Shown here piece by piece: positions 1 through 64,000 of a DNA stretch of 64,000 nucleotides. How positions within the stretch are numbered: the first letter of the stretch is position 1; every line of letters begins with the position of its first letter. A program made the translations under genes and the position numbers. The stretch spans positions 1,016 through 65,015 of the forward strand of contig JAENZN010000023.1 in assembly GCA_016841245.1 (NCBI GenBank), read 5' to 3'. Below the pieces are notes generated by a model. That model was not told where the DNA came from. It did no database searches and saw only the letters and a list, made by a program, of their open reading frames with translations. The stretch is from Syntrophomonas sp. GTDB lineage: Bacteria > Bacillota > Syntrophomonadia > Syntrophomonadales > Syntrophomonadaceae.

Positions 1-1153
1 ATCCGCAATCGGGAGATACCCTTTGCATTTCTTCTAAAACCTGTACCGCTTTTTCTGCTTGTCCGGTTGCCTCATAGACCACCCCTAAATAAAACAGGCT
101 ATCGTCATAGTAATTGGTATCTGGAAATCTCTCCAGGTATTGCAGGTAATATCGCTCGGCCTCTTCGTAATTATTCTGCAGATAACAGGTCCGGGCTAGA
201 TAATAAAGTGCCTCCCGGTTTAAATAATCCCCGGTATCCATGGAGACTACTACTCCCAGATTACTCATCGCCATCTCTAGATTCCCATCCAAATAAGCCT
301 GGTATCCTTCCTGGTAATAATCTTTTTCCCTTTCGACATCGTGATCTGATCCTCCTCTGCTGTTATCCTCTTCCATTATTATATTATCAGATAACACCGG
401 ACTATCTCCTGCCACAGTTTCAGCCTGGACCTCATTGACTGCGACTTCACTTTGCAGCGTATCCTGGGTTTCAAACGCACTCTCCTGCTTTGGCATTATC
501 CCTGCTTTGAGCAGCAGCAGCAGACATACCGCAACAGTTAAGGCAAAAGCAGTTTTCTGCAGGGGAAATTTGCCTAGGCCAATCTTTTTCCTAACTGGTG
601 GTTCTTCTATTTCTATCACCAGGTTGTTTTTGTTGTCCAGGTCGGGAATCATGTGCAGATAATCTGACAGCGTTTGATTGCTGATATCCCTTTCCAGCCC
701 TTTTTGCCAAACTATCCTGGCCTGGTCATGTTCAGCGCAGGCCATATAACAAAGACCCAAAAACTGATATACACTAACGAAACCGTCGTTTTCTCCCAAA
801 AGCTCGCGCAGTGATTTCAAGGCTGCTTCATAATTTTTTTGTTCAATATTATATAGTGCATGCTTATAACGTTTTATCCAGGATTGAAAAGACGGGGTCT
901 TATAACGGCCGATTTTATTTTTAGCCTCCTGGTTAGCCGGGTTGAGTCTCAAGACCTCTTCCCAACAAGCTTTAGCCCGATCAAATTCACCCAGGTAATA
1001 ATAACAATCCGCCAGAAGATTAATCAGGGTTATATTCTCAGGTTCATAACCGACCATTTCAAGAATAATCTCCAGCCCAGCACTTAGATCGTGCTCTTGT
1101 ATTTTTTCCAGAGCAGTCTGCACGGGGATACTCGAGTTTGCACCATTACTCAT
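1..1153 (-). CDS. TPR-repeat protein with one central transmembrane helix (partial; C-terminus lies beyond window start)
   Basis: Hand translation of the minus strand from ATG at 1153 stays open to nt 1 (MSNGANSSIPVQTALEK...). It shows TPR-like repeats (CYYYLGEFDRAKACWEEVLRLNP; LYYLARTCYLQNNYEEAERYYLQYLERFP) and a hydrophobic segment KTAFALTVAVCLLLLL near nt 500-560. It is missing from the ORF track only because no stop lies in the window. The + strand ORFs 67-1323 are antisense artefacts. Confidence 0.75.
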   Translation of the reverse strand, partial: MSNGANSSIPVQTALEKIQEHDLSAGLEIILEMVGYEPENITLINLLADCYYYLGEFDRAKACWEEVLRLNPANQEAKNKIGRYKTPSFQSWIKRYKHALYNIEQKNYEAALKSLRELLGENDGFVSVYQFLGLCYMACAEHDQARIVWQKGLERDISNQTLSDYLHMIPDLDNKNNLVIEIEEPPVRKKIGLGKFPLQKTAFALTVAVCLLLLLKAGIMPKQESAFETQDTLQSEVAVNEVQAETVAGDSPVLSDNIIMEEDNSRGGSDHDVEREKDYYQEGYQAYLDGNLEMAMSNLGVVVSMDTGDYLNREALYYLARTCYLQNNYEEAERYYLQYLERFPDTNYYDDSLFYLGVVYEATGQAEKAVQVLEEMQRVSPDCG

Positions 1154-1357
1154 TTTTTATCACACCCTTGAAATATATTTTTTCATTAATATATTTCAAC
1201 AGTCCCAGCCCTATATCCTTCCATTTTTTGTCAATATTTTACTGCTTTTATCCCTATTTTTCGGGTGTTTTAAACACTTTTATCTTTTATCTGATATCAA
1301 CTTTGTCTGTTTCTCGCACTTAAAGCAGAACAGACATCGTTATCCTTCATTTATATT

Positions 1358-1404
1358 TGATTCCACTGCAAAAACCCTAAAGATTAATTTTTGCAGTGGA
1401 ATCA
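1358..1404. repeat. Palindromic hairpin element, copy 1 (17-bp perfect arms TGATTCCACTGCAAAAA / TTTTTGCAGTGGAATCA, 12-13 nt loop CCCTAAAGATTA)
   Basis: Read directly. It lies 21 nt downstream of the minus-strand stop at 1425. A near-identical copy is at 31428-31474. Confidence 0.85.
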
Positions 1405-1424
1405 TTTCTCAATTATTTAAAATA

Positions 1425-2222
1425 CTATTTTAACTCAATATGAAAAAGCACCTCATCATCCAGCATCATGATGTTCTCTAAACCAACATCCTTTTTGGCT
1501 TTGATAATCAGCGTCCGGTCACCTTTTTTCCAGGTGGAGCTGCATTCCTGCTCTGAAATCACAAAATCAAATCTGGGCGGCGCAGCAAGTCTTCCCCTGG
1601 TTATTCCCTGCAGACAGTCAGCCAGACAGCCTGAACCTACAGCAAATACACTTACTTCAGGTGAATTTACTTTACCAAAATTATCTTCAGCAATGGCAGC
1701 CATCCTCACCGCCAGATGCAGATCCTTGCAATCCTCCCGATGGTGAGTAAGAGCATGCCTGGTCATTAGTTTCTGTCTCATTTCCCTATGTTTACCTCTT
1801 ATGTATGGAGTATCCGGCGAAAAAACAATATCGTTTTCATAATAAGGTTTAATATCCAGAACCGGAGTCCCCCCTATGGCATCTAAACCCCTTACATATA
1901 AGCGATTACCTTCAACCGTAATCAGTTCAGCTAAGCTAAGTCCGATGGGGTTGGGCCTGGCAAACGCCCTGAGTGCAAACACTCCATATTCAGGCAGATC
2001 CGGGTTGACCTTCAGGGGGATCGATTTTAATATATCCCGGGGAGCTTTATGAAACCAGGAAAGTATCCAGATATGTGAATTCTCCTCGATACCTTTCAAA
2101 GCCTCAGCATACTCCGGGTATATTTCAATAACCGAGGATAAACCTCCCAAGGGCATATCAACGGGTTCCTCTACCTCAGCCAAAACTGTACCAATTGGTT
2201 TAAGAACAATATCTTCCCTCAT
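1425..2222 (-). CDS. TsaA/TrmO-like (YaeB/UPF0066) domain fused to a C-terminal FmdE-like domain
   Basis: The N-terminal part (VLKPIGTV..., IWILSWFH, RPNPIGLSLAELI, GTPVLDIKPY) matches the TrmO/TsaA beta-barrel signature. The C-terminal part (HHREDCKDLHLAVRMAAIA ... GSGCLADCLQGITRG) resembles the FmdE/FwdE fold. I prefer the ATG at 2222 (MREDIV) because GGGGGGAA lies 6 nt upstream. The track ORF extends to 2273. Confidence 0.7.
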   Translation of the reverse strand: MREDIVLKPIGTVLAEVEEPVDMPLGGLSSVIEIYPEYAEALKGIEENSHIWILSWFHKAPRDILKSIPLKVNPDLPEYGVFALRAFARPNPIGLSLAELITVEGNRLYVRGLDAIGGTPVLDIKPYYENDIVFSPDTPYIRGKHREMRQKLMTRHALTHHREDCKDLHLAVRMAAIAEDNFGKVNSPEVSVFAVGSGCLADCLQGITRGRLAAPPRFDFVISEQECSSTWKKGDRTLIIKAKKDVGLENIMMLDDEVLFHIELK

Positions 2223-2701
2223 TTCATTCCCCCCTTGACCTTTCCTTAGATATGAATTCAAATTTATATGCATACCTAATAATACTAATAAATAATACGT
2301 TTATGCTCTGCCCATCCATAAATATTTTACAGCTCCAGACTTCAGGTGAGAATTTCAGAAACCCAAAATGATATTACTGGCAACTATTTCTTCCCAGTAT
2401 ACGATAAATTTTTCTTTATAAATTTATAAAATGTAATCTCTAACAATCTTGCCCTTTCTCTATGCTTGCAAAAGGTTATACGCTGCAATTTCTACCACCA
2501 AATTCATCCAATGTTCCCCAACCTATTGCAGTACGATCAAAGACAAGTCATTGACAAACTTATGTCAACCTATACTGAACAACAGATTTCTTCCCTCTTA
2601 ACAATAAAACAGCCAAACATATGCAGGGTTTTTCTTCATTTATTCGTTATTATTAATGAGAGAGAAAGGAGGGGATTACGGTTTGCACTGATGAACAACT
2701 G

Positions 2702-3226
2702 GTGAAATCAATTTTAAACGGACATACTGATAAATTTGAATACCTTATCTCGAAATACCAGAACTACGTTTTCGCTATTATTCTTAATATTACAGGTGAA
2801 TCCTCGGATATTCCAGACATAGCACAAGAAGTATTTTTGAGTGTATTCCGTTCTCTCTCAAGCTATCGTTCCGGCAGTTTTAAATCCTGGCTGGGAAAAA
2901 TAACTGTCAGCCGAGCTATCGATTGGAAACGTGTTCAGGCCAGAGCACCCAACCGGGAAAATGGAATCGAAATTGATAACCTGGCTCAGGATAATATGGT
3001 ATCTCTGGAAAACCTTATTATAAACCGTGACAGCCGGAAACAGGTAAAAAAACTTTGTCAGGAACTTCCAGATAAATACTCCAGTACTATTGAAAAATAT
3101 TACTTTGATGAAAAGAGCTATGAACAAATCGCCGTTGAAGAAGGAATAAGCGTAAAGACGGTTGAATCCAGGCTTTACCGGGCCCGGACCATATTAAAAG
3201 AGAGATGGGAGGGAGATATGCCGTGA
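2702..3226 (+). CDS. ECF-type RNA polymerase sigma-70 family factor
   Basis: It has a region 2 pattern (YQNYVFAIILNITG, DIAQEVFLSVF, FKSWLGKITVSRAIDWKR) and a region 4 pattern (YYFDEKSYEQIAVEEGISVKTVESRLYRAR). The start is uncertain. The in-frame upstream peptide TDEQLV looks homologous, but no canonical start precedes it. Confidence 0.85.
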   Translation: MKSILNGHTDKFEYLISKYQNYVFAIILNITGESSDIPDIAQEVFLSVFRSLSSYRSGSFKSWLGKITVSRAIDWKRVQARAPNRENGIEIDNLAQDNMVSLENLIINRDSRKQVKKLCQELPDKYSSTIEKYYFDEKSYEQIAVEEGISVKTVESRLYRARTILKERWEGDMP

Positions 3227-3696
3227 CGCATTACACGTCTGAACAGTGGATAAATTTTAAATCCGGACAGATTAATCCACAGAGCTGTTTGAGCATGGAA
3301 AATCACCTGCTGGAATGTGATCAATGCATGAAGTTTTACCTGGAACTCATTGATGGAAATGACCTCGAGCAGGCTGAAAAGCATATCCCTTCTGGCTTCG
3401 CTACCGCTATGATGCAGCACATAAAATCAACCCGACCCATAATCGGTCTAGAAAAATCAAAATCACTTGCCCATATAAAAAAGATCAGGAGGAAAATAAT
3501 ATCATTTTACGCTGCCGCAGCAGTTATTACCATAGCACTAACCGGAGCGGGTTTTTTCGATCTCCTGCTGGAGAAATCATCAACTTTAAAACCTCCGGAC
3601 TTAAGTCCTTACCTGGAAGAAACACAAAGTGCAAATCATAGTCAGGGCAGGAGTATATTCTCACAGTATTTTAACTTTACTAATGGAAAGGAGTAA
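3223..3696 (+). CDS. Anti-sigma factor, zf-HC2 type, single-pass membrane protein
   Basis: It carries an H-x3-C-x2-C motif (HLLECDQCMKF) and a TM segment (IISFYAAAAVITIALTGAGFF). The GTG at 3223 overlaps the sigma stop (GTGA), with GGGAGGGAG upstream. The track ORF starts at 3205. Confidence 0.75.
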   Translation: MTHYTSEQWINFKSGQINPQSCLSMENHLLECDQCMKFYLELIDGNDLEQAEKHIPSGFATAMMQHIKSTRPIIGLEKSKSLAHIKKIRRKIISFYAAAAVITIALTGAGFFDLLLEKSSTLKPPDLSPYLEETQSANHSQGRSIFSQYFNFTNGKE

Positions 3697-3700
3697 AACC

Positions 3701-4228
3701 ATGAACAGGAGAAACAAATTTTTGACCCTAGTATTTTCATTGTTCCCAGGTGCCGGCCATATGTATATGGGTTATCTAACCCAGGGCACCCAGCTTATGT
3801 TGCTTTTCCTGCTAGTCTGCTTTGTTGTAGTAGATTTCAGGTTCATGTTGCTGGGGTTTCTTATTCCAGTAATCTGGTTCTACAGCTTATTCGATGCCTA
3901 TAATCGTTATGAAGGAACGGAAATAGAGGAAATAACGACTTTCAACATTTTTGAATGGCTGCAGCTCCGCCCGAAATGGATTGGCTGGGCTTTGATAATA
4001 ACAGGCAGTTTCATGGTTCTGGACCGGGTGTTGTTTCCCCTTCTCCCCTACCAGTGGAGAGACTTTATTCAGACCGGAATAGTAGCTGTTATATTAATCT
4101 GGGGTGGAATCACACTGCTTATGGGAACTAAACCTGAAATCACTTATCATCCTGAGCTTCAGATCCCGGATCAGTCCACTTTCTGCCAAGGAGAAGTTAT
4201 CGACACCGATAACAACGAGGAGGTATAA
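3701..4228 (+). CDS. Multi-pass membrane protein of the ECF operon (function unknown)
   Basis: The ATG at 3701 is preceded by AAAGGAG. Four or five hydrophobic helices are visible, and the gene is translationally coupled to the next one. Confidence 0.6.
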   Translation: MNRRNKFLTLVFSLFPGAGHMYMGYLTQGTQLMLLFLLVCFVVVDFRFMLLGFLIPVIWFYSLFDAYNRYEGTEIEEITTFNIFEWLQLRPKWIGWALIITGSFMVLDRVLFPLLPYQWRDFIQTGIVAVILIWGGITLLMGTKPEITYHPELQIPDQSTFCQGEVIDTDNNEEV

Positions 4229-5184
4229 TGATGAGACAGTGGAGAGTAGGAACTTTTACTCTAGGAGTACTGCTCCTGGTTCTGGGTATAGGTCTGCTCT
4301 ATTCTAACATCAGTAGAATAGCAGTAATTGATTTTCTCTTGCTATGGTGGCCGCTGCTGTTTGTCCTGTTGGGCCTTGAAGTATTGATCCTGCAGGGATT
4401 GGCAAGAAAAAACGAACAAGTCCCTAAATACGATCTATTAGGTATCTTTGTTATGTTAGTAATTTTATTCTTTGCAATAGGAATGCACTCGTTTATTGAA
4501 ACGGGACTGGCAGAGCAGATCAAGCAAGAGGTATCTTCCCGGTCTTTTGATATCACATCAGATCCGCTGCAGAAAGCAATTACTGCCGATATAAATAGAA
4601 TAGTGGTAAATTCTCCTTGCTGCCGGCTCAGCACCTATACCTCAAATGAGCAATCAATAAGTGCATTTTTTCAAGCAACCATAATAGCAGACAATTCGGA
4701 GACAGCCCGACTCATGTTACAAGAAGGCTTCCGTATAAACTGTAAAAAAGTAGATGATACACTTTTTGTAAGTTTAAATACCGCCTCTCAAAAGGCTTTG
4801 GGATATTCCTTAAACCTCAAAGAGGTGACCCTGGTGCTTCCCACAGATGTCAATGTAGAGCTAAACGTACCTGATACGGAAGTTAAAGTAACAGCGGACA
4901 TGAATAACGACTGGAAGATCAACTCTCCTGCGGAGATTGAAGTGAACATCCCATCCGGAAAGGAAGTGCAGGTCAACGCACTGGTGAACAGCGCTAACTG
5001 CCTGAGAGGTAGTGTAGATTGGGACATAATCACCAGCACTCCAATAGAAGCGCCTGAAAATGGAAATCTGAACGAATATGCCTCACCAGCAGCTAATACC
5101 CTCGGCCGGTTCCAAAGCGGAGACCCACGCCACCAGATAGATATAATCGGTGCAGATACAGTCAGATTATACTACATAGATTAA
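4228..5184 (+). CDS. Membrane protein with an N-terminal LiaF/DUF5668-like TM region and a beta-rich DUF4097-like C-terminal domain
   Basis: GAGGAGG lies upstream. The N-terminal TM helices are followed by a repetitive beta-strand-like segment (VTLVLPTDVNVELNVPDTEVKVTADM...). The domain names are from memory of similar stress-operon proteins. Confidence 0.55.
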   Translation: MMRQWRVGTFTLGVLLLVLGIGLLYSNISRIAVIDFLLLWWPLLFVLLGLEVLILQGLARKNEQVPKYDLLGIFVMLVILFFAIGMHSFIETGLAEQIKQEVSSRSFDITSDPLQKAITADINRIVVNSPCCRLSTYTSNEQSISAFFQATIIADNSETARLMLQEGFRINCKKVDDTLFVSLNTASQKALGYSLNLKEVTLVLPTDVNVELNVPDTEVKVTADMNNDWKINSPAEIEVNIPSGKEVQVNALVNSANCLRGSVDWDIITSTPIEAPENGNLNEYASPAANTLGRFQSGDPRHQIDIIGADTVRLYYID

Positions 5185-5292
5185 ATGCAGCATTGCCATC
5201 AGGGACAGTTCTCAATTTGTGGCATTCCAGGATTTCGGCAATTGCCCAAAAGGCTATTTAATTAGTATTTACTGGAGCACTGTTATGACACA

Positions 5293-5322
5293 TTGACATG
5301 CTTGAGGTTCAGATGTTATCAT
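5293..5322 (+). promoter_or_regulatory. Sigma-70-type promoter for tRNA-Pro (TTGACA, 18-nt spacer, TATCAT)
   Basis: The -35 element TTGACA is at 5293-5298 and the -10 element TATCAT is at 5317-5322. The tRNA 5' end is at 5332. Confidence 0.5.
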
Positions 5323-5331
5323 ATAAAAGTT

Positions 5332-5408
5332 CGGGGCGTGGCGCAGTTTGGTAGCGCGTCTGATTTGGGATCAGAAGGCCGCAGGTTCAAATCCTGTCGC
5401 CCCGACCA
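5332..5408 (+). tRNA. tRNA-Pro: tRNA-Pro (anticodon UGG), CCA encoded
   Basis: The cloverleaf was read by hand. The acceptor is CGGGGCG/CGCCCCG, the D arm is GCGCAGTTTGGTAGCGC, the anticodon stem is TCTGA/TCAGA with loop TTTGGGA, and the T arm is GCAGGTTCAAATCCTGT. It ends in ACCA. Confidence 0.93.
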
Positions 5409-5424
5409 TTGAAAAGCCCTTAAG

Positions 5425-5450
5425 CCCTGCAGTTTATGCGGGGTTTTTTA
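5425..5450 (+). terminator. Rho-independent terminator after tRNA-Pro
   Basis: The stem is CCCTGCA/TGCGGGG (one G-U pair), the loop is GTTTA, and a T6 run follows. Confidence 0.7.
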
Positions 5451-5570
5451 TTGTCTCCATTCCAGAACAGTCATTCTATTTTAACGTTTTTTCATAAACT
5501 TTAGTGCTCAATATTTTAATTCAGGGGCTAGTTAGGGGTCACAATACCTTTAGTTCATTGCTTAACTTTA

Positions 5571-5790
5571 TTCCAGGCATGCATCTGATGTAGCCCTGGG
5601 TGCTTCAGCCGGTATGGCAGGATGTACAGTCTGTGTTATGACTGCATATTACGGTATGACCAGGTATTCAAGCTGGTGGCTTATACTAGCTCTCTCGCTT
5701 CTCGCCTGGCTGGTAAGCTCAATAATTTTTATCACTTTTATCCACCAGCTGTTTAAGGTATACAAACAACCGTCTGGTGATAACAATAAA
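5571..5790 (+). pseudogene. Relic of the C-terminal half of the DUF3147 gene (duplicate of 10357-10576)
   Basis: 5570-5721 is identical base for base to 10356-10507, and similarity decays after that. The fragment lacks the N-terminal half of the parent gene. Track ORF 5614-5841 is this fragment. Confidence 0.8.
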
Positions 5791-5868
5791 AAAAAATTCT
5801 ATTTTGGAACTATCCCCGCTTGCACGAATATAGCCTTTTGAAATGTTTGGCTTAAAAAGGGTGGTAGT

Positions 5869-6612
5869 ATGTTTGATAATTTATTCATAAAGAGCATAGG
5901 ACTGAATAGATCTACCTGTGAGAATGAAGACTATGTTTTTCAACTGCCAGTGATAAAAAACCTGATTAAAATACAGCAACTTGAGCTTAATACAAAAGTA
6001 ACTTTTTTTATTGGCGAAAATGGCACCGGCAAATCTACACTTCTTGAAGCACTCGCTGTTGCTTGTGGATTTAACGCAGAAGGAGGAACCAAGAATTTCA
6101 ATTTTTCCTCCAAGCCAACACATTCACAGCTGTACCGGTATTTAACAGTTGCAAAGGGAATAAAGAAACCTTCAGATGGATTTTTCTTAAGGGCTGAAAG
6201 CTTTTATAATGTCGCTTCTGAAATTGACCGATTGGATGAAATATTCCCTCTGCTGTCAAGTTATGGCGGCAGATCTTTACATAATCAATCACATGGTGAA
6301 AGCTTTATGTCCTTAATTTTAAATCGCTTTGGCGGAAATGGGTTATACATTTTAGATGAACCGGAAGCCGCCTTATCTCCTTCTAGGCAGCTGTCATTGC
6401 TGGTACAGATAAACAACCTGGTTAAAAAGAATTCACAATTCATAATTGCTACACATTCGCCAATCCTTCTTGCCTATCCTGGTGCTGACATATATGTCTT
6501 CTCGGAAGAAGGCATCACTTTGACCCCATATGAGAACACAGAACACTATTTTTTGACCAAAGAATTCCTCAATAATCCTCATAAAATGTTAAATTACTTA
6601 TTTGAGGATTAG
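5869..6612 (+). CDS. Small stand-alone ABC/SMC-like AAA ATPase (AAA_21 / COG3910-like)
   Basis: It has a Walker A motif (GENGTGKST), an ABC-signature-like region, a Walker B motif (LYILDEPEAALSP) and an H-loop (ATHSPILL). GGGTGG lies upstream. Confidence 0.8.
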   Translation: MFDNLFIKSIGLNRSTCENEDYVFQLPVIKNLIKIQQLELNTKVTFFIGENGTGKSTLLEALAVACGFNAEGGTKNFNFSSKPTHSQLYRYLTVAKGIKKPSDGFFLRAESFYNVASEIDRLDEIFPLLSSYGGRSLHNQSHGESFMSLILNRFGGNGLYILDEPEAALSPSRQLSLLVQINNLVKKNSQFIIATHSPILLAYPGADIYVFSEEGITLTPYENTEHYFLTKEFLNNPHKMLNYLFED

Positions 6613-6999
6613 CCTTAGGGAAGAATGTCTCATGCTTAATTAATCTAAGAAATAAAGAACTCTGTATTGCAATACAGGTCATAATGCCATCCAGCATCCC
6701 TTTTCTCCATTCTTCCCCTCATCTTATTATAACGTCGTCTTGAAACAGAAGCATGCATTGCTATTTTTCTCAACATGTGATAAGATTTGTAGTTGTTATT
6801 GTATTTCAATCGCCTGGACTCCAGTGACAATATCAAGTAATTCAGGATTATAGAGTGGGAAACTCAATTAATTATGAGTTGACTGCTCTTTTTATGTTTA
6901 CATGGTGAAATATTATAAAGAACGCTAATTCCATTTAAGGTGCAAACAAAGAAAATCAATAATTAATAGTGGCTTGCCACATTTAAAGGAGAAAATGAA

Positions 7000-8151
7000 T
7001 TGAAATTTGAAAACCTGAATATCATCACGCCTATTTTAAAGGCTGTTTACCATGAAGGATACACAATGCCTACTCCAATACAGGAACAGGCGATACCCTT
7101 TATACTTGAAGGGAAGGATCTGGTGGGGTGCGCGCAAACAGGCACGGGAAAGACGGCAGCCTTTGCTATTCCTTTGCTGCAGATTCTATATAATGAAAAG
7201 AACAATGAAAAAGGGCCCCGGAAAATCAAAGCCTTAATATTGACTCCAACACGGGAACTGGCCAGTCAGATAGGCGAAAGCCTTGCTGCCTACGGACGAT
7301 ATACCGCAATTAAGCATACCGTGATTTTCGGTGGGGTATCCCAATACCCACAAATAAATGCTATAAGGTCGGGAGTAGATATTCTTGTAGCAACTCCAGG
7401 CCGTCTGCTGGATCTGATAAACCATAAACACATCGATCTTAGACATGTGAAGCTTTTAGTACTGGATGAGGCAGATCGCATGCTGGACATGGGATTTTTG
7501 CATGATGTAAAGAAAATCATAGCTCTGCTAACAGTCACCAGACAAACATTATTGTTTTCCGCAACAATGCCGCTGGAAATTACAAAGCTAATAGATACCA
7601 TGCTGTCGAAGCCCGTCAAGGTGGAAGTGACTCCTGTAGCGTCTACGGTGGACACCATTGATCAGACAGTTTATTTCGTTGATCGAAAAGATAAGCAAAA
7701 CCTGCTCGTACAACTGTTAAGAAACCAATCCATCGATTCCGCCCTGGTATTTACGCGCACCAAGCATGGAGCTAATAGGGTGGTCAGAGAACTACAAAAG
7801 GCCAGAATACCAGCCCAGGCAATCCATGGGGATAAATCGCAGGGGGCGAGAGAGCTGGCTTTGAAAAATTTCAAGTCTAAACGCACCAGGGTGCTGGTTG
7901 CTACTGATATTGCATCACGGGGAATCGATGTACATGAGCTATCTTGTGTTATTAATTTCGATATACCCAATATACCAGAAACCTATGTCCACCGGATCGG
8001 GAGAACCGGAAGAGCCGGATTGGGGGGAACTGCAGTGTCGTTTTGTGACATAGAGGAAAAGGGATATCTGAGGGATATACAGAAACTTATATGTAAAAAG
8101 ATACCCGTCAGCGAAGCTCAGACTTATTCGCTGAGTACCGCCGGCAAATGA
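7000..8151 (+). CDS. DEAD-box ATP-dependent RNA helicase (RhlE/CshA-like)
   Basis: It has a Q motif (TPIQEQAIP), motif I (AQTGTGKT), PTRELA, DEAD as VLDEADRM, SAT, and HRIGRTGRAG. The TTG start at 7000 follows AAAGGAG. Confidence 0.92.
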   Translation: MKFENLNIITPILKAVYHEGYTMPTPIQEQAIPFILEGKDLVGCAQTGTGKTAAFAIPLLQILYNEKNNEKGPRKIKALILTPTRELASQIGESLAAYGRYTAIKHTVIFGGVSQYPQINAIRSGVDILVATPGRLLDLINHKHIDLRHVKLLVLDEADRMLDMGFLHDVKKIIALLTVTRQTLLFSATMPLEITKLIDTMLSKPVKVEVTPVASTVDTIDQTVYFVDRKDKQNLLVQLLRNQSIDSALVFTRTKHGANRVVRELQKARIPAQAIHGDKSQGARELALKNFKSKRTRVLVATDIASRGIDVHELSCVINFDIPNIPETYVHRIGRTGRAGLGGTAVSFCDIEEKGYLRDIQKLICKKIPVSEAQTYSLSTAGK

Positions 8152-8351
8152 TGTCTTCGGCTTTTATCAGTGAATGAAGGGTAAGCTTTGACCCATTGAA
8201 CTCAATATGGAGCTGCCCCGCCTGGAATTAGTCCTTATTGAGAACCTGGGCCCCCACCGAGATACAGCAAAGATATTTCCAGGGATATAGTGAGGGCTAG
8301 TTAGCCAGCGATCATGTGCATTTAGTCTGTGTCGTAGTGAGATAGAAACCG

Positions 8352-9476
8352 TCATAACGTTTCTCGGGGTTGTTTTTGATGCACATCATTCTTCAATAAG
8401 ATATAGAGGACTGCAGCAACAGGTACACCCAACAGAATGCCTAGCGGGCCGGCGAGGCCGGCGCCAACGATCGCGGCCAGCAGGACCCAGACACCGGGTA
8501 AACCCAGACTGCTGCCCACCACTCTCGGATAGATGAGATTGCCTTCTATTTGCTGTAAAATGACCAGGAAAACGATAAACCAGAGCGCCTGTACCGGTGA
8601 AACCATCAGCAATACCAAAAAGGCGATAGATCCTCCGATATAGGCTCCCACCAGGGGCAGCAAGGCGGTAATCCCGATCAAGGTGCTGATCATCAAGGAA
8701 TATTCGAACCTAAAAATGAGCATACCTATGAAGCATAGCAAACCCAGAATAACAGCTTCTGTCAGCTGCCCATAAACATACTTATTAAAGATATCCGTAG
8801 TTACCTGATAAACATATACTACGTTTTGATATACTCCTGACGGTAGGTAGGCCCGGCAGACGGCCTTACAATTACCCAAAATCCTTTCGTAGCCTGCCAG
8901 AAGGTAGATGGATATAATCAAGGAGATAAGCAAGTTGGCAAGAAATCCGAACAATCCGGCGGTAAAACCAATGATGCCGGACACCAACCCACCGAGATTG
9001 CCGGTCAACTTATCGACTGATTCAAAAACCTGATTGGTCAGGGATGACAGGTCAAAATCGCCCACTTCTATCATACTTCCGGCCCGATTGATCAACCCCT
9101 GCATATTATCCAGGTAGGTACCGATGTTGGAAGCAAATAAGTGAATGCTGTCAACTAACTGGGGAACTATAAAAAACGTTATAACGATCAACAGCAGCAG
9201 GGCCAGAAAATAAGTCTTAACAACAGCCAGCCCCCGAATCAACCCCGGGCTGCTGTTTTTCAAAATACTTTTGCTTATATACCCTTCTATGAACAAGCAT
9301 GGTTTATGTAAAATGAAGGCGATTGCTATGCCGATCCACAATGGTTGTAATAAAGAAAGAAACCACCTTAAGCCATTCATAATAGGACTGAAATTAAGAA
9401 CCACCAGAATCAAAATTGCAGCATAAGTGATCATCAACATTAAGCCCCGGTTTGTTTTTGTGTTAATAAAAATCAA
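8352..9476 (-). CDS. AI-2E family transporter (PerM/YhhT, UPF0118)
   Basis: It is a roughly 8-TM protein with the characteristic C-terminal block (QQIEGNLIYPRVVGSSLGLPGVWVLLA). The start (TTG at 9476) is uncertain, and an internal Met is possible. Confidence 0.8.
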   Translation of the reverse strand: MIFINTKTNRGLMLMITYAAILILVVLNFSPIMNGLRWFLSLLQPLWIGIAIAFILHKPCLFIEGYISKSILKNSSPGLIRGLAVVKTYFLALLLLIVITFFIVPQLVDSIHLFASNIGTYLDNMQGLINRAGSMIEVGDFDLSSLTNQVFESVDKLTGNLGGLVSGIIGFTAGLFGFLANLLISLIISIYLLAGYERILGNCKAVCRAYLPSGVYQNVVYVYQVTTDIFNKYVYGQLTEAVILGLLCFIGMLIFRFEYSLMISTLIGITALLPLVGAYIGGSIAFLVLLMVSPVQALWFIVFLVILQQIEGNLIYPRVVGSSLGLPGVWVLLAAIVGAGLAGPLGILLGVPVAAVLYILLKNDVHQKQPRETL

Positions 9477-9815
9477 CCCCTTCAGATATATGTCAATAAT
9501 AAATCCTTAAGAATCTGAGTATTTAGTTGTACTGTCAGCCCTACGATCCTTTCCAAAATTTTGTCCCAAAACTATATTTTATTAACTCACCAAATAAAAC
9601 ATAGAACTTGCCAGCAGGTAAATGTGAGAATTAGTTAATCAGAGCAATACCAATTATTTCTATTAAACTAAAATAAATCCTCCAGGAGAAAGGTAAAATA
9701 CCTCTAGATTCAATTTGTAAAAGAAGCATCCCCCTCTTGGAGTTTTATTAGACAATCCTTTGGAAATGGCCTATACTTGTAGTTGCTTTATACCTTAATA
9801 AGAAGGAGCCCCATT

Positions 9816-10184
9816 TTGTCATATATTTACTTAACCAACATCTTATTACGCTTCATTCTAGGGGGCAGTGCAGTAGTAGCTTCCACCTTGATCGCTCGTG
9901 CTTTTGGGGGGCGAATAGGTGGTATTTTTGCTGCTTTTCCAGCGGTTTACCTGGCTGCTATTTTAAGCCTGGCATTGGAATACCGCGGGAATGAATTAAT
10001 AAGCATTTCTCAGCAGGTTTCCCAGGGTGCCCTGATCGGAATGATAGCTGACATTATATGTGCAATAAGTGCCAGCTTTTTAATATTAAAGAATGGATGG
10101 GAAAAAGGACTATGTTTAGCCCTGATTATCTGGTTAGTCAGTGCATCAGGCATCTACTGGGCCTGGCAGATACTTTTTAGGTGA
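9816..10184 (+). CDS. DUF3147 family membrane protein (first of pair)
   Basis: It shows the pattern LRFILGGSAVVASTLIARAFGGRIGGIFAAFPAVY. The TTG at 9816 is 7 nt after AAGGAG. The track ORF starts at 9783. Confidence 0.7.
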   Translation: MSYIYLTNILLRFILGGSAVVASTLIARAFGGRIGGIFAAFPAVYLAAILSLALEYRGNELISISQQVSQGALIGMIADIICAISASFLILKNGWEKGLCLALIIWLVSASGIYWAWQILFR

Positions 10185-10186
10185 TA

Positions 10187-10576
10187 ATGATGAAGATTTT
10201 TAAAGATCTAACTTTAAGATTTATTCTGGGTGGAACAGCTGTTGCAGCTTGTTATATCGCTCTACAGATGATCCCCTGGAAATCTTTTGCCGGTATTTTT
10301 GCTGCTTTTCCTGCAGTTATGGTTTCTGCAGTAATTATGGCCGGTTATTTTGAAAATTCCAGGCATGCATCTGATGTAGCCCTGGGTGCTTCAGCCGGTA
10401 TGGCAGGATGTACAGTCTGTGTTATGACTGCATATTACGGTATGACCAGGTATTCAAGCTGGTGGCTTATACTAGCTCTCTCGCTTCTCGCCTGGCTGGT
10501 AAGCTCAGTAATTTTTATCACTTTTATCCAACAGCTGTTGAAAACATATCACAAACCGTCTGGTGACAAAAAATAG
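10187..10576 (+). CDS. DUF3147 family membrane protein (second of pair)
   Basis: It shows LRFILGGTAVAACYIALQMIPWKSFAGIFAAFPAV and is paralogous to the upstream gene. AGGTGA is followed by ATG. Confidence 0.7.
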   Translation: MMKIFKDLTLRFILGGTAVAACYIALQMIPWKSFAGIFAAFPAVMVSAVIMAGYFENSRHASDVALGASAGMAGCTVCVMTAYYGMTRYSSWWLILALSLLAWLVSSVIFITFIQQLLKTYHKPSGDKK

Positions 10577-10582
10577 AAAATA

Positions 10583-10745
10583 ATGGTGAGAGCTTTATGT
10601 CGTTAATTCTAAATCGCTTTGGGGAAAATGGGTTATATGTTCTGGATGAACCGGAAGCCGCCTTATCACCATCCAGACAGCTGTCACTGTTGGCACAGAT
10701 AAATAACCTGGTTAAAAAGAAATCACAATTCTTATATCGCTACCA
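10583..10745 (+). pseudogene. Internal fragment of the AAA ATPase gene (degenerate copy of 6293-6450)
   Basis: Track ORF 10597-10803 (MSLILNRFGENGLYVLDEPEAALSPSRQLSLLAQINNLVKK) aligns to residues of the 5869-6612 product. Identity is about 88% at the nucleotide level by eye. Walker A and the C-terminus are missing. Confidence 0.8.
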
Positions 10746-10761
10746 TGGTCCTTATCTAACT

Positions 10762-11283
10762 TCAACCAACATGAAGCAAACCCCAGAGCAAACCTATGCA
10801 TAAAACTACTATTATACAAATCTTTTTCACTGACGTTATCCTGTGCTTTAGTATCTGGTCTGAATTCTTATGGTCCATAAATGTACCTGGGTAATCTGCT
10901 GCAGTATTTAAACCCGGCTTTATATCTTCATGGGAACCAAAAAGATTCAAATCAATATTCATGTTATCATCACTACCCCTGAATTTGTCTATCTGCTTTC
11001 CATCTATCCAAATCCCGCCGGAGTCACAGATATAGATCTCAGTCCCTTCCGGGTAATTTACCGGGGTCATAGCAGTATTGGTTTTCGGAGAAATTATCTG
11101 TCTTTTCAAAATCTTATCCGTTTCCCTTAAGCGTTTGGACACTATCTCAGGTCGACGGGCCAGCAAATAAATTTCTCCCCGGTCCAGCCAGACCCCATGA
11201 CATTCTTGGCAGTAATCCACTTCCACACCCTGTTTGGTTAAAACTGTTTGAAGCTCACGATTTTTACAATCAGGACATTCCAT
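10762..11283 (-). CDS. Zinc-ribbon (zf-TFIIB-like, PF13453-type) protein with C-terminal TM anchor
   Basis: It shows CPDC...CQECHGVWLDRGE and a degenerate second repeat (ICDSGGIWIDGKQIDKF). The C-terminus is hydrophobic (ICIIVVLCIGLLWGLL). AGGAGG lies upstream. Confidence 0.7.
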   Translation of the reverse strand: MECPDCKNRELQTVLTKQGVEVDYCQECHGVWLDRGEIYLLARRPEIVSKRLRETDKILKRQIISPKTNTAMTPVNYPEGTEIYICDSGGIWIDGKQIDKFRGSDDNMNIDLNLFGSHEDIKPGLNTAADYPGTFMDHKNSDQILKHRITSVKKICIIVVLCIGLLWGLLHVG

Positions 11284-11510
11284 TAATCCTATCCTCCTAA
11301 AAAATCTCCTGTTTTTTTATTTCTGATAGTTAATAATTCTATGCGCATTTGTAATATCCTGTATTTTTGTCTATTTTTTTACATAATCGTCCAGTATTAA
11401 CCATACTGAAGAACAGTTCCCTAAATGCCTGTTTATTCTTCCTCTCTAAATCACAGTTATTTAAAATGTTTACTGGTGCCTCTAAAGGAATAGTCAGTCT
11501 CTGTATGACA

Positions 11511-12341
11511 TTATTTATATAGATCAGCAAAAGCTCTTTGCAAAGCGGTTAAGGTCGACAGGCCAATAATTCCATCAGCAGGTATAGATTTTTGAATTTG
11601 AAAGTCTTTTACTGCTTTTTCAGTATAAGGGCCATATTCACCATCCAGCTTGGACCGGTAAAATTTAAGCTTTCTCAACATCCTCTGAACTTCCTTTACG
11701 TCACTGCCACTATCACCTAGTTTCAAGACCCGATTATTATAAGCTTTGCCGATTATGCTTACTGGCGTTCCAACTGGAGTCCTATCATATACTTCAATAA
11801 CATCCTCATTATACAAGCGGACACAGCCATGACTTACTGCTTTGCCAATGGATTTAGGATTATTGGTTCCATGAATACCATAACCACCCCAGGGAATACT
11901 TAAACGCATCCATCTTACCCCAAAAGGTCCGCCAGGATTAAGAGCTTTATTAACAATTGTCCAGTTACCCAGGGGTGTAGGCAAACTTGGTCTCCCAACC
12001 GCTGCCGGGTAAATTTTCATAAGACTATCCGCGACAAAAACCAATACTCTCCTGTCAATATCGATGATGATACTGGGTGCATCATAAACCCGTTCTGTTC
12101 TAAAAAACCGGGAAGAGTTCATATCTAACTCTGTCCAGGTAATAGGACCAACAACACCGTCAGATTTAAGTCGCTTAGCCTTCTGGAACTTTTTAACCGC
12201 TTGTTCTGTAGTTTCAGTATATATCCCATTGGACTTTTCAGAGTAATATCCCAGTTCCTGCAGCCTGATCTGAAGTTCTATTATATCCGGCCCCCGCATG
12301 CTTTCCCTAGCCAATTTCAATAATCTAGTTGAACAGGTCAT
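11511..12341 (-). CDS. L,D-transpeptidase (YkuD domain) flanked by two PG_binding_1 domains
   Basis: The catalytic motif is [22 protein letters not shown]-binding repeats ([17 protein letters not shown]; [17 protein letters not shown]) sit at both ends. Confidence 0.9.
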
Positions 12342-12586
12342 TTGACGGCCTCCTTTGCTTTGTTTATTATTATCATATTTGTACTTGGGGAAAAAATGCC
12401 CGAACAGATGACAGGATTATCGTGGTCTAATAATCTTCCTGCAAGATTTGACAGCCTGACATAAGAGCCGCCAAGCACCAAACAGGAAATTACTATATGT
12501 AAATTACCAGTTCTGGCAGGATTTCGTTGAAATTAGCGAGAATAATATTATTGAGAATTATTTTGACATAGGAGGTACTATAGCTT

Positions 12587-13099
12587 ATGAAAATCAATAA
12601 AAAGGTTAGCATTGTTTTAGTATTTTTGCTGGCCCTATCACTGATTATTAGTGGATGTGGGAAAGTTGCTGAAAAAGCTAGTGAACAAGCAGTTGAGAAA
12701 GTCATTGAAAGTGAAACCGGTGAAAAAGTGGACCTGGATATGGACAATGAATCGGTCGAGATAACAACTGATCAGGGCACTATAAAAGCTGGCGCTACTT
12801 ATGATTGGCCTTCAGGTATGCCATCTGATGTCCCGGAGTTCAAGTACGGCAGCATTAGCAGTGTAATCGAGAGTACTACCGAGGCTGGGACATCCTATAC
12901 TGTAACTTTTGAAGAAGTAGCGGCAGATTCATTTGCGAAGTACCGAGATGATCTGGAAGATAAGGGGTGGACCATGCAATTGACGCAGCAGATGGGCTCA
13001 GGCTGGACTCTCAGTGCTGTCAAAGATAATAATAACGTAACCGCGGTAATGGGGGACGATTCAACCGGCTTTATCAGCTTCAATCCTGAAATGCAATAA
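12587..13099 (+). CDS. Lipoprotein of unknown function
   Basis: It has a signal peptide with a lipobox (LSLIISGCG). AGGAGG lies upstream and a strong terminator lies downstream. Confidence 0.7.
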   Translation: MKINKKVSIVLVFLLALSLIISGCGKVAEKASEQAVEKVIESETGEKVDLDMDNESVEITTDQGTIKAGATYDWPSGMPSDVPEFKYGSISSVIESTTEAGTSYTVTFEEVAADSFAKYRDDLEDKGWTMQLTQQMGSGWTLSAVKDNNNVTAVMGDDSTGFISFNPEMQ

Positions 13100-13113
13100 C
13101 CGCATATTATTTT

Positions 13114-13148
13114 GGGAGACTTCATCATATGATGAAGTCTCCTTTTTA
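13114..13148 (+). terminator. Rho-independent terminator
   Basis: A perfect 14-bp stem (GGAGACTTCATCAT/ATGATGAAGTCTCC) is followed by T5. Confidence 0.85.
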
Positions 13149-13276
13149 AATTCTACTGGGTTAGTATAGCTCTATCTAACTCTTACTGGGAAAGATATTG
13201 ATTGATAGTGTAAAATATACCCTAGGTCGGTTTATATACGATATGATTAAATGGATGGAATAATTATATCCACGTT

Positions 13277-14068
13277 ATGGGGGGATTAGAAATGGCAGTG
13301 AATACTAACAATCTTTACCGTCAAGTTAATATCAATTTATTTGAAGGTGGACGTTTTATTGAAGCAGATGCCCATCTGGTACGGGAAGAAGAATTATGCA
13401 TATTTATTAATGAAACTTATATTTCTACCCTGGTCTGTTCTCCTGGAGCAGACCGTGAACTAGCATTAGGATTTCTACTTAGTGAAGCTGTTCTCTGCCA
13501 GGATAGTGATATAAAATCAGTTAATTGCTCTCCAGGCAGAATTGATATTGTGACTTCCGAGCCCCTTGCGGAAAATCACTTTGATCAAGGATATTGTGAG
13601 CTGCATAAAAAGAGCTTTATCATTTTGGAAAAAGCACTCTTCAACCGATCTGCTTTATCCTCAGTTCAATTCCCGGCTTCCCACCTGCTAAGTTTAATCT
13701 ATGAGTTGGACAACCGGGCTCAAACTTTTAAGATAACCGGCGGGGTACACAGTGCCGCACTGGCCGACAGCAGGGAGATGCTGGTACGATATGAGGATAT
13801 CGGTCGCCATAATGCGGTTGATAAGGCCTTTGGCTATGCTTTTATAAAGCGAATACCCTTGTTTGATAAGTGCCTGGTTCTAAGTGGCAGGATATCCAAT
13901 GAAATTCTGGCCAAAGCGGCACAAAATGGGATACCTTTTATTCTTTCCCGTTCTGCTCCAACCCTGCAAGCAGTACAATGGGCTGAACAGTTAGGGATAA
14001 CTATGGTGGGATTTGCTCGGGGCAGCCGTTTTAATGTTTATACTCACCCGGAACGCATAAGTATATAG
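13277..14068 (+). CDS. fdhD: Formate dehydrogenase accessory sulfurtransferase FdhD
   Basis: It carries the FdhD signature (ITGGVHSAAL, EDIGRHNAVDKAFG, SGRISNEILAKAA). An alternative start is the ATG at 13292, after GGGGGGA. Confidence 0.9.
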   Translation: MGGLEMAVNTNNLYRQVNINLFEGGRFIEADAHLVREEELCIFINETYISTLVCSPGADRELALGFLLSEAVLCQDSDIKSVNCSPGRIDIVTSEPLAENHFDQGYCELHKKSFIILEKALFNRSALSSVQFPASHLLSLIYELDNRAQTFKITGGVHSAALADSREMLVRYEDIGRHNAVDKAFGYAFIKRIPLFDKCLVLSGRISNEILAKAAQNGIPFILSRSAPTLQAVQWAEQLGITMVGFARGSRFNVYTHPERISI

Positions 14069-14225
14069 CTTGAGCATTCCTCTATGAAGAATAATCTTCA
14101 AACCCCAAGCGTTATCAGCATAGAAAAGACTGCCCTTTAATCAAATATTTTAAAATTTGTTGTAATTTAAGCAGGTAAATCACTATCTGGTATAGAATTG
14201 TATATTTGAAAAGAATAATGTTTTT

Positions 14226-14320
14226 TTCTCCGAGCTTTAGCATCTAAAGCCTGGCTATGGTGTTTAAGCCTGTGGGTAGATCTGGAAACGGTTCTGCCTC
14301 CCGCGTTTGGAAAGGAGTAC
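14226..14320 (+). promoter_or_regulatory. Moco (molybdenum cofactor) riboswitch aptamer, unit 1
   Basis: It reads CUCCGAGC, P2 hairpin GCUUUAG-CAU-CUAAAGC, a further hairpin, then AUCUGGAAACGGUUCUGCCUCCCGCGUUUGGAAAGGAG. This matches the remembered Moco_RNA_motif core (CUCCGAGC ... CUGGAAACGG ... GCCUCCC ... GGAAAGGAG). Confidence 0.8.
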
Positions 14321-14380
14321 AGATTTTAGCTGCCGATATATGATTAAAGCTATTTGTTAGTCGTATATTTTTGTTAAATG

Positions 14381-14409
14381 GGCCTCCCGTTCAAACAGGA
14401 GGTCTTTGT
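14381..14409 (+). terminator. Candidate terminator/expression platform of riboswitch unit 1
   Basis: The stem is GGCCUCC(CG)/(CA)GGAGGUC, the loop is UUCAAA, and UUUGUAGUU follows. It is weaker than the unit 2 terminator. Confidence 0.45.
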
Positions 14410-14506
14410 AGTTAAGACAGGGAATACATCTAATAACAGCATGAGCTAACTATGTGAAAGAGACTACCTCATAATCAATTATAATTGAATATTTTTTCAA
14501 AAGCTT

Positions 14507-14620
14507 TGCTCCAAAGCTACTTCACCTAAAACTTCGGTCATGGGGACTTAGCCGACACGGTTTACAACCGGTACGGTAAATCTGGAAACGGGTTTGCCTC
14601 CCTTACTTGGAAAGGAGTCA
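14507..14620 (+). promoter_or_regulatory. Moco riboswitch aptamer, unit 2
   Basis: It reads GCUCCAAAGC ... AAUCUGGAAACGGGUUUGCCUCCCUUACUUGGAAAGGAG. The conserved core starts exactly 300 nt after that of unit 1. Confidence 0.75.
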
Positions 14621-14770
14621 TCGGCCTGTGAAATAACTTTACGTTACCAGCTATATATGCGGGTCATGTTAGTGTGGATTTGTTTGTTCTCGCCATAAGT
14701 TTTTCATAGGCAAGGGGGAGCGTGCGTTTGAATATAACACTTGTTCATGATTTTACCATGAATTAATTGT

Positions 14771-14802
14771 AAACCTCCTCCTGTTCCGGCAGGAGGTTTT
14801 TA
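14771..14802 (+). terminator. Intrinsic terminator between riboswitch unit 2 and fdhA (expression platform)
   Basis: The stem AAACCUCCU...AGGAGGUUU is followed by a U-run. It lies about 25 nt before the fdhA RBS GGAAGGAG. Confidence 0.8.
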
Positions 14803-14834
14803 TATTATGTGAATGAAATAAATGGAAGGAGTGA

Positions 14835-17525
14835 ATGTTGGTGGAAATGGTAAATCTATACATCAATGGGAAGGAGGTAGGAGCTCCAACGGGGAGCACA
14901 ATTATGCAGGCTGCTGATCTGGCCGGGATAGAAATTCCACGTCTTTGTTATGACCCGGATTTAAGCGCTCTGGGCGCATGCCGCCTTTGCGTGGTAGAAG
15001 TAAAAGGTAATCGACTTTTACCAGCCTCGTGTGTTACACCAGTAATGCCGGGTATGGAAGTCTTTACTGAATCCCCTGCAGTAATTGAAGCACGGCGAAC
15101 CATTCTGGAGCTTCTGGTTGCCAATCATCCACTGGATTGTATGACCTGTGATAAGCTGGGTGACTGCAAGTTGGCAGATTACTGCTACCAGTATGGGGTC
15201 AAGGAAAGCCCCTTTGCCGGCGAAAAACACAGCTACAAATGTGATGACAGCAATCCATTTATCATCAGAGACCTGAACAAATGCATCCTCTGCGGAGCTT
15301 GTGTCAGAGCCTGTGAAGAAATGACCGGACAAGACAATCTTTCCTACCTCTACCGCGGTTTTGATAGGAAAGCTACCACTGCTGGCGATGTACCGTATGC
15401 CGAATCGGATTGTGTTTTTTGCGGCCAATGTGTGGCTGTCTGCCCTACCGGTGCTTTGACCGAGAAAACTATGGCTGGTCAAGCCCGCCGCTGGGAAATA
15501 GAACGGGTAAGAACCACTTGTCCTTTCTGTGGAACAGGATGTAATTTTGATCTGGCGGTTAAAGATGAAAAAGTAATTGGAGTACTCTCCAATCCTGAGA
15601 GTCCAGTAAACGGACGTTCTCTATGTGTTAAAGGGCGTTTTGGCTGGGACTATATTTACAATGAAAAACGTTTAAAAACTCCTTTGATAAAAAAGGATGG
15701 TAAATTTGAAGAGGCTTCATGGGACGAAGCTTTTGATCTAATTGCTTCTAAATTCACCTCTATCAAGGACACTTATGGTCCTGACAGTTTTGCTGCCCTC
15801 AGTTCCGCTCGCTGTACCAATGAAGAAAACTACCTGGTACAAAAATTCACCCGGGCAGTGATGGGAACAAACAGTGTAGACCACTGTGCCCGCACCTGAC
15901 ATGCGCCTACCGTGGCCGGTCTGGCCACCACTTTAGGCAGCGGTGCAATGACTAATCCCATAGGGGACATAGAAAATGAAGCAGAATTAATGTTGCTGAT
16001 AGGTACCAATACTACTGAAGCCCATCCGGTAATAGGCTACAAAATGCGGCAGGCTGCCCGTAAAGGATGCAAAATGATAGTCTGTGATCCACGCCGTATT
16101 GATCTAGTGGATGATGCTGATTATTGGATAAGACATAAACCAGGCACTGATATACCCCTTTTGAATGGCTTTATGCATATCATTATCAAGGAAGGCCTGG
16201 AAGACAAACAATTTATAGCTGATCGTACTGAGAACTATGAGGCCCTCAAGGAAACAGTAGCAGCGTACAATCCCGAATATGTATCAGAACTTACCGGTGT
16301 ACCGGTGGAACAATTATATACAGTAGCCCGTTTATATGCCACCACCAACAAATCCATGTTATTCTATACCCTGGGAATAACTGAACACATATGCGGAACT
16401 CAAAATGTAATGAGTACAGCTAACCTGGCTATGCTTACTGGTCATCTGGGAAGACCAGGTACAGGTGTCTGTCCGATACGCGGTCAGAATAATGTACAGG
16501 GAGCCTGTGACATGGGTGCACTGCCCAATGTATATATGGGATACCAGGCTGTAACCAATAATGAAATTAAGGCTAAATTTGAAAAAGCCTGGGGAACTTC
16601 TCTTTCTGGCAAGATGGGGCTAAAAATACCTGAGATGTTTGAAGCAGCCCATGAAGGAAAAGTTAAATCCATGTACATCCTCGGTGAAAATCCTGTCTTA
16701 ACTGATCCTAATGCCAATCATATCAAAGAAGCACTGGAAAAACTTGACTTTCTAGTAGTTCAAGAATTATTTCTGACTGAAACCGCGGTATTCGCAGACG
16801 TAATACTGCCTGCAGCCAGTTTTGCTGAATGCGACGGTACTTTCACCAATACTGAACGTCGTGTACAAAGGGTAAGGAAGGCTATCAAACCTCTGCCTGG
16901 GCAAGCTAACTGGGAAACTATCTGTCAGATGTCAACCTGGATGGGTTATCCTATGAGCTATGATCATCCTGGTCAAATATGGGATGAATTAGCGGCACTG
17001 ACACCTTCCATGGCTGGCATTAATTTTGATCGCATCGATAAAACTGGCCTGCAGTGGCCCTGTCCGGCAGCAGACCATCCAGGAACTCCGTTCCTGCACA
17101 GCGGCAAATTCTCCCGTGGTCTGGGCTTATTCCAGCCTGCCGAGCATGTACCACCTGGGGAAATGCCGGATGAAGAATATCCATTCCTGTTATCTACAGG
17201 TAGAATTCTATATCATTACAATGTTACTACACCTTATTCAATGGGCATTAGCAGCATTTGGGATCGTGAAAAAGCTGAACTTAATCCTCTGGATGCAGCA
17301 AAACTTGGGGTACAAACAGGAAGCAGCGTAAGGGTAACATCTCGACGCGGTACAGCTACCACTGAAGTTAAAGTTACAGACAGGGTAATGCCAGGCATCA
17401 TCTGGATGTCCTTCCATTATACAGCTACACCTACTAATGAATTAACCAGTCATCACCTGGATCCTATTACCGGGACTGGCGAATACAAGGCATGTGCGGT
17501 GAAAATAGAAAAAGTAGAGGTGTAA
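14835..17525 (+). CDS. fdhA: Formate dehydrogenase catalytic subunit FdhA, selenocysteine-containing, with fused NuoG-like N-terminal Fe-S domains
   Basis: Track ORFs 14835-15899 and 15912-17525 are in the same frame and are separated only by TGA at 15897-15899. The context VDHCART-U-HAPTVAGL places the TGA at the active-site Sec/Cys of Mo/W-bisPGD formate dehydrogenases, and a SECIS hairpin follows. The N-terminus has 2Fe-2S and 4Fe-4S Cys motifs. The start could be the ATG at 14847 (MVNLYINGKEV). Confidence 0.9.
15897..15937 (+). other. UGA(Sec) recoding site plus bacterial SECIS hairpin
   Basis: The hairpin GUGGCC-GGUCU-GGCCAC (15912-15928) starts 13 nt after UGA. An outer CCUA/UAGG pairing is possible. 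The loop is GGUC-containing, as in the fdhF-type SECIS. Confidence 0.8.
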
Positions 17526-17529
17526 AAAA

Positions 17530-18558
17530 ATGCGTAGAGTTCCTGTGGAGGATGCGGTGGGTTTAACCCTGGGTCATGATATCACTAAAATTGTACCTGA
17601 ACGGGAAAAATATTGTGCTTATCGCCGAGGACATGTTATAACCGCTAAGGATATTCCCCAATTTTTGAATATGGGTAAAAAGCACATAATGATCTGGGAA
17701 CCTGATGACAACCTGATACATGAAGACGAAGGAGCCCTGCGTCTTGCAAATGCTGCGGCTGGAAAGGGTGTATATTTTACCCAGCCAAGTCAGGGTAGGG
17801 TTAATCTAAGGGCTCAATATGATGGAGTCTTGCAGGTACAGACTGATCAGCTTAGCTGGGTTAATAACGTTGATAATGTAATCTTTGCCACCCTGCACAA
17901 TAACCGTTCAGTAAGCAAAGACCAGAACATAGCCGGCACTCGAGTAGTTCCCGTGGCAATTGATCATAATGTGCTGCAGGAAGCGGAAAGATTATGCTGT
18001 GAACCCCGCTCTCTTATTACCGTCAAGCCTTATCAACCTTTGTGGGTTGCCGTTATAACTACCGGTTCTGAAGTAAATAACGGTTTAATTAGAGATGGTT
18101 TTGGCAAAGTAATAAGGCGGAAAATAATCCCCTTCGGAGGTCGATGGATGAGTCAGGTAACCGTACCGGACGATGCAGACTTAATATCCATGGAAATCCA
18201 GAACTTTGTCGCCGAAGGAGCCCAGCTGATACTGGTTACCGGAGGTATGTCAGTTGATACAGATGACGCTACTCCGTCAGGAATCAGGCACTCTGGAGCT
18301 GAAGTGGTATTTTACGGGGCACCGGTATTACCTGGATCACAGTTTATGCTGGCCTACCAGGGAACTGTACCTATCTGTGGAGTACCGGGAGGAGCTTTGT
18401 TCAGCCGCAGAACTACGCTGGATCTTCTCTTGCCGCGTTTTTTTTGTGGCGAGATAGTTTCTCGTGCAGATATCGCAGCACTTGGGCATGGCGGACTCTG
18501 CGAAGAATGTAAGGTCTGTCATTATCCGCTCTGTCCTTTCGGCAAATCTAGTATATAA
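17530..18558 (+). CDS. MoeA-related molybdopterin-binding (MoCF_biosynth domain) protein with C-terminal Cys cluster
   Basis: It contains VAVITTGSEV ... LILVTGGMSVDTDDATP, which is typical of the MoaB/MogA/MoeA cofactor-binding fold. The C-terminus reads CEECKVCHYPLCPFG. GAGGTG lies upstream. Confidence 0.65.
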   Translation: MRRVPVEDAVGLTLGHDITKIVPEREKYCAYRRGHVITAKDIPQFLNMGKKHIMIWEPDDNLIHEDEGALRLANAAAGKGVYFTQPSQGRVNLRAQYDGVLQVQTDQLSWVNNVDNVIFATLHNNRSVSKDQNIAGTRVVPVAIDHNVLQEAERLCCEPRSLITVKPYQPLWVAVITTGSEVNNGLIRDGFGKVIRRKIIPFGGRWMSQVTVPDDADLISMEIQNFVAEGAQLILVTGGMSVDTDDATPSGIRHSGAEVVFYGAPVLPGSQFMLAYQGTVPICGVPGGALFSRRTTLDLLLPRFFCGEIVSRADIAALGHGGLCEECKVCHYPLCPFGKSSI

Positions 18559-18572
18559 AGGCAGGGTGTATT

Positions 18573-19787
18573 ATGAAAAATGACCTGAGCATTGAAGAAG
18601 CTCAACAGCTAATACTGGAGACTATAGGTCATCTTCCATCGGAAAGAGTGTCCATAATGCAGGCCGCCGGACGCGTTCTGGCTGAGGAGCTGCTGGCTGA
18701 TAATAATCTGCCATCTGCACCTCAATCTGCCGTTGATGGATTTGCTCTGGGTGATGACAGAGCTCCAATTAACAGCTGTTTTTCTTTAAAAAATCATATG
18801 CTGCCGGGTGATTTCACTCAGAGTATACTCAGCAGTAAGGAAGCTGTAAAAGTCGTTACCGGTGGTGATTTGCCATCTGGAACCCTTTCAGTAATTATGC
18901 ATGAAAATACACTGGTCAAAGGTGATACTATAAGCATACTGGAAGAAATTAAACCAGGTAACAATATCAAGCAGGCTGGAGAAGATTATAAGCAGGGCGA
19001 GACACTGGCAAACCCCAAAACGCTGCTTACTTCAGGTCATATCGGACTACTGGCAGCTTTTGGGCATAATGAAGTTTCAGTGTATCAGCGCCCTCGAGTT
19101 GCACTTCTCAGCCTGGGGAAAAACATAATTCCCTGTTCTCAAACACCAAAGCGAGGCCAGACTAGAGACAGTAATAACCCTCTATTGGCAGCCCTCATTA
19201 ACCAGGCGGGAGGTTCGGTAGCAGGATATAAACTGGCTTCGGAACTTGAAGATCAAGATTTATTGTACGGTTTAGATAATTTAATATCTATGGCAGACTT
19301 GATAATAATAACCGGAGGGACATATGCCGAAACACAGAGCGAGGCTCAAACCCTGTTGGAATCTGCAGGTGCCAGTATAATTTACTGGGGTACAGATATT
19401 CAACCAGGAAGTCATAATGGCCTGGCACTGTATCAATCCAAACCGGTATTTGCTCTGTCCGGAAATCCAGCTGCTTGTGCAGTCGGTTTTAACCTTTTTG
19501 TTGTACCTGCCCTGCGTTGTATGCAGGGTTTATCCCCCCCCCTTAAAAAGGTACAGGCCAGGTGTACCAACGGCTTTAGTAAAACAGCCAGTTCACACCG
19601 TTTGGTAAGAGGTAGAGTCAGCTATAGCAGCCAGGGTTGGGAGGTTACCATACTGCCCGGGCAAAAGCCCAGTATGCTCAAATCGTTGATCAACTGTAAT
19701 GCTCTTATCGACATGCCAGCCGGACATCCGCCGCTGGAGTCGGGTTCAGAGGTTACGGTCATTCTTTTGGAAACAATATGTGAATGA
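18573..19787 (+). CDS. moeA: Molybdopterin molybdenum/tungsten-transferase MoeA
   Basis: Its length (404 aa) and motifs fit MoeA: PSAPQSAVDGFAL, VKVVTGGDLP, IIITGGT, IQPGSHNG, SGNPAA. Confidence 0.85.
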   Translation: MKNDLSIEEAQQLILETIGHLPSERVSIMQAAGRVLAEELLADNNLPSAPQSAVDGFALGDDRAPINSCFSLKNHMLPGDFTQSILSSKEAVKVVTGGDLPSGTLSVIMHENTLVKGDTISILEEIKPGNNIKQAGEDYKQGETLANPKTLLTSGHIGLLAAFGHNEVSVYQRPRVALLSLGKNIIPCSQTPKRGQTRDSNNPLLAALINQAGGSVAGYKLASELEDQDLLYGLDNLISMADLIIITGGTYAETQSEAQTLLESAGASIIYWGTDIQPGSHNGLALYQSKPVFALSGNPAACAVGFNLFVVPALRCMQGLSPPLKKVQARCTNGFSKTASSHRLVRGRVSYSSQGWEVTILPGQKPSMLKSLINCNALIDMPAGHPPLESGSEVTVILLETICE

Positions 19788-19812
19788 TTGAATATTCGGA
19801 GGTGAAACAATA

Positions 19813-20259
19813 ATGGCAGACTATAAAGAAATAGTCAGCAAATATAAAGATGTTCCAGGCGGAATCATAGAATCTTATCATGCTCTGCAGCGGGAATTTA
19901 ACTATATACCTGAGGATGCTATTGATGCAGCAGCACAGATATTCGATATTCCCAAAGCCAAAGCTTATGGGGTAGCTACTTTTTATTCTTACTTCCAGGT
20001 AGGTAAACGTGGCAAATACATAATTCGTATTTGCGAAAGTGCTCCCTGCCACATAGCAGGTGCAGCCCAGGTAGTTGCCGCTCTGGAAAAAGAACTGGGT
20101 ATTAAGATGGGAGAAACTACAGCAGACGGCTTATTTACCCTGGAATTTACTGAGTGCGTAGGCCAGTGTCAGGCAACTCCCGTTATCACTATCAACAGTA
20201 AACCCTATGGAGATCTAACTCCTGAAAAAGTAAATACAATCCTGGCTGAGTATAAGTAA
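19813..20259 (+). CDS. NuoE/HydC-like thioredoxin-fold [2Fe-2S] subunit of NAD-linked FDH
   Basis: The Cys pattern is CESAPCH ... CVGQCQATPV. GGAGGTGA lies upstream. Confidence 0.88.
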   Translation: MADYKEIVSKYKDVPGGIIESYHALQREFNYIPEDAIDAAAQIFDIPKAKAYGVATFYSYFQVGKRGKYIIRICESAPCHIAGAAQVVAALEKELGIKMGETTADGLFTLEFTECVGQCQATPVITINSKPYGDLTPEKVNTILAEYK

Positions 20260-20281
20260 AGCAAGAAAGGAGGGTAAAATA

Positions 20282-21505
20282 ATGGCCGAGGAAATGCGCA
20301 TTCTAATGCGTAATTACGGAAAAATAGATCCTTTAAATATTGATGATTATATTAATGCTAACGGCTATAAAGGACTGGAAAAAGCACGGGCTATGAGCCA
20401 GACGGATTTAATTGAAGAAATCAAAAAGTCCGGGCTGCGCGGTCGTGGCGGTGCCGGATTTAATGCCGGCATGAAGTGGGGCTTCTCATACAATACTCCC
20501 GCTGGTCAAAAGTATGTAGTTTGTAATGCTGATGAGGGAGAACCCGGTACCTACAAAGATAGGCTTATTATGGAAAATGATCCTCAGAGTGTTCTGGAAG
20601 GCATGGCTGTTTGTGGTTATGCTATTGGTTCCAATAAAGGCTATATTTACTGCCGGGGTGAATACCCTTATGTAGTTGAAAAACTGAATACGGCTATAGA
20701 GCAGGCTAAAGCCAAAGGTGTCCTGGGAGATTTCGATATCGAAGTCCGGATGGGGGCCGGTGCCTATGTCTGCGGTGAGGAAAGCGCCCTTATCGAATCC
20801 ATCGAAGGACATCGGGGAGAACCCAGGTTCAAGCCGCCTTTCCCACCGGTGACCGGTTTATGGGGTAAACCAACTATTGTTAACAATGTCGAAACCTTTG
20901 CCAATATACCCGTAATACTAGAAAAGGGTGCTGATTGGTTTGCAGGCATTGGAGCCAAGAGTTATCCGGGAACCAAATTGATGACTTTAACCGGAGATGT
21001 AGCTAACCGTACTTTTATCGAAGTACCTACAGATACTACCATTCGTCAGGTAATATTTGATTTTGGTGGTGGCGTACCAGGCGGCAAAAAGTTTAAAGCA
21101 GTACAGATAGGTGGAACATCGGGTGGTTTTATTCCCGAAAGCCTGCTGGATACTGCTATTGACTTCGATTCCATGGGGGCTATTGGAGCAACCCTGGGAT
21201 CTGGCGCGGTATTTGTCATGGATGAAAGCAGAGATGTAGTAGACGTTATTAAACAGATCACTAATTTCTTTGAACATGAATCCTGTGGTAAGTGTTCACC
21301 CTGTCGTGAAGGTACCAAGAGGATGCATGAGATGGTAAAGAATATTTACAGTGGACAGGGAACTGCCGCGGACCTGGACCTCCTGGAACGGTTGGGGACC
21401 GTGATGTGCAAAGCATGTCTCTGCGGTCTGGGTCAGGCAGCTCCCAGCCCTGTATTAACAACTTTACAACATTTTAAGAGTGATTACACCAGCAAATTTA
21501 ATTAA
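20282..21505 (+). CDS. NuoF-like FMN/NAD(H)-binding [4Fe-4S] subunit of NAD-linked FDH
   Basis: Motifs are GRGGAGFNAGMKW, NADEGEPGT and ESCGKCSPCREG. At 407 aa it has no N-terminal 2Fe-2S domain and no C-terminal ferredoxin domains. Confidence 0.9.
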   Translation: MAEEMRILMRNYGKIDPLNIDDYINANGYKGLEKARAMSQTDLIEEIKKSGLRGRGGAGFNAGMKWGFSYNTPAGQKYVVCNADEGEPGTYKDRLIMENDPQSVLEGMAVCGYAIGSNKGYIYCRGEYPYVVEKLNTAIEQAKAKGVLGDFDIEVRMGAGAYVCGEESALIESIEGHRGEPRFKPPFPPVTGLWGKPTIVNNVETFANIPVILEKGADWFAGIGAKSYPGTKLMTLTGDVANRTFIEVPTDTTIRQVIFDFGGGVPGGKKFKAVQIGGTSGGFIPESLLDTAIDFDSMGAIGATLGSGAVFVMDESRDVVDVIKQITNFFEHESCGKCSPCREGTKRMHEMVKNIYSGQGTAADLDLLERLGTVMCKACLCGLGQAAPSPVLTTLQHFKSDYTSKFN

Positions 21506-21515
21506 ATCTGTAAAA

Positions 21516-21546
21516 ATCAGCTGGGTACCTTGGTCCCCAGCTGATA
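21516..21546. terminator. Hairpin terminator between convergent FDH clusters
   Basis: The stem is ATCAGCTGGG / CCCAGCTGAT. It is flanked by an A-run and by TAAAAT. Confidence 0.65.
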
Positions 21547-21551
21547 AAATG

Positions 21552-21590
21552 AAAATAAGTTCGGTACCAGATACCGAACTTATTTTCTGT
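21552..21590. terminator. Bidirectional terminator between convergent FDH clusters
   Basis: A perfect 14-bp stem (AAATAAGTTCGGTA / TACCGAACTTATTT) has T-rich 3' flanks on both strands. Confidence 0.8.
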
Positions 21591-21663
21591 TTTCATATAC
21601 AATCCCAATTTTTTTCTTCCGACTCCAGTATAAGTTTATTATTACCAGGTAGTCAAAAGTTAT

Positions 21664-24366
21664 TTATTGTATTTTTTCCAATCTGGCAGCTGATACCTTA
21701 TATTCCGGAATTCCTGCCACAGGATCAAGAACATCAGCATTGGTTAAGACATTAGCTGCAGCTTCGGCAAAATGGAAATAGGTAAATATTACGTTTTCCC
21801 GTATTCCATCTATAACTTCTGCTTTCAGTTCTATGTTTCCCCTGCGAGTAGCTACCCTCACGACTTCTCCATCTATTATATTCATGTCTTTCGCCAGTTC
21901 TGTATTTATCTGCACCACATTTTCCGGCATGTATTCATCCAGCCCCTTGGCTTTCCTGGTCATAGTTCCGGTATGGTAATGATACAAACTGCGTCCGGTA
22001 GTCAGAATAATGGGATACTCTTCATCTGGAAGTTCTGCCGGTTCCAGGTATTCAATGGCATGGAACAGTCCCAGTCCCCGGTTGAACTTCTCTTTATGGA
22101 GGAATGGAGTTCCCGGATGGTCTTCATTGGGACAGGGCCACGGCAGACCTTTTCCTTCCAGGCGTGCGTAGGTCATACCTGCATAAGAGGGCGTAAGGGT
22201 CCTGATTTCTTCAAATATTTCTTCTGGTGAATTATATGACATGGGATAACCTAAACGGGTTGAGAGCTCACATAAGATCTCCCAATCCTGCCTCGAATCA
22301 CCGACATTGCTTACAGCTTTTCGTACTCTCTGTACCCTTCTTTCAGTATTGGAGAAGGTTCCGTCTTTCTCAACAAAGCTCACTCCGGGCAGTACAATAT
22401 CAGCTTTCTGAGCAGTTTCAGTCAAGAATATATCCTGCACTATCAGGAAATCCAGCTTATCAAGAGCTTCTTCCACATGATGCAGATCAGGGTCACTGAC
22501 CATAGGATTTTCGCCGATGACTATCAATCCTTTAACTTCGCCTTCGTAGGCTTTATTGATGGTCTTGGTCAGGGTAAGGCCGTTTACTCCCGAAAGCTTT
22601 ACTCCCCAGGCTTTTTCGAATTTTTCCCGGGCCTCATCATTGGTAACTGCTTGATAAGCAGTAAATACTACCGGCAGTGCACCCATATCGCAGGCTCCCT
22701 GTACGTTATTCTGCCCGCGCAGAGGATTAACCCCGGTTCCCGGTTTACCCAGATTGCCGGTTAATAAAGCCAGGTTACAGCAGCTCTTTACATTATCGGT
22801 ACCAGTAGTATGCTGGGTCAAGCCCATGGCATAACAGACTGATGAAGCTTCCGATTCAGCGTAGAGGCGAGCCGCCTTAATGATATCTGCAGCATCAACA
22901 CCGCATATTTCAGCCGCTGCTTCCGGTGGATAATTCTCCACAACTTTAGCCATGGCCTCATAGCCTTCCGTTCTAGTTTCTATAAACTCCCGGTCAGCCA
23001 GACCTTCGGAAATTATTACATTCATCATGCCATTGAAGAGTGCTACATCGGTACCCGGTTTGAACGGCAGATATACATCAGCCAGTTCAGCCAGTTCAAT
23101 TCTACGCGGGTCGGCTACGATCAATTTAGCTCCGTTTTTCAAAACGTTCTGCCTTATCTTGTAGCCGATAACAGGATGGTTTTCAGTAGTATTGGTTCCT
23201 ATCAGAAATACACATTTAGCATCGTTTTCCAGTTCATTGATGGAATTGGTCATTGCGCCACTTCCGAATGCTGCCCCCAGACCGGCGACAGTAACGGAAT
23301 GTCAGAGACGGGCGCAATGGTCCACATTGTTGGATCCTATTGCGGCTCTCATTAATTTCTGGGCTAAATAATTCTCTTCGTTGGTAATCCTGGCAGAAGA
23401 GAACATGGATATTGAATCAGGTCCATATTGTTCCTTGACTGCCTTGATTTTATCCGCTGCCAGATCCAGGGCTTCATCCCAGGAAGCGGGACGAAATTCA
23501 CCGTTTTCTTTAATTAAGGGCGTGGTCAGTCTTTCCGGGGAGTTTACAAAATCCCAGCCAAAACGTCCCTTTACACATAGAGCACCTTTGTTGACCGGGC
23601 TCCATTCTGCATCTCTATTGGAGGTTACACCGACAATTTTATCGTTTTTAACATTAAGTTCAAATGTACATCCTGTGCCGCAGTAAGTACAGGTGGTCAT
23701 GACTTTGTCATTTTGCGCTGGCTTGCCTTGACCGGCTGCTATCTTGCTGCTAAGTGCCCCTACCGGGCATACCATTATACACTGTCCACAGAATACACAG
23801 GGGGAATCTTCCAGACTGCCATCATAAGCAGTAGCTATGTGGGCATGGTGACCTCGATCCATTACGTTTATCGCTCTGGCACCGGTAATTTCTTCACAGG
23901 CCCGAACACAGCGGGTACACATAACACATTTATCATAATCACGTTCAATAAATGGGTTGGAATCATCCTTGAAAAGGTTATGGACTTTTCCTGCAAAGCG
24001 AGATTCGGTAACTCCATAACGGTAGCAGTAATCCTGAAGATTACATTCTCCGTCTTTTTCGCAGGTATGACAGGTCAGTTTATGCCGGGCCAGCATCAGC
24101 TCCAGGACTACCTTCCTGGCTTCGACCACGTCCGAGCTTTCGGTTTCAATAACCATGCCGTTTTGGGCTGGGGTTACACAGCTGGCTACCAGATTGCGCC
24201 ATCCCTTGGGTTGTACCACACACATCCGGCAGGAGCCGGCCAGTTTCAGATCCGGATCATAACAGAATGTGGGGATATCTGCTCCTGCCTTTCGACAGGC
24301 CTCTAAGAGCATAGTACCTTGAGGCACCTCTATCTCTTTACCATCTATAGTTAATTTGATATCCAT
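21664..24366 (-). CDS. fdhA: Second selenocysteine formate dehydrogenase catalytic subunit (FdhA paralog)
   Basis: Track ORFs 23302-24366 and 21664-23253 share a frame. The only interruption is TGA at 23304-23302 in the context VDHCARL-U-HSVTVAGL. By eye it is about 55-60% identical to the 14835-17525 product over the stretches compared. Confidence 0.9.
23273..23304 (-). other. UGA(Sec) plus SECIS hairpin of second fdhA
   Basis: The hairpin GUCGCC-GGUCU-GGGGGC lies 12 nt after UGA. It has the same GGUCU loop as the first copy. The stem has one mismatch and one G-U pair. Confidence 0.7.
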
Positions 24367-24386
24367 TTCGTTTCCCTCCCTTCTAC

Positions 24387-25607
24387 CTACACTAGTTTTC
24401 TCAAGTATTCATATTCAAAATGTTCCAGGGTCGAAGTTATCGGAATCGGAGCTGCCTGTCCCAAACCGCATAGTGATGCTTTCTGCATAATCCGGGCCAG
24501 TACTTTGAGGTTCTCAATATCCTTGAGGCTTCCTCTCCCAGTATTAATCCGTTCCATTATTTCTTTACAGCGGAAGGTGCCTTCCCGGCAGGGGGTACAC
24601 TGACCGCAGGATTCATGTTCGAAGAACTTGGCGATTCGATTGATGATATCTACTATGTCTCGGCTCTCATCCATTACAAAGACCGCCCCTGAACCCAGGG
24701 CTGCTCCTATAGCACCCATAGAATCAAAATCAATAGGTGTATCAAGGTTTTGAGATGGGATGAAAGCGCCTGAGGTACCGCCTACCTGCACTGCTTTCAG
24801 CTTCTTGCCGCCTTTTACTCCTCCGCCCAGTTCATATATCACATCTCGGAGCAGATAATCTGTGGGCACTTCAAAATAAGTCGGATTTTCGATGTCTCCG
24901 GTAAGGGTAAGTACCTTGGTTCCAGGATAACTCTTGGCTCCTATACCTGCAAACCAATCTGCACCATTAGTCATAATATAGGGCAGACAGGCGAAGGTCT
25001 CTACATTATTGACCACTGTAGGCATACGCCACAAACCTTCTACACCTGGAAACGGGGGCTTAAATCTTGGCTCTCCCCGATGCCCTTCTATGGATTCAAT
25101 AAGAGCAGTTTCTTCGCCGCATACATAGGCACCGGCTCCCATACGTACTTCTATATTGAATTCTCCCAGAGCACCTGATTCTTTTGCATTCCCAATCGCT
25201 TTCTTAAGCATCTCTACTACAAACGGATATTCTCCTCTGCAATATATGTATCCGTTGTTGGAACCAATAGCATGTCCGCAGATGGCCATTCCTTCCAGAA
25301 GGGCCTGGGCGTTTTTCTGACATATGATTCTATCTTTATAGGTTCCCGGTTCCCCTTCGTCAAAGTTGCATACCACATACTTGGTTTCCGGGTACTGGGG
25401 TACAAAACTCCATTTCATACCGGCATTAAATCCTGCGCCGCCGCGTCCTCTAAGTCCGGATTTTTTTACTTCCTCGGTTAAATCCTTGGGATTCATACTG
25501 CGTGCCTTTTCCAGACCTTTATAACCACCGACCTGGATGTAATCGGCTGCGCTTTCAGGATTTATTTTATCGGCATGTTCAAGCAAAACACGATATTCTT
25601 GTGTCAC
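24387..25607 (-). CDS. NuoF-like FMN/NAD(H)-binding subunit (paralog of 20282-21505)
   Basis: Motifs are GRGGAGFNAGMKW and ESCGQCTPCREG. The GTG start follows GGGAGGGG. Confidence 0.9.
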   Translation of the reverse strand: MTQEYRVLLEHADKINPESAADYIQVGGYKGLEKARSMNPKDLTEEVKKSGLRGRGGAGFNAGMKWSFVPQYPETKYVVCNFDEGEPGTYKDRIICQKNAQALLEGMAICGHAIGSNNGYIYCRGEYPFVVEMLKKAIGNAKESGALGEFNIEVRMGAGAYVCGEETALIESIEGHRGEPRFKPPFPGVEGLWRMPTVVNNVETFACLPYIMTNGADWFAGIGAKSYPGTKVLTLTGDIENPTYFEVPTDYLLRDVIYELGGGVKGGKKLKAVQVGGTSGAFIPSQNLDTPIDFDSMGAIGAALGSGAVFVMDESRDIVDIINRIAKFFEHESCGQCTPCREGTFRCKEIMERINTGRGSLKDIENLKVLARIMQKASLCGLGQAAPIPITSTLEHFEYEYLRKLV

Positions 25608-25627
25608 AAAATTCCCCTCCCTTCCTC

Positions 25628-26074
25628 TTATTTGTATCCGGCCAGAATTCCAGGCACCATTTCCGGTTTTACATTAAAGACCGGTTCACTGTTTATAGTT
25701 ACCACCGGGGTAGCCTGACATTGTCCTACACATTCGGTTAACTCCAGGGTGAATTTGTTATCAGGAGTTGTTTCTCCCACCTTAATTCCCAGATAAGCTT
25801 CCATTGCTTTCAATACTTCATCCGCTCCGGCAACATGACAGGGAGCACTTTCACACATACGAATGATATATTTGCCTCTTTTTTTAACTGAGAGGTAAGA
25901 ATAGAAAGTTGCTACCCCAAAAGCCTGGGCTTCAGATAATTTGAAAGCTTTAGCTGCTTCCTTCAGGGCTTCTTCCGGAATATAGTTATACTCCTTTTGG
26001 ATTGCATGGTAAGCTTCAATGATACCGCCTGTTTTGTCCTTACAGCCGGCGATAATATCCATATAATTGGCCAC
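25628..26074 (-). CDS. NuoE-like [2Fe-2S] subunit (paralog of 19813-20259)
   Basis: I chose the GTG at 26074 (M-ANYMDIIAGCKDKTGGIIEAYHAIQKEYNY). It aligns residue for residue with MADYKEIVSKYKDVPGGIIESYHALQREFNY of the paralog and follows AAAGGAGGG. The 41-codon upstream extension in the track is rejected. Confidence 0.85.
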   Translation of the reverse strand: MANYMDIIAGCKDKTGGIIEAYHAIQKEYNYIPEEALKEAAKAFKLSEAQAFGVATFYSYLSVKKRGKYIIRMCESAPCHVAGADEVLKAMEAYLGIKVGETTPDNKFTLELTECVGQCQATPVVTINSEPVFNVKPEMVPGILAGYK

Positions 26075-26175
26075 TTCACGCCCTCCTTTCAGTCTTTTTC
26101 CTTGTCTTAACCAAGCAGCAGCAGGCCATATTAATAGCAAATCCCTTTTGAATTCTGCTGCTATTAAGACTGCAA

Positions 26176-26208
26176 TAAAAATAGAAACCGCGAGCATACG
26201 CCCGCGGC
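26176..26208 (-). terminator. Candidate terminator/attenuator between focA and the FDH genes
   Basis: On the minus strand the stem is CCGCGGGC-GUAU-GCUCGCGG, followed by UUUCUAUUUUUAUU. Confidence 0.55.
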
Positions 26209-26369
26209 TAATAATCTATTCAATGGCAATACTATAAATACATCACAGCAACACCAATATTGTCACAACAAGCATGCCTAAGAAACATGCCCCTCGAATA
26301 GATCATACCGCGGACTCAACTCACTTATAAGTAATTTCATAATTATTATAATTAATAGTGATTGGATTT

Positions 26370-27272
26370 TTAGCCTTTAGCCGCTTTCTCGACTTTAGCT
26401 GCCGGAGCAGGTTGTCTCATATAAGTGTACCAGTAAACGCCTCCCACAAATAAAGCACCACCTACGATGTTTCCGAGAGTAACTGGAATCAGATTTGCAC
26501 TAATGAAGTGCCCATAGCTGAAATATGCAGCAACATCTGCAACTGACATGCTGTATTGTGCAGCTACCAGATCAGGAGCAGCACCAGCAATGGTAATTCC
26601 CATGGGCACAAAGAACATATTGGCAACGCAATGCTCAAATCCACTGGATACGAAAGCCATAATCGGGAAGAAAATACCGAATATTTTTCCTACAGCATCT
26701 TTGGAAGCAAAAGCCAGCCAGACTGCCAGACACACCAGCCAGTTACAGCATATTGCCCGGCAGAATGCCTGACCGAATCCCAATGCCATCTTACCTTTTG
26801 CTATCCCTAAGGCTTTGATTCCCATTGCTGATAGAATCATAGCTCCATTGGCATCCTTGGCAGACCAATAGAGCCCAAAGAAAATGATGTAAACTAACAA
26901 TACTGATCCAACAAAGTTGGCAGCATAAACAACTACCCAGTTATACAAGAGTCCGCCCCAACCGGCCTGACCATTCATGGCTGAAATAAAGCAGGCCATA
27001 TTGTTGCCGGTGAATAGTTCTGCCCCAGCTATAACAACTAACATCAAACCTACGGAGAACACAGCACCAAACAGGAACGTATTACCTGATGTTCCAGCAT
27101 CTGAACAAGAACCTATCTTGGTAGCCAGATTAGCTCCAAAGCCGATATAAACCCCGGCCAGTATCCCTAAGACAAAAAGTTTTCCAAATGCCATTTCAGC
27201 CTTCGCTTTACCAGCATTACATGCGGCTGCAGCGATTTCTGCAGGTGATAAAAAGTTCATTCTTATCTTCAC
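26370..27272 (-). CDS. focA: Formate/nitrite transporter family channel (FocA-like)
   Basis: It shows the FNT pattern: FVLGILAGVYIGFG, AELFTGNN, FFPIMAFVSSGFEHCVANMF. The start is either GTG at 27272 or ATG at 27260 (MNFLSP). Confidence 0.88.
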   Translation of the reverse strand: MKIRMNFLSPAEIAAAACNAGKAKAEMAFGKLFVLGILAGVYIGFGANLATKIGSCSDAGTSGNTFLFGAVFSVGLMLVVIAGAELFTGNNMACFISAMNGQAGWGGLLYNWVVVYAANFVGSVLLVYIIFFGLYWSAKDANGAMILSAMGIKALGIAKGKMALGFGQAFCRAICCNWLVCLAVWLAFASKDAVGKIFGIFFPIMAFVSSGFEHCVANMFFVPMGITIAGAAPDLVAAQYSMSVADVAAYFSYGHFISANLIPVTLGNIVGGALFVGGVYWYTYMRQPAPAAKVEKAAKG

Positions 27273-27775
27273 TCTCCCCTAATAATAATTAGTCAGATTA
27301 TTGCTGAATAACTTATTACTTCTATTTTCCCTCCCTTCCTAATTTTTTCCTCATTCAACCAGCAAAACCTGTCCACTTCACTAAGCTTTATTGTATACCA
27401 TAAGTGAAATAAATCGGGATTTTAGACTTATTTATTAACATTATTCTTCCATTCGTCAATTTTATTTATCCCACGTAATAATTCGTCTAACATATCGGTA
27501 CCAATGGTAAGTAATAATTTGAATCTGGCGGAATATTTTAGCTAACATTAACAATCTATCCCCAAACATGATACGATTTACAAACCCTTAAAATGTTCAA
27601 AAAATTAATATTCCAATAACATTTTTAGCACTCATAACATACAATACACTATTCAAGTATTGCATAACCATGCAATACTCAACACTTTTTACCTATCTAC
27701 CATATATTACATACTATTTTGTGTGAACCAGAAATATACATCGCTGCTGGTTAATATGTTAAGGAGGAAAAAGGA

Positions 27776-28507
27776 ATGACCGGTTATATTTATCTTGGCA
27801 GCCGGATCTTACAATTTGGCGATGAAGGTATTGACGTAGAATTATTGCAGAACCTTCTAAAAGTATTACCCGATACTATAGGCTCACCCATTTCCATTTC
27901 CGAGAAAGGTGTTTTTGGACCAGAAACTCTCGCTGCAGTTAAAAAGTTCCAATATTATTTTGATTTAAAGGTAGATGGTATAGTAGGGAAAAACACTTTC
28001 CTATTCCTGGCAGTTCCCACTGATTCCTACCTGCCCGTTGGTGCAGCTCCTTTCGGTTCACGCATTCTGGAACAAGGCAGCTATGGTTATGATGTCTGGG
28101 TGCTGCAAAACCGCCTGGCCACAACGGCTCAAAAATTTGCCGATGCACTGGCAACCCCGGCTACCAAATATTATGATCTTAGAACAACCAACGCAGTAAA
28201 AATGTTCCAGCGTGACGTACATCTAATAGATGATGGAGTGGTTGGTCCTAAAACTGTTTATCAAATTTACAACTATGCGGGCATGGGAGCTAGATCTTTG
28301 CAGAAAGGAGTATGGGATCGTAGTCAGGGGTATGACGTATACTGGCTGCAGAGGAATCTTAATGAACTGGGATATTACCAGGGAGAATTGGATGGCAAAT
28401 TCGAGTCGCTGACTCAGCAGGCGGTTAAGGACCTCCAAAATTCTTTTTCAATTCAAGTTGATGGTATCGTAGGATCTAAAACCTATTTCCATCTAGCTGC
28501 TTACTGA
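27776..28507 (+). CDS. Protein made of about four PG_binding_1 (peptidoglycan-binding) repeats
   Basis: It contains repeated G-x-DV-x-LQ-x-L ... VDG(I/V)VG(P/K)(K/N)T units. AAGGAGGAAAAAGGA lies upstream. Confidence 0.8.
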   Translation: MTGYIYLGSRILQFGDEGIDVELLQNLLKVLPDTIGSPISISEKGVFGPETLAAVKKFQYYFDLKVDGIVGKNTFLFLAVPTDSYLPVGAAPFGSRILEQGSYGYDVWVLQNRLATTAQKFADALATPATKYYDLRTTNAVKMFQRDVHLIDDGVVGPKTVYQIYNYAGMGARSLQKGVWDRSQGYDVYWLQRNLNELGYYQGELDGKFESLTQQAVKDLQNSFSIQVDGIVGSKTYFHLAAY

Positions 28508-28568
28508 GCACATGTTAATCGAAATAAAATACTAACTCGCTCCCTTATTAGATAGCGGACTAGTAATA

Positions 28569-30878
28569 TTAAATTGGGTCAGGCAGATCAAACGACACAA
28601 AAAAGGTTGTACCTGTCTGGCTAGTTTCCAATTGAATGCTGGCCTGGTGGCGAGCAGCAATACTATAACATACCGGCAGTCCCAATCCAGTTCCTTTTTC
28701 TTTGGTGGTAAAAAAAGGTACCCCAATTTTATCAATCACTTCTCTGGGTATGCCGTTTCCCTCGTCTTTAACGGATAAGATAATTTTATTCTCTTTCCGA
28801 TAAGTTTTTATTATAATCTTTTTACCCGCCTCCATTGACTCCAGGCCGTTTCTGGCCAGGTTACATATTAATTGACGGATTTCTTTTTCATCCAGCATTA
28901 TTTCAATCACTTCATTTAACTGAAGTTCAAGCCATTTATCCTGAGCTGCGGCATCTGCCTTTATTAAGGGTGCTGCGCTCATAATAATCGAATTTAAGTT
29001 CCGCAGCTCTAAGTCTACATTTTTATGTCGGGCCATACTCAAAAATTCAGTAATTATCTGATTGGCACAATCCAGTTCCTCGATCATTAAATTGAAATAT
29101 TCACTGTAAAGCTCAAAACTTTCATGCTCTTTTAATAACTGTAAAAATCCCCTGACACTGGTCATGGGATTGCGCACTTCATGACCAAGACTAGCTGCCA
29201 TTTCTCCTACCAGATTAAGCTGATCTAACCTGACCAGTTCCTTCTCCATCTGTTTTTTTTCACTTATATCGTTGGCAATAAGTATCATACATTGCTTCCC
29301 CTCAACCTCATGGATCTCGGCTGATACCAGGGCAATTATTTCTCTGCCGGTCTTGGACCGCAGAGTATATTCCCGATTGCGTACTGAACCCTTTTCTTTT
29401 AGCATTGCTACCAGCTCCGCCCTGTCCTCTGGATTTACCCAGATACCTAATTCGAGCGATGTATATCCTATTATTTGGTTATGAGATCTGCCTACCGTTT
29501 TACACATTTGCTGATTTACATCAATAAATCTTCCCTCGTCTATAGTAGAGATGGATAGTTCGTTAGGGCAGGCATTTAAAATGGATAGATATCTTTTTTC
29601 CGACTGAAGAAGGGCCTGTTCCATTTTTTTGCGTTCAGTAATATCCATAAAAGAGACCACTACGGCCTGATTTTCATGGATTACCGCCACCGTCAAGAAA
29701 ACATTTTTCATATTACCCCAACGATCTCGGAGACGAAATTCATAATTATCAGGTGCTTTCTGGCGGTCTACCTGACGCTGAAAATGATAGCTGATCATCA
29801 TATCCAGATCACGTGGATCGATAAAGTGAGTCCATTTCATCTTATGTTCTATTTCTTCCCGTTTATATCCGGACAGTCTTTCAAACTCCGTATTCACCAG
29901 GATGATATTCATATCGTACTTATACATCATCATGGCCGTTCCAGTGCTTTCAAAGGTAGCCCGGTAGTATGCTGCGGACTCTTTTAAAGCCCTCTCCATC
30001 TCCAATCTTTCAGATATATCCCAGCCCACAGCTTGGATTTCAATCATGGTTCCACTTTCATCAAATATAGCCCGGCTGTTCCATTCCTGCCAAGCAATAC
30101 TCCCATCCGGTTTGATAATTCTCCATGGGAATAAAACTTCTGGTTCTTCCTTTTTAATATTCATAAGAAGTTTCCGAATGGCTTCTCTATCAGGTTCATA
30201 TATCAAATCCAGGAAGCTTGTTCCCTGCATTTCATCCTGACTCTTATGGAAGAAACGGCAGAAGGCCTGGTTAACAAAAGTCAAAATTACAGCAGGACTA
30301 CAGCATATAACCAGTTCACTTCTGCTGTCTACTATATTATAGTAACGCTCCTGACTTAAACGGAGCTCATCCTCTAAAAACTTCTGATAAGTAATATCCC
30401 TGCCGATTATCTGTATCTCGCTTATATCACCTTTTTCAGACCATATATAATCTTTGCTCCATTCTATCCACAGCTCCGATTCCCGGGTACGATCAACGCG
30501 CATTCTAAAAACCTCAGGTTGTCTTTCCCCGGCTAGTTGAATAAAGTTTATAAACCCAGATGACAAGAATTGGGGCATCATTTCCAGCAGCTTAATTCCA
30601 ATAATGTCTTGTTGGTCTCGAACTAACAAAGACCTCATAGCTTTATTGGTAAATGTTACAGTAAAATCCGGCTTAACTCGACAAATAAAATCTTTCTGCG
30701 CTTCCACTATATTTTCATAAAGATTCGTATGTAAACTACTATGCTTCTTTTCCGTCTCCATATTATCTGTTTTTATGTTGATCAATTCCGGAATTGATAA
30801 CCGGTTAAGGAGCTGCTGATTATCTTTATTGATTTCTTGAGCCACATCTTTTTTTGCTAACATTATTATTCTCCACAC
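28569..30878 (-). CDS. Orphan multi-PAS sensor histidine kinase (KinA/sporulation-kinase-like)
   Basis: It has several PAS-like blocks, an H-box (ASLGHEVRNPMTSVRGFLQLL), and N/G boxes (LARNGLESM, DEGNGIP, GTGLGL). No response regulator is adjacent. The start is GTG at 30878 or ATG at 30863. Confidence 0.88.
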   Translation of the reverse strand: MWRIIMLAKKDVAQEINKDNQQLLNRLSIPELINIKTDNMETEKKHSSLHTNLYENIVEAQKDFICRVKPDFTVTFTNKAMRSLLVRDQQDIIGIKLLEMMPQFLSSGFINFIQLAGERQPEVFRMRVDRTRESELWIEWSKDYIWSEKGDISEIQIIGRDITYQKFLEDELRLSQERYYNIVDSRSELVICCSPAVILTFVNQAFCRFFHKSQDEMQGTSFLDLIYEPDREAIRKLLMNIKKEEPEVLFPWRIIKPDGSIAWQEWNSRAIFDESGTMIEIQAVGWDISERLEMERALKESAAYYRATFESTGTAMMMYKYDMNIILVNTEFERLSGYKREEIEHKMKWTHFIDPRDLDMMISYHFQRQVDRQKAPDNYEFRLRDRWGNMKNVFLTVAVIHENQAVVVSFMDITERKKMEQALLQSEKRYLSILNACPNELSISTIDEGRFIDVNQQMCKTVGRSHNQIIGYTSLELGIWVNPEDRAELVAMLKEKGSVRNREYTLRSKTGREIIALVSAEIHEVEGKQCMILIANDISEKKQMEKELVRLDQLNLVGEMAASLGHEVRNPMTSVRGFLQLLKEHESFELYSEYFNLMIEELDCANQIITEFLSMARHKNVDLELRNLNSIIMSAAPLIKADAAAQDKWLELQLNEVIEIMLDEKEIRQLICNLARNGLESMEAGKKIIIKTYRKENKIILSVKDEGNGIPREVIDKIGVPFFTTKEKGTGLGLPVCYSIAARHQASIQLETSQTGTTFFVSFDLPDPI

Positions 30879-31142
30879 TAAGACTTGTTCATTATATATT
30901 TGTTTCTATTCGATTCTATTTTATCTTAATCATATTCAGTCTTACTTTGTATGTTTTTGACAAAATCCCTCTTATTACCTTTGGGAAATTTGACAGTCTT
31001 TGTCACACAAATCGTTTATTTTCATTCATTATTCGACTCTAATAGATAAACAGTATCCCTGGGGTCAGATATGACTATTGGTGTTCAAGATTTATTTGGA
31101 TTTGGGATTTGGCACCAGGGTGAAAGTTTGGGTTAATGTCAT

Positions 31143-31380
31143 GGGACACACCTGGTTAGGAGCACGGATTTCTTTAGGAGATTTAACGAATGGTGGGAAG
31201 TAGGATGAGAGTCTCGGGCTAAGGTCAGGGGACACACCTGCTTTTGAGATGGCTGAGGAACGGGGACACACCAGGTTAGGAGCACCGAGTTCTTTAGGAG
31301 ATCTAGCGGATGGTGGGTAGTAGGATGATAGTCCCGAGCTAAGGTCAGGGGACACACCTACCTTGGAGTTCCTGGTTGTA
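31143..31380 (+). repeat. Two-unit tandem repeat (period 119 nt), GGA/AGGA-rich on the + strand; candidate ncRNA locus
   Basis: The units are 31143-31261 and 31262-31380, and the 86-nt cores are about 87% identical. The GGGACACACC anchor occurs at 31143, 31229, 31263 and 31349. There are 17 GGA triplets on the + strand against 4 on the - strand across 31143-31408. The strand assignment is tentative. Confidence 0.8.
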
Positions 31381-31427
31381 GGAATGTCCCTGGGTATAGG
31401 CAGGAATGTCCCTGAGCAATTTAATAT

Positions 31428-31474
31428 TGATTCCATTGCAAAAACCCTGAAGATTACTTTTTGCTGTGGAATCA
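31428..31474. repeat. Palindromic hairpin element, copy 2
   Basis: The sequence is TGATTCCATTGCAAAAA-CCCTGAAGATTA-CTTTTTGCTGTGGAATCA. It has 5 differences from copy 1 (1358-1404) and lies 14 nt downstream of the minus-strand stop at 31488. Confidence 0.85.
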
Positions 31475-31487
31475 ATATTATCTTCTG

Positions 31488-32318
31488 CTAATCATCGTTC
31501 TTTGGCATATCGATAATTTCCATGTCCATGGACAGCGTATCTACCAGCATTATTTTTTGTCGTAATAAATCTCCTCTATTAAGTATTATTTTAAGCACTT
31601 CAGCCACCTGTAAGCTGGCCACTAGAGAAGCCGCAAATACCAGTACACTCTTTTCCCCCAGTCTATACTTCTCCTTACCTGCGTATATTTGTTCTATGAC
31701 ATCTTCACCAGGAAACTGAGTAGATACTTGGCCATACCAGGTGTTTACGGCCCCGTGCACCATCGGAATACCAAGGTGGCAACAGGCTCTGCTAAGCTCT
31801 AAGCGAGCCGGTACACTATCCAGCGCATCTACCACCACCTGCTCCCGCTTTAATGACTCTCCAGCTTCCTGTTCATTAAACTCCCGGTACATTCCATAAA
31901 ACTTGATACCCGGATTTATTCTCCTAACCCGCCGACTTACCGCCTCAATTTTCGAATGCCCAATGAGCCTATATTCAGCCATAAGCTGACGGTTAAGGTT
32001 GTGTTCCTGAAAGTAGTCATAGTCCCAGGCGCTTATTTCACCTATTCCCAATCGTGCCAGTTCTTCGATGACAAATCCTCCCAGGCCTCCGCAGCCGATC
32101 ACACTGACCCTGGAATTTAAAAGCCTGCGTTGTTCAGCAATGCTTATAGCTCCCAGGTTACGTTGATAACGCAGTGGGACGATACCAAGCGCCAGGGCAG
32201 CATCCTCGACCTGGCTTAGCGAACAACCCGTTTTACCTGCGATATTCAACTCATCAGATATAGAAAAAGAAAGACTATACTGCTGGTCGTTTAGTAGTTC
32301 TATCATTTCTTTTTTCAT
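31488..32318 (-). CDS. ThiF/MoeB/HesA-family E1-like adenylyltransferase
   Basis: It has a nucleotide-binding motif (VSVIGCGGLGGFVIEELARLGIG, DYDYFQEHNLNRQ). The ATG at 32318 lies 1 nt after the MoaD-like stop (GGTTGATATG). The track ORF extension to 32360 is rejected. Confidence 0.85.
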   Translation of the reverse strand: MKKEMIELLNDQQYSLSFSISDELNIAGKTGCSLSQVEDAALALGIVPLRYQRNLGAISIAEQRRLLNSRVSVIGCGGLGGFVIEELARLGIGEISAWDYDYFQEHNLNRQLMAEYRLIGHSKIEAVSRRVRRINPGIKFYGMYREFNEQEAGESLKREQVVVDALDSVPARLELSRACCHLGIPMVHGAVNTWYGQVSTQFPGEDVIEQIYAGKEKYRLGEKSVLVFAASLVASLQVAEVLKIILNRGDLLRQKIMLVDTLSMDMEIIDMPKNDD

Positions 32319-32319
32319 A

Positions 32320-32550
32320 TCAACCACCTGCCACCGGAGGAAAAATAGCCAGGGTATCATGGTCTTCTAATACACTGTCGAAATTAGCCCGTTTCCCATT
32401 AATAAAGATAATACCTATTGCCATTTCCTTTTTGGAAATCGAGAGATATTCCATTACCTGCTGAACAGTCGTCCCTTCTGAAAAATCCATATCACGAACC
32501 TTGAAACGCCCCTGGCGCAGGTTAGCAAACAGCTTAACGGTTAATATCAT
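32320..32550 (-). CDS. moaD: MoaD/ThiS-family ubiquitin-like sulfur carrier (C-terminal GG)
   Basis: The 76-aa product MILTVKLFANL...LAIFPPVAGG ends in Gly-Gly. GGGAGAGGTGA lies upstream of the ATG at 32550. The longer track ORF (to 32790) overlaps the upstream gene and is rejected. Confidence 0.8.
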   Translation of the reverse strand: MILTVKLFANLRQGRFKVRDMDFSEGTTVQQVMEYLSISKKEMAIGIIFINGKRANFDSVLEDHDTLAIFPPVAGG

Positions 32551-32596
32551 GGCCTTTTCACCTCTCCCAAGAACTAATACACAATGAATTAAAAAA

Positions 32597-33334
32597 CTAC
32601 ATAAATCCCTGTATTTTCTCAGCCGCAGATTTTCGCCGGCAGCTCTCGCATAAACTCTGCGTCGATATGTCCTTGCCTGGTGCTGCAATATATCCAAGTT
32701 GTTCCCTGGTGGCAAAAGGTTTCCCACAGCGCTGACAGTTGACCAGATTGAAAACCTTATTCCAAATAATCCGTTGTCCATCTTTTTCAATTACTTTAAT
32801 TGCATTAGTAGGACAAATTTCAGCACAGGCACCACAACCCAAACATACCTCAGCGGCCTCATTATACGGAGTAGCAACCTGCTTGTCTGTCCCCCTCATT
32901 ATCAGAGATATTGCACTGCTCCCCATTTCCCGGCAGGCTAACACACACAGATTACAGAGTATACATCTTTCATCTGCATTATTCTCCTCCAAGGAATTAT
33001 CAACACACCCATATTCTTTGTACATATCCTGTATTAATTGACTGCCTGGGGCCTGTTTGTATAAAAGCATTACTATATTTTTTCTCATCTTTTCAATCAG
33101 TGGGGTAGACGTTGAGACTTTTATTTCGCCTGTAATTGGATAGGTACACGAAGCTACTGTGTTTTTCATGCTTCCCCTTTCCACCTCTACCATACACAAA
33201 CGACATCTTCCCTGTCCCTCAAAAGCTTCATTATGACAGAGGGTAGGAATTTTAATTCCTGCTCTTTTAGCAGCTGTTAAAAGAGTTTCACCATATTCAA
33301 CATCTACATCCCGGCCATCAATTATTATCTTCAT
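32597..33334 (-). CDS. NuoG/HydA N-terminal-like Fe-S protein ([2Fe-2S] plus [4Fe-4S] clusters; BfuA-like core without a catalytic domain)
   Basis: Cys patterns are CHNEAFEGQGRCRLCMVEV, ERCILCNLCVLAC and CLGCGACAEICPTNA. AGGAGGGTGGG lies upstream. Confidence 0.8.
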   Translation of the reverse strand: MKIIIDGRDVDVEYGETLLTAAKRAGIKIPTLCHNEAFEGQGRCRLCMVEVERGSMKNTVASCTYPITGEIKVSTSTPLIEKMRKNIVMLLYKQAPGSQLIQDMYKEYGCVDNSLEENNADERCILCNLCVLACREMGSSAISLIMRGTDKQVATPYNEAAEVCLGCGACAEICPTNAIKVIEKDGQRIIWNKVFNLVNCQRCGKPFATREQLGYIAAPGKDISTQSLCESCRRKSAAEKIQGFM

Positions 33335-33345
33335 TACCCACCCTC

Positions 33346-35160
33346 CTATCTAATTCTAACTGCATCAAACCTGCAAGTATCTATGCAGGATCCACATGCA
33401 ATACATTTCTCAACATTAATGGTGTGAGCTTCCTTTTTCTCACCGTATATAGCATCTACCGGACAATTTTTTATACAGATACCACAGCCCGTACATTTTT
33501 CCTTATCAATGTAAAATTCGGTTAAATCCCGACATACTCCAGCAGGACACCGGTGTTCTTCTATATGAGCCAGATATTCGTCCCTGAAATATCTAAGCGT
33601 AGATAATACCGGGTTGGCAGCGGTTTTGCCCAATCCGCACAGAGCAGCTATCTTAACCGTTTCCGCAATTTCCTCCAGTAGTTCGAGATCACTGATTTGC
33701 CCTTTACCCTCACATATCCGGGTTAATATTTCCTGCATATGCCGGATACCTTCCCGGCAGGGCACACATTTTCCACATGACTCCCCAGCCAGGAAATTCA
33801 AATAATATCGGGCTACTTCCACCATACAGGTACGTTCATCCATTACTATCAGACCGCCGGAACCCATCATAGACCCGACCTCTTTCAGAGTATCAAAGTC
33901 AACCGGTAAATCCAATAGCTCAGCGGGTATACACCCCCCGGAAGGTCCACCGGTTTGAACAGCCTTAAACTGTCTCCCCTTTAAGATACCCCCGCCTATT
34001 GCAAAGATTATTTCTCTTAAAGTGGTACCCATAGGTACTTCTACTAATCCGGTATTGACAACTTTACCCACCAGTGAGAAAACTTTAGTTCCTTTACTGT
34101 TTTCTGTACCTATAGATGCAAATTTGTCTGCACCTTCGTTAATAATTACTGGAATATTGGCCCAGGTCTCAACATTGTTGATTACTGTAGGCTGTCCCCA
34201 AAGTCCTTTCTCAGCCGGAAAAACATATTTATCTCGAGGTTCACCTATTTTTCCTTCGATAGAAGCTATCAGTGCCGTCTCCTCACCGCACACAAAGGCT
34301 CCTCCACCTCGTACTACCTCAATATCAAAAGCAAATCCCTGGCCCATAATGTTTTCACCTAGAAAAGATCTTTTACGAGCATCGATTAATGCCAGATTAA
34401 GATTCTTCAAAGCTAGTGCATATTCATCTCTTACATATATAAAACCATTTGAGGCACCTGTTGCCAGAGCACAAATCACCATACCCTCGATAACCGTATG
34501 GGGATCTCCTTCCATAATACTTCGATCCATAAAAGCACCCGGGTCACCTTCATCTCCATTGCAGATGATATAATGAGGAGTACTTGACTGTTTAGCACAG
34601 CTTTGCCATTTTAATCCAGCCGGAAAACCTCCTCCGCCTCGACCACGCAAACCAGATTTTGTTACTTCTGTAATAATTTGTTCTGCTGACATAGAAAACG
34701 CTTTTTCTAATGCCTTATAACCGTCCCTATCAATATAGTCCTCTATGGATGCAGGATCGATCTCCCCAATATTACGCAGAGCAATTTTCTTCTGTTTTTG
34801 GTAAAAATCCAATTCAAGATGAGGAGATTTAACTCTCTTTTTGCTGGCAGGATTACGGTATAAAAGACGCTCTATCACTTCATTATTTTTTATCGTCTTA
34901 TCTATGATAGCCGGAACATCATCAACCTTTACCTGGCAGTAGGTAATATCATCCGGCAATATTTTTACCAGCGGCCCCTGCTCACACCAGCCATTGCATC
35001 CGGTAGATTTAGCAAAGGTCTTCACCTCGACATCATCCAGAGACTGAATTTGCTCCTGAATTGCATCAAATACCTGCAGACTGCCATTAGCCTGACATCC
35101 AGTCCCACAGCATACTAATATTTGTCGGCCTTCATTACTATACATCTTCATCACCTGCAT
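33346..35160 (-). CDS. HydB/BfuB-type NuoF-like flavoprotein (N-terminal [2Fe-2S] domain, FMN/NAD site, C-terminal 2x[4Fe-4S] ferredoxin domain)
   Basis: Motifs are [11 protein letters not shown]...[56 protein letters not shown] and [11 protein letters not shown]. The start may instead be an ATG at 35151 or 35145. Confidence 0.88.
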
Positions 35161-35632
35161 CCCCCCTGTATTTTTCTATAATTTTCAGGATACCTGATGA
35201 AGTAACCTTGGCATGAACGGTATCATTCACCATTACCACCGGAGCTATGGCACAGGCTCCCAGGCAGTTGACAGTTTCCAGCGAAAACACCTTGTCTTCG
35301 GTAGTTTCTCCTGGTTTTATACCCAGGTTGTTGTATATTTGATCAATCAAAACTGCTGACCCTTTAATATGACAGGCAGTACCATCACATACCCTGATGT
35401 TATAACGGCCTTTAGGAATCAGACTAAAAGCTTTGTAAAAAGTAGCCATCGAATAGGTCTGACTAAAAGGTACCTCAGCATGTTTTGCTATCATTTTCAG
35501 GGCTTCCTTGGGAAGATAGTTATATTTTTTTTGTACATCCTGCATCATGGCCAGAATATATCTTTTTTCCCGTGGGTAGGCTGTGACTATAGGACTTATC
35601 ATATCTTCTGTATTACTCACATCCTCAGCCAT
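35138..35632 (-). CDS. NuoE/HydC-type [2Fe-2S] subunit
   Basis: The Cys pattern is CDGTACH ... CLGACAIAPV. AAAGGAGGA lies upstream. Confidence 0.88.
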   Translation of the reverse strand: MAEDVSNTEDMISPIVTAYPREKRYILAMMQDVQKKYNYLPKEALKMIAKHAEVPFSQTYSMATFYKAFSLIPKGRYNIRVCDGTACHIKGSAVLIDQIYNNLGIKPGETTEDKVFSLETVNCLGACAIAPVVMVNDTVHAKVTSSGILKIIEKYRGDAGDEDV

Positions 35633-35705
35633 ATCATTTATCCTCCTTTAAAGACTGCCTGCCACCCATCTAGAATGGCAGGCAACCTATTATAATGCAA
35701 ATTTA

Positions 35706-37511
35706 TCAGGATAAACCCAATTCAGATTTTTTTTCTCCGGTGGGAACACCATTTTCATCCCAGCCGCGGATTTCATAATAATGGGGAAGCATTTTATCCA
35801 GTTCGGTTACACGCCCTTTATGCGGCCCATCAGCCATAGGTACTTCCACTAGCCTTGGGGGTAGGATATCATCATCTTTGCTAAATCCAGCATTCAAATT
35901 AAACAAACGTTCCAAATTCCATATCCGTTCACCAGCCAGCAGGAATTCTTCGTCCGTAAGTTTTAAACCGGTTGCAGTCCTTACTTGTTCGGAAATTTCA
36001 GGCAGACCGATGGCAAAAGTTGTAAAAAGGCATATTCCCGCCGAATCACATAGACCGGTTAAATCCTGGAAAATCTTGAGAAGTTCTGGTTTTCCTTCAG
36101 TAGCATCGGGATCAACCACTACTGGAATTCCTAATACTTCTGGCGATGTCATATAACCTCTTACATGACATCCGCCTCTATTGGATGTAGCATATTCAAG
36201 TCCAATCCCCTGCTGTCCGCGGGGATCATAAGCCGGCAGTTCCTGTTTCTTTACCGACATCGAAAATTCCGGATGTCCATAGCTTTCAGCTAAACGGTAT
36301 GAGCCTTCAGCGAGTTTATCGCCAAATCCCTCCCGATAAGCAGTTTTCCGGGTCATTTCAACCAGCATATCACAATCTCCCCATCTCATCGGGGTCTCCA
36401 TATCATCCTGAGGTATTAAGCCTTTTTCATACATTTCCACAGCACAGCTGATAGTCCCTCCCAGAGTAATTGGGTCCATCCCCAGTTCATTGCACAAGAA
36501 GTTAGCCTTGGAAACAGCTTCAAAATCGTCAATATTCAAATTGGCTCCAAATACCCAGGTAGCTTCGTATTCCGGACCTTCACCAAACCCTTTGTATTTC
36601 CCTTGGCTTATTTTAGTTACTCGCCCGCATCCGATAGGACAACCAAAACAACCTTTATTGCGAACTAAATATTTTTCAGCCTGATATTCACCGGATATTT
36701 TTTCAGCATTAGGGAAAATAGCCGCTTCACTAAAATTCTTAACCGGCAAACCACCATGGGTATTAAGAATGTTGACCAGTACATTGGTTCCATAAGCAGC
36801 CAAACCCTGCCCGGTAACCGGATGAGCCTTCAATTTGGAACGCGCATCTACAATTGCCTGCATAAATCCATCAGGATCTGCTACTTTAATTCCGCCACTA
36901 CCTCTTACAGCTATACCTTTTAGATTTTTAAAACCCATTACCGCACCAACACCGGAACGACCAGCAGCACGATTATACTCATTCATAATGCAAGCAAATT
37001 TTACCAGATTCTCACCGGCCGGACCGATACATGATACTTTGGCTTCATCATCAGTCTCTGCTTTAATCATATCGGTAGTTTGTACCACATCTTTGCCCCA
37101 TATTTCAGAAGCATCTCTAATTTCCACCTCATCATTATTAATCGAGATGTACACCGGTTTAGCTGATTTTCCTTCGATTATTATTCCATCATAACCGGCA
37201 AATTTAAGTTCTGGCCCGAAACTTCCGCCTGAATTGGAAGCAGCAATAGTACCATTAAGCAGACCTTTGGTAACAACATTAAACCTTCCACCTGAAGATG
37301 CAGCTGTTCCGGTAACCGGTCCCGTCATATAGATGATTTTATTTTCAACACTCAGCGGCTCTACTTTAGCATCAACTTCATCAGTAAAAATCTTCGTTCC
37401 TAATCCCCGGGCACCAATATAATTACGCAAATCATCCTTTTTCAGATCCTCGGTTTTAATAGTTCCGCTGCTCAAATCAATCCTCAAAATCTTACCTATC
37501 CAACCAAACAT
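35706..37511 (-). CDS. aor: Aldehyde:ferredoxin oxidoreductase family (tungstopterin) enzyme
   Basis: The 601-aa product has AOR N- and C-domain signatures: [59 protein letters not shown] lies upstream. Confidence 0.9.
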
Positions 37512-37513
37512 GA

Positions 37514-37993
37514 TTAAATCACCTCCTCATAAACTGCTTTGAATTTCTCCGCATAGTCCCTGCGTCTGCCCACATTGGCTGGAGCCGGTTCTGCATAGGT
37601 TATTGCTCCTGATGGGCAATATTTAACACACACAGGGTCCCCGCCACACAGATCACACTTGGTAATAATATCGCTTACCGGATCATAGATAGTTGCCCCG
37701 AACGGACAAGCGATAGTACACATCTTGCACCTCAAGCAAACATCATGATTAACCCGCATTGCTCCAGTATCCTCATCTCTGCTGATAGCACTAACAGGAC
37801 ATACCTCCATACAAGCTGCCACACTACACTGCTGACAAACGATGGGAGTCGAAAATCCCACCTTTTCAAAATTAAATACCGAAATACGGGAACGAACAGG
37901 ATTAAATTCCTTGGTGTGAACAAATGAGCACATCATCTCACATGTCCTACACCCGGTGCATTTTCCCGGTTGTACAATTAATTCTTTGTGCAT
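37514..37993 (-). CDS. Polyferredoxin-like 4x[4Fe-4S] electron-transfer subunit (AorA-like)
   Basis: It has four CxxCxxCxxxC(P)-type motifs ([52 protein letters not shown]). I prefer the ATG at 37993. The track gives GTG at 37999. Confidence 0.85.
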
Positions 37994-38109
37994 AACCACC
38001 TGGTTCCAGCTGCTTGAAACCAGGTATTCACCTCCTTATCTTTATTGTGTTTTACTAAAGTTACGCAACTAAGACCATCTACTGCAAACATGATCTATAA
38101 AATGTTAAA

Positions 38110-38124
38110 GCAATTTTTGTGCCA
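38110..38124 (-). promoter_or_regulatory. Sigma-54 (-24/-12) promoter of the AOR operon
   Basis: The minus strand reads TGGCAC-AAAAA-TTGC, an exact match to the TGGCAC-N5-TTGC consensus. It lies about 115 nt upstream of the first gene and downstream of the EBP gene. Confidence 0.85.
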
Positions 38125-38387
38125 ACCAGATAATCTGAGAAAAAAATTCGGCACCTTATCCAAAGGGGCCGAATGCAAAGGTATGTAAATTTATAATGCC
38201 ATAACAGGCAGGGAAGCAGGCACCAGAAATTTCTGTTTACTTCTTTTCACTCCATATCGCCTGCAGGTATATTACTCCTGCTTTTATTTACCACCAAAAT
38301 TCGTATTTTATATGTTACAGTAATTGTTACAGGCTTGTTGATTATTGACACACCACGGTTACACCACTTACACAGTGCTTTCACAGT

Positions 38388-40430
38388 TTATATTGATATA
38401 TTATAGTATTTTATTCTCCTATATATAGTATTGCGAGAAACTCCCATTTCCCGTGCAACCTGGCTTATATTTCCGCCGAAACGGCTTATCAGTTCCAGGA
38501 GTTCTTGCTTCTCCTGTTCTTCACGGATTTTCCTTTTTTTATTTCTTTCCAGGTTGATGTTTAACGGGCCAGTAATATTAGAATTACCATTAGACCTATT
38601 ATCTAACTGTATTTCCGCCCTATCGCTTATTACCGGTCGGTAAACCTCAACCGGAATATCTTTGATTTCGAGGGCGTTACCCTGAGCCATACACACCATC
38701 CTCTCCACTACATTTTCTAGCTCCCGTACATTTCCAGGCCAGTTATAATTTCCCAGTACCGACATAATTTCCGGCTGGATATCATCTATTTCCACTCCCT
38801 GTCGACGACAGATCTGATTCACAAAATAATCAAATAGGAGAGGTATGTCTTCGGGATGCTGACGCAAAGGAGGAAGATTGACCTTCAAAACATTCAGGCG
38901 ATAAAATAAATCCCGCCTGAAACCTCCTTTCTCGACCGCCTCCTGCAAGTTTTTATTGCTGGCACAGATAATACGAACATCAACTGGTATGATTCGGTTA
39001 TCCCCAATTCTAATTATAGCCTTCTCCTGTATAGCCCTTAAGAGCGCACCTTGCTTGCCATAAGTCATATCTCCTATTTCATCCAGAAATAAAGTTCCCC
39101 CGCTGGCCATTTCGAATTTTCCCGGTCTCCCTCCTCGGTGGGCTCCAGTAAAGGCCCCCTCCACATAACCGAATAGTTCACTGCCTAATAGATCCCGCGG
39201 TATAGCCGCACAGTTAAGTGCTACAAAAGGACCATCACAACGCTTGCTCTGATTATGGATAGCCTGAGCAAATACCTCTTTACCGGTACCACTCTCCCCT
39301 TGCAAGAGAATATTGTTATCATTTAAAGCAGCAAGCCTGCCAATTCTTACCGATTCTGCGATCTCGGGACTGCCTCCTATAATATCCTCAAAAGTAAATC
39401 TAGCCTGCGCACCGCTAAAACGATTTACCAGATTCTTAATTTTGGTTATAGGACTTAATATGATAACCCCCCCGTTGAGTTTACCCTCCTCATCTCTAAT
39501 CGCTTTACCAGATGCAAGACAATGTATATTGCGCCCTTCCCAACTTACGTTTATCTCTATATCTGAACAGGGGTTACCGGCTGCCAGCATTTCTTTTACA
39601 CGCGGGACTTCTCTTAAAATATCTTCCAGGTGTACACCCTCAATATCCTCTGCCGATCTTTTCAAGATACGTTCCGCACCTGGATTTACCTGTTCAATAA
39701 CCCCTCGCTGGTTGATAATCACTACCCCTTCCGACATAGTGTGGAAAATATTGTGCAATCGATTATTTACCAGTATTAATTCCCGGTTTTGCTGCTGAAC
39801 CTGCATCTGCTCCTCAATAGCTGCTACGGCTGATACTGCCATCCCCAGAGTATGCTGATGACTGGTTTCAGCAGGACCGGATATTTGCAGGACCCCCACT
39901 AACTGCTGGTTATTATCTAAAATTGGAGCTGCTGAACAGGTCCAATAATGTATGGACTGACAATAATGTTCCGCACCCGATACTTGTACCGGTCCTCTCA
40001 GCACTAGTGCAGTGCCAATACCATTAGTTCCAGCAATTTCCTCCATCCAACAGCTTCCTTTAACCAGATTGATTTCTTTACCTTTTACGATAGCATTACT
40101 GGCTCCAAGTATTTCCAGTATATAACCCTTTTCATCCGAAAGCATTACTGCAAATCCAGTTCCGGCAACGAATTCATACAACTTCTGCATAAAGGGAAGA
40201 GCAATTCCTATCAAAGCCTTTTTTCTCTGCAAACGTTCATTCAGATGCTTTTCGTCTAAAATTTCGTTCGTAATTTCCACATATGGATCAACCCCTGCTT
40301 GCTTACATCGGTGCCATGATGCAGCAATTTCGCTGCGCACGATCGCTGCATCCAACTCTCCTCGGTCTATAAATTGCTGCCAGGCTCTTGCTATACCATT
40401 TATACTGTCATCAAAAAACTTTTCAACCAT
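38388..40430 (-). CDS. Sigma-54-dependent transcriptional activator (AcoR-like: GAF-like N-terminus, PAS, AAA+, Fis-type HTH)
   Basis: The AAA+ EBP motifs are [19 protein letters not shown] and the RELENVVER block. The C-terminal HTH reads [21 protein letters not shown]. Confidence 0.9.
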
Positions 40431-40806
40431 CTGCTAACACCTACTCCACGTTATTTATCATAATAACTGCTTTCTAGTGGGGTCCAAAAGAATTTTATAC
40501 TTGATCGAATGTTACTTCTATTATTCAAGCAATTGACTATTCTACGATTATATTATAAATCATAAAAAACCAGAATCATAACTACTCTTCCAGGGCAGAT
40601 GGATATCCCCTCTTCCCGCTCATCAAGGTTTATGGTTTTAAATCTTCTTATCACCTCTTAACCTTATTATTTACATCTGTATTTCGTAGGGCTAAAGTAA
40701 TAATTTATTTTTATATTTAGGTCTTTTTTCTTATTTTATTTAATCAACCCCAGATATTCATGACCTTTATACGTATAATTAATAAAAGATTGGGAGGTTG
40801 ACTAAG

Positions 40807-41790
40807 ATGAAAAAATTAATTTCCATAAGCATGATACTTCTGCTGGTATTGGCATTCGGTTCTGGTACCGCCGCAGCTAAACCCGGGCAAAGCAACAGCG
40901 GCAAATCAACAGCACAGGTTAACAAGGATGTAAAACAGAATAAATCACAATCAAACTCCAAGCAGCTTAATGCTCAATTAAAACAGGAAGTAAAGCTGCA
41001 AAAGCAGTTATTCATGCAATTAGAGAAAACCGTTCGTTTCTCAGATACCGAGGGCCACTGGGCCTCCAAATCCATTGCCACTCTAGCCGAGCTCGGGGTA
41101 ATAACCGGCTATCCGGATGGAAGTTATAATCCGGATGGAGAGATGACCCTGGCGGAAGCCCTTTCTCTCATCATGCGGGTTAGCGACGAAGAGCTGGATG
41201 AGGTAGAACCTGCTGCTGAAGAAGACCCGGGTACAACCGAGGAAGATTCTGATAGTGAAGAAGAACCCAGCATAGCCGAGGAAGATCCTACTGCTGACCC
41301 AGAATTAACTGAAGACGGCACGGAAGATATTGAAGATGAAGAATTTTCAGACGTCCCTGCTTGGGCCAAAGGGGCAGCCAAAAAAGCTTCCCAGAATGGA
41401 GTTATTAACATAAATCGTTTCCATTCTGCCACTCAGGCCAACCGGGCCCAGGTAGCTGTCATGCTGGCCAAGGCACTAGGTATTGAACCAGTGGATAGCA
41501 GCGATGTATGCTTTACTGACGGAATACTAATATCACCTGAAGATATCGGATATATTACCGCCCTTCAACAGCAGGGACTCTTCTGTGGAGATGCCCAGGG
41601 TAAATTTAATCCCAATTCTGCCATGACCAGGGCACAAATGGCGGAAGTAATTATCCGGCTGCTCACCGAGGAAGAACCACTTGATGAAAACACTGGTGAT
41701 GAAGAAGTTGTTGACGAAAGTGTTGATGATACCGGCAACGCTGATGATGACAACCCAGATACAGATGGTGAGGCAGTTCCTGTAGAATAG
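40807..41790 (+). CDS. Secreted SLH-domain protein with highly acidic linkers
   Basis: It has a signal peptide (MKKLISISMILLLVLAFGSGTAAA) and SLH motifs (FSDTEGHWASKSIATLAELGVITGYPDGSYNPDGEMTLAEA; FSDVPAWAKGAA...; FTDGILISPEDIGYITALQQQGLFCGDAQGKFNPNSAMTRAQMAEV). GGGAGG lies upstream. Confidence 0.85.
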   Translation: MKKLISISMILLLVLAFGSGTAAAKPGQSNSGKSTAQVNKDVKQNKSQSNSKQLNAQLKQEVKLQKQLFMQLEKTVRFSDTEGHWASKSIATLAELGVITGYPDGSYNPDGEMTLAEALSLIMRVSDEELDEVEPAAEEDPGTTEEDSDSEEEPSIAEEDPTADPELTEDGTEDIEDEEFSDVPAWAKGAAKKASQNGVININRFHSATQANRAQVAVMLAKALGIEPVDSSDVCFTDGILISPEDIGYITALQQQGLFCGDAQGKFNPNSAMTRAQMAEVIIRLLTEEEPLDENTGDEEVVDESVDDTGNADDDNPDTDGEAVPVE

Positions 41791-41850
41791 AACAAGCAGG
41801 TATTAAATACTTCTTTATATTAAATAAACCTTTGCTGTAATAATAGAATA

Positions 41851-41884
41851 GTAATAAAAGCCCCGGCCGCAGCCGGGGCTTTTT
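41851..41884. terminator. Bidirectional terminator, copy 1 of an exact 33-34-bp direct repeat
   Basis: The sequence GTAATAAAAGCCCCGGCCGCAGCCGGGGCTTTT has the stem GCCCCGGC/GCCGGGGC. It lies just after the SLH gene. Confidence 0.85.
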
Positions 41885-41885
41885 T

Positions 41886-42005
41886 AGGCCGATGACAGAA
41901 GCGAATATCTGCGTTATTTCAAAAACCCCGCTCAATCAACGTACTCATGTACGCCTCAATCGCGGGATTTTTTTATGCCTTGATCTTCACTCCTGTCATC
42001 GGCCT
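41886..42005. repeat. 120-bp element bounded by 13-bp perfect inverted repeats (AGGCCGATGACAG / CTGTCATCGGCCT) with an internal terminator-like hairpin
   Basis: Read directly. The interior contains AAAAACCCCGC...GCGGGATTTTTTT and an inner CGTAC-TCAT-GTACG stem. Confidence 0.75.
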
Positions 42006-42033
42006 AGCATCTTGCCGACTTTATCGACAAGAT

Positions 42034-42067
42034 GTAATAAAAGCCCCGGCCGCAGCCGGGGCTTTTA
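42034..42067. terminator. Bidirectional terminator, copy 2 (serves glnA on the minus strand)
   Basis: It is an identical 33-34-mer to 41851-41884. Confidence 0.85.
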
Positions 42068-42110
42068 TTCACCCATACTCTGGACGATTCCATTTCCTAA
42101 GTAATTTAGC

Positions 42111-43403
42111 TTAATATTTTTTCAAATACCTTTGTATCTCCCAATTATGCACTGTCTCTGCATAACTGTCCCATTCCTTTTGTTTAGCATCAATAAAACT
42201 ATAAAAGACATGGTCTCCCAGGGTTTCTCTTACCAGCTCATCCTTCTTCATTTCATCTATTGCTTCCTGCAAATCCCTGGGGAATAAGACCTCTCGTTTA
42301 CACTTATTGTCTTTATATGTTTCAAACAGGTTCCCATTAACAGGCGGGGGCGGCATGATTCTATCTTCGATTCCTTTAAGACCCGCTGTAAGCATTACCG
42401 CAAAAGCAAGATAAGGATTAGCAGTTGGATCAGGGTTTCTTAATTCAACTCTAGTAGCTTCTCCCCGAGCAGCAGGTATCCTTATCAAAGTACTGCGGTT
42501 CAGGGTTGACCAGGCAATATGTACCGGTGCTTCATATCCTGGTTTTAGACGCTTATAGCTATTAATAATAGGGTTGGTAACTGCTGCCATACCCCGAGCA
42601 TGATGTAATAGACCCCCAATATAATACAATGCCGTCTCACTCAATTGATCCGGTTGGGTCTCATCATAGAAAATATTCTTACCATCCCTGAACAAGGATT
42701 GGTTGCAATGCATAGCACTACCATTTTCGCCCGAAAAGGGTTTGGGCATAAATGTAGCGTAAAGTTCAAATTGTCGGGCAATATTCTTAACTACATCCCG
42801 AAAGGTAACCCAGTTATCTGCTGTTTTAAGAGCATCGTCATATTTAAAATCTATTTCGTGCTGTCCCGGAGCTACTTCGTGATGAGAGGCTTCTATCTTT
42901 AAACCCATTTTCTTTAAGGTTAAAATGATATTCCTTCGAGCATCTTCTCCCATATCAGTGGGAGCCAGATCAAAATATCCAGCCGTATCATGAATTTCGA
43001 AGGTGGGCTGCCCCTTTTCATCCGTACGGAAAAGAAAAAATTCTCCTTCCGGCCCCAGATTCAGAATATATCCCATATTAGCTGCCTTTTTAATAGCCTG
43101 TTTCAGTATATATCTGGGGCATCCTTCAAATGGCTGGCCGTTTGGTCTATATACATCGCAAATCATCCGGGCTACCCCTTCTTCCCGTGGGCGCCATGGC
43201 ATTACTGCAAAGGTAGCCGGATCAGGTACGATACACTGATCGGATTCCTCAATTCTGGCAAAACCATCTATAGATGATCCATCAAACATCAACCGGCCAG
43301 CAAAAGCTTTTTCCAGTTCGTCCACCATTATGGATGTACTCTTCATTACTCCAAAAATATCTGTAAACTGCAGGCTGATAAACTCTATACCCTGGTTCTC
43401 CAC
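42111..43403 (-). CDS. glnA: Glutamine synthetase type I (GlnA)
   Basis: Motifs are LQFTDIFG, MFDGSSIDGFARIEESD, HHEVAPGQHEIDF, NGSAMHCNQSL and SYKRLKPGYEAP. The true start is probably upstream of the GTG at 43403 (see the finding on the ATT at 43439). Confidence 0.92.
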   Translation of the reverse strand: MENQGIEFISLQFTDIFGVMKSTSIMVDELEKAFAGRLMFDGSSIDGFARIEESDQCIVPDPATFAVMPWRPREEGVARMICDVYRPNGQPFEGCPRYILKQAIKKAANMGYILNLGPEGEFFLFRTDEKGQPTFEIHDTAGYFDLAPTDMGEDARRNIILTLKKMGLKIEASHHEVAPGQHEIDFKYDDALKTADNWVTFRDVVKNIARQFELYATFMPKPFSGENGSAMHCNQSLFRDGKNIFYDETQPDQLSETALYYIGGLLHHARGMAAVTNPIINSYKRLKPGYEAPVHIAWSTLNRSTLIRIPAARGEATRVELRNPDPTANPYLAFAVMLTAGLKGIEDRIMPPPPVNGNLFETYKDNKCKREVLFPRDLQEAIDEMKKDELVRETLGDHVFYSFIDAKQKEWDSYAETVHNWEIQRYLKKY

Positions 43404-43473
43404 CTCTCTATAGACCTCTTTTATTAATTCGTTGATAATATTTGACCTCCTTGTAGATTTCTTTTACCTAATT

Positions 43474-43553
43474 AGTTTACATAATCTACAGTATGTTTAT
43501 CAAACACGAGCCTGTATTCTAAACGTCCAATATCGTTGTTTACAACTCTTACA
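43474..43553 (-). promoter_or_regulatory. Two GlnR/TnrA-box-like 17-mers in the glnA upstream region
   Basis: The minus strand reads TGTAAGAGTTGTAAACA (43553-43537) and TGTAGATTATGTAAACT (43490-43474). The remembered consensus is TGTNA-N7-TNACA, and each box deviates at 1-2 positions. Confidence 0.3.
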
Positions 43554-43833
43554 AGTGGTTCAGATAAGGCATGAGCAGATATGCCTCCAAAAACTCCAAT
43601 TACTTCCAATTCCCTTGCTTAACATCCTATAAAGTGTTAACCGCTTATCTTAATTAGAACGGCAAACTAATGCAAACTTGAACCTACTTCCATATACTTG
43701 CATTAAACAACTCCGGATTATGTATCTCCTGCTCAAACACATGAAGCCGGTAAGCCATATACAAAAGCTTTCATTAGCAATCAAGGAAAAGTATAGAATG
43801 AGGTATACTAATTAAGTATTAATAATATAAGAA

Positions 43834-45684
43834 ATGGGTGCTGAAGTGCAATTTTTGCCGGTGAATAAGAAAGATATGAAAAACAGAGGCTGGGATCAGC
43901 TCGATATAATACTTATAAGCGGAGATGCTTACGTTGACCATCCAGCCTGGGCATCTGCTATACTGGGACGTTTTCTGGAATCACAGGGCTACCGGGTAGG
44001 AATTATTGCTCAGCCCGATTGGAGAAGTATCGATGATTTTAAAAAGCTGGGGGTGCCCCGCTTGTTCTTCGGAATAAGCTCCGGTAATCTCGACAGCATG
44101 GTAAGCCATTATACCGCAGATAAGAAAAAACGCCGCGGGGATTTATACTCCCCCGGGGGCAAAGACGGTCATCGGCCAGATCGAGCTGCTATCGTTTATA
44201 CCAATCGGATACGGGAAGCGTTTCCCGGTATACCAGTTATTGTAGGAGGAATAGAAGCCAGTCTGAGACGACTGGCCCACTATGATTATTGGAGTAATCA
44301 AATAAGACGTTCCCTACTATTGGACAGCAAGGCAGATCTCCTGGTTTACGGGATGGGCGAGTATACCCTGCTGGATATTGCCAGGCGTTTAACACAAGGT
44401 GAAGATATCAGGCAAATTCGGAATATACAAGGTACCGCTTATGTTTCAGATGAGCTTCCCCCTGGGGCGCTAAAGCTGCCCTCTTTAGAAGAAGTACGGG
44501 AAAATAAACAAGCCTTTAACCTGTTTACCCGCCAGCTGTTCAATAATAATAATCCCTATTCATCTCCACCTCTGGCCCAGGCCCATGGAGACCGAATGGT
44601 AATAATCAACCCTCCTCCGATACCTCTGACCACGAAGCAGTTGGACTCAATCTATGAAATCCCTTTCCAACGTGCTTACCATCCAGGGTACGAACAGGCA
44701 GGCGGCATTCCGGCCCTGAACCCGGTGCAATTTTCCCTGCTAACCCACCGCGGGTGTTTTGGAGGCTGTCATTTTTGCTCCATAGGACTGCACCAGGGCA
44801 AATTCATCCAAAACCGCAGTATCCCATCTCTGGCCCGAGAGGCCCAATCATTCCTTGAACACCCTGACTTCAAAGGTATAATACCCGATTTAGGAGCCGC
44901 TTCTGCTAATATGTACGGCTTATCAGGACAGGATCAGGATAAGTGCCGGCAGTGCCAAAGACCAAGCTGCCTTTACCCCCGATTATGCAAAAATCTCAAT
45001 ACCGACCATTCTCCCTCGATCAAACTCTGGTCTCATATGCGGCAGCTTAAAGGTATTAGAAATATAAGAGTAGCATCCGGAGTTCGTTATGATTTAGTGC
45101 TGGAAGATCCGACAGGAAAATATCTTAATGACCTGTGCCGCTATCATGTTGGCGGACAGCTAAAAGTCGCCCCTGAGCATATATCCCCGTCAGTAACCAG
45201 ATTAATGGGTAAACCCGGCCGGGAAAAATATGAATTGTTTGTGCAGAAATATAACTCCATCAATCAGAAGCTGGGAAAAAAGCAGTACCTTATCCCCTAT
45301 TTCATCTCCGCCCATCCAGGCTGCGGACTGAATGAAACTATTGAACTGGCAGAGTTCGCAAGGGACCACCTGCAGTATTATCCAGAACAGGTACAGAACT
45401 TTACCCCTACTCCCATGACCCTATCCACCTGTATGTATTATACTGGGTTCAACCCATTAAACGGCCAACCCATTCATATACCAGACAGTAACTGGGAAAG
45501 GAAAGCCCAGCGGGCCCTGCTCCAGCATCGCAACCCTGATAACCGCGCAATGGCAGTAGAAGCTCTCCAAAAATGTGGTCGAAGCGATTTGATCGGCTCA
45601 TCAAGTAAGGCTCTGATAAGAGATAGAAATTTGTATCCAGGTAGAAAACGAAAAAAAAGTAAAACTCCTAACCGCAATAAGTAA
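43834..45684 (+). CDS. ygiQ: YgiQ-family radical SAM protein (UPF0313)
   Basis: The N-terminus is FLPVNKKDMKNRGWDQLDIILISGDAYVDHPAWASAILGR. The radical-SAM Cys cluster is RGCFGGCHFCSI, and the C-terminus is basic. Confidence 0.88.
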   Translation: MGAEVQFLPVNKKDMKNRGWDQLDIILISGDAYVDHPAWASAILGRFLESQGYRVGIIAQPDWRSIDDFKKLGVPRLFFGISSGNLDSMVSHYTADKKKRRGDLYSPGGKDGHRPDRAAIVYTNRIREAFPGIPVIVGGIEASLRRLAHYDYWSNQIRRSLLLDSKADLLVYGMGEYTLLDIARRLTQGEDIRQIRNIQGTAYVSDELPPGALKLPSLEEVRENKQAFNLFTRQLFNNNNPYSSPPLAQAHGDRMVIINPPPIPLTTKQLDSIYEIPFQRAYHPGYEQAGGIPALNPVQFSLLTHRGCFGGCHFCSIGLHQGKFIQNRSIPSLAREAQSFLEHPDFKGIIPDLGAASANMYGLSGQDQDKCRQCQRPSCLYPRLCKNLNTDHSPSIKLWSHMRQLKGIRNIRVASGVRYDLVLEDPTGKYLNDLCRYHVGGQLKVAPEHISPSVTRLMGKPGREKYELFVQKYNSINQKLGKKQYLIPYFISAHPGCGLNETIELAEFARDHLQYYPEQVQNFTPTPMTLSTCMYYTGFNPLNGQPIHIPDSNWERKAQRALLQHRNPDNRAMAVEALQKCGRSDLIGSSSKALIRDRNLYPGRKRKKSKTPNRNK

Positions 45685-45767
45685 AGATTCCGGTATATGC
45701 CGGTGATTTTGTGGGTGTAAGCTCTATAAAATAATAATAATGGCCTGAATGGGCAAAAAACGTCCGT

Positions 45768-46000
45768 TTAATATGCAGCTTTAAAAATCCGCAGGCGCAT
45801 AGAATTAGATACTACGCTTACCGAACTCAGGGACATAGCCCCGGCTGCTATAACCGGTGATAGTAAACCCATGGCTGCGAAAGGTCCGGATATTCGCCCC
45901 CTTCAATAAAAATACCGTTTTCTGCTCCAATGCCTGTTCCAACCATGATAGCCGTGGGTGTATATGGCCTTTTATTATCAATCAGAAATGGGATAGTCAT
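45768..46000 (-). pseudogene. Relic of a heavy-metal (CopA-type) P-type ATPase: two frames, massive internal deletion
   Basis: The minus strand encodes ...[23 protein letters not shown] (the region just before the phosphorylation domain). In another frame it encodes [33 protein letters not shown] (the last TM helix and C-terminus). About 500 codons between them are absent. Confidence 0.75.
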
Positions 46001-48208
46001 TTAAAGATTGAAACGTATATAAAAAGTGGTTCCAGAAGGTGAGGAATCTACATTGATAACAGCATTATGTCTTTCAGCAATACTATAACAAACAGATAGA
46101 CCCAACCCGGTGCCATGTTCTTTGGTTGTGACGAAAGGAGTTCCCAGTTTATTAAGGATTTCCGTTGGCATTCCACATCCCTCATCTTTGACTTCTAGAA
46201 CTATACTGCTATCTTCGGTGTAGGTGCGAATAGTAATATTCTGCATAGGCTCCACAGCTTCCATGGCATTGCGGACTAAGTTCAGCAGCAGCTGTCGGAT
46301 TTCTTTGGGGTCCAGGAATTGATCCGGGATTTCCTCCAGTTGAAATTCTATATGTTTATCGTGAGCGAGAGCATCTGCTTGAATTAAAATACTGAGGTTA
46401 TCAATAATGCGGTTGATATTCCCTGGTTCTAATTGCAGTCTTATGTTGGGAGCGAGTGAAAGAAATTCTGTAATGATTGAATCAGCTCGGTCTAACTCTT
46501 CAATCATGATATCAAAATATTCACTGTCCTCCTGGTAAGCTGGTTTATCTTTCAACATCTGTAGAAAACCACGTACCGTGGTCATGGGATTTCTAGTTTC
46601 ATGGCTGATGCTGGCTGCCATTTGTCCAATTAAATTCAGTCGATCCAGACGGGCCATTTCTTCCTGGATTTGTATTCTCTGGCTGATATCAGTGATAGAA
46701 TTTAATAAACAGGCCTGGCCATCGATATTGATTATTTCCGATGACATTAAACCGATATGTTTCTCTCCATCTTTAGTGCAAAAGGGAACTTCGAAATTTT
46801 GTATTGTTCTTCCCTGGAGTATCCTGCCGGTGAGGTATTGAAGGTCTTCTATTCTGCACCAGAGGCCGATATCTTTTGTGCTGCGTCCTATTACTTCTTC
46901 CCGGGTATAACCGGTTAGACGGCAGAACATTTCATTCACATCTATACAGTTCCATCCATCCAGGGTTGTAATGGTCATCATACTTGGACTTGAGTGAAAA
47001 GCCCTGGAAAATTTTTCTTCTGATAGGCGCAAAGACTCTTCAGCTTTTTTACGGTCTGTGATATCAGTAGTCAAAACGGCTATCTGACCAACTTCCAGAT
47101 AAAAGATGCGGACCGCAATAATTTTATCAAGATAATCGATATATTCTTCAATATATTGTGGTTCTTTGGTTGATGCCACCTTATTTAAAGGGGCCATCAG
47201 TTTAAAATATATATCTGGTAAAACTTCACCTAATTTCCTGCCAATTAATTGTTCGCCGGTGGTATGGGTCAATGCTTCAAAGGCCGGGTTAACATCCAAA
47301 CATTGATAATCCATTTGATTTTTATTGTTTGAGTATGATATTTCATATAGGCTGAAACCCTCGTCTATAGAATTGAACAAAGATCGATACTTGCGATCGC
47401 TTATATGCAGGGCTTGTTCAGTTCTAGTATGTCTTCGCATCTCTGCCTTCAGCATCTCGTTTAAGATGGTGAGACTTTTGCTTTTTTCGTGCCCCAGCTT
47501 TTCAAATATGTACCGGTTCTTGCGCAGTAAGGATTTGTTCCCAACTGAATTCTGAACCGGTTTTGGGTACTCGGAATTCTCTATCAGTTTTAATTCTTTT
47601 GAACATTTGATTAAAGTGGACTGGTGATTGCACATCACGTCTATCATCTGGGCCGCATCACACTTATCCAGAGCATAAGAACACATGAATATTATCCTTT
47701 GATCCTGGATAATATGATTAAGTTCTTCTTCATAGTCTTGAAAACTTTTCCAGTACTTAGTTCCCAACCACATATTACTGGATGCGATCCGCAGGCCTTT
47801 ATATCCTTTGGCTATAGCCTTATTAAGCTGGGTAAACCAACCACTTTGCACTTCAACGATTCGTAGTTTGCCCTGCCTCTGATACCAATCCTTACTATCA
47901 ATAAATACTATTTGACCTTTATTATAATAGGAATCAAAATCTGGCATAGCTTTTTTTAGAGCTATCCTGGTCTGATGACCGGATAATACTTCGGAATTCA
48001 AACACAGACAATACTCATTGTTGCTTAAGCCTGCTTGTATAAACGGAATTAATACTCCCAGCAGATCCTGTTTGGTCTGGTAAAGCAAGCACATATGAGT
48101 ACCCCAGGGAATTTGATCGAATCTATCTATCTCAGTTTCTCCGGACTTATGGTTTATAGCCGGTTTTAATCCTGGAGGCTGGTTATCACCATGGATTAGA
48201 GAGAGCAA
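46001..48208 (-). CDS. Orphan sensor histidine kinase with N-terminal MEDS domain and two PAS domains
   Basis: The N-terminus (GTHMCLLYQTKQDLLGVLIPFIQAGLSNNEYCLCL) resembles the MEDS domain. The H-box is ASISHETRNPMTTVRGFLQML and the ATPase boxes are LVRNAMEAV, DEGCGMP and GTGLGL. It is paralogous to 28569-30878 in the catalytic core. Confidence 0.85.
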   Translation of the reverse strand: MLSLIHGDNQPPGLKPAINHKSGETEIDRFDQIPWGTHMCLLYQTKQDLLGVLIPFIQAGLSNNEYCLCLNSEVLSGHQTRIALKKAMPDFDSYYNKGQIVFIDSKDWYQRQGKLRIVEVQSGWFTQLNKAIAKGYKGLRIASSNMWLGTKYWKSFQDYEEELNHIIQDQRIIFMCSYALDKCDAAQMIDVMCNHQSTLIKCSKELKLIENSEYPKPVQNSVGNKSLLRKNRYIFEKLGHEKSKSLTILNEMLKAEMRRHTRTEQALHISDRKYRSLFNSIDEGFSLYEISYSNNKNQMDYQCLDVNPAFEALTHTTGEQLIGRKLGEVLPDIYFKLMAPLNKVASTKEPQYIEEYIDYLDKIIAVRIFYLEVGQIAVLTTDITDRKKAEESLRLSEEKFSRAFHSSPSMMTITTLDGWNCIDVNEMFCRLTGYTREEVIGRSTKDIGLWCRIEDLQYLTGRILQGRTIQNFEVPFCTKDGEKHIGLMSSEIINIDGQACLLNSITDISQRIQIQEEMARLDRLNLIGQMAASISHETRNPMTTVRGFLQMLKDKPAYQEDSEYFDIMIEELDRADSIITEFLSLAPNIRLQLEPGNINRIIDNLSILIQADALAHDKHIEFQLEEIPDQFLDPKEIRQLLLNLVRNAMEAVEPMQNITIRTYTEDSSIVLEVKDEGCGMPTEILNKLGTPFVTTKEHGTGLGLSVCYSIAERHNAVINVDSSPSGTTFYIRFNL

Positions 48209-48609
48209 AGTGTTTCCCCTTTCAACTTATTATAATTATTATAGTATTAATTGCTAAACCATGGCAAAAAAATCGGAAAAAATAACCATACAATATGACA
48301 TGTGTTTAATAAGAATCATAAGTTTAGGGGATAGTGTTCCAGGAGCGGTACAGGTACTAACTCAATAGTTAGTAAGTTAGTGCCTGACCCCAAGGTAAGT
48401 CCTGGATTTTCAGGCGAATTACCCCATATGACAGATGGGAGCATAACAACTTTTTGATTATTATGTTATTGCTACAGCAAAATATCCATCACCTTGGACA
48501 GCAAAAAATAATATAAATTCTATCAACTCTTCACCCATCAATTCAAGTTTTCGTATAGAAGGATAAGCAGGCAGACTTGCAGGGATAATAAAGACGAGGA
48601 GGTTATACG

Positions 48610-49764
48610 ATGAATTTATTAACCAATAAAGATTTGAAAACATTGATAAATTATCAAGATGATTTATGTGTTACCATTTATCTGCCTACCTTCAGGGCAG
48701 GAGCTGAAACCCGGCAGGGTCGAATTAGACTCAAGAATTTAATTCGAGAAGCTGAAGAACGACTGATAAGCAGCGGACTGCGCTCTTCCCAGGCCAGCCA
48801 CCTCTTGGAACCACTCAAAAAGCTAACTATTGATGATTTATTCTGGCAGCATCAACGAGATGGTCTGGCCATATTCCTATCATCAGATGTCTTTAATTAT
48901 TACCATCTGCCTATGAATTTTGATGAATTTTTACAGGTTGGCAGGCGCTTTCATCTCAAACCTCTGCTTCCCCTGCTCAGTGGGAACGGCCTGTATTATG
49001 TTCTGGCTCTCAGCCAAAACGCGGTCCGGTTCCTGCAGTGTACCCGAGCCAGTATAAGAGAATTGGAACTGGAGAATATACCTCATAATATGGCAGAGGC
49101 GATGCAGTTTGATGATCCTGAAAAACAACTTCAGTATCATACCAACACCCTGGAGGGGACTAATCGTCAAGCAGCTGCTATTTTTCATGGCCATGGAGTA
49201 GGTATTGACGATTCCAAAGATAACATTTTACGATATTTTCGCTTAATTGATAGAGGGCTCCGTGAGGTACTACGGGAGGAAAATTCACCATTATTTCTGG
49301 TAGGAGTGGGCTTCCTTCATTCAATTTACCGGGAAGCCAACACTTATGCTTATCTAGCAGGTGAAGGGATACCTGGAAATCCAGAAGAGCTGAGTGCTGA
49401 AGATCTCCAAACCATGGTCTGGCCGCTGGCCGAGCAGTACTTCCGGCAGGCGGAGCAGGAAGCCATAAACCGCTTCGGACCGCTGAAAGGCACCGGAAAG
49501 ACTACCTCTAATATTATCGAGGCTGCTCCCGCAGCCTATAATGGCAGAGTAGAGTCGCTGTTTATGGCTCAGGGGGCTGGTCAATGGGGCAGCTTCGATA
49601 CCCAGGCCAACACTGTGGCTGTTCATGAACAAAAAGAACCGGAAGATGAAGACCTGTTTGACCTGACTGCCATCCAGACCATCATTAATGGAGGAAAAGT
49701 CTATGTACGGGAACAGGATGAAATACCGGATGGTCAGGATTTAGCCGCTTTGTTCCGCTATTAG
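48610..49764 (+). CDS. Hypothetical protein, probable baeRF (bacterial archaeo-eukaryotic release-factor-like) family member
   Basis: The N-terminus (LCVTIYLPTFRAGAETRQGRIRLKNLIREAEERL) matches my recollection of the baeRF3/7-type proteins. GAGGAGG lies upstream. The family assignment is from memory only. Confidence 0.5.
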   Translation: MNLLTNKDLKTLINYQDDLCVTIYLPTFRAGAETRQGRIRLKNLIREAEERLISSGLRSSQASHLLEPLKKLTIDDLFWQHQRDGLAIFLSSDVFNYYHLPMNFDEFLQVGRRFHLKPLLPLLSGNGLYYVLALSQNAVRFLQCTRASIRELELENIPHNMAEAMQFDDPEKQLQYHTNTLEGTNRQAAAIFHGHGVGIDDSKDNILRYFRLIDRGLREVLREENSPLFLVGVGFLHSIYREANTYAYLAGEGIPGNPEELSAEDLQTMVWPLAEQYFRQAEQEAINRFGPLKGTGKTTSNIIEAAPAAYNGRVESLFMAQGAGQWGSFDTQANTVAVHEQKEPEDEDLFDLTAIQTIINGGKVYVREQDEIPDGQDLAALFRY

Positions 49765-50685
49765 GGGATGTATCTGGAAGTTACCCTTCAGATAATCGGC
49801 CCCACTTAGTTATGGACAGTATAGAGGAGCTTTGCTTTTGTTATGAGTTATGAATTGCATTTTTTATTTATTATATTTAGAATCATACGGCTGAAACACC
49901 GCTGACAACTCCAGCATAAATCGCTGGCTAGGAGCCGCTGCTTATTAAGTTAGCGGCCCTGCTGCTTATTAGGACCAGGACAAAATAATACTGTACTTTC
50001 GATCCTTTTCTTGGTCAGTTTTTATTTAAGGTTTCATAATCAACTACATTATCGCTGTCAATTAATTGTGTTTGCTTAAACAATATTCTGTTTTATTTAG
50101 TCCCAGACTATAGCCGTCACCTTTATATTTATACATATAATTACAATCCAGATATTCAATATTTAGATTCATTGTTTTGTTCTAAAACCATCATCCCTCA
50201 GGATTTTCCATAGAAATTTATCATTATTTTAGTATTCATTTGCCTATATGAATATCTGAGTCATTTGTCTTTATCAGAAAACTTATCTATTCTACCTCTA
50301 ATACTTATAAATTCAATATTACCGGCTTGATAAGATTGAAAGAGAGATTTATAATGCAAATAAATTGCAATACTGGATTGCATATGGTATAAATATATCA
50401 GGATTCGTGGGGCGGACACCCCCAACAACGATTCCGGCAAAAATAATATTTAAGCTGTAAGAGCTACTAAAGCCATTAAGCTAGTAGCTCTATTTCGTTA
50501 TGAGAGCTAGAATGAAAAACATTATTGCCATAAATAATATGACTTCATATGTATTCACTCATATCACCCCCTTCTGCTGAAACGCAGTCGGGGAACCCCA
50601 CGAACCTATGTTCTGTTATAACATTTTTCCCATTATTTTACATGACGCTGATGCTATTTGTTCACAAGAAGTGTCCAGCTGGTTT

Positions 50686-51075
50686 TCATTTGTTAATCTC
50701 TTGGTTATGGGCTAACCGCCGTTGAAAGTATATAAAGACCGGCAAAGGAATAATAATCCACCCTAAACTCTTAATAAGACTGTTTTTCGCTTGATTGATC
50801 TCCCGTTCTTTTTCTGCCGCTACCATGGCATCATATCTTTCTCTTAATTCCTGTTCTGAAAGATCTGATTCTGGTATAGTTACTTCATCAGCAGGATAAA
50901 GTTTGGTATACGATCCATTTCTATATTCCTCAAAAAACTGGTAATATGGTGTAGGAACAATAATATCTGCAGCAGCCATGAATATTCCTACACTTCCTCC
51001 AATGGTCATCATTAGCGTTGCGAACAGTACTAAGTAAATATAAATATTTTTTATGAAGTTTTCTCCTCCTTCCAC
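50686..51075 (-). CDS. Small membrane protein (2 TM helices, charged central loop)
   Basis: The ORF has hydrophobic N- and C-terminal helices. The start is uncertain, because a strong AAGGAGGAG lies inside the first codons of the GTG-initiated ORF. Confidence 0.5.
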   Translation of the reverse strand: MEGGENFIKNIYIYLVLFATLMMTIGGSVGIFMAAADIIVPTPYYQFFEEYRNGSYTKLYPADEVTIPESDLSEQELRERYDAMVAAEKEREINQAKNSLIKSLGWIIIPLPVFIYFQRRLAHNQEINK

Positions 51076-51405
51076 CCGGCTGGGAATGCTGGCGGCAACG
51101 GACCAAATCGCTGATTATCGACGAACAAATACTAACCCTTTATCTTAAAACGCACTAATCAGATAGCCTTCCTTATCATGGATTTAAACAAAATTTATTT
51201 ATGTTCAGATCTATAGAAAATATCCAAAATTATGCTACCTGAATGTCGTTATTATTTGTCGGTGCAAATATTCATTTCTTTTGTTTCTCGGTCCTATTAT
51301 TTATTCTATTAAGCAGGAATTTTAGGCCGCAAAGGCGAATTATTATATATTGCTACGCAAACTCAGATTATAGTCTTATTTTGTCTTTGTATTATAGGAA
51401 GGTGG

Positions 51406-52329
51406 TTGGTTTTTATAGCTAATATCAATCAACAGTCAATTCTACTTGACAGCGGAACAAATGAGGTTGAGATAGTCGAATTTGGTATCGGCAATACGAT
51501 TATGGGCATCAATGTTATAAAGGTCAAGGAAATAATAAATCCCATCCCCCCTGTACAGCTGCCCGGTGCTCACTCCTACATGGAAGGTATTTTTCAGCTC
51601 AGAGGAGATATTATTCCAATAATCGATCTGGGAGGTTTCCTTGGGTTTAATCCTTCTGAAGATCCAAGACAAGACAAATATATTGTAACTGAGTTCAATC
51701 AGGGCAAATACGCATTTCATGTTCATAGTGTATCGCGTATACACCGCATGTCCTGGGAGCAGATTGAGAAACCTTCTGATATTACTCAGTCAGAGAAGAG
51801 CTCTGTTATCGGTATAATTAAGATGGATAGCAGGATGATACAGCTGTTGGATTTTGAGAAAATTATCATTGATATATCTCCTTCGCTTGGGAACCAGAGT
51901 AGTGCAGTTAGAGCACTGGGCGAAAGAAAGGTGTCACAGAAACACATCGTTATTACCGAAGACTCCCCGATGCTCAGAAAACTCTTACTGGATTATCTCA
52001 CCCAGATTGGATATCCCAACTTAACATTTTATCAAAATGGTAAGGAAACCTGGGAATACCTGTCCCAACTCCTGGAAACACATGGAGACAATTTCCACAA
52101 ACATATTCATCTTCTTATTACGGATATCGAAATGCCGCAAATGGATGGGCACCATTTAACAAAGATTATCAAAAATCATCAAGTATTAAACAAGCTACCA
52201 GTAGTTATCTTTTCGTCTTTGATTACAGACGATCTTCTTCATAAAGGAGAAGCGGTTGGAGCAGATGAACAGGTCAGCAAGCCTGATTATGAGCAATTGT
52301 CCCATATCATTGACAGCCTCATATTGTAG
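51406..52329 (+). CDS. cheV: Chemotaxis protein CheV (CheW-like domain plus receiver domain)
   Basis: The CheW-like N-terminus reads ILLDSGTNEVEIVEFGIGN...GINVIKVKEI. The REC domain reads ITEDSPMLRKLL...LLITDIEMPQMDG...SSL..., and the phospho-acceptor Asp context is present. Confidence 0.88.
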   Translation: MVFIANINQQSILLDSGTNEVEIVEFGIGNTIMGINVIKVKEIINPIPPVQLPGAHSYMEGIFQLRGDIIPIIDLGGFLGFNPSEDPRQDKYIVTEFNQGKYAFHVHSVSRIHRMSWEQIEKPSDITQSEKSSVIGIIKMDSRMIQLLDFEKIIIDISPSLGNQSSAVRALGERKVSQKHIVITEDSPMLRKLLLDYLTQIGYPNLTFYQNGKETWEYLSQLLETHGDNFHKHIHLLITDIEMPQMDGHHLTKIIKNHQVLNKLPVVIFSSLITDDLLHKGEAVGADEQVSKPDYEQLSHIIDSLIL

Positions 52330-52495
52330 AATTAAAAAATGTGGGGCTGCTTTTACAACCCAGAAATGGAAAATCGCAGATAACAACTGCGGTTTTTCTT
52401 TATTTCCATTATTACAACAACAAGCTATTTGTGCTGTTGGCCTTATTAAAACTTCATCTTTTTAACATAAAGGAGATATCAAAAGTATATTAGAG

Positions 52496-52531
52496 GATAT
52501 CCTACCATTTATATGTAAATGGTAGGATATC
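52496..52531. repeat. Perfect 16-bp stem hairpin (GATATCCTACCATTTA-TATG-TAAATGGTAGGATATC)
   Basis: Read directly. It lies in the cheV/riboswitch intergenic region. Confidence 0.8.
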
Positions 52532-52534
52532 GTG

Positions 52535-52560
52535 CGGAATACCCTGGTATTCCGATTTAT
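52535..52560 (+). terminator. Hairpin CGGAATAC-CCTG-GTATTCCG followed by ATTTAT (probable cheV terminator)
   Basis: Read directly. The U-tract is weak. Confidence 0.45.
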
Positions 52561-52660
52561 AAGTCTTAACCGCCTTTTCGGTCTTTTGTATATACTATGA
52601 TAATTTTTTATAATTATAAATGTAAAGTTTATAGTATAGCTAGACATAAAAACCATACAT

Positions 52661-52786
52661 CTTACGCCGAGTTTTGCCGCCAGGCAGGAACGGGGGACCC
52701 ATGATTTTTGGGGTGAATCCAATTATACATTGGTAGGGCTGCCCTTTTGGCCCGAACCCGTCAGCTAACCTCGTAGGCGTTGAAGA
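52661..52786 (+). promoter_or_regulatory. c-di-AMP riboswitch (ydaO/yuaA motif)
   Basis: It contains the hallmark blocks ACGGGGGACCCA, UUGGGGUGAAUCC and CCCGAACCCGUCAGCUAACCUCGUAGGCGU, closed by ACGCC/GGCGU pairing. Confidence 0.85.
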
Positions 52787-52811
52787 GGGAAGAACGGTTT
52801 TCTTGCAAACC

Positions 52812-52840
52812 AACCGGTCTTTACCGGTTATTTTTATTTC
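52812..52840 (+). terminator. Riboswitch expression-platform terminator
   Basis: The stem AACCGGU-CUUU-ACCGGUU is followed by AUUUUUAUUU. Confidence 0.8.
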
Positions 52841-52988
52841 TGTTTTCTTCCTTTATTTAACTATATTTGTATTTTATGTCGCTTTAACATGCATAAAGGG
52901 GGGTGACAGTTCTTTCTGCTTTTAGCATCTGGTTTTTTATAAACATTTTTTAGTTTAATCATAAATAAGGAGAGGAGATTTTTAAACC

Positions 52989-53789
52989 ATGTTTAAGAAT
53001 AGAAAACTTTTAGCTCTGGGTGTTGCTTTGATAATAATGGTAAGTATGCTGGCAGCAGGCTGTCAACAAGCCGAAGAACAGACCGGGGATACTTCCCTGG
53101 AAAGAGTCAAAGATGCAGGAGAGATAACTTTCTCCATGAGCGGTGGTTATCCACCTTTCAACTTCTATAATGATGAAAATGAGCTGGTAGGTTTTGACAT
53201 TGATGTTTGTGAAGAAATCGCCAGCAGACTGGGAGTTGAATTCAAACCAGTACCAAATGAGTGGAGCGGCATTATTGAAGGGTTGAGATCTGGAGTTTAT
53301 GACGGTATTTTGGGCAGCATGGCTATAACTGAGGAAAGAGAAGAAGTGGTTGATTTTACCATTCCCTATTACTATTCAGGAGCTCAGATCATGGTGCAAG
53401 AGAACAGCGCTATTGAGAATATAGAAGAGCTGGAAGGAAAATCAGTTGGTCTGGTGACCGGTACTACATTCGAAAATGACGCCAGCTCGCTGAATGCAGA
53501 CATCAAGCTGTATAAAGATGATAACCAGACCTTAATGGAACTGAACAATGGCAATCTGGATGCGGTCATTACTGACCGGGTGGTTGGAGTTAATGCAATA
53601 AATAGTGGGGAGTTTAATATTAAACTTCTGGGCAGTCCGGTTCGTACTGAAGATATTGCCGTAGCCTTCCGAGATGAAGACGATGCTTTAAGGGAAGCAG
53701 TAAATGAGATTTTACAGGAAATGCATGATGATGGAACCCTGAGTAATCTAAGCAGCAAATGGCTTAATGTTGATATTACTAAAAAATAA
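52989..53789 (+). CDS. Polar amino-acid ABC transporter substrate-binding lipoprotein
   Basis: It has a lipobox (MLAAGCQ) and family-3 SBP motifs (GYPPFNFYNDENELVGFDIDV, DAVITDR). Confidence 0.88.
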   Translation: MFKNRKLLALGVALIIMVSMLAAGCQQAEEQTGDTSLERVKDAGEITFSMSGGYPPFNFYNDENELVGFDIDVCEEIASRLGVEFKPVPNEWSGIIEGLRSGVYDGILGSMAITEEREEVVDFTIPYYYSGAQIMVQENSAIENIEELEGKSVGLVTGTTFENDASSLNADIKLYKDDNQTLMELNNGNLDAVITDRVVGVNAINSGEFNIKLLGSPVRTEDIAVAFRDEDDALREAVNEILQEMHDDGTLSNLSSKWLNVDITKK

Positions 53790-53824
53790 GGAGCATCTCC
53801 TGGGCTGCACTGGAGTAACAAATA

Positions 53825-54496
53825 ATGGATTTTATTGATGTAGTAATAAAATATACGCCCTTTTTTCTTCCCGCAGCATGGATGACATTGAAGATTACAC
53901 TGCTGGGGATAGCTTTTGGTCTGCTAATAGGATTGGGAACCGCATTAATGCGTATATCCAATAATATTCTACTGGCCAATGTATCACGTTTATATATTTT
54001 TGTTATACGCGGGACACCGCTGCTGCTGCAGTTGTTTTTCTTCTTCTATGTTTTGCGTCAATCATTGGGATTAGAGGCTTTTAGCGCTGCTTATCTGGCT
54101 CTGGCAATTCATAACGGTGCTTATATAGCGGAAATCTTTCGCGGTGCCATTCAATCTATCGATCGAGGCCAGATGGAAGCTGCCCGTTCCATAGGCATGA
54201 CCTACTCCAGAGCTATGCGCCGGATCATTTTGCCTCAGGCATTCAAAAGATCCATTCCCCCGCTGGGGAATCAGTTCATTATTGCTTTGAAAGACTCTTC
54301 GCTGGCAAGTGCCATCACCATTAGTGAAGTTCTTTTGCAGGCTCAGAGGCTGGCCGCAGCTAATTATAAAATGCTGGAAATGCTGACAATTGCAGCAATG
54401 TTCTATCTTTTTTATACCAGTATATTCACCTGGCTGGTAAGCTGGATAGAAAGGAGACTCGATGTTGACTCCGATAAACAAAGGGGATTGGTATGA
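53825..54496 (+). CDS. Polar amino-acid ABC transporter permease (HisM/GlnP family)
   Basis: It has the EAA-loop region ([22 protein letters not shown]) and N-terminal [10 protein letters not shown]. Confidence 0.9.
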
Positions 54497-55227
54497 GCTA
54501 TATGATTAAAGTGAAGAATCTTGAGAAATCTTTTGGAAGGCTCAAGGTTTTAAAGAATGTGGACTTAAACGTAAGGGAATCAGAGGTAGTAGTAATTATT
54601 GGGGCCAGCGGTTCCGGAAAAAGCACCCTTTTACGCTGTATAAACTTCCTGGAACATCCTCAGGTCGGTACGGTGGAAATTAATGGGCAGCTAGTCGACA
54701 AGAATAATGAACAGGAAATTAATAAAATGCGTACCCAGGTGGGAATGGTTTTTCAGCATTTCAACCTCTTTCCTCATAAAACCGTACTGGAAAACGTTAT
54801 GGAAGGCCCAACCCAGGTTAAGGGCATTAATAAGTTCGAGGCCAAAAAGCTGGCGCAATATTACCTGGAAAAAGTTAATCTGATCGATAAGAAAAATGCT
54901 TATCCCTCGATGCTCTCCGGGGGCCAGAAACAAAGAGTTGCTATAGCCAGAGCTCTGGCTATGGAACCTTCCGTAATGCTTTTTGATGAACCTACATCCG
55001 CTCTAGACCCGGAGCTGGTAGGGGAAGTTTTATGCGTTATGAAAGAACTGGCTAAGGAAGGCATGACTATGGTTATCGTAACCCATGAAATGGGTTTCGC
55101 TCGAGAGGTTGCAGACCGAGTCATATTTATGGATGATGGGTTAATTGTGGAAGAGGGAATTCCTGAGCATATCTTTGACAATCCCCAAAATGCCAGAAGT
55201 CAGGAATTTCTCAGCGCTATCATCTAA
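54493..55227 (+). CDS. Polar amino-acid ABC transporter ATP-binding protein (GlnQ-like)
   Basis: Motifs are Walker A (GASGSGKST), signature (LSGGQKQR), Walker B ([11 protein letters not shown]) and H-loop (VTHEMGFA). Confidence 0.93.
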
Positions 55228-55238
55228 AAAACTAAAAA

Positions 55239-55270
55239 AGAGAACCTCGATTTAACGGGGTTCTCTCTTT
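55239..55270. terminator. Bidirectional terminator between the ABC operon and the convergent Cys-rich gene
   Basis: The stem AGAGAACC...GGTTCTCT is flanked by an A6 run and a T-run. Confidence 0.8.
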
Positions 55271-55293
55271 TATAGTACTACATGCTTGTATAT

Positions 55294-55641
55294 TCAGGAA
55301 TTAACCATGGTTTGGCATTCCTGGGCACACTGCCTGCAGATCTGAGCACACTGAGGACAGTGACTATCCTTGTGCATATCGCACTCCTGAGCACATGCAT
55401 CACAAATATCAGCACATAATTTGCATAGATTCTTTGCAAAGCTGCTATTTCGAGACATAAACTGCACAGCCTGGGCACAAATTTCAGCACAGTCGTTTAA
55501 GATTTTAATGCAATTTACCCGTGCTTGAACGTCAGGCTCAGCCAGGCAGGCAGTAAAGCACTCTTCACAGGCCCGTAAACATTTCAAACATTCTTCAATA
55601 CACTTATCCATGTTCTTCGGGGAAACCACTAAAACACCCAT
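55294..55641 (-). CDS. Cys-rich four-helix-bundle copper-binding protein (DUF326 family)
   Basis: It has repeated CxxxC/CxxC heptads (CIEECLKCLRACEECFTACL, CAEICAQ, CKLCADICDACAQEC, CPQCAQICRQCAQEC). Confidence 0.8.
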   Translation of the reverse strand: MGVLVVSPKNMDKCIEECLKCLRACEECFTACLAEPDVQARVNCIKILNDCAEICAQAVQFMSRNSSFAKNLCKLCADICDACAQECDMHKDSHCPQCAQICRQCAQECQTMVNS

Positions 55642-56047
55642 AATATGAAAACCTCCTTTTGGTATTAATATTCATTATTTATACCAAAACTATTCTAATG
55701 TTTTCGGTCTCCCCCTCTGTATTTGTATACTAGCATATTACATGAGTATTTTGCTATATTTATTAGAGCAGAACATGCTGTTATAAGTGACTTGCAATGA
55801 TGTTAATAAATCAATGACTTATGATAATTATCCAGAAAATCCTGATGCAAGAAACTCAAGCTGATACACCGCTGCTTTTAATCATATTTTTATGCCCTTA
55901 ATCTCTAGATTAAAAGTCAAAAGATTTTTTCGGCCGTCTATGATGATGGGCTTTTTCTGCTCTTCAGGTAAAATTCCGGTTTCATACCAAATCTTGATTC
56001 CATCAACTACTGTATTGCTATAATTATTCTTATCCTTATCATTGGGT

Positions 56048-56461
56048 TCACCCGGTCGAACGACTGGACCCGCCTGATTCCGTATTAAAGAGTCTCTTTT
56101 TCACCTTTAAAACACAAAATATGGCTGCCAAACTAAAACTAACACTGACCATGAGAAAAAGTAATTTTGAGCTTACAGGCTGATTGTTCATGATAAAAAT
56201 AACAGGATAGGCTATAAAAGATAATCCCAGGAAAACAGTAGTCCATTTTAGGTAATCAATCCGATATTCACAGGGTTCTTTCCATGAATTAATAAGTATT
56301 AGACCAATAGCCAAAAATACCGCACCAACGATACTATCTCCTAAAGATAAAACAGAAATGCTGCCGGCCAAACTACCCAGGCCGAGCCCTATGAGCCCCA
56401 AACTTCCAATATCGAAAAATTGTTTATCATGTTTTTCTCTATCTATGCTTGACCTGTTCAT
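56048..56461 (-). CDS. Hypothetical 4-TM membrane protein (possibly frameshifted; see findings)
   Basis: AAAGGAG lies 10 nt upstream of the ATG, and hydrophobic helices run throughout. Confidence 0.55.
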   Translation of the reverse strand: MNRSSIDREKHDKQFFDIGSLGLIGLGLGSLAGSISVLSLGDSIVGAVFLAIGLILINSWKEPCEYRIDYLKWTTVFLGLSFIAYPVIFIMNNQPVSSKLLFLMVSVSFSLAAIFCVLKVKKRLFNTESGGSSRSTG

Positions 56462-56651
56462 CTGTTAATTACTCCTTTTAAAACAGTTTAACATAAACAG
56501 TTGGTGGACAATACTGCGGGAGAGCCGGCATTACCTAAAATATATCTTAATGTTATAAGGTATAATAAATTTTCTGATTTTTTTTATGGCAATTGCTGCC
56601 AGTAAAGTGTAAAATAATAGCAGATTGCACTAGTAAGTGGAGGTAATTGAT

Positions 56652-56861
56652 TTGACTGACAAGGCATTACCACCCCATGAACCTGAAGATATTCCTGTTT
56701 ATCATACGGTGGTTAAAATCCTGGGGGTTGTTTCTATCATGGCAGTAGCTGGTTTTATTACCCTGGCTGTACTTGGAAAAGCAATTCCCGAATCTCTGGT
56801 TGCCGTAGGGTCTGCAGCTATTGGCGCACTGGCAGGACTGCTGGCACCGTCACCAAAATAG
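56652..56861 (+). CDS. Small membrane protein (69 aa, 2 TM)
   Basis: The TTG at 56652 is 7 nt after GGAGG. The track ORF starts at GTG 56637. Confidence 0.5.
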   Translation: MTDKALPPHEPEDIPVYHTVVKILGVVSIMAVAGFITLAVLGKAIPESLVAVGSAAIGALAGLLAPSPK

Positions 56862-56872
56862 ATTTCAATCTG

Positions 56873-57163
56873 CTAAATCCCTAATTCCTCTAGCTGCGGC
56901 ATTCTAAAAATTCTTGGGGTAAATGACATATTTTCTTCATCCAGCTCAGTTGATTTAGGCAGGTTATTCTTTGGGTCAGTATACCATTGTTCCAGCTTGT
57001 GCAGAACTTTCTTAGCTTGTTCTTTTGATTCATATTTGCCCAGCCGAACCAGAGTTTTATCTACAATGTATCCATAAATAAATGTGCCTATCGAGGAATA
57101 GACAGGTTCCAAGCCATGTACTTCCCAAATACCTCCATCTTGAGATCTTATCATCACCGGCAT
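56873..57163 (-). CDS. Hypothetical protein (96 aa)
   Basis: I prefer the ATG at 57163 (MPVMIRSQDGG), which is preceded by AAAGGAG. I recognise no family. Confidence 0.5.
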   Translation of the reverse strand: MPVMIRSQDGGIWEVHGLEPVYSSIGTFIYGYIVDKTLVRLGKYESKEQAKKVLHKLEQWYTDPKNNLPKSTELDEENMSFTPRIFRMPQLEELGI

Positions 57164-57378
57164 CTTCCTGGTCTCCTTTCCTCCACACAATATTAATTAA
57201 TAAACTTTACGCAACATATTGTACCATTAATTTTAATTCTTTTCATTATGTTAAGTCAACCTGAGTGCTGTTTTTTTTTGTAAATTGCCAGGACATTTAG
57301 TTCCGGTGTATTATAATAAATACAGGGTGTTTGGGTAAGATATAGAGCAACCAGCATCAATACAGGAGGTTGGGTAGT

Positions 57379-57795
57379 ATGCTAATATTTGGGCAAAGAA
57401 TGAGAAAAGAGCGGGAGCGTAAAGGATGGTCCAAAGTGTATCTAGGATCTCTGCTGGGAGTATCCGGCCCAGCCATAGGCAACTACGAATCAGGCCGGCG
57501 GTTTCCGGACGGAAAGATGCTAATCAAAATCGCAGAAGCATTTGGCTCTTCGGTTGATTACTTGTTAGGCTATAGTGATATTCGCCAACCTGATAAACCT
57601 CATATTTCTATTGCTGAACCGGAAATAAAAAAATTACTGCAGCAGATAGCCCATACCATCAATGAAGCTGAAAAGACCGGCCTAATTAATGAACAGGAAA
57701 AGATCCGCATTTGCGAACAAGCATGGAATCAGATTAGGTTTGAGCTATACAAATTAACTTCAAAGGAGGGGTCTATGCAGCAAGATAATGGTTAG
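57379..57795 (+). CDS. XRE-family HTH transcriptional regulator
   Basis: It has an HTH_3 pattern (RMRKERERKGWSKVYLGSLLGVSGPAIGNYESGRRFPDGKMLIKIAEAFGSSVDYLLG). AGGAGG lies 9 nt upstream of the ATG. Confidence 0.85.
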   Translation: MLIFGQRMRKERERKGWSKVYLGSLLGVSGPAIGNYESGRRFPDGKMLIKIAEAFGSSVDYLLGYSDIRQPDKPHISIAEPEIKKLLQQIAHTINEAEKTGLINEQEKIRICEQAWNQIRFELYKLTSKEGSMQQDNG

Positions 57796-57801
57796 GGGGC
57801 G

Positions 57802-57996
57802 GTGAGCATTTTTGTGGTCAGGGTATATTTAATAAGAGGTACAGCAACAGCCACGGTATCATATTCGGCTGAATATAATACCGCAGACCTTTTCCAAAGA
57901 GGTGATATTGGGCTGGAAATCATAAGAAAGGAGGAAGATCTGCAGAGCCTATCTTACGGGCCTGTACTCCAAAATGATAAAAGACTAGAGATATAG
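57802..57996 (+). CDS. Hypothetical small protein downstream of the XRE gene
   Basis: It is an ORF with a GTG start 6 nt after the XRE stop, with GGGGGCG upstream. I recognise no family, and coding status is unproven. Confidence 0.35.
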   Translation: MSIFVVRVYLIRGTATATVSYSAEYNTADLFQRGDIGLEIIRKEEDLQSLSYGPVLQNDKRLEI

Positions 57997-58194
57997 AATT
58001 ATCCTGCCGCATAGGGCGCCCTCCTGAATGATAAAGTATAGCTCTCGAAACTTAGATCAAGACTATGACTGGCAGTTCTGAGTGCAATAATTCCAATTTA
58101 GTTTAGAGCGGATGCACTGCGGGAATAATCCATGTAAATATAGCCCCGATAGAGACAGAAAAATTATAAAAATAAACAATGATTTTCCAACTAA

Positions 58195-58228
58195 GGGATT
58201 AGCTGCATTTTGCTTAATCCCACTTTTT
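58195..58228 (+). terminator. Rho-independent terminator
   Basis: The stem is GGGATTAGC / GCTTAATCCC (one bulge), followed by ACTTTTTA. Confidence 0.6.
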
Positions 58229-58426
58229 ATGTCCAAATAAATTGTTTATCAACTAATAGAAGATGCAGCGCATCTCCTGAACATCCAGGAGACCTGGCTT
58301 CTTATGGACTCTGTATGACACAGGTTAGCTCCTGTAAATCAGGGACTAATCTGCTGCCTCTGTGATAAACTAAGAAGGTCGGAATCAGATGAGTTAGCAA
58401 TCCATTATGTAAAAGGATGTTTTTCT

Positions 58427-60337
58427 ATGAATATAATATCACTTGAAAATGTATCCAAAAGCTATGGGGAGCGTACCCTGCTTGATAATATTTCATTTAC
58501 TCTGGAGGATCACGACAAAATCGGTTTGATAGGGATCAACGGTATGGGGAAGTCTACCCTCCTGAATCTTATATCCGGTCAGGATGGCTCTGATTCTGGA
58601 ACAATAAAAACTTCTCGGGGCCTCACGATTGAGTATCTTACTCAGAATCCAGAGTTTAACGAGCAGGCTACTGTTATAGAACAGGTGCTCAAGGGGGACA
58701 GCCCGGCTATGAAAGTGATTCGAGATTACCAATTGACCTTGGAGGATATCACCAAGAATCCGGATAATACTCATCTTCAGTCTCTATTGGTAGAATTGAC
58801 TTCTCAAATAAATACTTTAGATGCCTGGTATCTTGAAAGTCAAGTTAAGACTATTCTCAGTAAACTTGGCATTCGAGATTATGAGACCCGGATGGGGACT
58901 TTATCCGGGGGGCAGAGGAAAAGAGTCGCTCTGGCAGGCGCTCTTATCACTCCCTGTGACCTCCTTCTGCTGGATGAACCTACCAACCATCTGGACAATG
59001 ACACTATTGAATGGTTGGAAAAATATCTGGCCATTAGAAAAGGAGCCCTCTTGATGATCACCCACGATCGCTATTTTCTGGATCGGGTGGTTAACAAGAT
59101 ATTTGAATTGGACCGGGGAAGTTTATATATCTATGATGGTGCTTATTCCAATTTTATAGAAAAAAAGATTGAAAGAAAATCTCTTGAGTCCGCAGCGGAA
59201 GATAAGCGCTGCAGCCTTTACAAAAAGGAACTGGAATGGATCAGGACCGGTCCCCGCGCCCGCAGAACCAAACAAAAGGCTAGAATTCAGCGCTTTGAAG
59301 AACTCAAAGAATCAATCGGGGTAACAGATGATTCCAAACTGGATATATCTGTAGGCCACACCCGTTTGGGCAAGAAAATTATGGAAATAGCGAATATCTC
59401 CAAGCGCTTCGATGACCGCCCTTTAATCAAAGATTTTGACTACCTTATTTTGCGAAATGATCGTATCGGTATTATTGGAGATAATGCAGCCGGCAAATCA
59501 ACCCTGCTAAATATTCTAGCCGGGAAAATCAGCCCGGACAGCGGTAGTATAGAAATTGGTCCCACAGTTAAAATCGCTTACCTGTCCCAGGAATCAGAAG
59601 ATATGGACACCAGCCTGCGGACCATTGAATATATTAAAAACACTGCCGAGTATATAACTACTGCAGAAGGAAGCAAAATAAGTGCTGGAAAAATGATGGA
59701 AAGATTTCTTTTTCCCGCTGATCTGCAGTGGACTCCTATTTCCCGCCTCTCCGGAGGTGAAAAAAGACGACTCTATCTGCTCAAAGTTCTAATGGATGCT
59801 CCCAACGTTCTGCTGCTGGATGAACCCACCAATGACCTTGATATAGATACCCTGCAGGTACTTGAAAACTATATTGATGAATTCCAGGGGGCCGTGATTT
59901 CCGCATCTCATGACCGCTACTTCCTGGACCGAACCTGCCATAGAATATTCTCCCTGGAAGGCTCAGGAGAAATTATCAAACATGTGGGCAATTACTCTGA
60001 TTTTTCAGAGTACAAAAGCCTTATTGCCACCGAAAGCAGTCTGGAAAAGACAAGCAAAACGGATGAGCAGACCCGAAATGCAAAGGCAAAACAGCGCCCA
60101 TTGAAATTCACTTATAAGGAGCAGCTGGAATACAATACCATCGAATCAGATATGGAGACTTTGGAAAATGAGATCTCCAAACTTGATGATGAAATGAGTA
60201 AAATAAGCAGCGATTTTCTCAGACTGCAAGAACTATTTAAAAGGAAAGAGCAGATGGAAGAAGACCTGCTGTATAAAATGGAGCGTCACGAATACCTGAG
60301 CAATCTGGAAAAACAGATAAAAAACACTAAAATCTAA
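58427..60337 (+). CDS. ABC-F family ATPase (Uup/YfmR-like; two ABC domains, C-terminal coiled coil)
   Basis: It has two sets of Walker A/signature/Walker B motifs (GINGMGKST, LSGGQRKR, LLLDEPTNHLD; GDNAAGKST, LSGGEKRR, LLLDEPTNDLD). There are no TM domains, and the C-terminus is charged. Confidence 0.92.
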   Translation: MNIISLENVSKSYGERTLLDNISFTLEDHDKIGLIGINGMGKSTLLNLISGQDGSDSGTIKTSRGLTIEYLTQNPEFNEQATVIEQVLKGDSPAMKVIRDYQLTLEDITKNPDNTHLQSLLVELTSQINTLDAWYLESQVKTILSKLGIRDYETRMGTLSGGQRKRVALAGALITPCDLLLLDEPTNHLDNDTIEWLEKYLAIRKGALLMITHDRYFLDRVVNKIFELDRGSLYIYDGAYSNFIEKKIERKSLESAAEDKRCSLYKKELEWIRTGPRARRTKQKARIQRFEELKESIGVTDDSKLDISVGHTRLGKKIMEIANISKRFDDRPLIKDFDYLILRNDRIGIIGDNAAGKSTLLNILAGKISPDSGSIEIGPTVKIAYLSQESEDMDTSLRTIEYIKNTAEYITTAEGSKISAGKMMERFLFPADLQWTPISRLSGGEKRRLYLLKVLMDAPNVLLLDEPTNDLDIDTLQVLENYIDEFQGAVISASHDRYFLDRTCHRIFSLEGSGEIIKHVGNYSDFSEYKSLIATESSLEKTSKTDEQTRNAKAKQRPLKFTYKEQLEYNTIESDMETLENEISKLDDEMSKISSDFLRLQELFKRKEQMEEDLLYKMERHEYLSNLEKQIKNTKI

Positions 60338-60358
60338 ATTTCTCTCCCGTCTCATATT

Positions 60359-60422
60359 TGACCGCTGTCAAGACACATCTGACCGCTGTTAAGACACACT
60401 GACCGTTCGTCAGGACACGATC
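60359..60422 (+). repeat. Three tandem 20-23-bp repeats, each containing TGAC-N4/5-GTCA (candidate enhancer/UAS)
   Basis: The repeats read TGACCGCTGTCAAGACACATC, TGACCGCTGTTAAGACACAC and TGACCGTTCGTCAGGACACGATC. They lie 95-160 bp upstream of the sigma-54 promoter at 60518. Confidence 0.75.
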
Positions 60423-60517
60423 TGCTTCCCAATAACATCTCCTATTTTATTTAAAAACATTGCAATTAGCCCTCCATTGGCCTTTCTCGGGTTCTTTTAT
60501 CAAAGCGCTTCATATCT

Positions 60518-60533
60518 TGGCACAGTTATTGCA
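60518..60533 (+). promoter_or_regulatory. Sigma-54 (-24/-12) promoter
   Basis: TGGCAC-AGTTA-TTGCA is an exact consensus match. It lies about 180 nt upstream of the ChlI-like gene. Confidence 0.8.
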
Positions 60534-60710
60534 TTAAGTACTTCTGTTGTTCTATGGAACGACATTATGCTTCCTGGAAGGATATCTATAGCCTTTCAGG
60601 AAGCGTCCCCCCTTCACTTGTATGGGACTTCCTAATTATATATTTGAATGAATATTTTTTTAGGTTAAAAATAATCAACCCGGTAAAAAAAATAATAACC
60701 CAAGAAAAGA

Positions 60711-61922
60711 GTGATATTCATGATCCCCTTCAGTATGTTGGAACGTTATGACGGAAACGAAGCCCTTTTTCAAACGGTAATGATGTCGGTGGTTTCCAGT
60801 TACGCAGGCGAGCCCTTGCATCTGCATGCAGAAGGCTTGAGAGGGACGGGGAAAACCACTATAATGAGGGCCGCACGCGGGATACTGCCCACCATCACCC
60901 GCATCCAAGGGTGTATTTATAATTGTGATCCTCTGGATCCCCATTGTCCGAAGCACAAAGACCTCAGTGTATCAGAAATTGAAGCTATAGGCAGTGAAGA
61001 AATCCCGATGCCTTTTTTGGAGATCTCTCATTCAGCCAAAGTAGGAACGGTAGCCGGAAGTATCGACCTGGCCAGGCTGACAGATAGCTCTAAACCTGAA
61101 GCTTCTTTATTACCAGGTTTAATACCCCAGGCCCATCGAGGAATCATATTTGTTGACGAAATAAACCGGCTGGCCGATACTTCGCCGGAAATAACGGATA
61201 TCCTGCTGGATGTAATGGGAAATAAGCCGGGACACCTGCAGATCGAAGAGGCAGGGCTGCCGGCGGTAAATATACAGGTAAGTGTTTCCGTATGGGCAGC
61301 TTCTAATCCGGATGAAGATCCGGGTCCTTTAGAGGAAATCAGGAGACAGCTGTCTGACCGCTTTGACCTGGTCTGCTATATGGGACGCCCGGATTCGGTT
61401 GACATCGTAGCCCATATTTTAGAGGAGAATTCTTATAAACATCGGGTACGAAATACCCGTAATAAAGAAAGCAATTTTGTAAAATCAGATGATCAGCGTT
61501 ATATAGAGGATGTCACTAAGTGGGCCGAGCAATATCAGAAGCTGTATATGCCTGATTTCCTGCGCAGCTTCATAGCCAGACTTTATCTTAAACATAACCT
61601 GGAAAGTATCCGGGCTATAGAAGCAATCCAGCAGGCGGCCCTCCTGCATGCCGTTCTTCATGGCCGGGAAAAAGTATTGATCAGTGATGTGACCAAAGTG
61701 ATCCCTATGGCCTTAAAACATCGCGTAGATGGGGATATCCTGGTGCGGCTGATCAATGAGGCAGATAGCAAGGGGAGCCGGGAAGGCATCTTGAGCTTCA
61801 AAAATCGTCAAAACGATAGAAGCAAAGAACGGGACGAGGATTACTTCCAACATACCGCCCGGCCTCTTAAAGATATGCACCGAGGCGAACTGGTTAATAC
61901 CGAAAAAAACCTAACCATATAA
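60711..61922 (+). CDS. ChlI/BchI-like AAA+ ATPase (Mg-chelatase I-subunit family), orphan
   Basis: It has a Walker A motif (GLRGTGKTT), the ChlI-specific Cys insert (GCIYNCDPLDPHCPKH), a Walker B motif (GIIFVDEINRL) and sensor/Arg-finger regions (LSDRFDL). The start is GTG at 60711 or ATG at 60720. Confidence 0.8.
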   Translation: MIFMIPFSMLERYDGNEALFQTVMMSVVSSYAGEPLHLHAEGLRGTGKTTIMRAARGILPTITRIQGCIYNCDPLDPHCPKHKDLSVSEIEAIGSEEIPMPFLEISHSAKVGTVAGSIDLARLTDSSKPEASLLPGLIPQAHRGIIFVDEINRLADTSPEITDILLDVMGNKPGHLQIEEAGLPAVNIQVSVSVWAASNPDEDPGPLEEIRRQLSDRFDLVCYMGRPDSVDIVAHILEENSYKHRVRNTRNKESNFVKSDDQRYIEDVTKWAEQYQKLYMPDFLRSFIARLYLKHNLESIRAIEAIQQAALLHAVLHGREKVLISDVTKVIPMALKHRVDGDILVRLINEADSKGSREGILSFKNRQNDRSKERDEDYFQHTARPLKDMHRGELVNTEKNLTI

Positions 61923-61954
61923 CTATCATACTCCTTCATTTAACTCTTATTTTA

Positions 61955-61987
61955 ACCCGCAGCGCTTGTGCCTGCGGGTATTTTTTC
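61955..61987 (+). terminator. Rho-independent terminator
   Basis: The stem is ACCCGCAG / CTGCGGGT, followed by ATTTTTT. Confidence 0.85.
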
Positions 61988-62181
61988 TGTTTAACCAGTT
62001 TTCTATTATTATGCAGGTACTGCGAACTGATTACAAATTATGGTATAAATAAAATTGCCGTTCATAGATACAGGTTTCGTTGCTAATGGAAAGTAAAAAT
62101 ATAGAGGTGCTTAAATATAATAAACACAGGCAAGAAGAACAAACGCTAAGTTTTAATGCAAGGGTCTAATGGTTCTCTTGA

Positions 62182-62934
62182 TTATCTCCAGGAGCTGATG
62201 TGCTTTTCAGTAATATCTATGACGGTAAACAGGCAGAATCCCATCAGGCTCAGGATAATAATACCAGCGTACATGTCCAGGTAATTTACCCGCATCCAGG
62301 CATCCATTATGAAATACCCCATGCCATACTGGGTACCAAAAGTTTCAGTAAAAAATAGAATGGATACCGCTGTTCCCAGAGCCAGCCTGGTAGCTGTGAG
62401 AACATCGGCCATGGAAGCAGGAATAATAACTTCTTTAAAGATCTGCAGGCGGTTAGCTCCTAAGGATTGAAGAGATCGGAATATTTCCTGAGGAATCCCT
62501 TTAACCGCATCCCGGGAAGTAATTATGATTTGAAATATTATTATCAATACTATCATTATTAATTTGGAAGCCTCACCCAATCCAAACAGCAGCATTATTA
62601 TCGGAAGCAGGGCGATTTTAGGAACCGGATAGGTGAAATAAACCAGTGGTGATAAGACCTTATCCACTCGCTTAAAATAGCCCATCAAAAAACCTAGCGG
62701 TACTCCTAGCATGATGGATAGAACTATTCCTCCCACAATCCTACCCAGGCTGTATAGAAGATGTATTTCCATTTTCGCGGCAAAAATCTGTATGATGTTT
62801 ATTAGAACAGCAAACGGCGATGGAATAATAGGAAGTTTCAACAGCCAGGACAATGCCTGCCAGATAATAATCACCAAGACCAGGCTGTACAGCGCTCCCT
62901 GCCATTTGTTATTATTTGACAGCACCTTGATCAT
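62182..62934 (-). CDS. ABC transporter permease, NitT/TauT (SsuC/TauC-like) family
   Basis: It is a 6-TM BPD_transp_1 protein with an EAA-like loop (SLQSLGANRLQIFKEVIIPAS). Confidence 0.88.
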   Translation of the reverse strand: MIKVLSNNNKWQGALYSLVLVIIIWQALSWLLKLPIIPSPFAVLINIIQIFAAKMEIHLLYSLGRIVGGIVLSIMLGVPLGFLMGYFKRVDKVLSPLVYFTYPVPKIALLPIIMLLFGLGEASKLIMIVLIIIFQIIITSRDAVKGIPQEIFRSLQSLGANRLQIFKEVIIPASMADVLTATRLALGTAVSILFFTETFGTQYGMGYFIMDAWMRVNYLDMYAGIIILSLMGFCLFTVIDITEKHISSWR

Positions 62935-63671
62935 CCTTTATCCAATATTTTACGTAAATTCATGCACATATCATAATACTCGTCCCTAAATCTCAAATTA
63001 TCCAGTTGGAAGCAGGGATTATCTACAACCTCCAATATGCGGCCCGGCGCAGGTGAAAACACTACTATTTTACTGCCCAGATAAAGGGCTTCATCAACAC
63101 TGTGAGTAATAAAAGCGGTAGTCACATTGTTCTCTTTCCAAATTTTCAAAAAAAGATCCTGTAATTCTTCCCGGCTTATTGCATCCAGGGCTGAAAATGG
63201 CTCATCCATCAACAATAAATCGGGCTTTAATATGAAAGCCCGAGCAATCGCCACTCTCTGCTGTTGACCACCGCTTAATTCTTTGGGGTATCTATCTAGA
63301 AGAGACTCGATTCCTAATTGCTGTAAAATATATCTGCCATAGTCATCCATAACCTGCTGATCATTTTTAATCTTAACTCCCAGCATAGTATTATGGTAGA
63401 CATTTTTCCAGGGCAGCAGTCCATAGTTCTGGAGTATCAATCCGATACGCTGCGTTTTAGGATCGATGGCCCGTCCATCGATCCTGACACTTCCGGTATA
63501 ATTTCTTAATATTCCGGACAAAACATGGAGCAAGGTTGATTTACCACAGCCAGATGGACCGATAAAGGTATAAATGTCTCCCGTACCAATATTAATGTTT
63601 ATCTTGTCCAAAGCCAGGGTCTCTTCATTTTTTCGGCGGTATTTTACTACTAGATCCTTTATCTCAATCAC
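62931..63671 (-). CDS. ABC transporter ATP-binding protein, NitT/TauT (SsuB/TauB-like) family
   Basis: Motifs are [34 protein letters not shown] and ITHSVDEA. Confidence 0.92.
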   Translation of the reverse strand: MIEIKDLVVKYRRKNEETLALDKININIGTGDIYTFIGPSGCGKSTLLHVLSGILRNYTGSVRIDGRAIDPKTQRIGLILQNYGLLPWKNVYHNTMLGVKIKNDQQVMDDYGRYILQQLGIESLLDRYPKELSGGQQQRVAIARAFILKPDLLLMDEPFSALDAISREELQDLFLKIWKENNVTTAFITHSVDEALYLGSKIVVFSPAPGRILEVVDNPCFQLDNLRFRDEYYDMCMNLRKILDKG

Positions 63672-63678
63672 TAAACTA

Positions 63679-64000
63679 TTACCTCAAGATTTCTTCATCC
63701 ACCAGGTCTTTATATTCGTAACTTCCTTGGATGAGATCTTTGGCCTGCATCCATTGTACTACGTCTAAGAAAATCTCTTGCTCAGGCAGCTTGGCCTGCT
63801 GGTACTCAGGAAGCTGCAGAGAATCTTTGATCTCTGCCGGGAAGCCCTGTTCTTCAATAATATAATCCAGGCAGGAGGCAGCGGATTCCTTCTGAAGATA
63901 TTCCGATGCTTCATTATAAGCTCTCAGAATTGCCTTAATCTCTTCCGGGCTTTCCTCCAGGATTTGGGCGGTAAAGGCTATCGCACCAGCTTTATTGGCC
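63679..64000 (-). CDS. ABC transporter substrate-binding protein (C-terminal 106 codons; N-terminus beyond window end)
   Basis: Hand translation of the minus strand is open from the window end to TAA at 63681-63679 (...AQILEESPEEIKAILRAYNEASEYL...YEYKDLVDEEILR). Its position upstream of the ATPase and permease genes fits an SsuA/NMT1-like SBP. Confidence 0.6.
   Translation of the reverse strand, partial: ANKAGAIAFTAQILEESPEEIKAILRAYNEASEYLQKESAASCLDYIIEEQGFPAEIKDSLQLPEYQQAKLPEQEIFLDVVQWMQAKDLIQGSYEYKDLVDEEILR

Follow-up and report, generated by a model that had tools for sequence, protein, structure and literature searches.

A probable sigma-54-controlled worSLCBA-moaD-thiF operon for a bifurcating-type tungsten aldehyde oxidoreductase in Syntrophomonas sp.

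Gene content and organization of the locus

The analyzed window is a 64,000-nucleotide stretch of Syntrophomonas sp. DNA that carries, all on the minus strand, a wor cluster of eight genes. The ORF check, Pfam assignments and motif scan bore out the positions and domains that the initial annotation had given to these genes, as well as its exact TGGCAC-N5-TTGC promoter. The features are as follows.

38388..40430, minus: sigma-54 enhancer-binding protein (EBP), 680 aa; Pfam GAF, PAS, Sigma54_activat, HTH_8
38313..38385, minus: candidate upstream activating sequence (UAS), a phased array of TGT-heptamers
38139..38174, minus: putative intrinsic terminator of the EBP gene (hairpin 38146-38174, U7 38139-38145)
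38110..38124, minus: sigma-54 -24/-12 promoter, TGGCAC-AAAAA-TTGC, ~116 nt before the worS start codon
37514..37993, minus: worS, 159-aa polyferredoxin, 16 Cys, 4x[4Fe-4S], C-terminal helix
35706..37511, minus: worL, 601-aa tungstopterin aldehyde oxidoreductase; Pfam AFOR_N and AFOR_C
35652..35688, minus: worL-worC intercistronic stem-loop, 16-bp stem, 5-nt loop
35138..35632, minus: worC (BfuC), 164-aa NuoE-like protein, [2Fe-2S]; Pfam 2Fe-2S_thioredx
33346..35160, minus: worB (BfuB), 604-aa bifurcating-type NuoF-like protein
32597..33334, minus: worA (BfuA, Type 2), 245-aa NuoG-N-like protein; Pfam Fer2_4 and two Fer4
32320..32550, minus: MoaD/ThiS-like sulfur carrier, 76 aa, C-terminal GG; Pfam ThiS
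31488..32318, minus: ThiF/MoeB-like E1 adenylyltransferase, 276 aa; Pfam ThiF
20282-21505, plus: NuoF paralogue, 407 aa; Pfam Complex1_51K and NADH_4Fe-4S only
24387-25607, minus: NuoF paralogue, 406 aa; Pfam Complex1_51K and NADH_4Fe-4S only

The worS start at 37993 (ATG) agrees with homologue N-termini, while the ORF lister had placed a GTG start two codons upstream, at 37999; the ThiF-like gene has a second possible ATG at 32360. Adjacent genes are separated by 2 nt (worS-worL), 11 nt (worB-worA) and 1 nt (MoaD-ThiF), and worC and worB overlap by 23 nt, junctions that make the previously proposed translational coupling of several genes plausible. Wider gaps lie between worL and worC (73 nt) and between worA and the MoaD-like gene (46 nt). 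The S-L-C-B-A synteny recurs in ~50 of the best 80 AOR loci and is kept across Syntrophomonadaceae and Sedimentibacter, and either this linkage or C-B-A-S-L is found in several phyla. We infer that the wor genes are co-transcribed, and consider it probable that the region is a worS-worL-worC-worB-worA-moaD-thiF operon for a tungsten aldehyde oxidoreductase of the BF type (Wor-Bfu, Type 2 Bfu), with the mechanism and regulation set out below.

Structural subunits and enzyme type

Subunit identities were assigned by PDB matches, with 9MQX, the bifurcating tungsten aldehyde oxidoreductase WorABC(SL)3 of Acetomicrobium mobile, as the reference. The five structural proteins match its five chains, with identities of 61% (L), 59% (B), 45% (C), 39% (A) and 37% (S), and 9MQX is the top PDB match for all of them except S. 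Cofactor ligands are conserved throughout (33-80 orthologues aligned), including the WorA zinc finger, the WorB Zn site, and the cluster and catalytic residues of WorL. Together, the 9MQX matches and the conserved ligands support the five-subunit, NAD(H)- and ferredoxin-coupling tungsten enzyme that the initial annotation had proposed; activity and metal content are predicted here from sequence.

WorL scores higher against 9mqx_D (831 bits, 61% identity) than against the Pyrococcus furiosus AOR (716 bits) or AorB (642 bits), and retains Cys288, 291, 295 and 494, a PEYE motif (from residue 313) and His449. In WorC, whose top match is 9mqx_C (159 bits, 45%), Cys82, 87, 123 and 127 are invariant among orthologues. 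WorB matches 9mqx_B best (793 bits, 59%), followed by bifurcating NiFe and FeFe HydB, and has a thioredoxin-like [2Fe-2S] region at its N-terminus (13-88), 2x[4Fe-4S] at its C-terminus (550-601), and FMN, SLBB and NADH_4Fe-4S domains between them; the ligands of B5 [2Fe-2S], B1 [4Fe-4S], the Zn site (C445, H532, C538, C543) and the B3/B4 clusters are invariant in 38/38 sequences. Both terminal extensions had been recognized earlier, as had their absence from the two other NuoF paralogues of the window, with which Pfam agrees.

WorA aligns over its full length with 9mqx_A (188 bits, 39%), and 16 Cys, invariant in 43/43 sequences, accompany its A1 [2Fe-2S] cluster, two [4Fe-4S] clusters, C-terminal 4-Cys zinc finger and adaptor helix. 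Because no His is conserved among the orthologues and Pfam finds no NADH-G_4Fe-4S_3 domain, the A3 cluster is taken to be absent, in agreement with the loss of this His-ligated cluster required of Type 2 Bfu (PMC9304861; PMC12318220). WorS has 16 Cys conserved in orthologues and, like WorA, a conserved C-terminal adaptor helix, in WorS (R/K)(R/K)xxYAxKFKxxYEEV. Two comparisons count against a Wor-Bfu assignment: S and A are only 37-39% identical to their A. mobile counterparts, and WorS scores higher against AorA of the non-bifurcating Aromatoleum AorABC (8c0z_C, 155 bits, 49% identity) than against A. mobile WorS (9mqx_E, 120 bits, 37%).

The enzyme type is already known, and the cluster is a further example, from Syntrophomonas. 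Prior knowledge had been underestimated in the initial annotation: a bifurcating Wor was purified in 2021, the class was assigned to the Bfu family in 2022, Eubacterium limosum WOR1 followed in 2024 and a cryo-EM structure in 2025. What appear to be new are the sigma-54 promoter with its TGTNACA array in ~30 Syntrophomonadaceae loci, the missing Moco riboswitch, and the structural conservation of the worL-worC stem-loop. The E. limosum WOR1 operon has a Moco riboswitch, whereas the Syntrophomonas wor operon has none and a candidate sigma-54 activator instead.

Proposed electron path

As judged from the homologous WorABC(SL)3 of A. mobile, an aldehyde would be oxidized by WorL at the tungsten bis-pyranopterin site, with electrons passing from the WorL [4Fe-4S] cluster to the four clusters of WorS. 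The WorS units would be chained through their C-terminal helices, and the chain would dock on the WorA C-terminal helix and zinc-finger domain; electrons would travel through A4, A2 and A1 into WorB, to its cluster B1 and FMN. The BfuBC core would then split them, from FMN to NAD+ and through C1, then B3/B4, to ferredoxin or flavodoxin, for an overall predicted reaction of 2 RCHO + NAD+ + 2 Fdox -> 2 RCOO- + NADH + 2 Fdred.

The same complex might run in reverse, as a confurcating carboxylic-acid reductase that uses NADH and reduced ferredoxin to form aldehydes, then alcohols, as an electron sink. AOR enzymes are reversible and Bfu enzymes are so in principle, acetate reduction by AOR has been proposed in acetogens and T. 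phaeum (PMC6615313; PMC6895022), and AorABC is reported to reduce acids (PMC9295118). We nevertheless regard this direction as unlikely, given that the enzymes of both A. mobile and E. limosum run oxidatively, that an operon-linked alcohol dehydrogenase was not found in the window, and that Syntrophomonas catabolism reportedly generates no reduced ferredoxin.

In S. wolfei proteomes, ferredoxin peptides reportedly went undetected, and the degradative pathways are said to yield no reduced ferredoxin (PMC7311640). As regards the low-potential acceptor and the role of the enzyme, this report also counts against the main reading.

The worL-worC stem-loop and subunit stoichiometry

The worL-worC intergenic region folds with a minimum free energy of -25.4 kcal/mol, compared with -14.4 kcal/mol in shuffles (z = -4.35), and the worC Shine-Dalgarno sequence lies directly 3' of the stem-loop, which is the only one of its type in the window. 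Across the window and 43 further loci, 43/44 such gaps have z < -2 (median -3.9) with differing sequences, i.e. the element is conserved in structure and not in sequence. It could account for a 3:1 SL:ABC stoichiometry: hypothetically, it would lower worCBA relative to worSL expression by partial termination or by stabilization of the upstream RNA. Published work gives a stoichiometry of ABC(SL)3 and, for E. limosum, wor1SL transcript levels that are threefold higher. The Syntrophomonas holoenzyme is probably ABC(SL)3 and not 1:1, a point underestimated in the initial annotation.

The hairpin could also be a full terminator that splits the genes into two transcription units, which would count against the operon reading. 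Together with the closeness of WorS to AorA, it is what might suggest that WorSL is an ordinary aldehyde oxidoreductase that uses ferredoxin alone or NAD alone, and that the NuoEFG-like genes encode a separate enzyme sharing the locus. Such a division is highly improbable: the 245-aa WorA lacks any catalytic domain, its Wor-specific zinc finger and the C-terminal helix on which WorS docks are conserved in 43/43 sequences, the linkage of the two gene groups persists over several phyla, and a sigma-70 scan of the worL-worC gap, itself weak evidence, showed no worC promoter.

The MoaD-like and ThiF-like pair

Pfam confirms the 76-aa MoaD-like protein ending in GG and the ThiF/MoeB-like E1 of the initial annotation, and the MoaD-like gene is linked to the wor operon, on either side, throughout Syntrophomonadaceae. 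The two proteins would supply thiocarboxylate sulfur to the pyranopterin dithiolene of the tungsten cofactor. The aorD and aorE genes of Aromatoleum, cited earlier as MoaD- and MoeB-like, are both described as MoaD-like (PMC6365974).

The MoaD-like protein scores 34.6 bits with NCBIfam moaD (cut-off 66), and the ThiF-like protein, with GCGGLGG and NLNRQ motifs and only 4 Cys, falls below the MoeB and ThiF cut-offs and lacks the CxxC zinc motifs of MoeB; the operon contains no MoaE gene. These observations all count against the main reading.

A function other than pterin sulfuration, e.g. SAMP/Urm1-type conjugation, another thiolation, or chaperoning of apo-WorL, would fit these features, the additional matches to SAMP1 and UbaA models, and the absence of a rhodanese domain from the ThiF-like protein. 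We consider it rather unlikely, since MoaD-AOR linkage is consistent in bacteria and archaea and has been read as tungsten-cofactor-specific molybdopterin synthesis (PMC1779556), aorD, aorE and wor1X are taken to act in maturation of the tungsten cofactor, and MoaD and SAMP roles can coexist. The MoaD-AOR-MoeB neighborhood, S. wolfei included, was described in 2006.

Proposed sigma-54 control of the operon

The EBP carries Walker A (residue 378), GAFTGA (425) and Walker B (447) motifs, and its best NCBIfam matches, DhaR and PrdR, are both under their cut-offs. Its orthologues adjoin the wor operon, upstream or downstream, in Syntrophomonadaceae loci, and it is the candidate regulator. The TGGCAC-AAAAA-TTGC element has two exact matches in the window, where 0.13 are expected. 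Upstream of it, TGT-heptamers start at 38385, 38374, 38363, 38352, 38331 and 38319 (spacings of 11, 11, 11, 21 and 12 nt). Those at 38331 and 38319 are exact TGTAACA. This pair (TGTAACA-N5-TGTAACA, minus strand, 38331-38313) is the TGTTACA repeat noted before, which exists at 38313-38331 with an N5 spacer and not, as then given, 10 nt away at 38323-38341 with N4; the 'ACACCAC' repeats of the same annotation are also present (plus strand, 38350-38356 and 38361-38367) and belong to the same 11-nt-phased array.

In orthologous loci, TGTNACA is strongly enriched upstream of the promoter, at 2.9 compared with 0.11 per kb (~7 per kb upstream without one mis-indexed locus), with spacings that cluster at multiples of ~11 nt, i.e. 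in helical phasing. The -24/-12 element upstream of worS, the repeat array and the cognate EBP, on either side, occur together in ~30 orthologous Syntrophomonadaceae loci, a co-occurrence that supports the sigma-54 control proposed for the operon. Outside Syntrophomonadaceae loci, the -24/-12 element is absent, one weak match excepted.

From sequence and comparative genomics, we propose that the GAF-PAS EBP would bind the phased TGTNACA array and activate the sigma-54 promoter on a small-molecule signal, plausibly an aldehyde. The hairpin and U7 at 38139-38174 resemble an intrinsic terminator of the EBP gene, one that insulates this promoter (z = -1.72 for the 76-nt stretch), and would leave the -24/-12 element as the sole detectable promoter of the operon. 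A simple terminator scan missed the hairpin because its loop exceeds 8 nt; many orthologous loci likewise have a hairpin and T-run directly upstream of the promoter.

Alternatively, the EBP might control another target, with wor driven by some other activator or from a sigma-70 promoter and TGGCAC-N5-TTGC fortuitous, as could be argued from one-mismatch motif counts in the window, which equal chance expectation, and from EBP homologues outside the family, which mostly do not adjoin AOR genes. The excess of exact matches, the persistence of promoter, array and EBP despite gene-order rearrangement, and the near-universal lack of the promoter in loci without this EBP family make such a coincidence very unlikely. 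A sigma-54/AorR regulon for aor-moaD had already been predicted in Clostridium (PMC6615313), a precedent that the initial annotation underestimated. A paralogous Syntrophomonas EBP drives a sigma-54 promoter before an aldehyde dehydrogenase, with the site GTAACA/TGTTAC.

Organization of the wor operon

Eight intact open reading frames (ORFs) were found on the minus strand of 31488-40430 by ORF listing and Pfam, and both their number and their domains bear out the initial annotation. One encodes a sigma-54 enhancer-binding protein (EBP), and the others make up the wor operon, worS-worL-worC-worB-worA-moaD-thiF, the first five products of which are also referred to below as subunits S, L, C, B and A.

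Genes of the wor operon and the regulator beside it
38388-40430, minus strand: EBP, with GAF, PAS, Sigma54_activat and HTH_8 domains
37514-37993, minus strand: worS, polyferredoxin, 159 aa, 16 Cys
35706-37511, minus strand: worL, aldehyde oxidoreductase (AOR), 601 aa, AFOR_N and AFOR_C domains
35138-35632, minus strand: worC, NuoE-like
33346-35160, minus strand: worB, NuoF-like, 604 aa, with extra N-terminal thioredoxin-like [2Fe-2S] and C-terminal 2x[4Fe-4S] regions
32597-33334, minus strand: worA, NuoG-N-terminal-like, 245 aa
32320-32550, minus strand: ThiS/MoaD-like protein, 76 aa, GG C-terminus
31488-32318, minus strand: ThiF-like E1

The genes for worS, worL, BfuC, BfuB and BfuA (Bfu denoting the bifurcating enzyme family) form one cluster in a single orientation, with tight junctions at S|L (2-nt gap), C/B (23-nt overlap), B|A (11-nt gap) and MoaD|ThiF (1-nt gap), and wider ones at L|C (73 nt) and A|MoaD (46 nt). 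A strong Shine-Dalgarno-like sequence, AAGGAGGTG, lies 36 nt 5' of the worS ATG (37999-38037, minus strand), a 7-bp hairpin (CCTGGTT...AACCAGG, 38024-37999) stands between the two, and a weaker AGGTGG is located directly at the worS start codon.

A predicted bifurcating aldehyde oxidoreductase

The five structural proteins correspond to the five chains of PDB entry 9MQX, in which WorABC(SL)3 of Acetomicrobium mobile was solved by cryo-EM (Feng et al. 2025, PMC12318220). This entry is the top PDB match for L (831 bits, 61% identity), B (793 bits, 59%), A (188 bits, 39%) and C (159 bits, 45%). Subunit S matches its 9MQX chain at 120 bits and 37% identity, and reaches a higher score with Aromatoleum AorA (155 bits, 49% identity), its closest solved relative. 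The nearest solved structure to WorL is a bifurcating WorL (chain 9mqx_D), and the next-best PDB matches of WorB are HydB chains.

The cofactor sites agree with this assignment in every subunit. WorL carries four Cys (288, 291, 295 and 494) for a [4Fe-4S] cluster and, with PEYE from residue 313 and H449, the active-site Glu and His of AOR enzymes, all conserved among the extracted orthologues, while WorS, which matches 9mqx_E and 8c0z_C, has 16 conserved Cys for 4x[4Fe-4S] and a conserved C-terminal helix motif. WorC retains the four Cys of a [2Fe-2S] cluster, and WorB combines N-terminal [2Fe-2S] ligands, FMN/NADH motifs, the B1 cluster and two C-terminal clusters (B3/B4) with a Cys/His/Cys/Cys site that is the counterpart of the Zn (B2) site. 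In WorA, the ligands of a [2Fe-2S] cluster are joined by two [4Fe-4S] motifs of the ferredoxin type, and a C-terminal zinc finger (CxxC...CxxC) is accompanied by a terminal helix; four sets of four Cys are invariant in 43/43 sequences. For a His-ligated A3 cluster, these 43 sequences held no conserved His and Pfam gave no NADH-G_4Fe-4S_3 match; WorA thus has clusters A1, A2 and A4 only, and is devoid of A5 or a catalytic domain. All published defining sequence features of WorABCSL were found, and they are invariant across the extracted orthologues.

These structural matches and conserved ligands give good support, by homology, to the initial proposal of a five-subunit tungsten enzyme that couples NAD(H) and ferredoxin. 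That the operon encodes a BF-type (Wor-Bfu, Type 2) aldehyde oxidoreductase, putatively tungsten-dependent, is well supported. Since purification, phylogenetic placement and a cryo-EM structure of this enzyme type have already been published, the core finding mostly confirms an annotation; modest, testable additions are the conserved architecture of the sigma-54 regulon and a stem-loop between two of the cistrons, both described below. An ABC(SL)3 holoenzyme is predicted here too, on the indirect evidence that both docking helices are conserved and that this stem-loop, in the worL|worC gap, might determine the expression ratio.

In the A. mobile enzyme, the only one for which such obligate coupling has been demonstrated, aldehyde oxidation requires that NAD+ and ferredoxin be reduced simultaneously (PMC9304861). 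It shares with the Syntrophomonas proteins its five kinds of subunit and the full set of cofactor ligands, including a WorA without A3 but with a zinc finger and C-terminal adaptor helix, the WorS nanowire helix, and a WorB with N-terminal [2Fe-2S] domain, Zn site and C-terminal 2x[4Fe-4S] domain. The two differ in sequence (37-61% identity); the genes of the predicted Syntrophomonas enzyme run S-L-C-B-A, whereas those of a Synergistota locus (L062) run C-B-A-S-L, and it comes with MoaD/ThiF genes, a sigma-54/EBP system and a syntrophic fatty-acid-oxidizing host. Bifurcating HydABC and NiFe-HydABCSL, also of the Bfu family (PMC9304861), have the same BfuBC core architecture and cofactors; in contrast to the HydABC hydrogenases, WorA is cut to 245 aa, without an H-cluster or A5 domain, and the third substrate would, by homology, be an aldehyde reached via WorSL.

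Pfam detected no FAD or pyridine-nucleotide oxidoreductase domain in the seven operon genes, which hold BfuABC instead, and with no FAD subunit the operon therefore does not encode an AorABC-type enzyme. The AorABC of Aromatoleum aromaticum (8C0Z; PMC6365974) belongs to the same AOR clade and is likewise followed in its operon by MoaD-like genes, and AorA forms filaments via its C-terminal helix; however, AorC is an FAD subunit and NAD is reduced without bifurcation. The initial annotation had described aorD and aorE as MoaD- and MoeB-like, which did not hold, as both are described as MoaD-like (PMC6365974), whereas the pair found here is one MoaD-like and one ThiF-like protein. Its reading of the NuoF paralogues was correct: those of the two formate dehydrogenase clusters (407 and 406 aa) contain FMN and N3-cluster domains only (Pfam), and these short, non-bifurcating proteins provide a comparison within the same window.

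Gene order across relatives

A scan with the AOR, covering one genome per species, returned a Syntrophomonas MAG at 98% identity, followed by dozens of Syntrophomonadaceae at 72-80%, which assigns the window to a Syntrophomonas species. Synteny was seen in approximately 50 related loci, and the S-L-C-B-A order is kept in essentially all those of Syntrophomonadaceae, as well as in Sedimentibacter and Eubacteriaceae MAGs (AOR identity 60-62%) and scattered other phyla, with C-B-A-S-L found in L062 and in two Bacillota MAG loci (L032, L033). Syntrophomonadaceae loci come in two arrangements: in Type I, that of the window and its closest relatives, the EBP gene precedes S-L-C-B-A and MoaD-ThiF follows, whereas in Type II MoaD-ThiF comes first, then S-L-C-B-A and lastly an EBP approximately 50% identical to that of the window. 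In Sedimentibacter, the sigma-54 promoter is absent and worS is preceded by a MoaD-like gene only. Experiments are feasible, since cultured relatives (S. wolfei subsp. methylbutyratica and Thermosyntropha lipolytica) carry the operon. On the wor operon in Syntrophomonas, we found no open discussion in the literature beyond a 2006 MoaD-AOR neighborhood table.

A conserved sigma-54 promoter with a phased upstream array

The exact TGGCAC-N5-TTGC promoter called in the initial annotation is present as TGGCAC-AAAAA-TTGC at 38124-38110, in intergenic sequence and with canonical -24 GG/-12 GC spacing. Exact matches to this motif number two in the window, versus 0.13 expected; one-mismatch matches were discarded, as their count in the window is at chance level, and sigma-54 control is argued only from the exact motif, from where it lies and from its conservation. 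An element near TGGCAC-N5-TTGCW occurs 70-300 nt upstream of worS in approximately 30 Syntrophomonadaceae loci of both arrangements, and is absent from the loci outside this family save for one weak match (L048); those outside loci also have no close EBP orthologue. The rpoN gene is not within the window, and the second exact motif there, together with several EBP paralogues in the genus, suggests that the genome has one.

Upstream of the promoter, orthologous loci carry arrays of TGTNACA heptamers within otherwise unalignable sequence, at a density of 2.9 per kb over the 270 nt that precede the promoter versus 0.11 per kb elsewhere in the same loci. One locus was mis-indexed in this count, and with that locus removed the upstream density is approximately 7 per kb. 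Their spacings cluster at 11-12, 20-22, 33, 42-44 and 52-53 nt, i.e. with helical phasing, and the array of the window, spanning 38385-38313, has its TGT elements 11, 11, 11, 21 and 12 nt apart. Two separate repeat sets had been proposed here initially; they are parts of one array, and the TGTAACA repeat lies at 38331-38313 with a 5-nt rather than a 4-nt spacer. We consider this phased array a candidate upstream activator sequence (UAS) bound by the EBP. Between the EBP gene and array on one side and the promoter on the other stands a hairpin followed by U7 (38174-38139), found by folding, with similar hairpin elements in many orthologous loci.

The EBP has GAFTGA, Walker A and Walker B motifs, an AAA+ domain and a DNA-binding HTH, and its matches to the DhaR and PrdR models fall below their cut-offs, which makes it an uncharacterized member of the AcoR/DhaR-like GAF-PAS group. 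In Clostridium, sigma-54/EBP control of aor-moaD by AorR has been predicted (PMC6615313), and the AorR/AdhR systems (PMC6615313, PMC7017808) resemble the present one in their GAF-PAS-AAA+-HTH EBP, sigma-54 promoter, AOR gene with moaD, and multiple UAS sites (candidate ones here) of the TGT...ACA class. The Clostridium AorR target is, however, a monomeric AOR, with UAS such as TGTTCGAAACAGAACA in place of the phased TGTAACA heptamers seen here. The EBP could not be assigned as an AorR orthologue: the published AorR sites differ in sequence, and at 35-52% identity EBP homologues adjoin an AOR-family gene sometimes, not usually.

A paralogue 50% identical to the EBP is encoded in a Syntrophomonas MAG that also has a wor locus (L096, 6974-14272; also L087 and L149). 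After its gene come a GTAACA-CT-TGTTAC site and, at 9213-9227, an exact sigma-54 promoter, then genes for aldehyde dehydrogenase, NAD kinase, a NuoE-like protein and a 587-aa NuoF-like protein with a C-terminal 2x[4Fe-4S] region. This cluster may be a further aldehyde system that is under EBP control and linked to a Bfu-like module, and the position of the paralogue ahead of an aldehyde dehydrogenase offers weak support for an aldehyde-related signal at the EBP.

A different mode of control operates in Eubacterium limosum, where WOR1 (wor1SLXABC), of the same architecture, is under a Tuco/Moco riboswitch as well as Rex and CcpA (PMC11725836). Both operons are of the Firmicutes Wor-Bfu type, with S-L first, then C-B-A (the WOR1 order being taken from locus tags), and both include accessory genes, one for tungsten processing within the operon in E. 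limosum versus two, of likely similar function, at the operon end here. In the wor leader of the window, the Moco/Tuco aptamer (RF01055) was found neither at the gathering threshold nor at E<=1, and seven related loci had none, although the model is competent, picking up two tandem aptamers elsewhere in the window. The sole sub-threshold leader match, VrrA (25.6 bits vs a cut-off of 50), was set aside as probably driven by the terminator hairpin. The EBP, phased TGTNACA array and sigma-54 promoter would thus form a testable regulatory unit in place of the tungsten-cofactor riboswitch of E. limosum, in a genus otherwise rich in such riboswitches.

A stem-loop between worL and worC

The 73-nt gap between worL and worC contains a 16-bp stem-loop (35688-35652), with the worC ribosome-binding site directly 3' of it. 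The gap folds at -25.4 kcal/mol, compared with -14.4 for shuffles (z = -4.35), and z is below -2 in 43/44 such gaps (median -3.9), drawn from the window and 43 loci of S-L-C order, among which are Sedimentibacter and more distant taxa. Between loci, the sequences of the hairpin show no relationship, and the stem-loop is not a dispersed repeat. A simple terminator scan, whose rules for loops or U-tracts they do not fit, passed over both this hairpin and the one upstream of the promoter, and folding found them.

The A. mobile holoenzyme has three SL per ABC (PMC12318220), and in E. limosum the wor1SL mRNA exceeds that of the genes after it approximately threefold, 'for unknown reasons' (PMC11725836); from these two observations, we propose the stem-loop as the ratio-setter. 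Through leaky termination or an effect on RNA stability, it would set the SL:ABC ratio, hypothetically at 3:1, and so offers a simple, testable mechanism for this stoichiometry. A search for transcript runs found no RNA runs, the single matching run being of contigs, with approximately 30% of words.

The MoaD/ThiF-like accessory pair

Linkage of MoaD to AOR and MoeB, S. wolfei included, was described in 2006 and read as tungsten-cofactor-specific molybdopterin synthesis (PMC1779556). The MoaD-like protein of the window has the GG terminus, and the E1 has GCGGLGG and NLNRQ motifs; both fall below NCBIfam equivalog cut-offs, the E1 lacks the CxxC zinc motifs of MoeB, and the operon contains no MoaE. 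A function of the pair in pterin sulfuration is likely but not established.

Physiological setting

Syntrophomonas hydrogenase and formate dehydrogenase have been described as NADH-dependent and non-bifurcating, and beta-oxidation as yielding no reduced ferredoxin, with ferredoxin undetected in proteomes (PMC7311640). A complete predicted bifurcating, ferredoxin-reducing module is thus present in syntrophs usually described as ferredoxin-independent and non-bifurcating. The family-wide and presumably inducible enzyme, bifurcating by homology, could serve either as a little-noted low-potential electron source or in aldehyde detoxification, as in gut bacteria.

A more far-reaching reading, in which WorABC(SL)3 is a main dedicated low-potential electron source in Syntrophomonadaceae and the stem-loop also sets the 3:1 SL:ABC ratio, strikes us as improbable when its two parts are taken jointly. 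Its setting is the short non-bifurcating NuoF of Syntrophomonadaceae hydrogenases and formate dehydrogenases, and a beta-oxidation described as giving no reduced ferredoxin. By one possible route, the conserved, sigma-54-induced WorABC(SL)3 would oxidize aldehydes derived from acyl-CoA or fatty alcohols, so that the energy of the thioester or aldehyde is exchanged for reduced ferredoxin or flavodoxin.

Other features of the window

Just 3' of thiF lies a strong hairpin region (31380-31490, z = -4.4), which may be the wor operon terminator, and beyond it a 120-bp tandem repeat (31143-31359; 1.8 copies, 89% match), which includes three AGGTGTGTCCCCTGACCTTAGC-like copies and gives rise to spurious ORFs. 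Further 3', an orphan multi-PAS histidine kinase (28569-30878, minus strand) is encoded on the strand of thiF with no adjoining response regulator; it was rejected as part of the system, since its synteny is limited to the closest relatives (L001, L003, L004 and L031) and the EBP has no receiver domain.

The second exact TGGCAC-N5-TTGC motif (60518-60532, plus strand) is approximately 180 nt upstream of a gene for a 403-aa ChlI/BchI-like AAA+ ATPase (60711-61922), with no EBP gene adjoining. The two formate dehydrogenase alpha genes (14835-17525, plus strand; 21664-24366, minus strand) are each split by a single in-frame stop, probably a selenocysteine codon, into 354 aa and 537 or 529 aa, with Pfam domains continuous across the break. 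Both clusters include NuoE and a NuoF of the short, non-bifurcating type (406-407 aa). Added to these are, upstream in cluster 1, two MoeA-like genes and FdhD and, in cluster 2, a formate channel of the FocA type (26370-27272). Tandem Moco/Tuco aptamers (14216-14333 and 14497-14633, plus strand; 79.6 and 66.4 bits) precede cluster 1, and in S. wolfei both tandem Moco motifs and a total of at least 15 copies per genome have already been reported (PMC2408646). The window also encodes a MEDS-PAS histidine kinase (46001-48208, minus strand), a baeRF-family release-factor-like protein (48610-49764), and a c-di-AMP riboswitch (52655-52794, plus strand; 110 bits) ahead of an amino-acid ABC transporter (52989-55227).
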